Shown: positions 1 to 64,000 of the stretch, piece by piece
Position numbering within the stretch: position 1 is the stretch's first letter
Layout of the letters: each line of letters opens with the position of its first letter
Origin: Basidiobolus meristosporus CBS 931.73
Taxonomy: Eukaryota > Fungi > Basidiobolomycota
Direction: 5' to 3'
NCBI GenBank assembly: GCA_002104905.1
Contig: MCFE01000255.1
Span: 1 to 64,000 of the forward strand
Length of the DNA stretch: 64,000 nucleotides
Notes under the pieces: model-generated
What the model was told of the DNA's origin: nothing
Database searches by the model: none
Seen by the model: the letters and a program-made list of their open reading frames with translations, nothing else
Program-made: the position numbers and the translations under genes

Positions 1-758
1 TAAATAATGATTCAGAACAAGATCTTGTGGGATACTCTGATGCTGATTGGGGACAAATTAAGAAGACTCAAGATACACAACAGAATATGACTCTCTTTAC
101 TGTAAAGGAGAAATTTCATGGAATTCAAGAAAGCAACCATCCATAGCACTTTCTACCACAGAGGCAGAGTATATGGCAGCCTGTGAGGCTACAAAAGAAG
201 CAATATGGTTAAGGAAGCTTTTTAAAGATTTAGGCTTATGTCAAAAAATGCCTATTACTTTATTTCAAGATGGTCAAGGATGTATACAATTAGGTAGAAA
301 TCTAACTTTTCATGCTAGAACCAAGCACATGGATATTAGACATCATTTCATACATGAAGCTATAGAGAATAACTTAGTTAGCTTAGCCTACTGTTCTACA
401 GATGAAATGATTGCAGATATACTTACCAAACTATTAGCCGGAGAAAAGTTTGAATATCTTAGGTCAAAATTAGGACTAGTCAGTATGAACATTTAGTTGA
501 GTGGGAGTGTTGTACAGAATTTGTATTTCCACCTAAATATTCACCTAACTTAGTCACTTAGATCACTACCTTTAAATCCTAGAGAATACTGACCAAATTT
601 CTTGTTGGGATTTACTTAGAGTATTTTCACCAAAATATCAGGTTCCCAGAATATGAAATATCTCAGAGTTGTCCAAACAGCCCCAAACTTAGCACACATG
701 TTCTTGGGACCTTCTTAAACCTATTCTAAGTGATTGTTATACCAAGACTCTTACAACA
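1..758 (+). mobile_element. 3' end of a degenerate Ty1/copia LTR retrotransposon (RNase H, PPT, 3' LTR)
   Basis: ORF 173-496 has copia RNase H motifs (EAEYMAACEATKEAIWLR, RTKHMDIRHHFI, MIADILTK). A GYSDADW-like motif precedes it. Polypurine tract AGTTGAGTGGGAG ends at 507, and an LTR starting TGTTG follows at 508. Confidence 0.93.
508..758 (+). repeat. 3' LTR of copia family 1 (251 bp, internally deleted)
   Basis: TGTTG...CAACA termini. Aligns by eye with the LTRs at 59289-59636, 60373-60721 (reverse) and 63911-64000, but is about 98 bp shorter. Confidence 0.9.
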
Positions 759-759
759 G

Positions 760-1030
760 ATTGCATCATCAATCAGCTGATATCTTGACAACTACCAAGT
801 GGTTTGATATATCTCAGATGACTAATCACTTGGAAAGGCTTAGCAGATCAGGTGAGGACATAATGACTACATAAAATTTGATCAGGTATGACAACTACAA
901 ATAGATTCTGACATAGGATAAGATAAACCATAACTGAGATTAGTTGTCTTTGGGTTAGGGAAAATCAGTTAGGGTGCTAGATTTTCTAACAGAGTAAAAT
1001 TGGCTAAGTTTTAGATGTTGATGCATAACA
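760..1030 (-). repeat. Dispersed repeat family 2 (probable LTR of a second element), truncated by the copia family 1 insertion
   Basis: Reverse complement matches 58406-~58677 along its length (e.g. TGTTRTGCATCAACA, AAACTTAGCCAATTTTACTC, AAGCCTTTCCAAGTGATTAG, TCAGCTGATTGATGATGCAAT). Confidence 0.8.
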
Positions 1031-1730
1031 GATCTTCAATACTTGTCTTGGGTCACTCCAGTATGGCTATACTTCATTGTTGTTTATGAAGATGTCATCC
1101 AAAATTATCATTATTGACTTATCTAGAAAGTCTTTGAGAATGCTGTTCTTAAGTATTATGAATGTTGCATGGACAACACCTAGTAGTTTGACAATTTTGA
1201 AGAATTAGTCAATATAAGTCAAAGTCAGTAACTATCAGTTCCACAACAACCAAGCACTTTTTCTATGTATTTATATAATCAGGTACTGAACTCCTTAATT
1301 GCAACAAGAGCCCATCAATGATGCTGGTGGCACATGTGTGCAGCTATACCTGGCTGAGGGTTAGGAATTTCAGGTCTTGATTCATTAGCTTGCTTACAAA
1401 TAAATCACATTGCCAATACCCCCAGTAATAGCCAAGAAATGTAGATAGCTCCCAACTAATACCAACTCACCAAAGCAAACTCAACTGCCAATACAAATAT
1501 TGCAAGGATGATTTCCAATGGAATAATTATAAATTTATTGTTATTGTGTGATAATCTATTAGCTTGTGTATAGATGAATAGTTGCTGGAAGCAACAGAGA
1601 ATGTGTTTCGTCAGAACTATTTGGGATATCGTAATGAATAGCATAAACGAGCGGTAAAAATACAAAAGTTGCTTGTTGCTTCGATCAGATGGAGATAAGA
1701 TATAACTATGCAAGCGAAACCGCAGCATCA

Positions 1731-4214
1731 CTACTGCTGGGTGGAATTCCCGTCCGAGCGCTGCCTTTGCAAATGGACAAAGAGCTGATTTTGGGCTTCG
1801 TCTGTGGTCGCCATATATCCTTCCCAAAGGGAAATGATCTGGAATACTAGTTGAAGATAGCCATAGACCATAGAACAACATGCATCACGTACCTCCATCT
1901 GGATCGAGATGGTTGCTCTCAGGCATTTCTCAATGGCGTTCTTGAAATCGATCACCTTTTCATTATCAAAGCGAGCTAACTCCTGCTTCAAGGTGTCAGT
2001 AATGGCATCGAATTTCAGTTTTTCTCGCTCGGCCTCTTTGCTGGCCTGGGAAGGGATGTTAGTGCTAGTCAATGTGCAGTGGAAATTATTCCATACCTCT
2101 TTAGCGTCCTGTGTTGCAAGGTTGATTCGCTCCTGCGCTTGTGCTTGAGTGCGGAATTTCTCCAACTGAGCTCTTTTCTGGTTGAAGTTGGCTGCACTGC
2201 CTTGCCAACTTTGGTACGCCTTCACCCTAGCACTAAACGCTTGCTGTCAACCGGAGTTCCCAACCATCACGGTTCGCCAAGATTAACTCATGTCCTCTAT
2301 AAGTCTATCCAACAGCTATGTCTGCTTACCCTGATTGACCCGATGGTGCGCAGATATTCATTCAGCGTGTTCTCAAGCGTGAGCGTATCGTATGTTGCCT
2401 AAGCTGGATTGGTAAGTGGCCATTGCGTGCCCATACATTGCAGAAGCAACCTTTACGAACCTGTTTATTCTGCAAGTCTTTGATTTTCTTCTGTACCTCC
2501 GACAATGCCAGAAGGTTGTTAGTAAGTGGCTGATTGGGCTCAGCCTCAGCTAATGCCTCAATGCCCTGGCTGAATTCGAGATATGTGCCACCAAGATCTG
2601 AGGAGCACCAGGTTAGTGAGGTCACCAGAGTCTTAGGTCCTACATGCACACATGCCTTTTCTGTGCTTGACATAGTTCTCGAAGACTTTGGATAGTGGCT
2701 TCAGCTGTGACTCTAGCACATCGATCTGTGCTCGCTTCTTCTCAATCCACTTATCACCGAATCAGCATCTGTAGCACTCTGAGAGTTGTCGAAACATCAC
2801 CCACCTCATCCGATTCCACAAATTTCAAAAAATTAGTCGCACTCGACACCGCCTCCCCAAACACCTTCATTAGCCCTTTGCTGCCGGTATTCTTTCGTTC
2901 TTTCATCTGGCGTGATGGATGAGCGCAAAGCCATACTGCTGGTCCGAGCTACCAAGTCAACTTACCTCGCTGCCGAATCTTTCGGACTCCATAAACAGTA
3001 GAAAGTCGGGATCTTTCTTCAGCTTGGGATGCGCAGCAATCTTCTGTAGAAACGTCTCCAGTGCTATCCGACGGGTTTCAACAAACTCGTCCTGGAATCT
3101 ACCTTCATGGAGCAGAATCGCCGTTATTCATCGATTGGAAGGCACGTTAGTGCGAGGAGTACCAACTGTACACCGGTGTTACCTAGTGCGTGCTTTTCTG
3201 GCACTGGGGGGATGATGACTCCAGGATGATTATTAGCCAATTGGTTGTATAGCCATAGGAAATCTCTGTATCTCCGGGTAACTGACGATTTTCGATGATT
3301 GAGCACGCCAACTGTTACCTGCTCAGAGTTGCTAAGATCGCTGTCCAGAGGAATCGACACCACACATACGAAAGAAGAATACCTGTGCCTTGACTTTGTA
3401 GACAATATAGGAGTTGATTGGATCTCCAACTTTCTGTGGTTCACAGACCGATATGTCAAGAATAGAATCGATCTCTTTCGAATTAGCCCCGTTTGTGAGG
3501 TTTTCCTGGAAGGATGTTAGAGAAAGATGTGTACGAGTAAGTTGGCGAAACTACCTCGGGTGGATCGATGGTCGTTGCCTCTGGCGGTAGAGCCACTTCC
3601 GCGAGTGCATCTTCTGGCTCGTGCGTTAGGCTGTTGGGGCGCTGCTCTTCGTTCACTTGTTTCGTATGTTTGGGGGACTTCTCTGTTGAAGGGTTTTGTG
3701 CCCCGAGTATGTTATAGGTAGGCTCGCGAATGCTACTCTTAACATATAGATCCGAAGAAACCGGACCTCCCTTTGGATCCAACGGAGGGCTGGGGTACTG
3801 TTCTTCAGCTGGCTGCGTAGTAGCCGAGTCTGTTTGTGCGCTTGAATCAGCGAAATTCCCCTCTGACGGGGTGGAGTCGAACGATATTTTTTGGAATTCC
3901 TGAGCGTGCAGCGCGGAAGTAGGGGAATATGTTTTATTCTGGTCGTGGTAATGTTCTGTGGAGAAGTCATTGCGATTATCTGGACGCTCATTCTCCAACC
4001 CGAAATTCAAATTTGAAAAAGAAGCTTGAAGATGATCCTCTTGGTAGGGATCAATAAAGCCAGAAGGCTCGAATGAATCGTTCTCTCGATAAAGGGAAGA
4101 AGGTAGATTTGAGAACACATCGGCAAACGGGTTTACCTCTTCATATTTAACAGAAAGGCCCTCTTGCGAAGAAAGCAAATCGGAAAAGTCATCATAGAAA
4201 TAGTTTTTGCTCAT
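1731..4214 (-). CDS. VPS5: Sorting nexin, Vps5/SNX1-like PX-BAR retromer subunit (multi-exon)
   Basis: Acidic low-complexity N-terminus, then a PX domain (VTRRYRDFLWLYNQLANNHPGVIIPPVPEKH, FVETRRIALETFLQKIAAHP) and a BAR-type tail (KFDAITDTLKQELARFDNEKVIDFKNAIEKCL, IISLWEGY). Last exon ends NSTQQ*. Confidence 0.85.
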
Positions 4215-4981
4215 ATCTGTGGGTTCTAGGATCTATGCGGGACAGAGGAATGGGAAATCCGTAACTCTGAAATGGAGATTGTGGAAACGCTCTGTGAACT
4301 CTAGCAAAGATAAGCTCCTTGACGGGATATCCAATTTAAACGGGTGAATGGTCAGGGCTGGGATATTGCCAGGATTTAATTGAAAAACAGCCAAGACTGC
4401 TTAGCTTCCAAAACGAGATTTGTCGTGAAATATGAGCAAATGCTCTAGTCCAATTAGATAGAAGCAGGTCAATCGGCAATAGAAAAGCACTCCATAATTG
4501 TGAGCGCAAGTGCTCCTTATTCCGGGCATTCTATTGGCTTCAGAAGGCGTAGGTCAGAATCGTATTCCACAACTGCTGATTTTATTTGCCCTTCCATAAT
4601 TTGCAATACTAATATGCAGTATTGTACGTGAATGAAGCGAGTCAGCCAGCACCACTTGCGCAATTCAGTATTGATGACAAGGTGCTTGGGCTTTCCTGGT
4701 ACTTTGAGCCTTTCTCTCCGGAAGAGGTAGGGCCTCGCCGCTACAGAACTCGAAGCATCATCCGGTTAAAATGCATAGCTAGACTTCCAGAACCACTCGG
4801 CTTATTGGGGTCTACGTTTTGTTGAGACCTGTGTTGACCACCGAGGGCAATCATTGAGAACCCATCGTGACCTCAGCTGAATTTCCTAGTCCCGTGTCTC
4901 CGTGATGGCTCCCCAGATCGGATTCTAATCCTCGCTACGAAATCTAGACCTTGAACAATTGATTGACATTTTACGGCTAGC

Positions 4982-7221
4982 ATGGATCCTATCTCATGGT
5001 ATACTAGTATCCAAGCCGCTTTATCTAACGAACTTTCGGATCTCTCGTCAATTCCTTGGAGCCTTCTGCTGCTAGTCCTGTTCTCACTCACGAGCGTACA
5101 TTTAATAAACATTCTTTTCGGCTTCTTTTCTAAAGGCACGGTCAAGCCTATAAGTGAACCGATGAATCTAGCTAAACAGAAAAAGCACTATCGAGCATCA
5201 TACCAATATTTCTCGCGTGGCCTGGATTTGGAGGGGAAGCATGATATCACGGCTGCTCTACAATGCTATCTCCAAGGCATTCACCAATTGAAATGTGGCC
5301 TGCGTATAGAATTTACCGAAGAAGAGCGGTAGGTATATACATATATATATTCCAAGCACGGAGGATTCGGAGCTCGGCTTGGATTACATTTCGGATCATA
5401 TCTTTTTGCTGTTCACTAAGCCGTGGTATACCTTCTAGGTTAGAGGCTCAAGTAATTGAAACCAAAATGCGAAAAATGTTACAAGTAGTGCAAGGTAGAA
5501 TACACGAACTCACAAAAAGTAAGCACTCTAGCCTCTTATGTCCATGCTACTGTGCAAGTATGGAGGTTGTTCTCAATAAGAGTGCTCATGGTAATCCAGA
5601 TCCCCCTAGTCAAAATACGAACTCGAACGCAAATAGACTGACGGAAACAAGCAACACTACAAACTCAGCCACGGCAGGCTCTACAAAAAGAAAGGTCGTT
5701 GCTCCAAGTGCATCTCCCTCGAATCTAACCACTCTACGCAAACCAGGTCTACCTGAAAAACTGCGACAGATGGACAAAAGCCTCGTGAACGTTATCCTCA
5801 ATGAGGTAGTCGTCGAGAACCCTGAAGTCGATTGGGAGGATATAGGTTGATGGTCAAGAGTTTCTCTATACGTGTTGAATCTGAAAGCCTAAACACCTTT
5901 TGTAAACACAGCTGGATTAAATTATGCCAAGCAGGCGCTGAAAGAAATCGTGATATTGCCTGCCCTAAGGCCTGACTTGTTCACTGGACTAAGGGCACCT
6001 GCACGAGGTATCTTTGCTCCATTCTACACCCCGCATCGTTATATGGCGATACTAATAGGTCTCTTCGTGAAGGGCTGCTCTTGTTTGGTCCTCCAGGCAC
6101 CGGAAAGACCATGTTAGCCAAAGCCGTCGCTAATGCCGGTAACCTAAGATTCTTCAGCATCAGCGCAGCCACGCTCACCTCCAAATATGTAAGTTGCACC
6201 AATCGGTGCTTTCAAATCAGATTCCAACCTCAGTACCATTCAGGTTGGCGAGTCCGAAAAGCTTGTACGGGCGTTGTTCGCCGTAGCACAGGAGCTTGCA
6301 CCTTCGGTGATATTCATAGGTATTTCGAGAAGAAAATAAGGTCGTTTTGCAAGACAAATACTCAGAACGATCCAAACAACCCAGATGAAGTCGATTCAAT
6401 CCTCAAAGAGCGGTCCGAATCAGAACACGAAGCATCCCGGAGGCTAAAGACGGAGTTTCTTTTACAGTTCGATGGAGTGTCGAATCATTCTGAAAAGCGG
6501 ATTCTCGTAATGGGTAAGTGAAGCCTGATCGTCTGTGATCCGGTTTAGCCAAAGGTATTGATGTTCGGGATTTTTAGGAGCAACAAACCGTCCTCAGGAA
6601 TTGGTAAGTTGTTATGGCATTCGATAATGCTCCGCTGTTCCTCGATCGTTCTGACTGGAGCTTACCATTGTTTAGGACGAAGCAGTGAGGAGGCGATTTG
6701 TAAGCCTCAGTTCATACGCTCCTGGCCCGGATCATGTCGTATCTAACTATGATTGTCCAGGAAAAGCGAATCTACATCCCACTACCAGACTCCGATGTCC
6801 GTCGACAGCTTCTAGACCACTTGCTTCGCGACCAAAATACATCGATAACCTCGCGAGAAATGCAAACCCTTGTGGACTTGACCGAAGGTACATATTCATA
6901 GGCCAGCTTCTCTGAGTGGCACTAATGCCTCTCCCAATACAGGATACTCCGGGAGTGACTTGACTGCATTAGGTATCAGGAGCCCATCATTCAGCAATTA
7001 TACATGCTTTTCTAACACTCTGCCAAACAGCGAAGGATGCAGCCCTGGGGCCCATTCGCAATCTGGGTGACCAGATTCTGAGTACACCGTTCGAAAAGAT
7101 TCGTCCTATCGAGATGAAGGATTTCGTCAACTCCTTGAACGTCGTAAGACCATCGGTGAATCGAACCAGCTTGAAAACTTACGAGAAGTGGAATGCAGAA
7201 TACGGAACACTGGGGAAATAA
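4982..7221 (+). CDS. SPAST: Spastin-like microtubule-severing AAA ATPase with N-terminal hydrophobic segment and MIT domain (multi-exon)
   Basis: Exon 1 has a hydrophobic stretch then a MIT-like helix (FSRGLDLE...[12 protein letters not shown]). AAA module: [77 protein letters not shown]. Ends [13 protein letters not shown] at 7221. Confidence 0.88.
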
Positions 7222-7664
7222 ATCGCTGTTAGCGCCACACAAGCCAGATATCGTTGTGTTATCATTCAAATCGCCTGCACTGATCATATCCCAATAAATG
7301 CGGGTTTGCTTAAGCTTGTTTCAATGTCCATTCATTATGCTATACAGAACCCCATTGCCAGATGCTGTTTTCACATGCTAGAGGGTGGTCTAAGTCTTGG
7401 TGCAGAGATTGCAACAACAATTCGGATGGCATGATAGACTCTTAAATAAGGTTTGCGAGCAGTCAAGTTGGACCAAGCGTTCATGATATCAATCACCAAG
7501 GTGCAATGTCGATCTATTGCTCCGTTTCATTGGTATGTGCATGATGCAATGGTAGATAAATGAACTGGCCCACAATCAACCACCTGCTTGCAGTATATAT
7601 AGTCGGGCCCGAATGGGTTCACAGCATTCACTTACGAACAGCAATCCATTCGCCTTTCTTCAAC

Positions 7665-8141
7665 ATGATGAAATTTGTGTGCATCCTCTTGATCAGCATC
7701 ATGCTTGTTGAGGCCCAGCAGAGTAAGTATCGACAGGTTACATTCCGGCTCACCTGACTTAACACCGATCTTCATGTAGCCCCTACTGTTAAGCCTACTA
7801 CCAAGCCTACTGTGGCCATTCCTCAACACCGGGTCACCGCTGTTCGTCAAGTTCGACCACAACCAACTGTCTTTGTTACTGTTGTCCGAAGCAAGGCCGT
7901 CCTACTTCCGGGAGCAGCTCCCACTGCCAGGAGAAGATTCGCTATCAAGCACGCTGGAGAGCCCAAGCCCAAGCCGACCAAGAAAGCCAGCACCAGTACA
8001 TCCACCAGCACGTCCACTACTTCCAGTACCTCGGCTACTTCGTCCCCCAAGAGCACACCCAAGGCAAGCCATGGAGTCGTTACTGCCAGCAACCCGTTAA
8101 CGCTCTACATTGTTGTGTTACTGGGCTATCTTTTCCAATAG
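7665..8141 (+). CDS. Small secreted Ser/Thr/Pro-rich protein with C-terminal hydrophobic tail (possible GPI anchor), 2 exons
   Basis: Signal-like MMKFVCILLISIMLVEAQ. GT-AG intron 7723-7779 joins in frame to PTVKPTTKPTV...STSTSTSTTSSTS...LTLYIVVLLGYLFQ*. Confidence 0.7.
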
Positions 8142-8599
8142 CCTTCCCTGCATAGCTCCGAAAGTATCAGAATTCACGTGTGGTCTCGAGCACCCGAAAA
8201 ATCAGAATAGTAACATTCATTTTATCAAAGTTATCTATCATTTATCGACTCTATGTACTATCAATATTTCTTGGAATAATCACCTTCTGCTGCCTGATCA
8301 TGAATAAAATGTGATATGGAAGAAGGAATCCGAGCTCCAGTAAAATTTCAATGTCGCTTGTCCTGCATACCTCTTTGGGTATCGCTTTTACGGTGACTCT
8401 TTATCCTGTAATGGGCTAGATGCTGATGAAAGTCTTGTGGGTTGATTGCAAGCTAATTGGATTCATTAACAGGTATTTACATGAGTTACATGAATGAGCA
8501 AACTCACTCAAATACATACATTTAACTATACATAACATATGTTGATGCAGCAGTGAACAGAATCAGGTTACTTTGGCGTCTTTGGAGTAGCAGAGATAT

Positions 8600-11500
8600 T
8601 CACATCATTCTCCCGGCGCCGTTTGGCTTTTGATTTGGCCCCTTTCTGAATCTATGATTTCCTGGCTCCATGTGAAGAGGATTCATAGGAAACCTAGGCC
8701 TAGGCTGTTGACTTGGATCGAAGAATTGATTTGGGGCACTCGGGAAGAAAGGCCGTTCATACGGATAGCCTTGGTTCGGCGGTACGCCTGGGTAGAAATG
8801 AGGGTTGTAGTATGGAGGGGGCACCCCACCTGGAGGATGACCATTTGGAAATCGCTGAAAAGTCCCGCGCGGTCCCATCATTGGGGCTGTTGTCAGGGGG
8901 TCAGGGTAGCCTGGTCTAGGGCGGTATTGATGCCCCTCTACAGGCCAGTTATTCAGACCAACAGCACCTGGTCGTGGATTGACTGGGCTCATGCAACCCC
9001 GTGAGTTTGGATGCATACCTGTCTCCACCGGCCTGAAAGCTGGATGCTCGTACGGGTGCGCATTGCGCAAGTTATCTGGCGGCTGATTCGACATCGCAGG
9101 AGGATTCGGTACACCAAAAGACTCTGGATGAGAAGCTTTTTGTACAAACTCATCCACATGTACAGAAGGCAAACGAGCGGCGTTTGATTTTCGCACACCA
9201 TAGGCATATCGAAACTCGTTGTTTTGGTACGCTTTCCCTCCCCCCAGATTCTTTCGATGAGGCTCCTCTCGAGCTAATGTACTCACGTGGTGGGGCTCGA
9301 ACGGAATGATCACAGGGTCCCCTTCCTCATCACTTTCCTCTTTATAAACCTTCACCCGCTTTCGCGATGAAAATCCAGGGAACATTCTATGGCCGTACGC
9401 TTTGAAGTCCTGCACCTCCTCCGAGAAATAGAACATCTCCTCATAATCATCATGATTGATAAATTCCTCGCATACTAAAAAAATCATAAGATTATTTCCT
9501 TGGCCATTGAGGCGGCCACATAAAGAAAACATTACCTGATGAATTAACGGAGTCTCGTGATTGTAGTAGATCATCAAGAGAGCGTTTACGAGTTTGGAAG
9601 ATCCTTTCTAAATCAACAAAACATGCCTCAATTCCGTCAAATTGCTCGTCAAACCTGTACTGACCGGAGCTGCTCTCTTGCTGTAACAATCGAGCTACTT
9701 CCATAAGCCAGCCAAGGGATTTACGCAATGGTGGTGTGTCACTTCCATTCTCCCCCCCGCGCTCCAGGATCTCTTCACAAGTCTGTGCCAACTCAATACA
9801 CGCGTTGAATGGACCCAGCAGATTCGCAAACAGTGTGATCTTGATATCTTCATTTGCTTGGCTGGGGATGGCATGGTCGTTCCATTGATCATACAGTCGT
9901 TTGGAAACGCCAAGAATCTGGGTCAACTTCGCCAGGATAGAGGGCTGTTGCTTACCTTGTGCCAGTGCGTTTAAGGTTTCAGTGGTGATTGTGTTGATCG
10001 CATAACAGAAATCAGGATTGCTCAAAATGGTAAGTGTCCCAATGACTGAACTGGATATATCCGAAAGGATGGCCAAAGCTCTTGTCGGCAAGCCAAGATG
10101 GCTTTCGTTTTGAATCCAGCCTAGAATATTGGAGATTATCTCCGACAGTTGGGTGGATTGCAAGTCAAACTCCATCTTGTTCTGTGACTGGATTTGCTTG
10201 GCATTATCTGGGTTTACTCGTCGATCCGATAACTCCCAACGGCTCGAGAGCAGTTGAATAACCTCGATGGCCAAATCACTGACGATATGGCCGGCTCCAA
10301 ATAACTCCGCAATATCAAAGAACATGCCCAAGCTTTGGCTTGATCCGTCTTTTGTATTACATTCAAAGATCCCCAATAGGTAGAAATGTCCCGAAGGCAT
10401 GTTTACCAGTGACAAAAGAAGACACAGCAAACGCGCGATACGAGATGCCAAGAATTGCTCCTCAAATGAGGTCTGTTGCCATAAGCATGAGTTGCCACTC
10501 TCTAGTGATGCTGGAGGGCTGGGATTCCTGTCTCCATCTGTGGGCTTGCGCTCGGTGGAGTGGAGCACGTGACTGACTGCCTCCAACTCTTCATAGAGCT
10601 GATCTATCAACAATTTGATGATGCCTCTGGCGATGCCCAGATCACCGATATCAAGGTCCACCATCTGGGCGATCAGCAGGCGTAACGAGATGTGCATTTC
10701 TTTGCAAGAAGTAAACATCACTGTACGGATGCACTCCTCGATATCATCTTTAAGTGGAAGAAGCTGCTTCGTCCAATACATTCGTAAGCATTTGCCACTG
10801 TAGCTCAGGTTTGGGGCACTTCTCTGCAAGAGAGAAGTCCAATGATTCATGGCCGATATTTCTGACTGAATCTGGTTGTCTACAAGCGGAAGCGGAAGTA
10901 GATTGCTGAGAAGCCGAATTCCACTCAAGAAGTGCTGAGGTGCGTCATGGAGTCCGTCTAGTAGATATTGCACTATTTTGTTCCCTATCAGATCTGTAGG
11001 GATCTTGCATTGGAAACGATACTGCTCCTCGCCTGCGCCCTCATAGTAATCCTCGGAGACCTGGTCAGGGATGATAACGTTGGCCATGTCAAAAAACTTA
11101 TAAATGACCTCGAGATTGTTTCTTAGCAAAAGATGGCTATGTGAATGAAAGAACCTCCGATTACTAGTACTCCTCTGAACCTTAGGTCTAAGGTTGTGTA
11201 TATTTAGTTGATCGAGCGTATAAAACAACTTGAGGATCTGTTTAAAGCATTTGTTCAACAAGTGATCATCTCTGGTGATATCCAAGTTAATGTCCTCTGG
11301 CGCTTTCTGACCAGGCTCTGTCAGTGTTACAGAGACAATCAGGCCATCGCCACTATGGTAAACTATATTGAATATCAGCTCCAAGGTGAGCAGTGACAAC
11401 GCCAGCCACCTCTTCTTCTTCTTGATGCTTTTGACGCTTTTACTTCTGTGACTCTCCCTCTTCGTTTTCAAGCCTTCATCGTCCCCCGATGTGTCGGAAT

Positions 11501-14500
11501 AAAGCGACGATATCTTGTTTACCTCTCCGAGATTCTCTATGGCTGCCTCGATGATCCGAAGAAGGTAGATAAGTATCGGATCCTCTTGCGTAGCCCCAAT
11601 GATGTTTAATTGTGAGCTTAATATACGAAGGGGATCAGCTCCAGCATGACTATGCTTCAGCAAGATGCGGATACAAAATGCCAGTTTGTTTACGACAGAA
11701 TCTTTCAGAAAATCCCTTTTCTCGGTATTGGCTAGGATGTCAATCAACACGCCGAGATCGTTGTGCGTTTGGTACTTCAATATGGTGGAATAGATTGGAT
11801 CGTCGCTGATATCCTGCTGGTAGGTAATCCTCAGTCGATCGAAATCGGCGTGCGTCAATTTGATATCGAGGAGATGATAAAATGAAAATATAGTTGTAAC
11901 TAGTTTCTTGGCATGCAAGTTGGAGCTGGAGTACGAGATTAAGGAGGGCAAAGCCCCGAGAAGATTAACAACTGCAACGATAGCCTATGTCAAATAGAGG
12001 TTACAGCTTAAATTACAACACAACCTGTAATGGATTTACGACTCTACCTGTCTTCCAACATTGAGGATACACATGTCATGCATTAATCTGATGAGTTGAT
12101 TTGCCTGTAGGTAATCGCCTTTGCTTATCAACACTGGTCTTTTGCCCTTCAAATCTGAATGTGCTACAAGCTGGGACACTAGACGAACAGCGTAGACTTG
12201 GTAGAGAAGCACAGTTACAAATTCCTCTACAGTAAACTGTAGCTTCCATCTTGAGTCACTGATCGATGTTGATTTGGGAATGTCAGTATGTTTAGAGTCA
12301 ACCGAGAAGCTTGGAGTTTCGGGAGTAGGTGAATACTCATGCTCATTGATCCACCCCCGACGATAATCCAAAATGCCAGGGCAGCCTTGAAGCTCTTGAC
12401 CATTAAACCAGCTGCACAGAAGATCACTAGGGTCAGGCCCGGGCTTTGTAAACGGGTCACCATTGGAAATCAGCGAATGAATCCAGACGCTGAATAGATG
12501 CTCGTTTCCTAGATCTGATCCCTCCAGCTCGTTCGAAAGATAAACAAGCCCTTGTTTCGTCTGCCACAGAGTTAAGCAAAGGTCGAAAAGACTTGGCAGG
12601 ATTTGCTCGCGCATAAGACGACTATGACTGTCACTAGAGACCAAGATATTGGTCACCAGCTTTATGATTTCATGAAAGCTAAGGTAGCGAAAATAGGATG
12701 CTTCCAAACTAAACTGTCTATCTTGTTCAAAACTTGCTGCATAAAACACTGCAGTGAGCTGCTGTACAGAATCGGTCAATCTCTTGATGGAACTGGGCTC
12801 AGCTGATATCGAATCCAAGGAGACATCGTGGGGAGTGTGATTGGAGGCTTGCCTGCTTTGATCGATGTCTTTCACAATACTGGATGCAACATCTCGAATA
12901 ACAGCACAATTTTCAAAAAACGCGATCTTCTCCACAATGTCCTTGGTCAGCTTCAAGGTTTTGGAAGGCAACTTCGATTCATAGATTAGCGGAGATATAT
13001 AAGTGCAGTAAAGTGACTCAGAAGCGGTCCTCTCATTGCCACCGGTGTACAATATATACTGAGCCACCAGTGGATTGTTCATGCATATCCCTGTTGCCTC
13101 GAGGATCTGAATTTTGAGATTCGTGCTAGCATTTGTGGAATGCAGTGGGTGCAACATGGTACGAATTAAGTTATGTTCCTTGGTTTAAATACGTGTTAGT
13201 ATGTGGTCAATAAGGGCCTTACACCTCGGATCTCACATATACTTACCAGAACCATCTTTGACAAGCCATCTTCGCACAAACAGAGCGTACAAATCAAATT
13301 TAGGCAGCACCGAAAGATAGGCAACGAAAACTGCAGGAAATGTTGGCGACGCTTCATACAATATTCCAAATGGAATCATACTTACTAAGCCTGAGGTAAT
13401 GCTCATCGAGTCGGATATCACATTCATCAAATTGGCAAGATCGTCTTCAATTGCAAGCATTGTTAGCATACTGTATGCTTAAATGGAAATCAAATCAACT
13501 CACCCTCAACTTGTACTCCATTCTTTCTGGCAAATATCAATGCGTCCTCTAGTAACTGATTGATTCGGTGAAGTAGCTGCTGGAGTAGCTTTGGTGGCTC
13601 ACTTCCTAGTGGTGAAGCGGTTGCACGTCGACGGGCGATCTCTGCTACCTCCGAAACCTGCTGCTTCAGCTCTATCCATGATTTTTGATGTGATCCCATC
13701 GCCGATGGATAGACTGGGTTTGTTGGTTTCTAGAATGAAATTACCACTCGGTTAGCTCACTAGACAAGATGTACTTGATGCACTTCAATAGACTCACAGG
13801 TTGGACTGAACTTGACGAGGCTTTTGAGTGAGCATTCCAGAGATTCTTCAGTGTTCCGTTTATTAGCGGATCAATGATACTTTGGTTGTGAAGCTTCTCG
13901 GTTAACGTAAGAATCTTTTTATGCAAGACTTGGGCTTCATTCAACTTGGATGCATGCAGCTTTAAGGGCTTGTAGCGACGAATAAGCTCGATAAATCCAC
14001 TTTCATCGTTTTCTAGTGCGTCAAAGTAAACGGGTTGGCTCGTGATTATACTCAAGGATTCGTAAGGGTATTTACCTAAAGCCACCGCACCGGAGCCTGT
14101 ATCTATCATCTGAAAAATTGGTCACATCTTCTGCTGGGAACAAAGCTTTCATGTTTACACGTACATTAACCAAGGAGTGAGGTTGGTTCGGCACGTAACC
14201 ATAAATACACAGCGTAAGAGCTTCAAATCTTCCTTTTACCAATAAAAAGCGCGTGGTAAACTTGAGGTAGAATTAGGAATACACGTTATGAAATATTGTA
14301 GAGCGTTGAGATCAATACCTCGAGCCCATAATCGAATTGACATCCCTGAATCCCAATGTCCTGCTCGTACTCAATGTCAAATGAATCAAGAGGCTGAATG
14401 TAGGATGTGTCTTCCCGAAAAATGGATAAACCACGCGTGTCCGTTGTTTTTTTGCACCGTACAGGTTTCTTGTGTATTAGTGTGTGAAAAGTAAAGCTAG

Positions 14501-14761
14501 AGGGTGAAGTAAGACTAATGAGATATTAATAAAAGCATGCCGTGAATGTATTAGAGTCCCCGGAATGTAATGCCTGTCTTACCCTTTGCGCTCGGCCGAG
14601 GGATTGTTGTGGAAAGGAGTAACCTCATGTGGAATGATTACCAGGTCCGTTAACGTAACGGTCTTTTGGAATTTAATGCAGTGTGTATAGTCGAGATCTT
14701 TGTTGTCGTGATGTTTAGGCGGCTTCAGGGTGTCGAAATATATTAGAGTTTTCTTCTCCAT
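8600..14761 (-). CDS. VIRMA: Virilizer/VIRMA homologue, scaffold of the mRNA m6A writer complex (about 9 exons, roughly 1800 aa)
   Basis: The first exons give LIYFDTLKP...CIKFQKTVTLTDLVIIP...FTTRFLLVKGRFEALTLCIYG, matching the VIR_N pattern as recalled (LLFLDTFKH..VVRFP..INEVRVIP..LVLRGWYNCLTLAIYG). A long helical middle follows. The C-terminal RKSNAARLPSVHVDEFV matches the conserved RPPSMHVDDFV motif, before a Pro/Gly-rich tail. Confidence 0.85.
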
Positions 14762-16461
14762 GATCTCTAGTTCAAGTCAGCTGGGCACGGAAGAGCACTT
14801 ATCCTGTTAACAACTTGCCGTCACTAGAGTCTTGAGGCTTGTAATGAGCAATGTATCACTTTTAACGAACAATACGATAAATATTTTCACCCAATATGCG
14901 CCAATCAACCTTAATGATAATTGTAACAGATCACCACGTTTTCGTGCCTATGTGAACGCATTTTGAAAGCTCGATTAGTTAAGGAAAATGATGAAATAAT
15001 CTACCAAAAACCACTAAATAGACTGGATTCATTTATTACCATAGATTACAATATACCTGACCCATAGATTATTATAACCTAGACAGCATTGGAATTTCCC
15101 AGGCTAAGCAGTGCTTCATAGACAACCATTGAATGGCTTGTACATAGTCACTATATATGTATCGTCCACCCGAACTATTTGTAAACCTTGCATTAGCATA
15201 GAATACTGAGTGGTCAGCCACCTCACCATAGGTGGACTAAGGTGCTGCATCAGATGCCTGATTAGGAACATGTTGTTGAGTTTTAGTGTTGACTCTTAGC
15301 TAGCATAGGCGACCCCCGGACTTCGACAGAGGATGCAGTGGGGCCAGAGAGCTGCAACTCCACATGAAATGACGAGCTGTAGCATCATCCTCAATGTATG
15401 CATATTAGGAAATGCGTGAATCTGCTCTAGCCGTTTGAATACGCCACTCCAGAAAAATAAAGGGAATTCTCAGGGGCAAAAGACCCCTTGTTCCACTTTT
15501 GGGTATTCCTAATATGGCTCGAGTTTGAGACAGCTCAATCAAGCTTTTCTCCAAGCATGTATTCAATTTGTTGCACTAGCGTGGTATTTATTGGCCGTGT
15601 TACCCGCATTCTGAGAACCATCCGAGTACTGGCTTTCCAAACAATACTGTGTGTGACCCACTCAATGGCATAACAACAATCACGGCTAGAATGTAGTGCT
15701 GCCAAGCTGGTTTCCATTTTGGAGGAGAGCTGTTCAATCAGATGTACTGACGCCAGACGCTGGCCCAATGGATGAATAGTGGTTCGTTCAATCCGAATCT
15801 TTCAATTGCTGGCCAGAGTAGATTGCGTGTTTTCTCACGAGATTCCAACTGGGAGCAGCCGGAGGTCGAGTTCTGAGCGCCGGCTCCAGAGCAACAATGC
15901 TCCAAATATAGCAAAAATTATCGCTTAAAACATGAGTAATGTAGGAAAGTTAATATGCTCAATAGCCTGCAATGACTATGACTACGCCTGAGCCCTCTCC
16001 GTTCGAATATCTGATGACTAGGTTTAGCATTCGCGCGAGATGGTTGGGTTTTGGGTGACGTCGTTGGGTTATCTACAGGCATGTATGGCCAATCGACTCG
16101 TGCATAGAGTGTTATTGAAGACGCTTGTCCCAAATAGCGCATTAATTATTGGTGACGGTTGCCCATGCTGGTGAAATTCATTACATCTCCTCCCCTTTAG
16201 CAGGATTACGCCCTAATAAATCGCCAATGTCAAACGATCACTCAAAAGAATAGTGAATATCTCGGAGTGCACACTGCATATGTTCCAGCATGGCTCGATC
16301 CTTATAACAAAGGGCTCGTATTTTTATTTTATAGTAGAGCCAGTAGAAAGTAACAGTAAGTGGTGTTGAAAAAGGAGAGCTTAGTTAAACAGTGAAAAGG
16401 GGAATCTGCCGAAACCAAGTGGATTATCCACATAAAGGTAAATAGATATCTTCGCTGATAT

Positions 16462-19400
16462 TTAAATAAGCTTCAAGCCGATAGTAGAAGCACCGATTTG
16501 GGAGATTTCACAAACAGAACAGAGTTTCCCATTGTACTCGGGTTTGTATGATGCCTTACAATACGGGCATTGGGCTGCTGGGCTGTTTTGGTAGATTGGT
16601 GTGTAGGAGTGAGCACAAATGGTGAAGGAGTTGTATTGATCGTAGTCAATTGGGATTTCATCGCGAGATGTCTGGTCACTGATGGTCTGAACCTTGCGAG
16701 CCTGTTGATATAACCGTATGTTAGTTAACATTGCTAAAAAGACGTGTTATTTACCTAAACTATACCTGGGTGGCTATTTGAGGAGGTGGAGCGAGTTCCA
16801 GTAGACGGCGAGCAAACATCGACGCAGAAAGACAATTCTTGGTCTTGAAACTCAGAGTCATGGCCGATCTTAAGCTAAGTTGTGAGTGAATCGGTTCCAA
16901 TTCACAGTGTGTAAAGTAGGCTGCTAGCTCAAGAGCACGCTTCACGTTCTCGGGCTCATCCAAAGAGAGCTCACGCCTTTCTTTCTCCATTGTGAGGCCT
17001 AGAAGATATTCGCGGCAGAAGCCAATCATCTTTTTGATTTCTTCGGCTTCCGATGGTTCAGATACAACCACAAACGCAAGAGAATGCAACAATGAGCGGA
17101 AGAGCTCGATTGCTTCTGGGAATTTACCGGCCGAAGTAGCCTTGTATGCATCACGTAACAAAGCGAGCAAATATTCCATATTATAAATGACTATTGGATG
17201 AACTTTGGAAAGCTGTGTTTCTTCCTCATTGCGACGGACTGGGACAGAAACCGATGGAAGCGATGGATTACAGGATAGAGAGGTGCGGCTAGCCTGATAG
17301 ATGGTCAAGAATTGAGATTTGAGTGGGGCAAAGTTAATGGCCCCGATCTGAGTGTGCATTAACTCCATTGCACTATCAAATGATCCAGCGGCTACATGAT
17401 CTGCAACCAACTGGGAGTTTTTACACCACAACTCAAATTCACTAAGTCCCGAGGATGGCATTACAAACTCAGCGGGATTTCCGCCGTTCAGCAAGTCAGT
17501 AGCATCGGTATCAAGCGTAAGATCAGCATCAAGATCCCATCCAGAGCCCTCAACAATCTCGTCATACTCTCCAATGTGCAATTGCTCAGTAGAGCCTATA
17601 AGACCATCGTCGTCTCCCCAGCCGTCATTGGTCTCGCCAATCTCAACATTGGCATCCACTTGATCTGCATTTGCGAGGCTTGCGAAAGCACTTTCAAACG
17701 GACTCTTGGAGATGCTTAGCACGGGCCAATTGGTGTCGCTCTTATTTATGACAGGAACGGCTGGTTGAAGGAGTTTACCCGAAGGAGGTGTCTCGGTAAT
17801 GTCTTCAGGGGATAAGCCTGCACCAGCAAGGATTTGGTTGGCTTGCTCCTCCAGGCCGTGGGATTTAGCAGTAAGATACGCAAGAGGATCTGCATTACGC
17901 TGGATTAATACATATGATCCTGAGATAGCTTTTGCTGAGTAGACTTACACTGGTCAACTTCTATAAGCATCTGTATTCTCTCCTGAATATCCCCGAGATA
18001 CAACGCATTTTGGAAACGTGACATCTGATCATTACGGTGCTCGGCAATCTTCATCATTTTGGCCAATTTGTCAGTGTTGCCGGTAGCCAAGTAGAGGAAA
18101 GACAAACGGTCATAATTTTTGACACGTTGGTAAGCCATCTCTACAATCTGCTGATTACCATGCTTCAATGCCTCGTGGCTCAAGCGATTCCAGCATTCTT
18201 CTTTATCCAAAACTTTCGCCGTCTCCAGCGCAACATCGAGATTACCGCACTCCAATGCTAGCTCAAAGCGGGTACGTTCATCCTGAACAAAGTGTAGGGC
18301 AATCTGCGAAAACAAATAAGCAACCGAAGGATTTGTTTGGACATTGAGGGTTTATCTTACCTCTGGATAGCCGATCTTTTGCAAATAAGCAATTACTGAT
18401 TGCCCAACAAGGTTTGAATGCTTGATTACGTGAAGAACTTCATCGTAGTTCTTGTTGATGAGTGCAAGCTTGAATCGGTACTCGGTAGGATCAATGGTGG
18501 TGACACGAGGCTTCGCTTCACGATCCAAAGAGTAGATGTTCTTTCCTTTAGCTCTGGTCAAATACAAAGGATGCTCGATGCTTCGGATGATTCCATTGTC
18601 ACTGTGTGATGAAGAATTGGTTAGTCTAGGATGACAAGGCAAAAATCGAAAATTCTCGGTCGAACCCTTGAGGCAAGAGGTATTTGATATGATTCAAAGT
18701 GGTGTAAAGGAAAACACCAGTATCATCAAAGACACCACTCTTGATGCGGATCGTTTCATGCACTTGGCATTTCTGGGTCAGATCCTTATTTGCCAAGGTA
18801 ATGGCTAATTATGCACAGTGTTAGAAATGAACACAAAGAAATCGCAGAGTGACTTTGAATTCATACTATGCTTGTTCAATAAAGCGACGGTAGTCATATC
18901 AGTGGACCAGTAAACATATTTAATGGCCTCGACATTGATCTCGGACATCGTCTGACGCTGTTGCATATCATAAAGAATCACGCTGGTAGGAGTAGCCAAA
19001 AGAAGGTTGCCGCCAGGTGCGTGGAAGATATCGACTACTGTGGTGGGAGGAGTGATGGTCTTGGTGGTGGCATTAGAGAGATCTCTAATAGTGATGGTCT
19101 TTGGGTATATTAGAATCAGAAGGCCCACAAAAATACAACCCATTAATGGTTACCTGTGTGGACTTGTCCAGAACGGCAAACCGGTTACGAGCAATAAATA
19201 TGGCTGACGACCCATTGCCACGCTTGGGTTCAACTCTCATAGGCTCACCCCCAGAGCTGTCTTTAGGCAGATTGAACAACTCATAAACACTGTTATCATT
19301 GTTGATCTTCGTTGCAAACCAACGTTAGTGATGCACGTTACGAAATTTATCGAAAGAGAATTTACCGTGGTGATGAGCACTGCATGTTCGGCTGGGTTGT

Positions 19401-20853
19401 AGGAGAGTGTGCGAGGCGAGACAAAGTTGTTGGATTTTGCAAAAGAAATAGCCGGTGTATCCACAGATTTAGTGAAGTCATAAATATTAACTTGATTCTC
19501 CTTGACATAGAACAAGGTGTTCTGATGAGTTGAGTAGGCCGGGCGCTCTCTCTCCAATTTGAACACAATGAATCCACTATCATGACCTGAAAGATGCCCA
19601 TTAACATATGAATCTCATATGGCATTACCGATCTACACCAAATACCTGCAGCCAATAGATTCAACTCCGGATGCGCACACAGAATCCAGAAGCGGTCGTG
19701 CTCTCTTCTAAAAGTTTGGACCAAGGTGCGCTTAGACATATCCCACACGCGAATGGATTTATCTTCACCATTAGAGACAAGAAGCTCCTGGCGAGGATGG
19801 AACACTACGCTGGATACATTGTTGAAATGGCCACGGCAGGTATCAACTTCCCAAGCCTTTGCATCTTTTCCGAGAGAAAATTAGGTTTGCACGTAATGAT
19901 GCTATGAGCCACTGCTGGATTTACAAACCATTATACCTCCAAAGTTTCACTTGTCTATCATCGCCACTGGAAACAATCAAGGGAAGATCGTTATGGAATG
20001 ATACCCAATTGACTCCTCGATCATGGCCTTCAAGAACAAACTTCACCATAGCATCAGTATTTCCAAAGACATCTTGAGAGTTTGTGCGGTTCATGGAATT
20101 TTCAAATGAAGAGCTAGGACCTGCACTCTTTTTGCACAACCCTTATGGAATAAGTGAGGATTAGAAGAAGTTCCGTGACGTGATGCGATTCATGTATTAT
20201 ACCAGAAATATCCCAGATTCTGACAGTTTGGTCTAAACTAGCTGAGGCAACCAAATTTTCCTTGGGATGGAACTGAGCGCACATGACGTAGTGATTGTGC
20301 CCAGTTAGCACCGCAATGCAAGCACGCGATTGCCAGTTCCAGATACGAATAGTTTGGTCATCTGAGGCGCTAATGATCCAAGGGTGTTCGTGGTGAAAAA
20401 ATACAGTTCTTATGTAGTCTAAGTGGCCGGTAAGAGTGAACATACAGCGTCTTGTTTTCAAGTTCCATACTTTGATTTTAGCATCATCCCCGCCAGAAAC
20501 AAACAATGGCTGGGTTGGATGAAAAGCCACCCCACGGACAGGGCCTAGAAATAGATAAAAAGGTCATCGAGTCTGTTCCATTTTGATATGGAAAAGAAAT
20601 AAATGAACTACCATCATGCTCTTCGAAACGCTCCACTAAAGTTCCCATTCTATAGTCCCAGAGTTGAACTGAACCATTATGAAGAGAAGTGAGAATCCAA
20701 GGTCGCTTAGGATGGAAGCTAAGGCCCTTCACGCGATTGCTTTTTGACTCGAACTATTTGTATAAGGTCGCATTGGCAGCATACTTTTAGAAGAATACCC
20801 TTGAGACTCAGTGGTAGGAATACGAAAATACAAACCTTCGTAAGCATCTGCAT
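16462..20853 (-). CDS. COP1: Coatomer subunit alpha (COPI), multi-exon
   Basis: 18-nt first exon MQMLTK spliced to [23 protein letters not shown]40 repeats ([32 protein letters not shown]), [21 protein letters not shown], and C-terminal CPYC...CSVC. Confidence 0.97.
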
Positions 20854-21393
20854 GTTAGACAAAGATGATAGCTTTTGATAGGAAAGGCTTTGCTAATAAA
20901 GAATGCTTTGCGTATAGCCATATCCTAAAATATCGGTTATGTCATGACCCAATGATGGCCTGTATACGATCATCATTTACGATCCAATTGGGTTTGAGAG
21001 AAATGAAGCGTCGTTATTATGAATTATGCTTTGAAGATTTCCAGTACTCGCCTACAACTACATTATCTATAATCATTTGATTGCGTAGAACTGGTTGATT
21101 TTCAAGCTATTTAGCATGTATATATTCCTAGTTGATTAATACTCTTTCATGGATATATTTATTTCTAAACATTTATCAAAGTCTACTTGTAGCATCATCT
21201 AAGTACCAAAAACGACATTAAGTACACAGTAAACGAAAACCCCCGGACACATCCTTAATCTTTGTATTAGTGTCTATAAAAAAGGCATCATATGATAGCC
21301 TACTTATATAACAGAAAGATGTCTGGAAGAGAGGTCGAAAACGAGGCGTTTTGACAACCAAAGGATGTAAGAATTTATATGCGGCATGTAAGG

Positions 21394-21938
21394 TTATTCG
21401 GAAGTAGCTTTCGTTTTTTGGTACAGATCCAAGAGACGCTTCAGACCCACTAACCATTTGCCTTCAGAATCAAATTCGGTAGTCATTAAATCGACGTGAA
21501 TCGATTGTGCTTTGGAGAACTCATCTTCCTCGATGGCTAACAAACAGGGATGAGAACCTGAAGTCTGAAAACATTGTGTATGACATACCTTTGATCATCA
21601 ATTCAAGTTGAACTAACAAAGCGGTGCTCAAAGAATCATTCTTCAACTTATCAAAAAGTAGGTTTAACCGCTTTTCAGTATCGTCCAACATTCTCTTTTG
21701 GTTAGCCTAGGAAAGAGTAAGACTAGGCAACAAATAATGAAAATCGTATTTTAAAGCTCACATTTCTTTCTTTACAGAACGATAGATAATCGTTTAGGTG
21801 TTTAAGTATAGCTTGCTCTTCAAGCTCGCGTTCCTTAATATCCAGGTTCTTCTTAAAGATAATATCGCTTGGATCGTTCCAATGACCAGTTGCTGCATGA
21901 CCTTCGCCACGGAAATCGCTGTAGACGGTTGTGCTCAT
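21394..21938 (-). CDS. Small stand-alone SRA1/Sec31 C-terminal domain protein (3 exons)
   Basis: Splicing by eye gives MSTTVYSDFRGEGHAATGHWNDP...CKERN | ANQKRMLDDTEKRLNLLFDKLKNDSLSTALLVQLELMIK | AIEEDEFSKAQSIHVDLMTTEFDSEGKWLVGLKRLLDLYQKTKATSE*. This matches the Sec31-C/SRA1 pattern KxLDDxxKRLxxLF...HxxL...WxxGxKRL. Confidence 0.78.
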
Positions 21939-22671
21939 GCTCAAAAATTCAAAGGTTTTCTATAGTAAATGAAAAGAAGAACAGCAATATTGTGGTCGAG
22001 GGTTCTTTTTAATGATTTGTTCACAATCCAATGGTTTGATAGATAGTGGTAAAAATAGTACTTATATATAGATAGAGTAATAATAGACACAACTCTCCAG
22101 TTCTGGAAAGGCTTAATAGTATTTGACGATTCGTAGATAACATAGCCCAAAGGTAAAATCAACAGTACAAAAATGAATCCAGTAAGAATGACACCTCATA
22201 GATTATTCCACGTTTCTTTTCTTTGACTCAAGATAGAAATGAAATCATTGTGATTTCGAGATTCATGGTAAATTAAGATAATTGATAGCTGGCTGCTAAA
22301 TTAGAGATATAAGTACCCTCAGGAACACAGGGGTATTAGGTGTAGTTATGATCATTTTGAATGATAAGGGAATTGAGAATGTCAAATACTGATAATTTTA
22401 GGAACTGATGGCGTATCGAATTCTGAAAATAGCGTGCAACCTAACTTGATCAGGAAATATTCACGAGTAGGTAGGTTTAAAATGATTAGTACGAGGACAG
22501 CATTGGAGATATTTCAGAAGACAGGAATTTAATTACCTTGTATTATAGTAGTCCTACCATTGCTTGATCTCTATATGCATGTATGCAAGGTTAAGTGAGG
22601 TATTTAAAGGATATTTAAAAGGTAGTTCGAAATGCGCAACTCGATTTTCAAGTATTAATCATCAAGTTTCA

Positions 22672-25600
22672 ATGAGTAAACGAAACGGTCGCAGGTTTGT
22701 CCCAATTTTGTCAATAAGATAGATCACTCCAAGTGTTTAAGTTGGTGAATTATTGAATATCAGTCCAAGATCCACGTCTTCCCAAAATACTTTATCGTAT
22801 ACATTAACAAGATCCTCTTCTTCACGTGGAGCCAACTCCTCCCGACCGCTCACTTCAGCATCAACCAAATCAAATAGTAACAAAGAATTAATAGTATGTT
22901 CGATAATAGAAGGGAGGGGGATTGCAAGTGAGATTGGAATGTGTTTATTCAATTTCAAGACTAGCGAATGCTTAATCTCTCAGGTTGTACCGGTATTACT
23001 TAATTACTGTATTGAATTTTAAACTAATATTGCTCAAGTTTGCTGATTCTCAAACATATGCCAAAGTTCTCTACAGATTTAATTTGTATCCTCCTGAGGA
23101 AGTTGACATGAATTCTTTGATTTGATTTGACTAAAGATTTTGCTCACATATTTCTTCGAGATTCTGATGTCTTCGACTGCAATCGATCCCGCCAAATCAA
23201 AACTATATAGCACCATAGAAGAGCATAACACTTACGCAGACATCCTTACTACCGAAAGAAAGAATTTTAGCGATATTTCAGGTATAGTGCTGTAGTGCTC
23301 TTGATATCTCATGTCAATTCTGGCGGTTGGTAATATTGGGATGCAGGGATTGCTTATATCAAACAGCTTAGCTTACCTGAGGATACTATAAATTTACTAC
23401 TATGTGTTTCTTCCAAGTAGGTTATGATCCACTTGATCGACAAGAATATGGTCTATTCACAAATCCTATATTATAGATACTACTGTCTTGCTGCAACTGC
23501 TGCGCTATTGAAGTATATTTTGAAGATTTTGGGAGTTTGTAACACATTTAAACTGAAATTTTGCTTTTCTCCCAGATATATAGAAAATAGCCGTGACATA
23601 TTTTTCACTCCTCAATCTATTAGATTCAAGTACGAAACATGTGAAAGTTTGTAGCTCTGTTTTATTTCTCTTCACTCTCAATTTTACGATTTATTTTGAT
23701 TTTAGAAACATTAATGATAGGTATGTCGATCCCTATACAATAACCGATGTCTAGGTTAATATAGAATCTACTCAGATGCCCTGACTGCTCGAAACCTTGA
23801 GCTGGTTACCAACATTCTTAATTCGAAGAATAACAACTCACTATACGGTTCGAACAGTATACTCTAAAAATCGATAATCTTCTAATATGGTAAATTAGGG
23901 ACTCTCAACCATACATCAACTCCCATGGGTGGTAGGTACGAATGTTCAGTAAATCTAGATATGCTAATCTTACATTTAGCCAGGATGTTAAAGATCAATG
24001 TTCTACAACCGCTTTTTGGTAAATTCATTAAAATTGATAAAACACTCAGAAGTGAAGATTCACCATATTGATTCAGATTCGGCTTCAATCAACATGAGGT
24101 TGGATGCAGTTGAAGGTGATGGCCAATTAATATACCATATACATATTGGATATGATTGACATGATTTCATAGAATTAATACACAACGAGGTCTTGCAATT
24201 ATCTAAGGCTGTGTTACCCACTAATATATCACTGATTTTTTTCAAAGGATATGTTCTTTGCGGTTCAAACTGGTTTGTTATTGACAACATATTGAATTTG
24301 TAATATTATCTAATTTCGGCCTTGTATAGCTTTGAAAAACTTTCCAGATGTGGACTATTTGATATCCTCGGTATCAGCGATAGTGATATTTGAATGGATC
24401 AAATAGAAATATTGATATTGTCTATGTAGATGGTCAAGATCCCACGAAAAATAAGTACCAAGTGTTCTGAACAAGGGATCACCAACATCTTGCTGTCAAA
24501 ACATATTCTCAAAGTGATCAAGCCCTTAAAAACAGCGCTTGAGCCGGGGAAGAACAGCTTGTTTACTACAGTCTTAAAGGTAACTCTATCTAATTAGTTC
24601 GGATTTTCTCATTAATGATCTTGGTTTAGATCTTGTCAGACACTAAGCTTGCTTTTCTCGAAGAACGGATTAACCTTGTTATAAATGAAGATATTTCATT
24701 TCAAAAAAATACGCTAGCTATGCGTAACTATCGTTGCTACGCTGTTAAAGTAAATAATCTCTGGGATCTTTCAAGCATCGTATTCTAACTCTAATGGATT
24801 AGGCTGGGTTTAATGGACTCTTGGACGTGGGTGAGTTGAAATTCTAAAGTCTGCTTCATCGGAGTTAGTCTTTACGCATTTATTTAGCCAGGCAGACATA
24901 TAAGGAAGCAACAAATGACGTTTATGAGCTAGTGAACAATTATAAAGGTATACTATTTTAGAGGACACCATGAATACAAATAGACTCATACAAACCACAA
25001 AGAAAAATATGGGATTGAGCTAAAGATCAATTTCAGCCACTCGATGGGATTCTTCCTGTCTGTTCAAGGAGATCAATTACCCGAAAATGAGCTACCCAGT
25101 ATCTTCATCAACGTTACACGTAAAAAAAAGCTTCTCGTATTCACATCAATGGAGCTTGTAAGGAGGATCTGTTATAATTGATCTCGACTTGCGTTAACAT
25201 TTTAAAGCTCAAATGGAATGAACGTATATCGAACTCTTTAACAGAAGTGTATCTTATGTCAGACAAGTAAGGGTTGATAATTGTGTTGAATATACGTGGC
25301 TGTTCCTTTCTCTTTCTCGAATAGGATAATTACCGAGCTTACAAATGAGATCTGTACACATATTTCAATACTATACAAAGTAGCCGAATCCATTGCCCTT
25401 GTGGATATGATGATGTCGTTTGCTTATTTATGCACCATATCCAACTACGGTATTACGATAGAGGAATCATATTTGAAATGAGGATACTAACTTCATCCTA
25501 GTCCGCCCAGAATTTACAAACACATTGGGAATTAAAAAAGGAAGGCATCCCATACAAGACTCTCTTTCGCTCACCGAAACCGTTTCAAATGATTGCTACG

Positions 25601-26776
25601 CAGCAGAAGGAAAGAGTTTTCAAATTGTCACAGGCCCGAATATGAGCGGAAAATCTACCTATCTCAAGCAAATTGCTCTACTCACTATAATGGCTCATAT
25701 GGGAAGCTTGTAAGCATATTTACGATAGTTGGTAAATGATGCGCTTCAATAACCACTGTTGCATTATTGCAGTATTCCGGCTGAATATGCGTCTGTGAGA
25801 CTAACTGATAAGCTTTTCAGTCGAATATGTAACGATGGCTTTATGCAAACAAATATGTCTAGCTTTATGTCGGAGATGACAGAGATGAACTATATTATAC
25901 GGAACGTTACAGACCATAGCCTTGTAATTATCGATGAGCTAGGAAGAGGTTAGGCGATTTTATAGGATTGTTATGGAGTAAACACTAAGGATTTTGTAGG
26001 AACATCAACCTACGATGGATTGGGTATTTCTTACGCAATAAGTGAATCGCTACTAAGCACATCGGTATAGGCAGTGGGCAACTCGAGTTGGAAACTCTAC
26101 TAATATATTGCCACAAGGCGTTCGTATTTTTCGCAACCCACTTCCAAGAACTAGCCATTGGCTTAGATATCTATCCAAATGTTGTGAACCTCAATCTGGC
26201 AGTTCAGGTAATGGGTATTCAATTCAATTCCAGCTCATTCCTCTGACACTAACCATTGGTGATAGACGGAAAATGATACTTTCAAGTATCTTCATAAAGT
26301 AAAGAATGGCTTTTCTCCGGTAAAAGCATACGGTAAATCCTTTGTGAGGTCTTCCATCGATGAAACATGCCAAAACTACTTTATTACAGGAATGAAGTTG
26401 GCCAGCTTGGTTGGGCTGCCGCAGGATCTATTGATTGATGCTCAAGCCATATCTAATAAGGTACTACTTGTAAAGAACATATTGAATTTTAATAATCACT
26501 TTTTAGTGTCAACAAGATGATCACGTGACTAGATCAAGAGATCGTCGGGACAAAAAGATACTGTCGCAGGTTAGCAAGTCATTCTTGGCCATTATTAATG
26601 TTTCTAGTTGTGACTTTTGATTGTAGCTTACTCATCAATTGATACAATCTAAACGTACATCAACCCTGAGTTTGGAAGAGCTTGGCGAGTACTTACAATC
26701 GCTACAGACCAAATACCTACCATGGTTTCAAGACTGGAGCAATACCGAGAATCATACTACCGAAGAAAGGTCATGA
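22672..26776 (+). CDS. MSH4: Meiotic MutS homologue MSH4 (many short exons; start approximate)
   Basis: [81 protein letters not shown]. There is no N-terminal mismatch-recognition domain, as expected for MSH4/5. Confidence 0.88.
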
Positions 26777-26996
26777 CTGCGAGCGTGTTGGTTCCTATGT
26801 TTACTCCCCACATGATTAGTACATATAATAAGTATCCAGTATTTCATAACATCTCTAACATCGTGTACTGCAATATATACTCTTTGCATTTGTTTACATA
26901 GTGCTATTTAAAAGTCAATTTATTGTTCATACATTAAATAACTCGAAGTGCTTATCTTGCAATGGTGGAATAAAATACCCTGATGAAGGCATTCGC

Positions 26997-29900
26997 TCAA
27001 GTACGCATTGATGTGAAAAAATTCCTTCTTATAGTCGACTCATCGGTAGAGCCGCCGTAGCTTTTTGAACGGTCATGACTGATATGTGGTGTATCGGTAG
27101 TAGCAGGGATTTGGATGTCGGGTAATGGTTTGTTGAGGTGTGGGTCCGTATTTAATAGGGGCAACGATGGTGATGCCGATCCTTCTATAGCGGTCACGCT
27201 AGGGGGGTTGTTTAGTATTCGTAGATGCTCCAAAAAGATAGTTGGATTAATGATATGAGTGGAGCCTGTATTCAGACAAGTAGCTAGATTAGATAATTGT
27301 GTATGGGCTATAGAGTCCAGGCAACAGATATACCAATAAATATGTCACGGTTGTAATACTCAGCTACCTCGTAGGCGGATCTTATCTCCGAATAAGTGAT
27401 CCCACCCGCGACAAAGAGTATGATCATTCCTTTAGATTTGTCTCGAAATATCCAATCCTTGGAAATATGGGTTGAGTATCTATCTATATATATATATAAC
27501 CGGATTTTGAGTCAGGCGAATAGTACCGTATTTCCGCAAAGTTTTCTTTTGGTCCAACGTGGTTTGTAACTTTGTTGAAGACTCTTAGTAAAACTACATA
27601 TCTGTGAATGGAAATTCTCTTACTGCCTGAGGTCCTTGGCATGTTGCTCTTTGGCTGCTTGAGTTTTATCGTTCATCATTCGTACGTAGGGGTATCTTTC
27701 ATTGCTCAAATCACCATGAACTTCGTCCTATAAATAGAATCGAGTCAGCCTTCGTTAGCGAAGAGATTGCTGAACTGCTTTAAACCACCTCTAGTAAGCG
27801 TTTGATTGTTGGAGTAAACCGGGACAAGTCATATATGATCTCACTCTGACTGCTGCTGTTACCCCTCAGCCGTTTAACAATGTGTGCACCAGGTTTACCA
27901 GAAGTCTACTCAACGTAAGATCATTAGCTGGAAAGTCGGTAATCCTAATCATCCAGGCATACCCTTGTTAGCCTGGCTCCAAGTGTTGCTAGATTTTGTA
28001 TAGCATCGTTGTTGCCTTGGACTTCATCCAAACTCCATCCATCATTGATCTTTTCCCACGATTCAGCTCGAACACCATCTTTTGATAATATGTATAGGAT
28101 CAATACGCGCATCTTGTCGTCGGGACTTTTTGTGGGAAAGAATCAGCAACAACATTGAGGAAGAACCTAGCCGAACCAAGCCAAATAACGCTTACTGAAT
28201 GTCATCATCTTTCAGAATTGACAGCACTTCTTCCAGCATATGTTGAATCGCCTTTCCATCCGAACGAAACCCTGTTGCTAAATCCTGGTTTTGGTTAGGA
28301 ACGCTGGGGCTAACAGACTAGAGTGTGGATGAGGAACCTGCTCCAAACCGGCGAGAAGTTCGATTTTGTGGGATTTGTAGTACTCTGAGCATTCACTTGC
28401 GATATTTATGTGAACCCCACACTAACTTGACTAGGTTAATTGCAAGCAAAGTTGAAGATGAACCACGCGACCCCGTAATTACCTTAGCCTTTAGCTCCTG
28501 ATACTCTGGCAGTGAGTAGACCAGCTTCTTGAGCTGGTTGAGCTTGTTTAACTGGTCCCTGCATCCAGACAAGTCAGCAAAGGAAGATTAGGCAGCAAGT
28601 TGGTTAGTAGGAGGACAGGGGAATACCTCTCGGACCCCTGGTTCTGGATTTTCTTTTCTTCTAGCTCCTTGAGTTTGCCAACCAAAGTTGGCACGCATTC
28701 ATCGAAGTGGCAATGCCGAAGCTCCACCCACAGCTTATCACTTTCATCCAACACCACTTTCTTGGTTGATTTCTCATTGTTTTCGTTGAAATATTCGTAG
28801 CTGGATGACCGGGCATATGAATGAGTTGCCGGAGCTTTATCACGAACAACACACAGCCACTTACACATATTTAGACCCATTTTCCAACTGCAAAAGATCA
28901 CTTGCCATAGCCTGATAGGTGAATTCATGCACCAGTGGAGAAGCCAGATCAATGGTACGGTCTACGATGATAAGAGTGGATTTTGACTCCTACGAGAAGT
29001 AAGAGCGCCGGTCAAACGTGATCCAAATATCGTGACCAAGGCAAGTAACTCTTGCTTACATTTGGCAGCGGGGATTTGATTCTACTTCCTGGCAAAGAGT
29101 CTCTATTCGAGTAAATATCCAGTTCACTTTCGAGCAGACTTGCTAGTTCTCTGGAGACCGAACTGTTGTTGTATTGAGACTCTGGGCTGAAGTATCTTAT
29201 CGCTGGGCGCTCTTTCAGTGTTACGCATAGAGACAATAGCTGCATAAATAGATCAGTAATAGTGACTTTGCCTCTCATCTAATTGGTGCTCCACCTTTTG
29301 AGCGACCGATTGCAACTCTACACGAGTCGTATTGCTCAACTTGGGCGAGTAGAGTCGGAAAAAACTCTCCGGGGTTTCGAGGCTAAACAGATGGGATTCT
29401 AGTGCTAAAAGGAACCAGATATTCAACATGCGCTCCCAATTTGGCATCATATTGGCGAGATTTACCATAGAAATCCAAGAACAATTCATTGATCGACAGG
29501 AAATATTTGGAGACCCTGGAGGCCATCAACTTCATGTGGTACTCGTCATTCAACTCTATCGTTGACGCGTGAGTGGAGAACACAGGATTAGAGATCGGAT
29601 ATGCGGCCCCTACCTGTGGTAAAGAAGACGTGTGCTCCCTTGTAGGCGGCCCCATTGATGCTACCATCGCCACCTTTCACGAAATCGTTGATAAGATAGA
29701 AGATCGACTCCCAGCAAGGGGTCAACAAATATATCGCCTCCACTTGTGGGTACGGGTCGCGAGGTTTGTTCACCTGCTCGAGAACTAGAAAACAAGTTGG
29801 TTACTACCGGACCGGTGTGGGAACCCATTCTCGGAATAAAAGTTTACGGGACACTTCGGCCAGATATAGCTCGTTCAACTCGAATACTGAAGTGAGCAGC

Positions 29901-30091
29901 TCTGAGGCCTGTTGATCAACCACCAAGATCTTCCCCATGGCGGAGGCCTTGACGCAATCCAACATCTCCAGGAGTCCTACCACCAGACAAAGTTAGAGAA
30001 CCGACCAGAAAAGAACCAAGAAAGGGCTTCGGGGGTGGACGAGAATACTTTGCTTTACAATCCCTCTGAGGGAGAATTCCTTGTGTTCCAT
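26997..30091 (-). CDS. SEC1: Sec1/Munc18 SM protein for exocytic SNARE fusion (multi-exon)
   Basis: [20 protein letters not shown]...[64 protein letters not shown]. Confidence 0.92.
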
Positions 30092-31490
30092 TTCTCTGTA
30101 GGGTGTATGTGAGAGTGCCAAGGTCACCTAACGTCTGAGCAGAAAACAACCAAGATGTAAGGGCTGAAGCGCTGTGGGAGACGAAATTGGGAATTCAGGT
30201 GGGATAAATTGGCTAAGCCTCCTTTTTGGCTTGAAGTGCGATATGGATCCAGTCCTGGTTCCACATTAGACCACTCAACCACCAAACACGTCCGAGCTAG
30301 TTCGGAATAGGAAAGGCCATCTCCTCCCCCCCCCCAAAAGATCAATTCTTAAGGATATGCTGTATGCTTAGTTTAAACCACCATCACGAAGGCTGTACAA
30401 GGGGGGCGGATCGATAGCTGTGCATTCCGGGATGGAATTTGTATGACAGTCAAAAATGGTCCCGGGACTCCACCCGAATGCTATGCGATGCTGGTGACCG
30501 ACTTGTCTGGGTGAGGTTTTACAGAAACACCAATAGGATTCCCTCATGAATACCACTGTCAAGCGTAGCTAGCTGCATCGCAGGTCGAGGCATCACCACG
30601 TCCGACCACCTTAATTTGTACCGCCTATGCATGGCGGAGAGACGTAAAGCAATGAGAGGAAGCTACTCCATTGGGACAGAGTACGGGTGAACCACTGCCT
30701 TCACATACCAGAAAACGAAAGCGACGGTTGAGCTAACGAACACAATGCGGGGTTGCAATGTTGAATCTAGACTGATCTCGTCAGATCAGCCGGTTCTCAG
30801 TCTCCTTAAAAATGCCACCACTCATTAATGGGAGCTGAATAGGCCACAGCTCTGTACAGAGGCGATCGAATAGACGAGTGTAGAACCTTCGAGACCGCAG
30901 TGTACGGAGTGCTCAGTCGAAGCCTGACCAATTATCTTCTGAAACTGGAATACACGTACATACGTAAATCAGCCCATGTTTCCCGGATCGGTCAGGTCCA
31001 CCAGCGCTATACGAAACACACCGTTTAGAGTTGAGACTCGATATCATACGATGCCTGACGCATGCGTGGACTTCCTGCGTTTTGGATGAAGCGAGGCAAA
31101 CCCGACTTGATGTACCTCTGATGCTCAACCCCACTCTCCTCTCCACCTGCCCGCCAACGCTTACGATACCCCACGTGTACCCGTTTGAGTACCCCACTGA
31201 TCGGGACCAATAAAACCACTGTTATATCTCTCATCTTGCGGAGATGTGGGTTGATATACGCTCGGAGCCGGTGACCTTGGAGTTCGCGTTTGAATCCACC
31301 GAGTTTGTGCAACATTACCCGAACGCTTTTGATTTACAGATGATGGGGACTTGACGAGGGTTGCCCTGAATCCGCCACAATTAAAGGGAAAATGCCTGGG
31401 TTAATATCACTAGTTATTATTATATGGTTTGCGTGGCAGGAAAGGTTTCGGTAATAGGGGGTGAAAATTTGAAAGCTCCGCTCACCCAAT

Positions 31491-31556
31491 GATAGGGATA
31501 GGGATAGTGATAGTGACGGTGACGGTGACGCTGACAGGGACAGGGACAGGGACTCG
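31491..31556. repeat. Compound hexamer microsatellite, 11 units of GA(T/C)NNN
   Basis: GATAGG x2, GATAGT x2, GACGGT x2, GACGCT, GACAGG x3, GACTCG. Confidence 0.85.
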
Positions 31557-31943
31557 TATGGTGGTACAATAGAGAGTATTAAGAAAGGATGAATTTACAA
31601 ATTTAAATAGTGTGATGGATGGAAGTGATGGAGGTTCACCTAGATAGAGCAACTAAATCATGGAAAATTGGAAAGATGGTTATGGCATTTTAGTGACCGA
31701 GCAAGGAAACATCGATCGATGGGGATTTGAGCGGACTCCCCACCTGGATAATGATTTTGACTAAGACAGCGCAATGCCTGCTTGCTGTAGGAACTTCAAG
31801 GGCAAGTGATCTCGAGATAAGGACAATTCGTAGGACGTGTTATGGGACTTTGGGTGTCTTCCTATCGCAGCCAATATCCATAAGCAATCCGAACGGAGAA
31901 AAACTGCCGAGGCTGAAGTCGACTTACCTCTGTAGCAGGTCAG

Positions 31944-33072
31944 TTACAAAATCACACAGCAGCCACTACTGGCCTTTTGCGGTGGTTCGTTCATTCGGGT
32001 GTGAATTGAGGTTTCTTTGATCATGCCATTCGAGTCATATGCTGGCCGGGTGTTGGTCTGGTCCACGTTTGCTAGGTGTTTCTCGGATCCCTGTTCAGAT
32101 TGAACTGTGGTTAGAGTCCGTTGATTTCCCGGGAACAAAAAAAACCTACTGACCATTGTCTCCCGGAGATCTTTTAGGTGAATGGTCTGCGAGTCTACAG
32201 GGTAGTTGTCCTGTGGAGGGATGGGTGTTAGTAAGCTGTCTCGGAAAAATATTGGGTTAGCTGCTGATCCACGACGTACCAGTCGATTTTTGTTTACTGA
32301 ATGTCCTCTTTGATTCAAGTCCGATATGTGAGAGGTATATTCTCCCCTTGAGTGATGCTCGTTGGAGAGCTGATGATTGGTTGTCCCCATTCCATTGCTC
32401 AGATCTCCATCAAAAAGATTGTTACTGTTAGAACTGATCTTCGAATCGTTGTGATGCTTGCGGACGGCCGCAATCTTGGGTTCCTCTTCTCTTTTATTGC
32501 TATCCTCCACTTTCCCTTTGCAGGTAGTGCCTTGAGACTGGCCGTACCAGATATCAGCCAGAGCCATTCTGTCTTCGCCGCCTTCATCCCCGAAGACCTC
32601 CCCATTCATCTTCATCCTTTTGTAGACGGTTGGTATGACGATCTCGTCGAATGGGATGGCCGCCGATTTCTTGGACGATACAGAGCCAAAGTGGTTGCCA
32701 GGGGAATTGCTATCCAGGCCCTTGGACTCTGTATCGGATGAAGAGAGGGTGGAGCTTGGGGAAGGCATGGGTACAAGCTTCGTGGGTTTGACGGGTCGGA
32801 AGTCTTTGGTGGGTGTAACGTTGAGGTCGATTTTCCTGCATTTGTCGAACTCCATGGAGGAACGAATCTTATCTCTTTTTTGGAACGGCAGAGGGATTTT
32901 GCGTTGATTGGAGTCGGGGTCTAGAAGCTCCACTTTGGTTTCCTAGAGAGTGAGGTTAGCGTAAGTGCGGGTAGTGGGTGGTCAAGGAATCTCAAGGGTA
33001 ACGAACGTTCATCCGGTGCTTACTGAAGCGAATTTCAAACGCCGAAATGGGAGGGGAGTGGGAACCATCCAT
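31944..33072 (-). CDS. Orphan low-complexity protein with C-terminal CCVIL (CaaX) motif
   Basis: 329-codon open frame. A plausible first exon MDGSHSPPISAFEIRFSKHRMN splices through a GTTCGT...GCTAAC...CTAG intron. Ends SSGCCVIL*. Confidence 0.72.
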
Positions 33073-34353
33073 GAAAGAAGAAGGTGAAGTTGGTGAGGAG
33101 TCACCTTCAGCAATTAAGTGCTCCCTATCCATTCTGGTCATCTAGTGCACGAAACTAACTGTATGAGATAATAAGCGCTGAGGGCTTGCCAAGAGAGAAG
33201 GAAAAGACGGGTCTGCTTATGGTCAGGAATTTGCGAGAGAGGAAGTCTAACGGTGAGGAAGAAAAAGAGGTAGAGAACCCTCCAAAGAAATTAATTACTG
33301 TAAAGGAGTTTTAATGGACAGGATGATAAACTGAAATCAGGTAGCGAAGGTGGCGCATGTATATCGGACCCCACATTTCTCTCGGACGCATTCAATGAAA
33401 TCAACTGAAACCTGATTGGATGCTGTTGAGCAGATTGATTTGTACAAACTACTTGTTAAGGAGAATGAATTTAATGCTCAGCTTACATCAATATTCGATT
33501 GAGTCAGGTATCGTTTAAGGCAATACTAATTCAAACGGCCATAGCAGCATATGCTTAATGATTGTATATATTGATCTGATACATCCTATTCAAAGTATGT
33601 CAATTCTTAATGTTTCAAGGCAGACAATACAAGCGTCGCCATGAATCAATTCTATTACACTGTTACGTTGCCCACAGATGGTCTGGAATTCGATGTATCC
33701 AAGCTCAGTACTGGCGAGCGTCCCCATTGGCCAATCAGCATCGGTTGTTGACGAGGTCGTTCACATGGTTGGTGTGCTGCTCTCTCCAAGGTCAGAGGAA
33801 ATTAGTATTACTGATGGACTAGATTCAACCAGCCCCAATGCACTTGATCCATTCAACATGGTTGTCGCAGTGGTATATCCGCCGATTTAAAATTTGAATC
33901 ATGCACCACAGAAGTAATGGAGCGTCGAACAATCTGAGGATGATGGTGGAGTGGTGCACTGGGTGACCGTGGCTCCATCATTGAAGGCCAGGTAACAGTG
34001 CTTCTGGTGTCGTCGGTTGCGGAGTATTTTCTGATGCATATCAGGTACCAAATTTGGCTAACCCCACTTTTGCTCCTGTGTCATCGGTGACAGGGTATTC
34101 CTGAGACATCGAAACACGTATTCTCTGAGCTTTAATCAGTAACTATCATCAAGACATCGTGTCTGATTTGATCGGTATTTATGGTAGGTAAGGATACAAT
34201 TTCATGAAAAACACAGTGTCTGAATGATGATCGGAATTCCGAGTGTAATCGAGATATTTACATGACTGGAGCCAGCATTTTGGCCGATTGCACGCTGGTA
34301 AACAAATCTGAAGGGTCTTTTGCACGAGGCATGGAAATCCAACCATTACTGCT

Positions 34354-36466
34354 TTAAACACCGCCACCGCTTCGTTCTGTAGGGATTTTTCGGCTATATG
34401 CCATGTCAGGATGCGACTCATGGGGCCTGGCATCGATTGACGTATATTCCGCAGACAAGCCCATCGTCTTCAGAAATTCGAGGGCCTCCGCATACTCCTT
34501 TTGCTTACGTGCCTTGTCCCAGTTAAGTTCTTCAGACATTATCTCGATAACCTTAGGTAGGGCTTCCATCGCCGCATGCGCATTCAAGAAAGCCAATCTG
34601 GTCCGGCGAGCCAAGACATCAATTGCAGTGCAGGCGTATTCGTTACGAACGGCATATCTTACTTCGGCCTCTATATATGGATAAAGATTGCTCAGACGGG
34701 TTCCCACTTTCGGATAGACCTTGTTTGTTGATTCTGCTAGGGCTGCCACCCCCCATGCACGATCTCCATAGCTAGATGCCAAATGCCGGGCAACCTCAGT
34801 TTCTAGGCCGAAGTGTTGGATTAATTTGATGAACATCGTATTGGTATACAAATGTGATCCGATCAACTTGGTTGACTCTGTGCAGCAACTGTTCGTTGGT
34901 TGTAAATCAAAAACCTTAATTGCTCGATCAACAGTTTCCTCTGCCATGGCCCTATAGGTGGTCCATTTACCACCAGCAATGGTGATAAGGTTACTCCCAC
35001 TCACATTTATCATATGGTTACGTACAAGAGATGCTGTATTCTTGCTGGACGGATCTCGAACTAGTGGCCTGATTCCCGACCAAGCTGCAAGCACATCGCT
35101 CCGACGGACCTCTACATCTGGACTTAAATATCTTTTGACCTCGTCCAAAATCCAGGCAATCTCCTCCTCTTGCGCGAGTGGATTTGCAGTCACCTCGGTT
35201 TTTGAGTCGGTGGTGCCTGCAATAACATTCCCCTGCCATGGAAGGAAAAAAATTACTCTTCCATCCGTGGTGGCGGGGTCGAGAAGTCCCATGTTTTGCG
35301 GGCTATAGTAATTTGGAAGTATGATGTGGACACCGGCGCTTGGAGCAACGATTTCGGCTTGCTGAGGTTCATCCATCTGGCGGAGGCCATCAGTGAAAGG
35401 CCCAGTAGCATTGATAACCCCCTTGGCATGGATTGTCCACTCCTCTCCAGTAAGCGTGTCCCTAACCTTGGCTCCGGTAACAACCTCTTTATTGTTGTTT
35501 GCTATAGAGGGCTCTTTGTATAAACTCATGACCTCGACATGATTGGCTACGACGGCCCCATGTGTGACAGCTGTGAGTGCGATAGCAACGTTCATTCTTG
35601 AGTCGTTATGTTGGCCATCATAATAAACCAAGGCGCCAACCAAATTCTCCTCTTTCAACATGGGAAAAGCCTCCAATGCCTTGCTTTTACTTAAAACGTA
35701 GCTACTCTCCAACTTCTCCTTTCCAGCAAAGAGATCATAAAATTTGCATCCGACCCAGTAGTAAGGTAGCTGCCACCACCTAGCCATTCGACATCAGCAA
35801 AGGGAGCCTATATGGGGGAGAAAGTATCATGACATAACTTACTTGTAGACTGGCAGCATGATTGGGAGTTGATAGCTTAGATAAGGCGCGATCTTCAAGA
35901 ATGTAGCCCGCTCGTGCAAGGCCTCTGTCACAAGTTTGTACTGTTCATAGTCAAGCTCCATGAATGCCTTTTCGAGATAACGTACACCACCGTGAACCAA
36001 CTTGGTTGATCGTGACGAAGTGCCTAGATAAAAGCTGTTTAAGATACGACTCCTACCATGCATCACACTGGAAAAATCTACCTGATGCAAAATCATCCCG
36101 CTCAACCATGGCTACTTTGAGTCCTCTGGTAGCAGCGTCCAAGGCGATGCCAGCTCCGGTAGCTCCGCCGCCAACAATCAATAAATCAAAGGGCACCTCA
36201 TTTTGCACCATCTTTGGGCGTTCAGAGCCATCTTGTTGAAGCCCTTTTAACTGGTTAATCACTTGTTGTCGGCTGGGAGGAGACCAAAAAGTGTTAGGTC
36301 TGTTAGGGTCAACAGCAATAGTAGCGGGCGACTGTGCCTCGGCATGTGTCCGTGACAGCAAAGGCGCTCTTCCCCTTCTCTGATCAAAGTAGTAGTAGGA
36401 GGTAACGGCGCTGGTGGCTACAAGGGAGCTGTATAGATAGGGTCTGCTTTTGAGTTGCGTCCACAT
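34354..36466 (-). CDS. GUT2: Mitochondrial FAD-dependent glycerol-3-phosphate dehydrogenase (3 exons)
   Basis: [86 protein letters not shown]. Confidence 0.96.
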
Positions 36467-38176
36467 AGACTAGAATCCAACTAGTGCAAATAGAGATGAA
36501 TGGATGCGGGAATACTTGATCAGATTTAAATATGGCAAGGCAATCAGCCTTGAATGGCCATGGCTCAATGCTCTTCTAATCTGCTCCATCGCTGCACGTG
36601 AAGGAAATCACCAGCATCTCAGCGTCACGGCTTGGTGCTCTGACTCCATTAATCTTTCCTAATGGGATCATGTGGAATCGAAGTGACAATAGTAAACCGT
36701 ATGCGTCTGAAACCGCAACTATACGTAGGCGGTCTTCAGAGAGAAACACGGAATTCGGGCAATATCATGGGCATGATTTGGCATCCAGGGTGGACGAAGT
36801 GAAGTGCGCACAGAATCCGTGGATTGAGTCGAATGCTAATTGGAATAGCGACGGGCATTTTGAAACCGCAAAGTGACTACCATAATCGAAAGAATGTGAC
36901 ATCTCGTCTCAATTGGGCCTCTTGGTTCGCAGTCTCTGAGACAAATAGGTATTGATAAAGGGCAAGATACATCCTGGCGTTGATGGAACGGGATTGAGTC
37001 CTCTTGGTGCCAAAACCGTGGACTATTTTGCTATGCAACGGTAATGGAAGATGAGCCTTGCGATGGTTCGTAAATAAACTTGCCACCAGGGCCATCGAGG
37101 GGATATTAGAGTATCTGGAATCTCCCAAATCTATGTTGGATCCACCAGTCATAAACCAGTTGGCGAAACTTGGTTCTACTATGTATCTCCCTTGGCTTGT
37201 CAACCAACCAACCTGGTCATAGATGATGGAAGATGTAGAGGATCAAGTGATTATGGGAATTTTCATATTTCTGAAATGTTGTCTCGCACTGGTAGGTTCG
37301 TCAGTCTTTCCAGCATCTTTCCCATACGCCTCGAACCCCCACATGCCCCACGAGTAGATGGGATTGATATGATTCGCTCTATCCATGGCCAGTATGTTTC
37401 GTCAGGTGGGATTCTAACAGCAGATGCATATCTCAATGCCCAGCGTATCCCTTCGTAGTGGAGGATGCTGGCTTTGATGTCCTGGGACAGTGGGCAAAAG
37501 CCTTCAATACTCAATTGATCGCTGATCTGCGGACGCCTGTTCAGAGAACAATGTTGGGGTCACGTTGGATAGAATGATTTGCGCATTTATCCCAGCAAGT
37601 TACAGCTAGGTTATTCTCGAACGCAATACAGGACAAAGAGTCTGTCCAATCCTCGCTAGCATCCAGAATCTAGAAACCTCCCAGTCAGACCCGACCGCAT
37701 CGCCTCATCACATTTGCCAGGTTTTGCTCACTAAACTGTACCCAGCACGTCCATTACTCTTACGCAATCGGTGTGTGCGAGTATGACAGATCTCTTGCAT
37801 AGACACCAAATGATGCCAAGTTCTGGAAACAGGATCGAATGGTCATATTGGGCATCTGCTCAACCTACCTCGAGTGTGTAGGACCAAACACGGGCAGGCT
37901 TAGTGAAAAAACCGGGGATGTAAGAATACGTCACAACGTAGTCCACTCCATAATGCTTGCTTTCCCCTTGCACGCCGCATCAAGCTCACTTGTTTAGGCG
38001 GATATGCGCAATAGTTGGTCTCAATACCTTGTCGGCAAAAAATAATGCGATCGTCGGGTGAAATGTTACAACGGGAAATAGAGTTTATTTACAAATATAT
38101 AGTGAGTATAGAATCACTTGTGTAGGCGACCAGGTGGGTGATCTTCAGTGAATTGGGCCTGTTGAATCTCCATTGG

Positions 38177-39249
38177 CTAAGGATATATGACCTTGAGTAG
38201 ATTCCAAAGGATGAAAGTCCCATAGATCCAAGTCCGATTGGTAGTTGGGGTTCCAGGAGAAGAGCCATTAGCCGTACCTCGGGTATTTTCGATATGGCTA
38301 TTGGACAGAGGCTCGATTAATTCCGATTCTCGGATTCGAGTCACGTAGGTTATAAACTTGACGTAGTGCTTCACTCGGGTGTAAAAGCCCAGCGACTCAT
38401 CCCCACAACGATAATTTTTCCCAGGCCGAAAGGTACCAAAGCTGGTGATGCCAGCCAGGGTCAGCTTTTGACTATTTGCGCTCCGAACCACCAAGGGCCC
38501 ACCAGAATCTCCTGGGCATGTGTCATGGCCTGGTGTCTGCCCGGTGCACAGCTGTGGCCCGTCGTTGTCGATGAACGATGGTCTCTCAGCTCTACAGAGA
38601 TCTACATTGGAAATCTTGAGATGAACCTGGAGCAGGATTGATGACGAGGGCTGGTTTTCGGTTTGCCCCCAGCCAGCAGCAGTCACCTCTTGCCCCGGGG
38701 AAAGTGTGGAGTTGGATATGGTGATTGGTTGGATGCTACTCGAGATTCGCAGTGGTCGTTCCAGCTCAATCAACGCCAGGTCGTTCTATGAAATTCGAGT
38801 CATCGCCCGTTTCAAAGGTTAGTGCCTCGAGGTACCTCGCCAAGGAAACGCTTTACCCCTCTTACCATGAACGTCAACGAGTCATAATTCGGATGGATCA
38901 CGATCCTCTTCACTCCAACTAGGCTCCGATCACTGGAGCTCAGTGAGCCAATCGCTACTCGTGTATCTGCCGGCTGTGCTACCGGTGCATCGAAGAATGT
39001 CTCTGTGGAAGAATAGTTGAAGGCACAATGGGCAGCAGTCAAAACCCATGTAGAGGAGATCAATGCTCCACCACACATGGAATACTCACCAATGACCAAT
39101 TGGGCCATGAAGGCGAATTGGTCGGTGGCAGGGGCCCCCCCTACAATATTATTGACTCCATCGATCGACCGCACCCAGTTCGTTGAGGTTACTAGTGGGA
39201 TAAATGGAAATATTGCGATGATTGGGTGTATCCAGCATTTCTTCAGCAT
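38177..39249 (-). CDS. Secreted trypsin-family (S1A) serine protease with hydrophobic C-terminal tail (2 exons)
   Basis: Signal peptide, IVGG activation site, CGGALI...LTAAHC. An 80-nt intron (38786-38865) restores FMNDLALI. GHDTCPGDSGGP carries the S1-pocket Asp. Confidence 0.93.
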
Positions 39250-39878
39250 TTGGCCGCTACGTCCTATAAAGCGTAAGGTGGGCGAATTAATGACGGGTTA
39301 ATCGGTTAGAAGTTGCTTTTAGGTTATGGCTGAGCATCCGTCGTTCCGGAAGGTGTCAGCGATGGGATTAGCTTTGGGAAGGCCTTTAATGAACCAGGAA
39401 GGAATTCAGAGTCAAGGTTGGCTATTATATCTGGCCGGATATAACCCACTGCAAACAAATAGCCTAATCAGTTTACGGATACCATTGGCTCACATCTGAC
39501 AAAACATCCCGAAAACACTTGCGCAGCTAGGGTTTACAGTGCGTGATACATGATCGTTTGTTGTTCAACACTTTCCCAACAACGTATGCATTGGATTGCC
39601 ACGTCACACTCGATGATCAGCGCCGTGCCTCATAGTGACAGTATCCACCGGGCATTACCAGCACAAGTAGTAGATTTGGGCTCAACACAATTTTATTCAG
39701 GATTGACACTGGTTGTGGATGTGTGCATGTGGAAGTATTAAACAGGGCCATCGTAAGGGACAAAACTACATTACACTGTTGTGAAAAGGACAGATTCGAC
39801 GTGAAAGGCAGGTCAGAGTCGAAACGAGGAGCGGTTTGTACAAGTACATATCATAGTATGTATTGCGTGCTTATGTGG

Positions 39879-41132
39879 TTAAACAGTAGCAGCATTCGTG
39901 GAGGGTTGCTCAAGTCTATAGGGAACCTCAAGGTCACTGCCTTGAACCATCTCTGGCTCGAACTCAAAGTCAGGAGGCATGTTCTTAACAAAGCTCTCGA
40001 ACTGAAGATTCAAATGGGCGATTTCCGGGATGTTTTCAAGGCAGGAATCCTCACGAAACAGATGAAGGTACGTGTCGGTGCCATATCCCTCCATGGAAAC
40101 CACATTCAAATCACCGCCGAAGTAACGGGCAGTTAATCTAGCCAACGGTAAACCATGACCAAACCCTGAGAGAGGTCGACTTACATAATCATTTACCTCG
40201 CCACTTATTTGAACCGAGTCATCGCCCTTGGGTTCTGAATAAACGTAGCTCCAAAGACGGGACATCGCTGACATCGGAATACCACCGCCTTGATCCGAGA
40301 GCTTGAAGGACACGTCCTCTCCACCATTGGCCATGATTAATTTCAGAGGAGGTAAAGTCGTGTCTGCGTTGTGGAACTCGACGGTGGCGCGAAGAGAATT
40401 CTTCAGGATTTCGAACAATATCCGGTGCAGATGCTCCTCGATATACAATGTCTTGACTGACTCGAGCCCTCCGTATATCTTCACCTCTGGTGCCTCTATG
40501 CCGAAATGGGAAGCGCAGACTCGCCTGGCATCCGCGACGGCACGCTCTGCAATGGAAAGAGGAGAGATATTCCTTACAAGGTTCCGCCCCTTATCGTGTA
40601 GACTCAAGTGCTCTCCAATCAACAACCTCGTTCCGAAATTCAGAGTGTAGAAGGAATCGAAGAATGTACGGAACTTCTCGGCATGCAGTTCGCTCGGATT
40701 CAGCTGCTTCTCCTGCAGAAGCTCTCTGAATCCTTGCCCGACACTAAGGATGCTAGTGGTGTGCCGTTTCTGAATGTACTTCATAACTTTGGTGAAATCC
40801 TCGACTTGCTTTGCGGTTTTGGGTTTTGGGATTTGGGACAGAATACTGATGTCCTCGAGTAGGTTGTAGGTGATTTTACGAAAGGTTGGAAGGCCGCCCA
40901 TGCCATATGGGAGCTCGTGGGAACTCAGCATTTTGACACTCTGCGTAAGTCTGATGGGCAGCTCCTGGTGTAGGAATTGTGTAGGGATTAGGAGGGCAAA
41001 TGGATCTTTACGCTCCAGCAGTCGGCTACCGGAAGTGAACATCTGTTTTAGTGAGATCCTCGTGGCTTTGGACGAGGCGTACTTTAGAATGACATCCTTG
41101 GGCAGGGACTTTAGACAAGGGGTAGGAATCAT
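39879..41132 (-). CDS. Mitochondrial alpha-ketoacid dehydrogenase kinase (PDK/BCKDK family)
   Basis: FLHQELPIRL, ILFEILKNSLRAT (N box), DQGGGIP (G1), SGFGHGLPLARLTARYFGGDL (G2), GYGTDTYLHL. An upstream targeting-peptide exon may be missing. Confidence 0.9.
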   Translation of the reverse strand: MIPTPCLKSLPKDVILKYASSKATRISLKQMFTSGSRLLERKDPFALLIPTQFLHQELPIRLTQSVKMLSSHELPYGMGGLPTFRKITYNLLEDISILSQIPKPKTAKQVEDFTKVMKYIQKRHTTSILSVGQGFRELLQEKQLNPSELHAEKFRTFFDSFYTLNFGTRLLIGEHLSLHDKGRNLVRNISPLSIAERAVADARRVCASHFGIEAPEVKIYGGLESVKTLYIEEHLHRILFEILKNSLRATVEFHNADTTLPPLKLIMANGGEDVSFKLSDQGGGIPMSAMSRLWSYVYSEPKGDDSVQISGEVNDYVSRPLSGFGHGLPLARLTARYFGGDLNVVSMEGYGTDTYLHLFREDSCLENIPEIAHLNLQFESFVKNMPPDFEFEPEMVQGSDLEVPYRLEQPSTNAATV

Positions 41133-42695
41133 GTTTGCAGGATACCCAGCGGTATAGCTGATATAGGCAGTGGATAGGAGACTCTCAGTGGAGATGGTTC
41201 GTACAAAGCAAAATGGGGGGTTTTCACGTCAAGGCTGAATGGGAGGTTGAGTCGATTACTTGCTGGAAATGACCAGCTAGAGTGGGGTTTTATTGATGGA
41301 GAGCAGTCTTCGATCTGAGACAATCATATGAATCCGACTTCGGTTAAAAAGTAACACGGCCATCAGGAAACTACCGACGAGAATCTATGGAACAATAATA
41401 TAAATCGATTGAATCTCAATGGCAGTGGAAGCATGTTCATGTGGAAACGAACCCTACCTCGGTGTGATTGGCTTGTCAGTGTATTATATGACAAAAACAC
41501 ACTTTGACAGCTCGCTGATGGTCATCTGATATGATCCTTCAGTCACGGATCCCACAAGCAAAATGCCATACAATATGATCATCGCCTGTAGCCAATTAAG
41601 TCGCTCTGTTTCAGATTGCTCAACTCGCCTCATCGCCTTGAGGCCAGAATTACTGAAACAGCATATTGAATCATAATGATTCCTCTTCATGCCCCCTTCC
41701 AATTAGACGGGTCATGGGACGCTCTTCATCCAACATTGATGAAGCAAGCCTTGAGCGCAAGGACTGGATTGCGATCGCATGGGACCAAATGATTAGGGTT
41801 CCACGGTTCTCCAAGGGTCGAGACATTCACAACCCACATGGGATCCAAGCTCGAAAGAGGAACCACACCACAGTCATCCGCTAGCATATATCATAATTAT
41901 TCCAATCAAAGCAAGACTTGTCTTAGCGTCAGGGTTCCAAACCATTTATCCATCGTGAGAAAACGGCTCTGTTTTTGACAGTCATTTAATCACCATTACT
42001 CATTATGGCAGTGGGTTGATGAAAGTCACGATCTGCGAATAAACAACGAAAGCATAAGCTGAGCATGGCTCTGCAGACCCTAGAAACCCAAGGGCAGCTG
42101 AAGAGGAAGGAATCAAAGCCTAGCTAGAAACACGGATATCCCCACTGGGTGGCTACTTCTGGCCCACTTTCTGTTGCTAAGGAAAGTGTGTACCAAGCAT
42201 GGCTACATCATTCTAGGGAGTTCCACTATGATTGCCCTGCAGTCAAACCTTGGAAATGATACTCCGATTTCCTAAATAGTGATAGCCCGTTTGCAATCAT
42301 CCACAACCTTGCTCCGGGATAAATATGGCTTTAGGGAGCCATTGTGATTTACTGCACCGCCCAAATAGTTCAGTTGTCTTGGTTCTGCTGAGACAGTCGA
42401 CGTGCCGTCATAGACTGAAACCGACAAATCTGTAGACTGCAGCTAACCACTGTGCTCGCGTTCATTAGCATCGAGTGATGGTGTGACTACAACATATCCA
42501 ACACCTTGCAAGATAGGGGCACCACCACCCGATGAGTTGCAAGGCATTGCTACTACGCTACCAATCGGCCATGCCTTGGCGCCTGTCGCATTTTTAGCCC
42601 GAGTTGACCAGGACGAACATTCCGTGGACCACATCTAGCCAATGCACACCAGGTCAATATAGGCCAGCGAATCAAGTCGGCCTCACCAGATGGGA

Positions 42696-43421
42696 TCAGG
42701 CAGGGTGGATGAATGTCGTAGCTAGGATCTCGGAGCCCAAGGTATGGTTGGCAGTTTCTCACCATAGGCAGGGATGGGCATCGGGGTTCTGAGTCCATCG
42801 CTGTGCTCTATCATCCCAGAAGCGAAATCAATCTGGCGATTTAGCCATGGTCATCAAACACTCATCGCTGATCAGGCGGATCCGCTGGTTTGATTTGAGG
42901 GTGGGATGGAACTTATGCACAGGAGATATCCACCCACTGCCATCCTCGCACCAGACGCCCAGCTTCGGAGCCAGCAATCCCTTGGCCTGCAGCATCCTAT
43001 GGACGATGGATTTGAAGGATTTGAAATCCGCATCGGCTCCCAAATCCATCCGCCCACCAATAGCGCAGCTGTGACCAATCAATGCACCGTAGGCTGGTTT
43101 TCTGGGCATAAAGTGGGCAGAACAACAGCCCGACCTCAGTATTAATTTCGTGGTCCCTCTGTGTTCCCAGATTCACAGGTAACAGTGGGAATAAGTTTGA
43201 TTGACTTTTCCTAATTCAATGGGAACAAATGAGGCGCGCCAGTCCTCACCAGCTTGGGTGAGCAGGTTATTTTTATCCCATCCCCTCTGGGTGAAACCCA
43301 TACTGCAGGAACTATGGCTTGTGGCAGTGGAGACGGTGGCTGGCCAATCGCATGGCATCGACCAAAGCCTTGGGGTGGGTGTCAGGGTATCCTCCCCACC
43401 CCATGGATCGACTAGGTCAAG
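42696..43421 (-). pseudogene. Decayed reading frame of unknown family
   Basis: Listed ORFs 43173-43358 and 42828-43109 share one frame that runs for 242 codons with only 3 internal stops, all TGA. Confidence 0.4.
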
Positions 43422-43664
43422 ATCACTCTGCCCACGAAATATCAGACGGTGGGACTGGATGCAATCAACTAATCAGCATGATGACCATATGAAAAATCTC
43501 AGTTGGAATTCATTGGATTTTTAGCTGGTATTCAGCTGGCCTTTTCTTAATTTTTTTTCTTAGGGGAAAAATCGCCATGAATGGTGGATCATCTGAATGT
43601 TGTGATTTATCGTTATTTGATCGGTAGCATCGCTTCGTGTCTGCGTCATCGGATACACTGCACT

Positions 43665-44276
43665 ATGAGCCAGGAAAGCCCAATGTCGCTCCCCGGGATG
43701 CAATGCACACTGTTTGAGAGATTCAACGGCAAATGGTTCCATCTCTGGAAAACCAGAATGAGACTTCTGTTCACCTCGCTGGATTTGTGGGATATAGTGA
43801 CTGGGCGAGAGCAGGAGCCCACCGAACACAAGGAACAAATCGAAGATTACAAGCGCAGAGAGAGCAGAGCTCTTCTCCTGATATTTTCCTATGTGACAGA
43901 CAATGTGATGGTGTCAATTTGTCGCGCCAAAAGCGCAGTCGAGGCATGGAATATGTTGGAGAAGGATTACAAGGTGTCTGTTGCATCTCAAGCTTCTCTC
44001 CTGAATAAACTATACGGGCTAAAGATGGGTCCCTCCGAAAAAGCATCCAACTACGTGAAAAGGTTTACCACACTACAGATGGATTTAGAGTTTGAGGGAT
44101 ATTCAGTTCAGGAACATGAATTGATCGACCTGTTCCTGACAAGCCTTTCCCCAAAGTATGATAACCTTGTCACGATCTTGGCGCGTACTCCCAGGCAAGA
44201 CATGAGCCTGCCTTCCGTAATGAGGCAAGTGCTGTCATATCAGGCACAAACCAACACACCATCCCCCCGCCGCTAG
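43665..44276 (+). CDS. Solitary intact Ty1/copia Gag (capsid-only) ORF, candidate domesticated gene, 203 aa
   Basis: FNGKWFHLWKTRMRLLFTSLDLWDIVTG (DUF4219-like) plus ALLLIFSYVTD...SAVEAWNMLEKDY...LYGLKM...YVKRF...LFLTSLSPKYDNLVTIL (Retrotran_gag_2/UBN2-like). No zinc knuckle, pol or LTR nearby. Confidence 0.8.
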   Translation: MSQESPMSLPGMQCTLFERFNGKWFHLWKTRMRLLFTSLDLWDIVTGREQEPTEHKEQIEDYKRRESRALLLIFSYVTDNVMVSICRAKSAVEAWNMLEKDYKVSVASQASLLNKLYGLKMGPSEKASNYVKRFTTLQMDLEFEGYSVQEHELIDLFLTSLSPKYDNLVTILARTPRQDMSLPSVMRQVLSYQAQTNTPSPRR

Positions 44277-44537
44277 GGATACCTGAAGCTTCCAATACAT
44301 ACCTGTTCCTGTCGCTTCGTCTTAGCGTAATTAGAAAACAAAAAGCAAACTGTACAAATCGTAACGTTTGAATATTAAAAACAACAAGGACACGGTTTAA
44401 GGAACCAGATTTAGTTACTATTAGAAATGGATTACATATGAAATGGGTTGTGTATGGTTTTGCGGGTGGCTAAATAGACATGAGCCGGTGCGCCATGTGA
44501 TATTGTTCGCGAATAAAGCAGGTCGAAAGGGAATTTC

Positions 44538-46255
44538 CTAAGCGTCCTGGGTGTCAACCACATCCTTGGTGCTTTGCTTTTGTTTGCGGTCACGCTGGTA
44601 GAACTCGGCAAGAGTCTTTTGGGGAATACGGTTGAGAAGCTCCTTCGGGAAGATACGGAGAAGGGACCAGGCATGGTCAAGAGACTCGAAAATGGTTCGG
44701 GACTCGTAGTGGCCTTGGGCGATGAAGGTCTTCTCGAATTTGTCCAAGAACTCCAACGAGAGCTTGTCCTCTTGATTCAACGCCTCCTCACCAACGACGG
44801 CCTTCATGGCAGCAGCATCACGGCCGATGGCATATTTGGCGTACAACTGGTTAGAGACATCACCGTGGTCCTTGCGGGTCATGCCTTCACCAATGGCCGA
44901 CTTCATCAAACGAGAGAGGGATGGCAAGACGTTGATGGGTGGGTAGATTTGGCGATTATGAAGTTGACGATCTACGTAGATTTGTCCCTCAGTAATGTAA
45001 CCGGTCAAATCGGGGATTGGATGGGTGATGTCATCGTTAGGCATGGTAAGAATGGGGATTTGTGTGATGGAGCCATTTCTGCCTTCCACACGACCTGCAC
45101 GCTCGTAGATGGTGGACAAATCGGTGTACATATAACCTGGGTAACCACGACGACCTGGCACCTCCTCTCTGGCGGCCGAGACCTCACGTAACGCATCAGC
45201 GTAGGAAGACATATCAGTCAAGATTACCAACACATGTTTCTCCAATTGGTAGGCATAGTACTCGGCAGTGGTCAATGCCAGTCTGGGAGTGATAATACGT
45301 TCGATGGTAGGATCGTTGGCAAGATTAAGGAAGAGAGTGACTCGTTCGATGGAGCCGTTCTCCTCGAAATCTTGCTTGAAGAAACGAGCGGTCTCCATGT
45401 TTACACCCATAGCGGCAAACACAATGGCGAAATTATCCTCGTGTCCGTCATGTACATCCTTGGTGGGCTTCTTCACCAAGCCAGCCTGTCTACAAATCTG
45501 GGCGGCAACCTCGTTGTGAGGCAAACCGGCAGCAGAGAAGATAGGGATCTTTTGGCCACGAGCAATAGAGTTCATGGTGTCAATGGCGGAGATACCGGTT
45601 TGGATCATTTCTTCGGGATAGATACGGGAGAATGGGTTGATGGGGGAGCCTTCGATATCGAGGAACTCCTCGGCGAACACCTTGGGGCCCTTATCGATGC
45701 TTTTACCCGAACCGTTGAAAATACGGCCCAACATATCTTCGGAGACGGGCATCTTGAGTGTATCTCCGGTGAACTCGACGTGTGTTGCACGAGCATCAAC
45801 ACCAGCTGTACCTTCGAATACCTATGGGTGGCTTCAATAAGTATACGTCATCGGGAGTTCAAGATGAACATTTGAAACCTACCTGAACCACGGCTCTTTT
45901 TCCTTGAACTTCTAGAACTTGCCCAGAGCGTTTAGTACCATCAGGTAGAGTAAGCTCGACGATTTCTGCGAATTTTGGGAACTTCATCCATGAAGGTCAG
46001 TCGCCAACGTACAACCAAGGGGGCAGTGGAGAAGAAAGATGAAGTACCTTCACGTTATCAAGGATGACCAGGGGGCCATTGACACCGGCAACCGTCCTGT
46101 AATCTAAAATCCAAGGTGCGGCGTTAACCACGGCTGCGAATTCGCCCAAACAGATGGTCCAAAAACCTACCCAAACGGGGTTGCAGACTGTAGTTTCTGG
46201 TGACTGCAGCGGCGTGAATAGAAGCGGCTTCTCTCTCGGTGATTCTTGGGTCCAT
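44538..46255 (-). CDS. VMA2: V-type ATPase subunit B
   Basis: [22 protein letters not shown].. start, [66 protein letters not shown]. Confidence 0.98.
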
Positions 46256-47990
46256 ATCTTGGAAGAGAAGAGAACGGAGGTGAGAAGAAATAGAAAAAGG
46301 GTGGTTGGTTACAAGCGTGCTATGCTCCCAGAGATAGAAATAAAGGGAAATCCAGCATTTGGTTCACATTACGAAAACTCGTGTGATTTGTGGCAGGGGA
46401 CCATGGCAAATTCTTAATTCTTGGTGCTTTGCTGAATCCAGGATGTGGTCAATACTGCTTAAAACGCAGTGGTGGATTCATTGGCCAGCCACCCAATTCT
46501 ACTCAGTCGATGCGAAGAAATTATGGAGGATTCGATGGAACACTCTTGTAAACACCAATAAATCCATGGGGATCGGGGAATGGGATGAAATGCGGCACCT
46601 CAATCGTGAGTATTCAGTCCTACATCAGAGCCTTTCCATCCCCCAAAATGGGACGCCATCTAAGGGAGGCAGGGAATTCGTCCAGCGGTTGAGGCGAATG
46701 TTACATCATAGAAATTCGCTTCTCGAGCTCCATGTGGAGATGTCTTTCTAGGCCTCTGGTTGACGATCTCTTCAGCCACATTATCTTGGACGGTGTGCTA
46801 TCCTCTTACCAAAATCACCCTCCAATAGATGATACAGGCTTGCGGCAACCACATCCGCCCTGGCTCCAGCAGGGAATCGGGAGGTGCCAAAAGGACCTAG
46901 ATTCCCAACCAGGAAGGACATCGTCGAGCTGGAGCTGAAGATTTCCAGATTTATGAAGAAATGTGGCGATGAAAATACCTACTCCAACCGAGGTTGCTTT
47001 TCTCGAATCACCCTTGATCGCCTCACTGGACAACAACTCCAGCGTATTGTACCATCCTGCCTATTTGGGCCATCGGCCATGCAACCAGTATATTCCTTTG
47101 CCGATGTGCGATTGAGTGGAATGCACGAATAAGAGTCTGCAGCAATCAGCACGAATGGCTATCAGGCTTGTGTTACATTCATTCACTCAGCCAGCCAATT
47201 ACGATACACAAATTGAAGGCTATTTGTAATAAGCATCCTGCTCTGTGTTAAGGCTGCCCACCACCTACCTGATATGGATCCCCAGTTCTAGCAGAGATTA
47301 TCGATGTAGGAGGATGAAGTGTAGGCACTTGGCGATAACTGTAACCCAACACGCAACCCTCTACATGAAGGTATTCTCTAGCGGGATTTTCGGGATTCTA
47401 GGCAAGACTGGACGTGATCAGTTCCACAATCACAATCTCCCGAGTATCTAGCCAAGCACACCCATTTCTCAATACAGGTTAGCTACCCCAGACAATCCAG
47501 TTGAGGTCGGATGGTACCTGGCATGCTCACATTCGAATCAAATGACCACCACATGGAGTACGAATTTCATGGTTCCTTCATTTTATATACAGTACAAAGG
47601 CTAGAAGGAAAGCAGGGTAAAGTGTGACGTTTGGGTTGATAATGAAGCAAAAATCGCATTTGGTAAGGCTGAGTAAGTGGTTGATTGACGGGAACGATTG
47701 ATGGTCAACAGAGAGCCACGCAGCAGAGTGCAGGTCATCCAGCAGAGTGCGGCAACAACTGGTTCTCTTCATTGTTGGAGGACAAGCAGCCGCAAAGAAA
47801 AGAGACCTGGCTCCAGAGTAAAGGGGTAGCGGACTACGTATTAAAAAATGGCAAAATGCTGTTCGGATGGGAAAACAATGATTAAAATTGACCAGAGGAA
47901 TCATATTGTGTACCAAAGATGATTAACAAAACTTCTCACCATCTCGAAGCCGAGATAAGTGGAGAACTATCAATGCAGGACGAGGACGCA

Positions 47991-49173
47991 CTAGTCCGTG
48001 GAGTTGCGGTTGGAGGTTTCCCCATCCTCCCAACCAGGTTTACGTAATGATTTACGGTACACATCAGCGATGAGTTTGGCTTCGTTTTCCGTTAGCTTGA
48101 CAAACTGACTGTCATTACCATGACTTCCTGCACCCGCTGTCAAGGGAGATGTCGACTGAACCGAGTCCCCTCTCCTGACACTAGACAAGGAATCAGTCGG
48201 CGCTTGACCGCTAACTGCATTCGGTATGCTTCGGTTATTATTGGGGGAGATAGTGTCCGGCTTTTCACTTGAGATGGCTCCAGCACTCTGCTTATTCTTG
48301 TGAGTCTTGTATCTAATCAAAAAGAAAGCCAGAGTAGAGAAAAGTCAAGGATGGCACTTTACTCGGATTCAGAATCTGCTCACATTACCGACATGAAAAG
48401 AAAATGCTCAAAGGCAAGTGAGAAAAGGATATGCACCAGCAGCCAGCGCACCGAGAATACTGCCAACAATAATGCCGATGGTTTTGCCAGAAACCCCACT
48501 TGAACCTGTATTCACCCCTGGCCTTGACAAGTCAGTTGGTGTGTACGTGACAATGACTGTGGAGGTAACAATTTGTGTCGATGCAGTTGGGATGTTATCT
48601 AATATGAAGAGAATTAGCCACGGGGGTTTACGCGAGCCTGGCCTGTTGTGTATACCTTGTATCTTGAAGATTGGTCCAGATTCAGAGGTAGTTGGGGCTC
48701 CACCCTCAGTGGTTACCACAAACTTGTAGTATCTGATTAGGTTGACGTTGCCAGCTCTGTTCGGGATTTCTTGGAAATAATCCGAAGTCACGATAATGGG
48801 CAAAAACCCTTCGTTGTTGTACCCCATCCATTGCTTAAGCGGCTTGCGTGTGTCAGACATCTCATAGAGGTATATATCTACTGTGGATTTCGCAACCAAG
48901 GTGCCGTAATACTTATTCCAACGCAGGATCTGGGAGCTTCCAACTGTCCAAGTGGCATTGAGCTCAGGTGAGCAGTAGAGCTGAGGACTGCACGGCGCAT
49001 CTATTTCAATTGGGAAGAGTAAGAGGCTGGGAAGGGAGCAACAAGAGCACAAGACTGGATAGTTCTATACCATCGGCTACCGGGTCAGCAGAACTACAGC
49101 AAATGAGGGAGAGAACCAGAAAGGCTGATATTATTAACCAAGAACGTCTTGTCGGCGCGACTGATAATTTCAT
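47991..49173 (-). CDS. Type I membrane protein: signal peptide, beta-rich ectodomain, S/T stalk, single TM, cytoplasmic tail
   Basis: MKLSVAPTRRSWLIISAFLVLSLICCSSA signal, CSPQLYCSP..WTVGSSQILRWN..VDIYLY ectodomain, a 57-nt in-frame intron (48599-48655), TIGIIVGSILGALAAG TM and tail ending RKSLRKPGWEDGETSNRNSTD*. The splice after the TM is unresolved. Confidence 0.72.
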
Positions 49174-50699
49174 GACTGGAGAAAGGTCAAGGTATCGATG
49201 GTAGCAAGTAGGGAAGGGACTAGCTAAAGGGTATAGGTAAAGAGGGTAGAGATGGTGCCAAGCACGGTTGTCTTGTCAGGTCTGCTTCAAGAGGAATAAA
49301 AGTCAAAACAGCTGTCCACTTCGCAGAGAATAGGGAAAAGAGTATCTCATGAACACAAACAAAACCGCCGCCAAATTTTCTGACCCGGGTTGATTGGCAC
49401 AGAAGCTCTTGAAATATATATAACTTTTAAGAGTGCGCTTGCAAGCCATAGTCTTAATCTTAGATTAGGCATTGAGTATCGATCTGAGTTGGTATTGGAT
49501 CGTCTAAAATTAACTCGACTATAACGAGCAAATAGAGCATCACGTATGATGAGAACCTGATTGAATCAGGTATCATGTTGATAATTAGTGGGCAATTTCA
49601 GAATGGCTCGCAATGGCAATGATATCCATCGCCGGTACATTGGAGGTCCAAGCCATGATTGGGCTGAGGCGGGCATTCACCACTGCATCACTCTGGTGGT
49701 CACCCGCCCAATCAGCGCCGCCTGCTAATGAAATGGCGATGCACTCACATGCACGTCCCATTATGGCAGGAAAGTAGGCTGACATCCATCAGATGAGGTC
49801 AAGGTCTTGGGCTATCCTTCTATAAGGATCCCAATGATGATCCTCTCCGCCTTCAACCGCGAAGGGATTCCTGATTACTGGTCCTCACCATGCTCCGTGA
49901 TCTGTGGAGCGAAGGCCGACGAGTTTTTTTCATGAGCCCGCTCCAATCCATGGATCGGATGAGGCCATTTGCCACCCTGATCTCGAGAGCGCCTCTGGGG
50001 CTACGCCCAGCTCGACGACGTAGGCTGCTTGTTCCGAGGACGTCGATCGTGTACCGAGGATTCAACCAATCCCTTGCATGCGACGGCGATGTGTGGGGAG
50101 CGCTGGTCGACCCCCAAAACATTGGCAATCCAAGACACGGCCTGGTGAGGATGTTGCTGAATATACACCGCCATATCTAGGATCACTGCCGGGCTCACTG
50201 AGAAACCGGTTTAATTAACTTATGTAACCGTTGCCTTCTCTATCTCATCTGATGGCACTACGAACGTTGGCGCATATTTTCTGAGGTGGTACGGGCACTT
50301 GAATGCAGCCTGTGTAACAACCATGTTGAGCTGACCGATGCAGAGATGACTATCAAGCAGCTATGATGCTTCGTGAAGATCAGTGGTGTATCCACGGTGA
50401 GTCTTGACTGGTACAGCGCGGAAATCAGACATTGTCTTGGGGGCAGTGAGTGTAGATTGGGATTAGCACCGCGTCTCTATGCATGTCCATCAAACAAGCC
50501 TGAAAGGGCACAACCTGCAGTTTCGGTGCGAGCTCTGATTTCATGATAACGAAGCAATGAGGTGGTAAATCCTGATACGATGTTCGTTTTAATGGGACGA
50601 GAATACAAATCGATTCAGGGTATCATGTCATATATATAATATGTCCTCACACGGACACGCAAACGGCCGTTGTGAATTTCGTCTAAAAAGGCACAGCAC

Positions 50700-52238
50700 T
50701 CAAGATTCCTGGAGTGGCAGGGTTTGTTCAGCCGAGGTGGCTAAGCCGCTAGCGTCCTCTTGGACTCGCTTACTAATCCACTGGTACCATTCCTCTTCGG
50801 TCCTTCCTTGTAGAAAGCCTACGATCACCACCGTCATGTTGTCACAGCCAATGCCACCAAGCTCGCTATCGGGTGCCAGGCAATGATCCATCATGCTTTC
50901 GCATATCTGTGCTAAAGTTTGGTGCTCAGCAATCTTTGCTCGGACAAACGCGACCACTTCTTCTGAACTCATACAATCCCAAATACCTACACAGACAGAA
51001 CCTTGAGCGATGCGACCCTTCAACGAAGGAAATCGAATTACATACCGTCGCAAGCGAGGACAAGGAATTCGTCTTCAGTGGCCAAAGTGTGCTCTGCAAC
51101 GTCAGGATTGGCTACAAAGCGAAGAATTGGCACCGATGTCTTTGATAGCAAGCATACAAACAGGTGCAGTATTACCAGTGACAATTTGATCTTCAGGATT
51201 CAACTTGAGGTTCTGTTTAAATTCGAAATCCCCGATTGCTCGAGACAATGCCAAGTTGCCTGAAATCACAAGCAATTATTTGGTATATATCGATACAAGT
51301 CTTTGCTGATGTCCGGCTTACCATTCACTCGGCCAAACTCAACAAAGCCACCAGCAGCAACGATACGAGAAGATTCCCCTGATACAAGTATGAGCGATAG
51401 TTTCACGCAAATCTAAGCGAGCTTCCCCGCAGTCAAGAGGGTACCTTCGTTTACTGGCTTGTGATCTTCCGACATGGCCTTGGCTTTTCCACCGGCTGAT
51501 AAAACAGCGCGAGAGTCACCGGCGTTTCCCTTTGGACCGGTCAGCTGTACATTCTGCAACTTTGAACAGAGTCACAATAGACTCACTTACAACAAAGATC
51601 CTCTTGTCGGGGGTGATTAGTGCGGTGACTGCGGTGCAACCGGAGGAATCGTGAATAAAATCAGAATCTAAATTTGACAAAGCTTCAACGTCTAAAGTTT
51701 GGTTCCCGGACAATAGGATTAATCCTAACCTCTTTTAAGATCCGAGTCTGCCCCTAGGAAACCATTCTTGATAGCAAGAGCATAGTCACCCTGAAGAAAG
51801 GCCTCATCCTTGATGATTCGTTGATGCAACTGTTCCCCACTATATTTTGCGGCACCACGACCTGCAAGTTACATAGAATAAACGGTGTGAGTGTACAGAA
51901 TGCAACTCTATCTGATATAAGCATACCTCCGTGGCCATCGTATACGCCGAAGAAACTTGTGTCGTTCAGATCTTTGAGCTTCAGTATGGTGGTGTGCGCA
52001 TCTTCCATTGCTGTAGAGTTGTGGGGGTTGGGTTAAGGAAGAAGCTCGCTCTGTGATAGTAAGCTCTAACCAGAAGGCCGCAGCCGGCGCACCTCTACAC
52101 AAATCGCAGAAGTTCCTGTCGAAGCAAAAGGATACTGACTCGCCAACCTTGCATGGCGGAGGCACCACAGATCAACCGCTCATCACCATAGAAGGTCGAA
52201 TGTTTCTCGACAACAGGCTCAGAGAGGGTTTGTCCCAT
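50700..52238 (-). CDS. PTC2: PP2C protein phosphatase, Ptc2/Ptc3 type (multi-exon)
   Basis: [74 protein letters not shown]. Confidence 0.95.
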
Positions 52239-55200
52239 AATATGAAAATTGAAGGGTAATAGACAATAAAGAGCTGTGGCGATACTCTAAAGATTGTAGG
52301 AGGAAGAGGATACTCCAGCTGAGTTGGTCAAAATGGAAATCCAATAAAAAAATCAGGATTTAATAGGACTACTAGATGCACATTCAATACTGGTCCGTGT
52401 TCTCTTTTTACCCCCTAACTCTAGTATATGGTAATATTATCTACACCCCTAGTAGAATATTGTTTGATCCGGAAGGTTGCTTACTGCGAAATTCATTCCC
52501 AATAGCCTTGGCCTTGTAATTTCACAATCAAAGTTGGGCTTTATCTCGTACTATGAGGGCTTTACTCGGAGTTTGGTTTATCTAGTTCGCAATGATGCAC
52601 TGCAGGTACATGTCGCATTGGTGGTAGACATGGCCGAAACCTCCGTTTGTGGTACGTGCAAACCACGTATTGCATCACTCCACCAGTATACACCAGGACT
52701 CTAACTGTACTAGGCTAGCTTGGAACTACCGAGGCCCAGGATGGTCAGAGTTATGTCAATACATAATCAAGAATCATTCTAGCGGGTATGCCCAGTATGG
52801 TTACAAGCTAATACCTATTGCTGTCAAATAAGGTATTTCATAAAGCTTCACAGTCAGAAAGGTCTATAATAAGGCCAGGTGGTACGATTTTTGGAATGTT
52901 ATCTGTATGTTCGCTATTGGATGACTCAGAATCCTTGATTTTCCGCTTCTCATAGGCACCTCCACTTGGCCAAGAATACAATCATCACCTGCAAGTAATC
53001 AAGTCGCCTACGTTAGTGACAGTCAAAACAACGTACAGAACGTAGGAATCCCAACAACTCCAAGTTTGCGGTCGCAATACCTCAACACGTTTAGAACGCA
53101 CTCACCAACGGAAAGTTCTATACAGATTCGACGCCACACCAAATGTAATCATTGGCAGCGTTTGCAAGCAGTAGCTGAGGGAATAGCATAAAAGAAGCCA
53201 GAATAATCCAGAATACCTCTTGCTGAGGTATTCGGCAAAGTTTTTCCAGGCAATTATTCCCGTGATGCTGTTTCAATTTCAGCCCACAAACTAGACCTTC
53301 AGCACCTGGTATTGATGATGAAGTTCTTGGTGATTAGGGTTTGTATAGCACAAACCTTCTTCGGATGCTGGATTGGCTGACTGGAAAGTCTAGTGTGAAA
53401 TGAGTGTTGCAAGCAATCAGTAACACCTTGGAATTTATTTGTTCTAGGCACAGTTAGCTTATTGGATGAGAATCGAACCGCCAACACATTATGATAATTC
53501 CTCTGATAGCCATGCTAAATTGAGGAACACTTAAATGGCTTCAATAGATTGTAGAACATTAGCAAATAGCCGCCATTGCACCAAACTCCTTGCATCTTGA
53601 TTGCATAATTGGCTGGAAGCGATTTGGAATTTTTAGATGTGTCATTTCCTGAATTGCAATAATTCATAAAGCAATGTCTGGACTTGTTGGTTCTCTTTGC
53701 TGTTCTGCCTGTTGCCAGGGGATTTTGGTGCTGCACCTAATTATCATTTGCACATGGCGATTCAACATTTCATCAATTTGTAGGAAATCGATCGCCTGAT
53801 GCCCATGTTCGACATTGGAAAATTTATCAGAAATGTGCAAATCCTGCAAACATTGAAATTCTCCACAAACTACGCCTACATCTTGCCATAACCACAACCT
53901 AACATTATGCATCGTTGTATTCAGCTATCTGAATTTCCACGAAACGTATGGAAATTCATTGGCACCCAGTAAACCTACAAGCAATTGCTCCGAATTACGC
54001 ACAAGCTCCCGCTCATACTACCCTCAGATTACCATAGTCTATATTTACGTTTTCCCTTGAAGAACGCAAGCCTAGGTTGCAAACTTTCCACTTGATGGCC
54101 GTGTTATATTGGGTTTCCTAGGTGTCGCTGAGTCCCGCATTTGGGAGGGTCTATTTGCTCAAGGCTTGCTAAGCCATGCTCTTTCACCACACTAGACAAT
54201 GGTCAAACTTTGTAGTAGCCTAATCCTGGCCCTACTCATGGAATGCATAGGAAAGAAATCACTTTCTTATTTACTGCACCACCACTTCTAGGGCACCTTT
54301 TTCACTTCGTGTATACAGCAGAAAATAGTTCACCTGCTACTCTACAAGAGCAAGTGGATTGTCAAATACTCATATAGATGTAAGGAAATAATCTAGTATA
54401 GTTCAGTATAGCTCCAGTAAAAAAGGAGGGTCATGTTTTGATTAAGGGGATATTGATTTGGTGAGAGCCTGAAGACTGCACTACAGCTAGGCATTATGGG
54501 CAACTATGTATGTAAATCATTGCTAGTGAAGCCAGTACAATTGGCTATATCCGAAACTGCTCGTGCGAACCTATCAGAGAGACTGCAGCAGTAATAGTTG
54601 GGAGTAGACTATCAGCGACTTTTCCATACAATCATGTTTCTGGTGCCTTCTTGAAAGTGTACGATCAACTAGATGAATAGGCTCATCGCCATATAAGTGA
54701 TAATAACATCATTTGTGTAGCCACGTACCAACACAGCTCATAACATCATCCCAAACAACTATCTTGATTTTAATTCTGGCGATTTTTTCAACCAAACTGC
54801 AGGATGGCTCTCTTCATACGCATCAGAGAGTGGTGTAGATTTGAGGCACACCACTCCGTCATGGCATATATATTCTAACGTGGCTCAAAGTGGTCGCTCT
54901 CCGTGGTGACAGAGTTAAGGGCCGCGCTCCCAGCATTGCGTCTTGACCGGTCGATTGAAAACCATATCCTGCTACTAAGAGGGATTTCTATATCCGGTGG
55001 GGCCCATTGGGTTATCACAAGATTTGTAATCCACTACTGTTTGAGAAACCCAATATGGCACAGTCATTGCTGTAGGGCCGGAGATTTGATGGTTGCCAGG
55101 TAATTGCGGCAGGTCGAGGAGCTGGATTGATGTAAGGCTAGGATCTCACGACGCAATGATGCAAGGCTCTGGCCATCAGCATGCTTTCTGTTGGGGTTGC

Positions 55201-56260
55201 CCACTTCTGTGGTGCATTTTCGCCCAGGAAAACGCGACGACAACCTCATGATGGCAAAACAGGGGAGGGAGCCCGCTTCATCGTTGTCAATGGAAGAGTG
55301 CTTCATTCCCCACAAATGGCTGGATCCAAGACGCCCCAACCTGTATACATGCCGCTTACCAATAGTCAGCTACGGATAGCAGTCACTTGTGCTTATACTT
55401 GCACCCCAGCAGCAAGGACGCCTTGTGTTTCATCAACATCACGGTTGGACGGCATCTGTCTGAGGAGTAGAGGCACAGTCTGTTGCATCCATTCGTACCT
55501 GACTCGTGCGTACAACTCCCTGACAGCGGGTGACAGATGTGGGCCGCTCAAGGAACCATTTCTTAAGCGTGGTGATCCAGTGCTCAAATCCGTTATCAGC
55601 GCACTCAGATTCGGATTGCCGGTCATATATGGATATATGGTTTTGAAATTCAATCCAATTCGAGAAACCTATGAGCAGCCAGGGTTGTCGTACACGTATT
55701 ATTTAAATCTGTCGGGCCCCGCCGATTTTTTTGATTGGCTACCTTCGGACAAACAAATCCTGGCCTCGTATGACGTAAGTGCCGGGCAGGCACCTATCCG
55801 CTTGATTTAGGAGCACCCCAGCGAATTGCAAGTATCAGACGGATGCTGAGTTCAGAAAGAAAAGGCTCAGCAGTGGGACTGCAGAACACAGGAGTAACCC
55901 AAGGTGCCGTTATTGCAGTTGTCAAGCATCGATGTATAGCTGATCAGCTCGATAGGAGTCGGGTGGCATGAGGTTTCGATAGCCACAAACCCATTCGCCA
56001 ATCACGGGTCAGTTGACCACTAGCGAATGCTGAGACGAGATCATTGGTGCACGATAGTAGCCAAATAAGGGCATTCATTTTCCTCCTATTCATGTTGAGC
56101 CTGGATTCACTGGCATAAATAGACGGGGCTGCCGGTATCCTTCCGCACATATTTTTGCCCATTACATCCACCACCGCTGATTGCTATTCACTGCGCAGAC
56201 CCCTTACGCAGCGCCATCCAATAACTCCATCCTCGCACCGAACTTTGCCCTCTAAATAAG

Positions 56261-57508
56261 ATGTCCAGCTCCAACGCCGGTAAATGCCCTTACAGTGGAC
56301 ACTCCAAACCCGCCGCTGATTCCAGCGAGGCCTCCAAATGCCCCCTAGCCGGCAAATGCCCATACTACGACCAGGTGAAGAATGATCCTGCCCACCATTT
56401 GACCTCCGACCACGGAGAGTGCCCAGTCAAGGGGAAATGCCCATACTACGATGTCGTCAAGGAAGGTCACGACAAAGGCGAAGGGAAATGCCCCTTCCTT
56501 GAGCACATGCAGGGCATGAGTTTGAATGAGGCCCACGAAGCCGGAAAGTGCCCTCTCGCCGGTAAATGCCCATATTATGACCAAGTCAAGAAGGATCCCG
56601 CTCATCACTTGACCGGCAGCCATGGCGAGTGTCCCGTAAAGGGCAAATGTCCATACTACGACCAAGTCAAGCAAAAGGAGGGCATGGATACTGCCCATTC
56701 TTCCAAGTGCCCCCTTGCTGGTAAATGCCCATACTACAATCAGGTCAAAAATGATCCTGCACATCACTTGACCGCTGAGCATGGTCAATGCCCAGTGAAA
56801 GGAAAATGCCCGTACTACGACGAGGTCAAGGAGGGTCATGAGGCAGGAGAAGGCAAATGCCCTTTCCTCGAACGCATGCAGGGTATGGGTGTCCATGAGG
56901 CCCATGAGTCCGGCAAATGCCCACTTGCTGGAAAGTGCCCATACTACGATCAGGTTAAGAAGGATCCCGCCCATCATTTAGCCGGGGAGCACGGCGAGTG
57001 CCCAGTCAAAGGAAAGTGCCCCTACTACGATCAGGTTAAGCAAAAGAGCGTTTCTGAGGCCGAGCACAAATCGAAGTGCCCTCTTGCTGGAAAATGCCCT
57101 TACTACGACCAAGTGAAGCAGGATCCTTCTCACCACTTGACTGGCGAACACGGAGAGTGTCCTGTCAAGGGCAAGTGTCCGTACTACGATGTTGTTAAGG
57201 AGGGTCATCATACGGGGGAAGGAAAATGTCCTTTTGTTGAACACATGAAGGGTCATGGAAGTGGCGAAGCGCATGAGGCTGGAAAGTGCCCACTAGCTGG
57301 CAAGTGCCCCTACTACGACCAAGTCAAGAGTGACCCTTCACACCATCTCACCGGGGAGCATGGTGAATGCCCAGTCAAGGGTAAATGCCCATACTACGAT
57401 GAAGTCAAGGAAAAGAGCACAGCTGAGGAAAGTTCATCAGCCCTACCCGAGGGCCATCCTCCAGTACCTGGTAGTACGACCGGAGGCAAGTGCCCATTTT
57501 CCAAGTGA
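56261..57508 (+). CDS. Intronless Cys-Pro/His-rich tandem-repeat protein (29 CP motifs), candidate heme- or metal-binding protein
   Basis: 415-aa ORF with six copies of KCPLAGKCPYYxxVKxDPxHHLxxxHGxCPVKGKCPYY in three 123-aa higher-order blocks. Amino acids are near-invariant while codons differ synonymously. Confidence 0.9.
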   Translation: MSSSNAGKCPYSGHSKPAADSSEASKCPLAGKCPYYDQVKNDPAHHLTSDHGECPVKGKCPYYDVVKEGHDKGEGKCPFLEHMQGMSLNEAHEAGKCPLAGKCPYYDQVKKDPAHHLTGSHGECPVKGKCPYYDQVKQKEGMDTAHSSKCPLAGKCPYYNQVKNDPAHHLTAEHGQCPVKGKCPYYDEVKEGHEAGEGKCPFLERMQGMGVHEAHESGKCPLAGKCPYYDQVKKDPAHHLAGEHGECPVKGKCPYYDQVKQKSVSEAEHKSKCPLAGKCPYYDQVKQDPSHHLTGEHGECPVKGKCPYYDVVKEGHHTGEGKCPFVEHMKGHGSGEAHEAGKCPLAGKCPYYDQVKSDPSHHLTGEHGECPVKGKCPYYDEVKEKSTAEESSSALPEGHPPVPGSTTGGKCPFSK

Positions 57509-58405
57509 GTCCAGGTGTCGGGGATTCTGAAATTTATATATAAATGTATACCTACGAGCCATATGATCCCCCTACCCGCTTTGGGGATTGCTTGTGTGAA
57601 AAGAATGCCACCCACAGTAGTAGAATTTGTTAAATAAAGTAAATCCATCCACGACGTTTATTACATCACTACCACTGTCAGCATCATCATTCATTCCTAC
57701 ACTCGCACCGTCATCACGCTTGAGCCTAGTCAATGCTGACTTGGGCACTTTTAATTGCTCTTTGAATGTCCTCAATGAATCATGCTAATTGAGGTCAGTT
57801 TAACAGTCGGCCATACCCAATGCACTTGTGCTAGATATCAAGTCGACCAATCCCCATTCTCCCACTAAGCTTGGGGCCTCGTGGGATTTGCTAGAAACAT
57901 CGAGTCACTTCCAGTAGTTTCGTAAATTCGAAAAGCCACTGCGTATTGGAAATTCCAAGATTGGATCTTCCCTGAACGGTTTTGCAGGACGCACCACTTC
58001 TCAATGCCATCTCGTGGTCGAATTCCACTTCACTTTGAAGAATGCCGCTAGCTATCCTGTATATACCACCCAGGGATGGTATATTGTTGTAAATCTTTGA
58101 GACATTGGAAGCTACTGGGAGATCCTGTAGATCATGTGATTTTCACTTCACAACTGACTGAATGTAAAAGTGGCATCTCTACCTTTACTAGGTTTTGGCA
58201 AAGCAAACACATAATATATGCTCAGGGAGGTCTCAAGAACACATGTGCAAAACCTGGGGGCCTTTGAATTATTATGGGAACTGTCATGCTCTATACTTGG
58301 TATTTCTGGTAGTAACTCTATAAGTAAATCCCATTATGGGTAGAGCATTGTAAAGCTTGTATACTTTGCTCCAGGTGGGAAAAGCAATGGAATACTTAGG
58401 CTTAG

Positions 58406-58704
58406 TGTTGTGCATCAACATTTAAAACTTAGCCAATTTTACTCCATTAGAAAATCTAGTACCCTAACCAATTTTCCCTAACCCAAACATAACTAATCCT
58501 AGTTATGGTTTATTTTATCACTTCTCAGAGTCTATTTTTAGCTGTCACACCTGATCAATTTTCATGAGTTCATTACATCCTCAACTGATCAGCTAAGCCT
58601 TTCCAAGTGATTAGCCATCTGAGATCCATCCAACCACTTAGCAGTTGCCAAGACATCAGCTGATTGATGATGCAATTTTCATTTATCTTATATGCCTATC
58701 AACA
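58406..58704 (+). repeat. Dispersed repeat family 2 (probable LTR, TGTTG...CAACA)
   Basis: Inverted match to 760-1030. No matching target-site duplication seen (CTTAG vs TCCAA). Confidence 0.72.
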
Positions 58705-59288
58705 TCCAAACTGATTTCAATTAGTCCAGTTTCTTGGCACTCTCTAATTCAACTTGATCAGAAAAGTATAAATAAAGCTTATTGAACCTTTTGGTTTAGT
58801 GTGCATCTCAACAAAATTAAGAATTCAGCAATTCCATTCTAGTTTCCACCCTAGTCTAGCATATCTAAGCACTCCTAAGTACACCAAGCCTATCATGCAT
58901 AGCAAACCAATTCTGTTGCCTTTATAGCCAAATCCAGCTATATATAACACCAATACTGGGCCAGAATCTCTCTGCTAATATTTCCGCCACTCTCTGACAA
59001 TCCTGAGATTCTGCACTTTATTGTCCCTTTGATTCAGTTAAACCATTCAAGAGCTTTATTACACCATTCTCTTGGATACAACACTTAGTTAATAAGAGTA
59101 TTTGGTCAAGTGGTAGTGCTGCAGACCTTATATTAACACCTATGCTGTACAAAGTATCTCTGGCAATCCACAAGAAGGCCACCACAAAATCCAGGTTCTA
59201 TGGCAATACAGAGCTGATGTATCTAAGAAGCCAATGCAATGCTGTTGAAGGAAAGCACACCTTAAATATTCAATAAATCAGTTCATGT

Positions 59289-59636
59289 TGTTGTAAAAAT
59301 TTGTAATTTCACCTCAATATTCACATCACTTAGTCACTTGGATCATTACCTACAAATCTTAGAGAATACTGACCAAATTCCTTGTTGGGATTTACTTGGA
59401 ATATTTTCACCAGACTATCAGGTACCCAGAACATGAAAATTCTCAAAGCTGTCCAAACAGCCCCAAACTTTGCACACATGCTCTTGGGACCTTCCTAAAC
59501 TTTTTATACATATTTGCTCTGCTAAGACCATGTAAAAGTATAATTTCTACTTTTACATTCAATCAATCATTAAGTGAAACCACATGATCTACTTGTTCTC
59601 CCCATCACTTCTAATATCTCCAAGACTGCTACTGCA
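59289..59636 (+). repeat. 5' LTR of copia family 1 (348 bp)
   Basis: Starts TGTTGTAAAAAT, ends ...ACTGCA immediately before the PBS, and aligns with the other three LTR copies. Confidence 0.88.
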
Positions 59637-59648
59637 GGTTATGAGCCC
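59637..59648 (+). promoter_or_regulatory. Primer binding site GGTTATGAGCCC (Ty5/copia half-tRNAiMet type)
   Basis: Directly follows the LTR-terminal CA and matches the recalled Ty5/Drosophila copia PBS GGTTATG(A/G)GCCC. Confidence 0.75.
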
Positions 59649-60372
59649 CAAGTTGCCATTCTCTGCAATGCTTACTACTGCTATTACTGGAATTTCCCCT
59701 CTGCTGAAAAGTTGGATGGATCTAACTACCCAGTGTGGCTGGTGAAGATGAAGATGCTGCTGCAAGAAAGAGGCCTTTAGGATGTTGTCATAGGAGAAGA
59801 ATGCCCTTGTAAAAATGTGGGAGAGGAAGCCTTAGAGTACCAGAAGAAAGTACAATGAGCCTTTAACTGCATTTGCTTGAATGTCAAAGACAAATTACAA
59901 ATTCAATGCTCAAGAGTAAATACCACATAGAATGCCTGGAAGGCATTAAAAGACACATAATAGTCATGTGCAGCTGCTAAGAAAATGTGTATTTGCCAAA
60001 GATTCCTTATTACAAAGATGCTGCCAGGAGAAGAAATGAAAAATATAATAAACAGAATTACCCTGCTGGTGGGTGAGATGGAATCTGTAGGTGTACCAAC
60101 TACTGATGAGGATGTTACAGTTACCATCCTGAATTGCCTGACAGATATGTTTCAGGGCCTTGTATCAGCCCTAGAGCTCAGAACTGAAGATTGACTTTAA
60201 AATACGTATATGGAAGGCTCCTGGATGAGAATTAAGATAATCATGCACCAAAAAGAAGGAATAAGAAAAAGCTTTAATAAGCAGTGATAACCAACAAAGG
60301 AGATACTCAAGACCCTTTGAAGGCAACAGCAATCTGCTTTGCAATTGCTGCAAAAGGAAAGGACGCACATTA

Positions 60373-60721
60373 CGTTGTAAGAGTCTTGGAGATATTGGAT
60401 GTGATTGGGAGAACAAGTAGATTATGTGGTTTTCACTTAATGATTTATTGAATGTAAAAGTAGTATTTATACTTTTACCTGGTCTTGGCATTACAAACAC
60501 CTAGAATAGGTCAAGGAAGGTCCCAAGAACATGTATGCAAAGTTTGGGGTTGTTTGGACAACTTTGAGAATCTTCATGTTCTGGGTACCTGGTATTTTGG
60601 TGAAAATATTCTAAGTAAATCCCAACAAGGAATTTGGTCAGTATTCTCTAGAATTTGAAGGTGATGATCTAAGTGACTAAGTTAGGTGAATATTTAGGTG
60701 GAAATACAAATTTTTACGACA
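60373..60721 (-). mobile_element. Antisense solo LTR of copia family 1 with 5-bp TSD, inserted in gag
   Basis: 349-bp reverse-complement LTR flanked by CATTA at 60368-60372 and 60722-60726. Confidence 0.92.
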
Positions 60722-63700
60722 CATTAGACTGGTGCTTCAAATAGAGAGATAATCAGCAAAAGTAGCCAGAATATGGAAATGCTGCAACAACTGAAGATAG
60801 ACTATTCATATCTGCCCTAACTATGACCACAGACAAGGATTCTCAGATGTGGTACATTGGCTCTGGAGCATCTCAACACCTTACACACCAGAAAGAACAT
60901 TCTACTCAATATCAAGAAGTTCCAATTAAGAAGGTTTTCATGGGTGACAATAGAACACTTGATGCAGTGGGAGAAAGAACTATCCAAGTAAGCCTTAGAA
61001 GCATTGATGGAAGCCATACACTTTCCTTCAAAGAAGTACTCTATGTACCAGAAATGGCTAAGAGCCTACTATCTGTAACCAAGGTCACTTCTGAAGGACT
61101 CAGTCTCAGCTTTGACAATTCTGGATGCAGGGTTGCTGGTCAAAATGGTGTCCATATTGCTTTAGGTATCAGAGATCAGAATCTATACAAGTTGATATAT
61201 ATTCCATTGTATCTGGAAGCCAATATAAGTAACTTAAATGAAGAAACACCAATGCTTTGGCACAGGAGATTTGGATGCATTAATTTTGATTATTTGTGCA
61301 AAATGATCCAAGATCAGCTAATATCCAGAATGAAAATTGATCCCCCAGCTAATGTGAAGCACTGTAAAGCCTACATATTTGGGAAAAAAGCCAGACAACT
61401 GTTCAGGAGCTCTGGATTAATCAAAGCTAAAAAAATTAGATCTCAGATTTGTGTGGACCTATGTAAAATATACCCTTAGGTGGGATGAAGTATTTAATCA
61501 CTTTTATTGACAATTATACAAGAAACATGTGGGTCTACTTCATGGAGAGAAAGGAAGCAGCTATGTCTAAGCTCAGGGAGCTTAAAGCCATGGTGGAGGG
61601 AGAAACCAGTGAGAAAATCAAGAAAATATGCTCCAACAATTGTAGAAAATATACCTCAAAACTCTTCATCCACATCTGCAAAACCTGTGGGATAAAGTAA
61701 GAGACTACTGTACCACACTCCCCACAGCAAAATGGAGTAGCAGAACATGCAAACAGATCAATAATTGATATGGGAAGATCCATGATCCATTATCAAAAAC
61801 TATCCTCTCATTTTTGGGCAGAATATTTGCCATAGCTGTATACCTTATATATGAGTTATAACAGAATAATTTGTGATTCTACTCCACTTGAGTCATGATA
61901 TGGATACAGACAAAGTGCAGCATCTTAGAATATTTGAGTAAACAGCATATGCCAAGAAACTACCTGAAAATCAGTTACAACATGAGCTAAAAAGTGTAAA
62001 ATTGATATTTTTGGGCTACTGCAATGAGAGTAGCAAATACAGACTCTACAACACTAAAGCAAAGAAGCTGATTAAGTCCAGGGATGTGCTGTCTGATGAA
62101 AATTCAGATTTTCCACAAAAAATGACATCAGATGATGACAAAAATGTGATCTTAAGTCCACCAATTATCAGGATTGAATCTGAATAAAACAATGAAATCT
62201 TTCTCACTCCAGAGTACTCTAAAGCTGTGGTTCAGCCTGAATTAGTGCCCAAGAATATCCCAGAAGTGATCAATCCAGTATCAAATGCCAGGAGATCCAA
62301 CAAGTCAAGAAATAGCCCAAATTACTATATCAATGAGTGTACAAACTTAGCCAATGACTATTCAGTCAATATTGATGAGCCCAGACTGTAAAAGAGACCC
62401 TAATTAGCCCACAGACAAAGTTTGGGAGATCTGCAATGACTGAGGAATATCAGGCCCTGATGGAAAATCAAACTTGAGACTAAGTCAAATTACCAATTGA
62501 CCAAAAATCAATTGGATGGAGGTGGGTCCTTAAGACAAAATACAAGGCTGATGGTACAACTGAAAGATACAAAGCAAGACTTGTAGACAATGGATAACCT
62601 CAAGCCACAGGACTTGACTATACTGCAACCTTTGCACTGGTAACCAAGTTTAATTCCACCAGATTAATATTGGCTATTGCAGCCAATCATAGGTTGTTTA
62701 TTCATCAAATGGATGCAAAATCTGCATTTTTTAATAGGGAACTTGCTGAAGACATGTATATGAACCAGCCTGATGGGTTTGCTGACTAAGATAACACCTA
62801 TCTGGTCTGCAAGCTTTAAAAATCTCTATATGGACTCAAACAATCACCAAGAGCATGGAGTTGTAAGAAAATTCTTATTTGGAATCTTTGAGTTACTAGA
62901 GGAGTAATCCTGACTATAGTATAAAGTATTAGTTGGATGGAGGAAGTCCAGTTATATTTGTTCTCTATGTGGATGATGATACAATAACTGCCAATAACAT
63001 TGAAACATTGGAAGTGACTAAATCCAGCCTATCTAAGGAGTTCAAGATGTCCAATCTAGAAGAATTAAATTATTACTTAGAGTGATAACCTGAGTACTTC
63101 TGTCTATGGAGGGCTTTATCCCTAAGCCAATCCAAATATATTCAAGATATACAAAGAAGTACAAAATGACCAATTCTAAACTGACAGCTACCCCTATAGA
63201 GACAAACCTTAACTTGGTCAATACTCAACCAAATCAAGTGAGCTTGGTGCCATCTGAAAGCCCTAACTTTCTTTATCAATTGATAGTTGTCAGCTTGATG
63301 AGTATTGTGCTTGAAACACATCCAGATATCTCATATTCAGTGGAAGTAGTCAGTTAGCATAAGCAGAACTATGGATATGACTATATTGCAGCAGTTGAGC
63401 AGATTACCTAAAAGGAATTGCTAATATCTGCTTAAGGCACACCTAAAAAGAATTACAACAAGGTTCTATTGGATACTCTGATGCTGATTGGGGAAGAAAT
63501 TTGGAAGACAGAAGATCCACCACAGGATACACCTTGATTTACTGCAAAGGGTCATTTCATGTAATTCAAGAAAGCAACCAACCATAGTACTCTCTACAAC
63601 AGAGGCAGTGTATATGGCAGCCTGTGAAATCACAAAAGAAGCAATGTGGATAAGAAAGCTTTTACAGATTTAGGCCTATGTCAAAAAACGCCTATTACTT

Positions 63701-63896
63701 TATTTCAAGATAATCAAGGATGTGTATAATTATGTATATATCCAACTTTTGATGCTAGAACTAAGCACATAGATATTAGACATCATTTCATATGTGAAGC
63801 TATAGAGAATAACTTACTTAGCTCAGTTTGCTGTCCTACAGGTGAAATGATTGCAGATACCTTAGGTAAAAATTGGGACTAGTTAGCATGGAAATT

Positions 63897-64000
63897 GAGT
63901 TGAGTGGGAGCATGGTAAAATTTGTATTTCCACCTAAATATTCACATAATTCAGTCACTTAGATCATCACCTACAGATCTTAGAGAATACTGACCAAATT
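63897..64000 (+). repeat. Polypurine tract (63897-63910) and start of 3' LTR (63911 onward)
   Basis: GAGTTGAGTGGGAG followed by LTR sequence (TTTGTATTTCCACCTAAATATTCAC...GAGAATACTGACCAAATT). Confidence 0.88.

What the first reader, a model, noticed from the sequence alone, without database searches (positions are those of the whole stretch)
56261..57508. A protein made almost entirely of heme-regulatory-like Cys-Pro motifs and His clusters: candidate heme or metal sponge
Seen: 415 aa, no intron, no signal peptide. All 29 cysteines lie in a (K/E/Q)CP(Y/L/V/F) context, with about 33 His, many as HHLxxxHG. It has six CPLAGKCPYY-x-HH-x-H-x-CPVKGKCPYY units, three GKCPF linkers and a terminal PEGHPPVPG...GKCPF. 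Known: Cys-Pro dipeptides are the heme regulatory motifs of yeast Hap1 (KCPVDH), ALAS, heme oxygenase-2, Bach1 and holocytochrome c synthase N-termini, where a few copies sit beside a catalytic or DNA-binding domain. Here there is no other domain. Classical metallothioneins use CxC/CC clusters and avoid aromatics, unlike this Tyr-Tyr-rich repeat. Inference: a cytosolic multi-heme buffer, store or sensor (Cys/His axial pairs), or an unrecognised Zn/Cu/Fe chelator family.
Basis: partly seen in the sequence, partly recalled or inferred. Interest (0 to 1): 0.88.

Follow-up and report, generated by a model that had tools for sequence, protein, structure and literature searches.

The report
Cys-Pro pair repeat protein, Basidiobolus
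A fungus (Basidiobolus) makes a real, conserved and probably well-expressed cytosolic protein built only of paired Cys-Pro motifs and histidines; it belongs to an undescribed family whose other members sit in the endoplasmic reticulum or form the lumenal head of ZIP7/YKE4 zinc transporters, so it most likely buffers a metal such as zinc, with heme binding as the main alternative.

Summary
ORF 56261-57508 (+) encodes 415 aa with 29 Cys, all followed by Pro, and 33 His. It has six 42-aa units, three GKCPF linkers and a PEGHPP...GKCPF tail.

The gene is real:
- A 1,458-nt public contig covers exactly 56201-57653. It reads as an unspliced mRNA ending 15 nt after an AATAAA signal.
- A ~89%-identical relative has no indel in the ORF but five in the 3' UTR.
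- dN/dS against Basidiobolus ranarum is about 0.06.
- The six units keep 34 of 42 residues although their synonymous sites are fully randomised.

It is not an exon of a known enzyme. There is no credible Pfam or PDB match, and AlphaFold gives pLDDT about 50.

A search of 1.84 billion proteins found about 50 relatives, all uncharacterised, from chytrids, Glomeromycotina and Basidiobolus. Nearly all carry a signal peptide and an HDEL-type end, so they are ER-lumenal. The same domain forms the lumenal N-terminus of YKE4/ZIP7-type zinc transporters in at least three lineages. The Cys always come as C-x5/6-C pairs.

My reading:
- Thiolate/imidazole metal (probably Zn) buffer relocated to the cytosol: about 45%.
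- Multi-heme binder: about 25%.
- Redox role: about 12%.

The scan noted the same stretch once before (s1-199483) and other unchecked Cys-Pro proteins in this genome.

The parts
56114..56122 (+). TATA-like element CATAAATAG, about 80 nt upstream of the first base of the presumed mRNA contig
   Evidence: Sequence read. Its role as a promoter element is inferred.
56201..56260 (+). 5' UTR of the presumed mRNA. It has no upstream ATG and holds an in-frame stop.
   Evidence: The X3 contig starts at 56201. Sequence and upstream translation.
56261..57508 (+). Intronless coding sequence of 415 aa plus stop, the Cys-Pro pair repeat protein
   Evidence: Purifying selection. No indel in the ORF against a ~89%-identical relative.
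56336..56461 (+). Unit 1 (aa 26-67): CPLAGKCPYY-x15-CPVKGKCPYY core with HH..H
56462..56545 (+). Linker 1 (aa 68-95) with the single GEGKCPFLEHMQGM motif
   Evidence: Sub-threshold match to HMBD (PF19335).
56546..56671 (+). Unit 2 (aa 96-137)
56705..56830 (+). Unit 3 (aa 149-190)
56831..56914 (+). Linker 2 (aa 191-218) with GEGKCPFLERMQGM
56915..57040 (+). Unit 4 (aa 219-260)
57074..57199 (+). Unit 5 (aa 272-313)
57200..57283 (+). Linker 3 (aa 314-341) with GEGKCPFVEHMKGH
57284..57409 (+). Unit 6 (aa 342-383)
57410..57505 (+). C-terminal tail ...LPEGHPPVPGSTTGGKCPFSK. It is conserved in B. ranarum (LPEGHPPVSEGTTGTGCPFAK) and has no HDEL-type signal.
   Evidence: Sub-threshold match to Preseq_ALAS (14 bits).
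57509..57653 (+). 3' UTR of the presumed mRNA. AATAAA lies at 57633-57638, 15 nt before the contig end.
   Evidence: All five indels against the ~89%-identical relative fall at 57532-57580.

Best explanation
The gene encodes an intrinsically disordered cytosolic protein that buffers or stores a metal, most likely Zn(II); other soft metals such as Cu(I), Cd or Ni are not excluded.

Proposed ligands. The ligands would be the thiolates of the paired Cys-Pro motifs (C-x5-C ... C-x5-C, four Cys per 42-aa unit) and the invariant histidines (HH...H in each unit, plus the His/Met-rich GKCPF linkers). With 29 Cys and 33 His the protein could hold roughly 6-15 metal ions. It would fold only around the metal, as metallothioneins do.

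Proposed origin. It derives from an older ~140-aa domain made of Cys-Pro pairs. In early-diverging fungi that domain works in the ER lumen, either as a soluble HDEL-retained protein or as the lumenal N-terminal head of the YKE4/ZIP7 zinc exporter. In Basidiobolus the domain lost its signal peptide and HDEL, gained conserved histidines and was multiplied.

Shown:
- The gene, its selection and its probable transcript.
- The family and the targeting signals of the relatives.
- The fusions to ZIP transporters.
- The strict Cys pairing.
- The lack of a predicted autonomous fold.

Inferred: metal binding itself, the identity of the metal, the stoichiometry and the buffering role.
For: 1. The gene is real and constrained.
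- A public contig covers exactly 56201-57653 with no differences, at depth 2022, with nothing on the flanks. AATAAA lies 15 nt before its end.
- The 0.81 share of words held by that run equals the fraction of the queried stretch that the transcript occupies.
- pN 0.146 against pS 0.732, omega about 0.06, over 150 codons against B. ranarum.
- Synonymous codons among the six units are random (0.50 identical against 0.47 under the null), while 34 of 42 residues are invariant, including all Cys, Pro, YY and three His.

2. Fusion to a zinc transporter.
- P0020 is a single 709-aa ORF: signal peptide, Cys-Pro domain, then a Pfam Zip domain (E 1.3e-59). Its nearest named relatives are 'SLC39 member 7 / Zn(2+) transporter YKE4'.
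- The window protein hits P0020 at E 4.9e-16.
- The N-domain of P0020 alone hits the chytrid HDEL proteins at E 2e-40.
- The Saitoella ZIP proteins P0060/P0064 and the ENA protein P0146 carry the same N-domain (E 3e-31 to P0020).
- 92 of 120 fungal YKE4/ZIP7 orthologues keep at least one Cys-Pro in the lumenal N-terminus. In Mortierellomycotina it sits next to a His cluster.
- N-terminal ectodomains of LIV-1-type ZIPs are His-rich, and the His-rich loop of ZIP4 binds zinc (PMC7949119).

3. Cys come in pairs. C-C spacing in 55 family members peaks sharply at 6 (260 cases) and 7 (76 cases). A chelating pair suits a metal or a disulfide. It does not suit heme, where each iron takes one thiolate.

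4. No autonomous fold. pLDDT is 0.40 in the ESM Atlas. AlphaFold2 gives 52.9 (34-row alignment) and 50.0 (60-row alignment). This is as expected for a fold that depends on a ligand.

5. Weak extras. A sub-threshold match of the linker to Pfam HMBD, the heavy-metal-binding domain (16.1 bits). The UniRef automatic name 'C3H1-type domain-containing protein' for the Batrachochytrium member.

6. Precedent. A transporter ectodomain also exists as a soluble protein in the Chlamydomonas CTRA domain and CTR3 (bioRxiv 10.1101/2023.10.19.563170).
Against: - No metal binding was measured, and the fusion argument is guilt by association.
- It is homology to the N-domain of a transporter, not evidence about this cytosolic protein itself.
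- Cys-Pro with a following hydrophobic residue is the textbook heme-regulatory motif. The protein scores 20.8 bits on Pfam Preseq_ALAS against a cut-off of 21, and the tail alone scores 14 bits.
- C-x5-C is not a known zinc-knuckle spacing. AlphaFold usually recognises Zn ribbons, and here it predicted only short helices starting at each CPYY.
- Cys content (7%) is far below that of metallothioneins, and Tyr is abundant.
- In the oxidising ER lumen the ancestral Cys pairs might simply form disulfides.
- No metal-responsive promoter element was found, although the scan used motifs from distant fungi.
- No RNA run was listed. The transcript evidence rests on a run labelled 'DNA?' that I read as RNA.
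Confidence: 0.45

Rival explanations
1. Multi-heme buffer, store or sensor. Each Cys-Pro acts as a heme-regulatory motif whose thiolate ligates Fe(III)-heme. The nearby His or Tyr supply a sixth ligand. The protein would soak up labile cytosolic heme; the ER relatives would chaperone heme in the lumen.
For: - All 29 Cys are K/E/Q-C-P-hydrophobic, which fits the heme-regulatory motif.
- The review PMC10377097 reports that the Cys-Pro motif favours thiolate-heme coordination, lies in flexible loops, and can pass heme on to a nearby His.
- Pfam Preseq_ALAS scores 20.8 bits against a cut-off of 21. The tail LPEGHP...KCPF scores 14 bits on profile positions 52-84.
- The nearest ESM Atlas feature clusters are ascomycete ~150-aa proteins, of which 15-22% carry Preseq_ALAS (score 0.70, a lead only).
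- Predicted disorder suits transient heme binding.
- Unchecked first-reader notes report Cys-Pro motifs on a truncated haemoglobin and on a P450 in this genome, and a follow-up agent's note describes a three-domain heme oxygenase.
Against: - The defining family feature is a pair of Cys six or seven residues apart. One heme iron takes one thiolate, and two hemes on adjacent Cys-Pro motifs would clash.
- The domain is fused to zinc transporters, not to any heme protein.
- Most relatives live in the oxidising ER lumen. In HO-2 the heme-regulatory motifs form a thiol/disulfide switch that responds to the cellular redox state (PMC2742820, title and abstract), so lumenal Cys pairs may well be oxidised.
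- Residues before the Cys-Pro are Gly-Lys, not the aliphatic residues seen in about 87% of heme-binding Cys-Pro motifs (PMC10377097).
- All Pfam heme-related scores are below threshold.
Confidence: 0.25
2. Thiol-redox protein. The C-x5-C pairs cycle between dithiol and disulfide. In the ER the family would act as a redox buffer or as a partner of oxidative folding. In Basidiobolus the cytosolic copy would be a sacrificial or regenerable scavenger of oxidants and electrophiles.
For: - Cys pairing is strict.
- Relatives reside in the ER lumen.
- Each CPYY or CPHF begins a short predicted helix. From my own knowledge, this resembles the helix-N-cap position of the reactive Cys in CPYC (glutaredoxin) and CPHC (DsbA) active sites.
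- The HO-2 Cys-Pro motifs form a thiol/disulfide switch (PMC2742820).
Against: - There is no thioredoxin fold or any other predicted fold.
- The invariant His triplets of the Basidiobolus units and the ZIP fusions are not explained by this reading.
- A cytosolic protein would stay reduced.
- No partner enzyme is indicated.
Confidence: 0.12
3. A conserved repeat protein whose Cys-Pro pairs serve protein-protein or structural contacts, for example a scaffold or chaperone-like factor, with no small-ligand binding.
For: No ligand has been shown. The protein is disordered, Lys- and Tyr-rich and repetitive. The family is too poorly known to exclude this reading.
Against: Selection on every Cys, Pro and His across saturated synonymous divergence is best explained by chemistry at those side chains. 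So is the recurrence of the domain on a metal transporter.
Confidence: 0.08

Closest known systems
Lumenal N-terminal domain of fungal YKE4/ZIP7 (SLC39A7, LIV-1/KE4 subfamily) zinc transporters, in the expanded form seen in P0020, Saitoella P0060/P0064 and P0146
   Same: Homologous Cys-Pro pair domain. E-values: 4.9e-16 from the window protein to P0020, 2e-40 from the P0020 N-domain to the chytrid proteins, and 3e-31 between the two ZIP N-domains. The sub-motifs come in the same order: CPLxxKCPYY..VKxGK, CPVxxxCPHF, GDxSKCP(H/Y)F.
   Different: The window protein has no transporter, no signal peptide and no membrane anchor. It has six near-identical units with invariant His triplets. The zinc-binding role of the ZIP N-domain is itself only inferred by analogy with the His-rich ectodomains of animal ZIPs (PMC7949119).
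Soluble ER-lumenal Cys-Pro pair proteins of Chytridiomycota and Glomeromycotina, for example Batrachochytrium dendrobatidis BATDEDRAFT_24269, Rhizoclosmatium globosum BCR33DRAFT_779128 and Quaeritorhiza KAJ3091548. All are annotated 'hypothetical'.
   Same: Same family, 30-47% identity. Cys-Pro makes up 88% of all Cys and the C-x5/6-C pairing is the same. There is no Pfam domain and no predicted fold.
   Different: They carry a signal peptide and an HDEL, KDEL, RDEL or TDEL end. Their ~144-aa super-repeat has five pairs plus one single Cys-Pro and no invariant His.
Heme regulatory motifs (Cys-Pro) of ALAS1, HO-2, Hap1, Bach1 and holocytochrome c synthase
   Same: A Cys-Pro dipeptide followed by a hydrophobic residue, in a flexible region (PMC10377097). 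Near-threshold Pfam Preseq_ALAS score.
   Different: Those proteins have one to seven irregularly spaced motifs beside a catalytic or DNA-binding domain. Here there are 29 motifs, mostly in fixed C-x5-C pairs, and no other domain. The relatives are lumenal or fused to a transporter. No homology was detected.
Metallothioneins and His/Cys-rich metal storage proteins such as Hpn of Helicobacter (from my own knowledge)
   Same: Proposed mode of action: a disordered apo-protein, many thiolate and imidazole ligands, a high ligand-to-length ratio and probably high expression.
   Different: There are no CxC, CC or CxxC clusters. Cys is only 7%, and the protein is rich in Tyr and Lys. At 45 kDa it is much larger than the small classical metallothioneins. 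There is no sequence relationship.
CTRA domain of Chlamydomonas CTR1/CTR2 copper transporters and the soluble CTR3 (bioRxiv 10.1101/2023.10.19.563170)
   Same: The same evolutionary pattern. A Cys-rich ectodomain of a metal transporter also occurs as a stand-alone soluble protein made of repeated copies. Both have roots in chytrids.
   Different: The transporter family differs (CTR against ZIP), the metal differs, and the sequences are unrelated. CTR3 is secreted, whereas the window protein is cytosolic.

Membership tests
Cys-Pro pair domain family (undescribed; chytrid HDEL proteins and ZIP7/YKE4 N-domains) | Significant sequence similarity to family members over several units | tested here: met
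   E-values from 1.7e-52 to 1e-12 for 26 proteins. A profile of the window super-repeat finds 179 domain hits in the family set.
Cys-Pro pair domain family (undescribed; chytrid HDEL proteins and ZIP7/YKE4 N-domains) | Cys almost always followed by Pro and arranged in C-x5/6-C pairs followed by aromatic residues | tested here: met
   Window protein: 29 of 29 Cys are Cys-Pro, with 12 pairs. Family: 767 of 869 Cys are Cys-Pro, with spacing peaks at 6 and 7.
Cys-Pro pair domain family (undescribed; chytrid HDEL proteins and ZIP7/YKE4 N-domains) | Secretory-pathway location (signal peptide plus xDEL, or a lumenal transporter head) | tested here: not met
   The window protein has a hydrophilic N-terminus, an in-frame stop upstream within the transcript, and ends in ...CPFSK. 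It is a relocated, cytosolic branch of the family.
Heme-regulatory-motif (HRM) proteins | Cys-Pro dipeptide followed by a hydrophobic residue in a flexible segment | tested here: met
Heme-regulatory-motif (HRM) proteins | Reversible Fe(III)-heme binding through the Cys thiolate (Soret band near 370 nm) | not testable with these tools
   Needs spectroscopy of recombinant protein.
Heme-regulatory-motif (HRM) proteins | Motifs regulate an attached catalytic, DNA-binding or targeting domain | tested here: not met
   No other domain was found by Pfam or PDB searches.
Pfam PF09029 Preseq_ALAS | Score at or above the gathering threshold (21 bits) | tested here: not met
   20.8 bits for the whole protein and 14 bits for the tail alone.
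Pfam PF04248 DUF427 (NTP_transf_9) | Match to the full 93-position domain | tested here: not met
   The total of 41 bits comes from 7 stretches that each cover only profile positions 44-65, the CPxKGxxxYY hairpin motif. None of the chytrid relatives matches.
Classical metallothioneins | Small size, 15-30% Cys in CxC, CC or CxxC clusters, and few aromatic or His residues | tested here: not met
   415 aa, 7% Cys, no CxC, CC or CxxC, 6% Tyr and 8% His.
Zinc ribbon, rubredoxin-knuckle or CCCH zinc fingers | CxxC knuckles or C-x8-C-x5-C-x3-H spacing, and a confidently predicted small fold | tested here: not met
   The spacing is C-x5-C-x20-C-x5-C. AlphaFold2 pLDDT is 50-53 with no strands. No PDB sequence hit. 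The UniRef 'C3H1-type' label on the Batrachochytrium member is automatic.
Pfam PF19335 HMBD (heavy-metal-binding domain) | Score at or above the gathering threshold (23.6 bits) | tested here: not met
   16.1 bits, E 0.011, for the linker segment.

The most novel reading that the evidence does not exclude
Early-diverging fungi possess a dedicated, previously unrecognised metal-handling module, the Cys-Pro pair domain.
- As a soluble HDEL protein it would be the ER's zinc store, a 'calsequestrin for zinc'.
- As the lumenal head of YKE4/ZIP7 it would hand that zinc to the exporter.
- In Basidiobolus it was moved to the cytosol and multiplied, and there it replaces metallothionein.

Alternatively, the same module could be the first natural poly-HRM heme sponge.
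Probability: 0.3. Interest if true: 0.8.

Novelty: new variant of a known kind. Interest (0 to 1): 0.62.

Why it matters
It is still poorly understood how zinc, or heme, is held inside the ER lumen and handed to the ZIP7/YKE4 exporter.

This family offers a concrete candidate. It would be a lumenal, HDEL-retained ligand-binding protein built from the same module as the transporter's own head. Its members include proteins of the amphibian pathogen Batrachochytrium and the potato-wart fungus Synchytrium. The Basidiobolus protein is the easiest member to test, because it is cytosolic, intronless and probably abundant.

If it binds metal, it defines a new class of metallothionein-like proteins that use Cys-Pro pairs. 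It would also show that 'heme regulatory motif' look-alikes cannot be read as heme sites by sequence alone. If it binds heme, it would be the first protein made solely of such motifs.

Either way the domain deserves a family entry, since it has no Pfam model.

Tried and rejected
1. An exon of a known enzyme or a known family: rejected.
- Pfam gives only motif-level or sub-threshold hits.
- PDB sequence and profile searches find nothing.
- The mRNA-like contig holds only this ORF.

2. DUF427 membership: rejected. Only 22 of the 93 profile positions match, repeated seven times, and the match is absent from relatives.

3. A hidden signal peptide on an upstream exon: rejected. There is an in-frame stop upstream inside the contig, the contig is collinear with the genome, and there is no upstream ATG.

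4. Recent repeat expansion or gene conversion as the reason the units are identical: rejected. Synonymous sites are randomised.

5. An excess of synonymous divergence: rejected. pS of 0.83-0.87 looked higher than saturation, but the codon-shuffle control shows no excess (0.50 against 0.47).

6. Structure-based function assignment: abandoned. Both AlphaFold2 jobs gave pLDDT of about 50, so fold searches would be meaningless and were not run.

7. Promoter scan for Zap1, Ace1, Mac1, Aft1, SreA, Hap1, Yap1 and MTF-1 type elements in 55401-56260: nothing informative.

8. RNA runs: none was listed, after two busy errors.

10. Literature: no paper mentions CPYY as a protein motif or BATDEDRAFT_24269. 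Searches for Basidiobolus plus heme and for HDEL, cysteine-rich, zinc and chytrid gave nothing on this family.
Full report
**1. Observation**

The ORF at 56261-57508 (+) is exactly as described.
- It encodes 415 aa.
- It has 29 Cys, every one in the context (K/E/Q)-C-P-(Y/L/V/F).
- It has 33 His, 25 Tyr and 51 Lys.

The protein is built of six 42-aa units: K-CPLAGKCPYY-.QVK.DP.HHL...HG.-CPVKGKCPYYD.VK. In these units 34 of 42 columns are invariant.
- Long units carry a GEGKCPF(L/V)E.M linker and alternate with short units.
- This makes three 123-aa super-repeats. Tandem Repeats Finder reports period 369 nt, 2.9 copies, 75% match.
- The tail is LPEGHPPVPGSTTGGKCPFSK.
- Twenty-four Cys form twelve C-x5-C pairs and five stand alone.

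**2. Is it a gene?**

Four independent lines say yes.

(a) Probable transcript.
- In a public run of the same study, one contig of 1,458 nt covers exactly 56201-57653. It has no differences and a word depth of 2022. The flanks have zero depth.
- The run holds 0.81 of the words of the 1,801-nt query. That is the fraction the contig occupies.
- An AATAAA signal lies at 57633-57638, 15 nt before the contig end.
- A TATA-like CATAAATAG lies about 80 nt before its start.
- The run is labelled 'DNA?' by the tool. I read it as RNA-derived for these reasons. This is an inference, and no RNA run was listed.
- The contig is collinear with the genome, so there is no intron.
- It contains no upstream ATG and it holds an in-frame stop before the ATG, so there is no hidden signal peptide.

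(b) Frame conservation. A 32-kb contig from a relative about 89% identical is collinear over the whole ORF without a single indel. Five indels fall in 50 nt of the 3' UTR, and the 5' UTR is replaced.

(c) Orthologue in Basidiobolus ranarum.
- The B. ranarum protein KAK9708196 is annotated as 77 aa. In fact it is cut by the contig start.
- The reading frame runs to base 1 of the contig with the same order of units and the same tail.
- Over 150 aligned codons pN is 0.146 and pS is 0.732, giving omega of about 0.06.

(d) Old repeats under selection.
- Within the gene, the three super-repeats are only 71-75% identical in DNA but 78-83% identical in protein.
- At identical residues the six units use the same codon no more often than chance: 0.50 against a null of 0.47 ± 0.02.
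- The repeats are therefore old, and each unit is individually held by selection. That includes every Cys, every Pro, the Tyr-Tyr pairs and three His.

**3. Organism**

The closest public protein is from Basidiobolus ranarum. An earlier follow-up note of this scan names the genome Basidiobolus meristosporus (s1-202191). I did not verify the species itself.

**4. What family?**

No known family fits.
- Pfam gives a DUF427 score that comes from seven matches to 22 of 93 profile positions, the CPxKGxxxYY hairpin.
- Pfam also gives Preseq_ALAS at 20.8 bits against a cut-off of 21.
- No PDB sequence matches the protein or a 60-row family profile.

An exhaustive HMMER pass over 1.84 billion representatives found only 53 proteins at E ≤ 1e-3, three of them spurious. 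The word-indexed search found 13. Those from named organisms are annotated 'hypothetical' or carry only automatic labels. The named sources are:
- Chytridiomycota: Chytriomyces, Rhizoclosmatium, Quaeritorhiza, Clydaea, Kappamyces, Batrachochytrium, Synchytrium, Chytridium, Globomyces, Nowakowskiella, Borealophlyctis and others.
- Glomeromycotina: Ambispora.
- Basidiobolus.

Family features:
- The unit is a ~144-aa super-repeat of five CPx4-5CP(Y/H)(Y/F) pairs plus one single CP(Y/H). I found 58 copies.
- Of 869 Cys, 767 are Cys-Pro. The C-C spacing peaks at 6 (260 cases) and 7 (76 cases).
- Nearly every full-length member has an N-terminal signal peptide and ends in HDEL, KDEL, RDEL, TDEL, HEEL or similar. 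They are soluble residents of the ER lumen.
- The window protein and its B. ranarum orthologue are the exception. Neither has an HDEL-type end, and the window protein has no signal peptide; the B. ranarum N-terminus is cut by the contig start.

**5. The functional clue: fusion to zinc transporters**

P0020 is a single uninterrupted 709-aa ORF.
- It consists of a signal peptide, a Cys-Pro pair domain and a ZIP transporter (Pfam Zip, E 1.3e-59).
- The nearest named relatives of its ZIP part are 'SLC39 member 7', 'Zn(2+) transporter YKE4' and 'KE4' of Glomeromycotina and Mortierellomycotina, at 55-59% identity.
- The window protein matches P0020 at E 4.9e-16.
- The N-domain of P0020 alone matches the chytrid HDEL proteins at E 2e-40.

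The same architecture occurs elsewhere.
- It is found in Saitoella (Taphrinomycotina; P0060/P0064) and in an ENA protein (P0146).
- The Saitoella N-domain aligns to that of P0020 at E 3e-31, with sub-motifs in the same order. These include a CP(V/I)(I/V)Q(E/N)LN element just before the first membrane helix.
- Among 120 fungal YKE4/ZIP7 orthologues, 92 keep at least one Cys-Pro in the short lumenal N-terminus. In Mortierellomycotina it sits beside a His cluster (...HKGHHAH...DHVHANVDP..GDCPFH).

The N-terminal ectodomains of LIV-1-type ZIPs are His-rich, and the His-rich loop of ZIP4 binds zinc (PMC7949119).

So the Cys-Pro pair domain occurs in the same compartment in two forms: as part of a zinc exporter and as a free protein. 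The CTRA domain of the Chlamydomonas copper transporters and the soluble CTR3 show the same pattern for copper (bioRxiv 10.1101/2023.10.19.563170).

**6. Mechanism I think most likely (about 45%)**

The domain is a thiolate-based metal-binding module, and zinc is the best guess.
- In Basidiobolus it lost its targeting signals.
- It gained three invariant His per unit and His/Met-rich linkers.
- It was multiplied into a 45-kDa cytosolic buffer or store.
- It would be disordered when empty: pLDDT is 0.40 in the ESM Atlas, and 52.9 and 50.0 with AlphaFold2 on 34- and 60-row alignments. It would fold around metal.
- Four Cys per unit suggest one Cys4 site per unit. His and the linker Cys may add more.

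The pairing of Cys is the strongest internal argument. A fixed C-x5/6-C pair is a chelate or a disulfide. It is not two independent heme ligands.

Everything about binding is inference, and nothing was measured.

**7. Rivals**

Heme (about 25%).
- The motifs fit the heme-regulatory consensus.
- Cys-Pro peptides bind Fe(III)-heme through the thiolate and can pass it to a nearby His (PMC10377097).
- The Pfam ALAS-presequence scores are just under threshold.
- Other unchecked notes report Cys-Pro motifs on heme proteins of this genome.
- Against it: the Cys pairing, the ZIP fusions, the oxidising home of the relatives (the HO-2 motifs form a redox-responsive thiol/disulfide switch, PMC2742820), and the Gly-Lys rather than aliphatic residues before Cys-Pro.

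Thiol-redox role (about 12%).
- It fits the pairs and the ER location.
- It also fits the short helices that AlphaFold starts at each CPYY. These recall the CPYC and CPHC active sites, which is my own knowledge.
- It leaves the His and the ZIP fusions unexplained.

Pure scaffold (about 8%). This cannot be excluded.

The motif libraries give a draw. The linker scores 16.1 bits on the heavy-metal-binding domain HMBD, and the tail scores 14 bits on Preseq_ALAS. Both are sub-threshold.

**8. Novelty**

The family has no Pfam model, no solved structure and no paper that I could find. In function it is probably a new variant of a known kind, namely Cys/His-rich metal- or heme-buffering proteins, rather than a new principle.

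Three things are new:
- the Cys-Pro pair module itself;
- its three settings: ER-soluble, transporter head and cytosolic;
- the warning that a protein saturated with 'heme regulatory motifs' may not be a heme protein.

**9. Limits**

- The transcript evidence depends on my reading of one run.
- The full list of differences to the ~89%-identical relative was truncated by the tool, so no dN/dS was computed for it.
- Paralogues in the same genome are indicated by short high-depth contigs and by earlier notes, but I could not fetch them.
- The organism of P0020 is unknown (Logan run SRR13106155).

Noticed in passing
L001:1-462 (Basidiobolus ranarum JASJQH010007501.1): The public annotation KAK9708196 (77 aa, starting MKVGHETG...) is an artefact of the contig start. 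The reading frame is open from base 1 and continues the repeat (CPHYDQVK...KCPLAGKCPYY...). The true B. ranarum protein is therefore longer, and its N-terminus is unknown.
   Followed up: yes
P0066-P0183 (fungal YKE4/ZIP7 orthologues): 92 of 120 carry at least one Cys-Pro in the lumenal N-terminus. Mortierellomycotina have a His cluster followed by GDCPFH. Glomeromycotina have CPY(I/V)(Q/R)EL just before the first membrane helix, which recalls the CPALLY motif said to be absent from the KE4 branch.
   Followed up: partly
window 56825-56866, 57002-57042, 57363-57400 (short contigs of runs X1, X3 and X4): Short high-depth contigs with 4-12 mismatches encode related CPYY and ECPVK pieces. One of them, in the RNA-like run, has depth 233. 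This indicates expressed paralogues elsewhere in the genome. It agrees with unchecked first-reader notes of a ~63-motif Cys-Pro protein and of Cys-Pro repeats fused to other domains.
   Followed up: no
window 56345-56977 and 56978-57274, minus strand: Long antisense ORFs (210 and 98 aa) run through the repeat. Their translations are low-complexity V/L/A/G strings that mirror the sense codons. They are by-products of the sense strand, not genes.
   Followed up: partly
window 9492-11951 and 12036-13157, minus strand: Two large ORFs (819 and 373 aa) have no Pfam match at E ≤ 1e-3.
   Followed up: no
window 16760-17722, 34354-35787, 39879-41132, 44538-45752 (all minus strand): Ordinary housekeeping exons: coatomer alpha C-terminus, FAD-dependent glycerol-3-phosphate dehydrogenase (DAO plus DAO_C), a mitochondrial PDK/BCKDK-type kinase, and an ATP synthase or V-ATPase alpha/beta-family subunit.
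   Followed up: partly
window 60823-61479 (+): A copia-type retroelement fragment (Pol_BBD plus gag_pre-integrase domains) lies 3 kb downstream of the gene.
   Followed up: no
P0012 (Blyttiomyces) and P0018 (Kappamyces): The Cys-Pro domain with an HEEL or HDEL end appears behind an RRM plus Gly-rich region in P0012 and behind a Ulp1 protease domain in P0018. A cytosolic or nuclear domain in front of an ER-retained one suggests merged gene models rather than true fusions.
   Followed up: no
P0184 (Batrachochytrium dendrobatidis BATDEDRAFT_24269): UniRef automatically names this single-domain, KTEL-ended family member 'C3H1-type domain-containing protein'. An automatic zinc-finger profile seems to have picked up the Cys-Pro pairs.
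   Followed up: no
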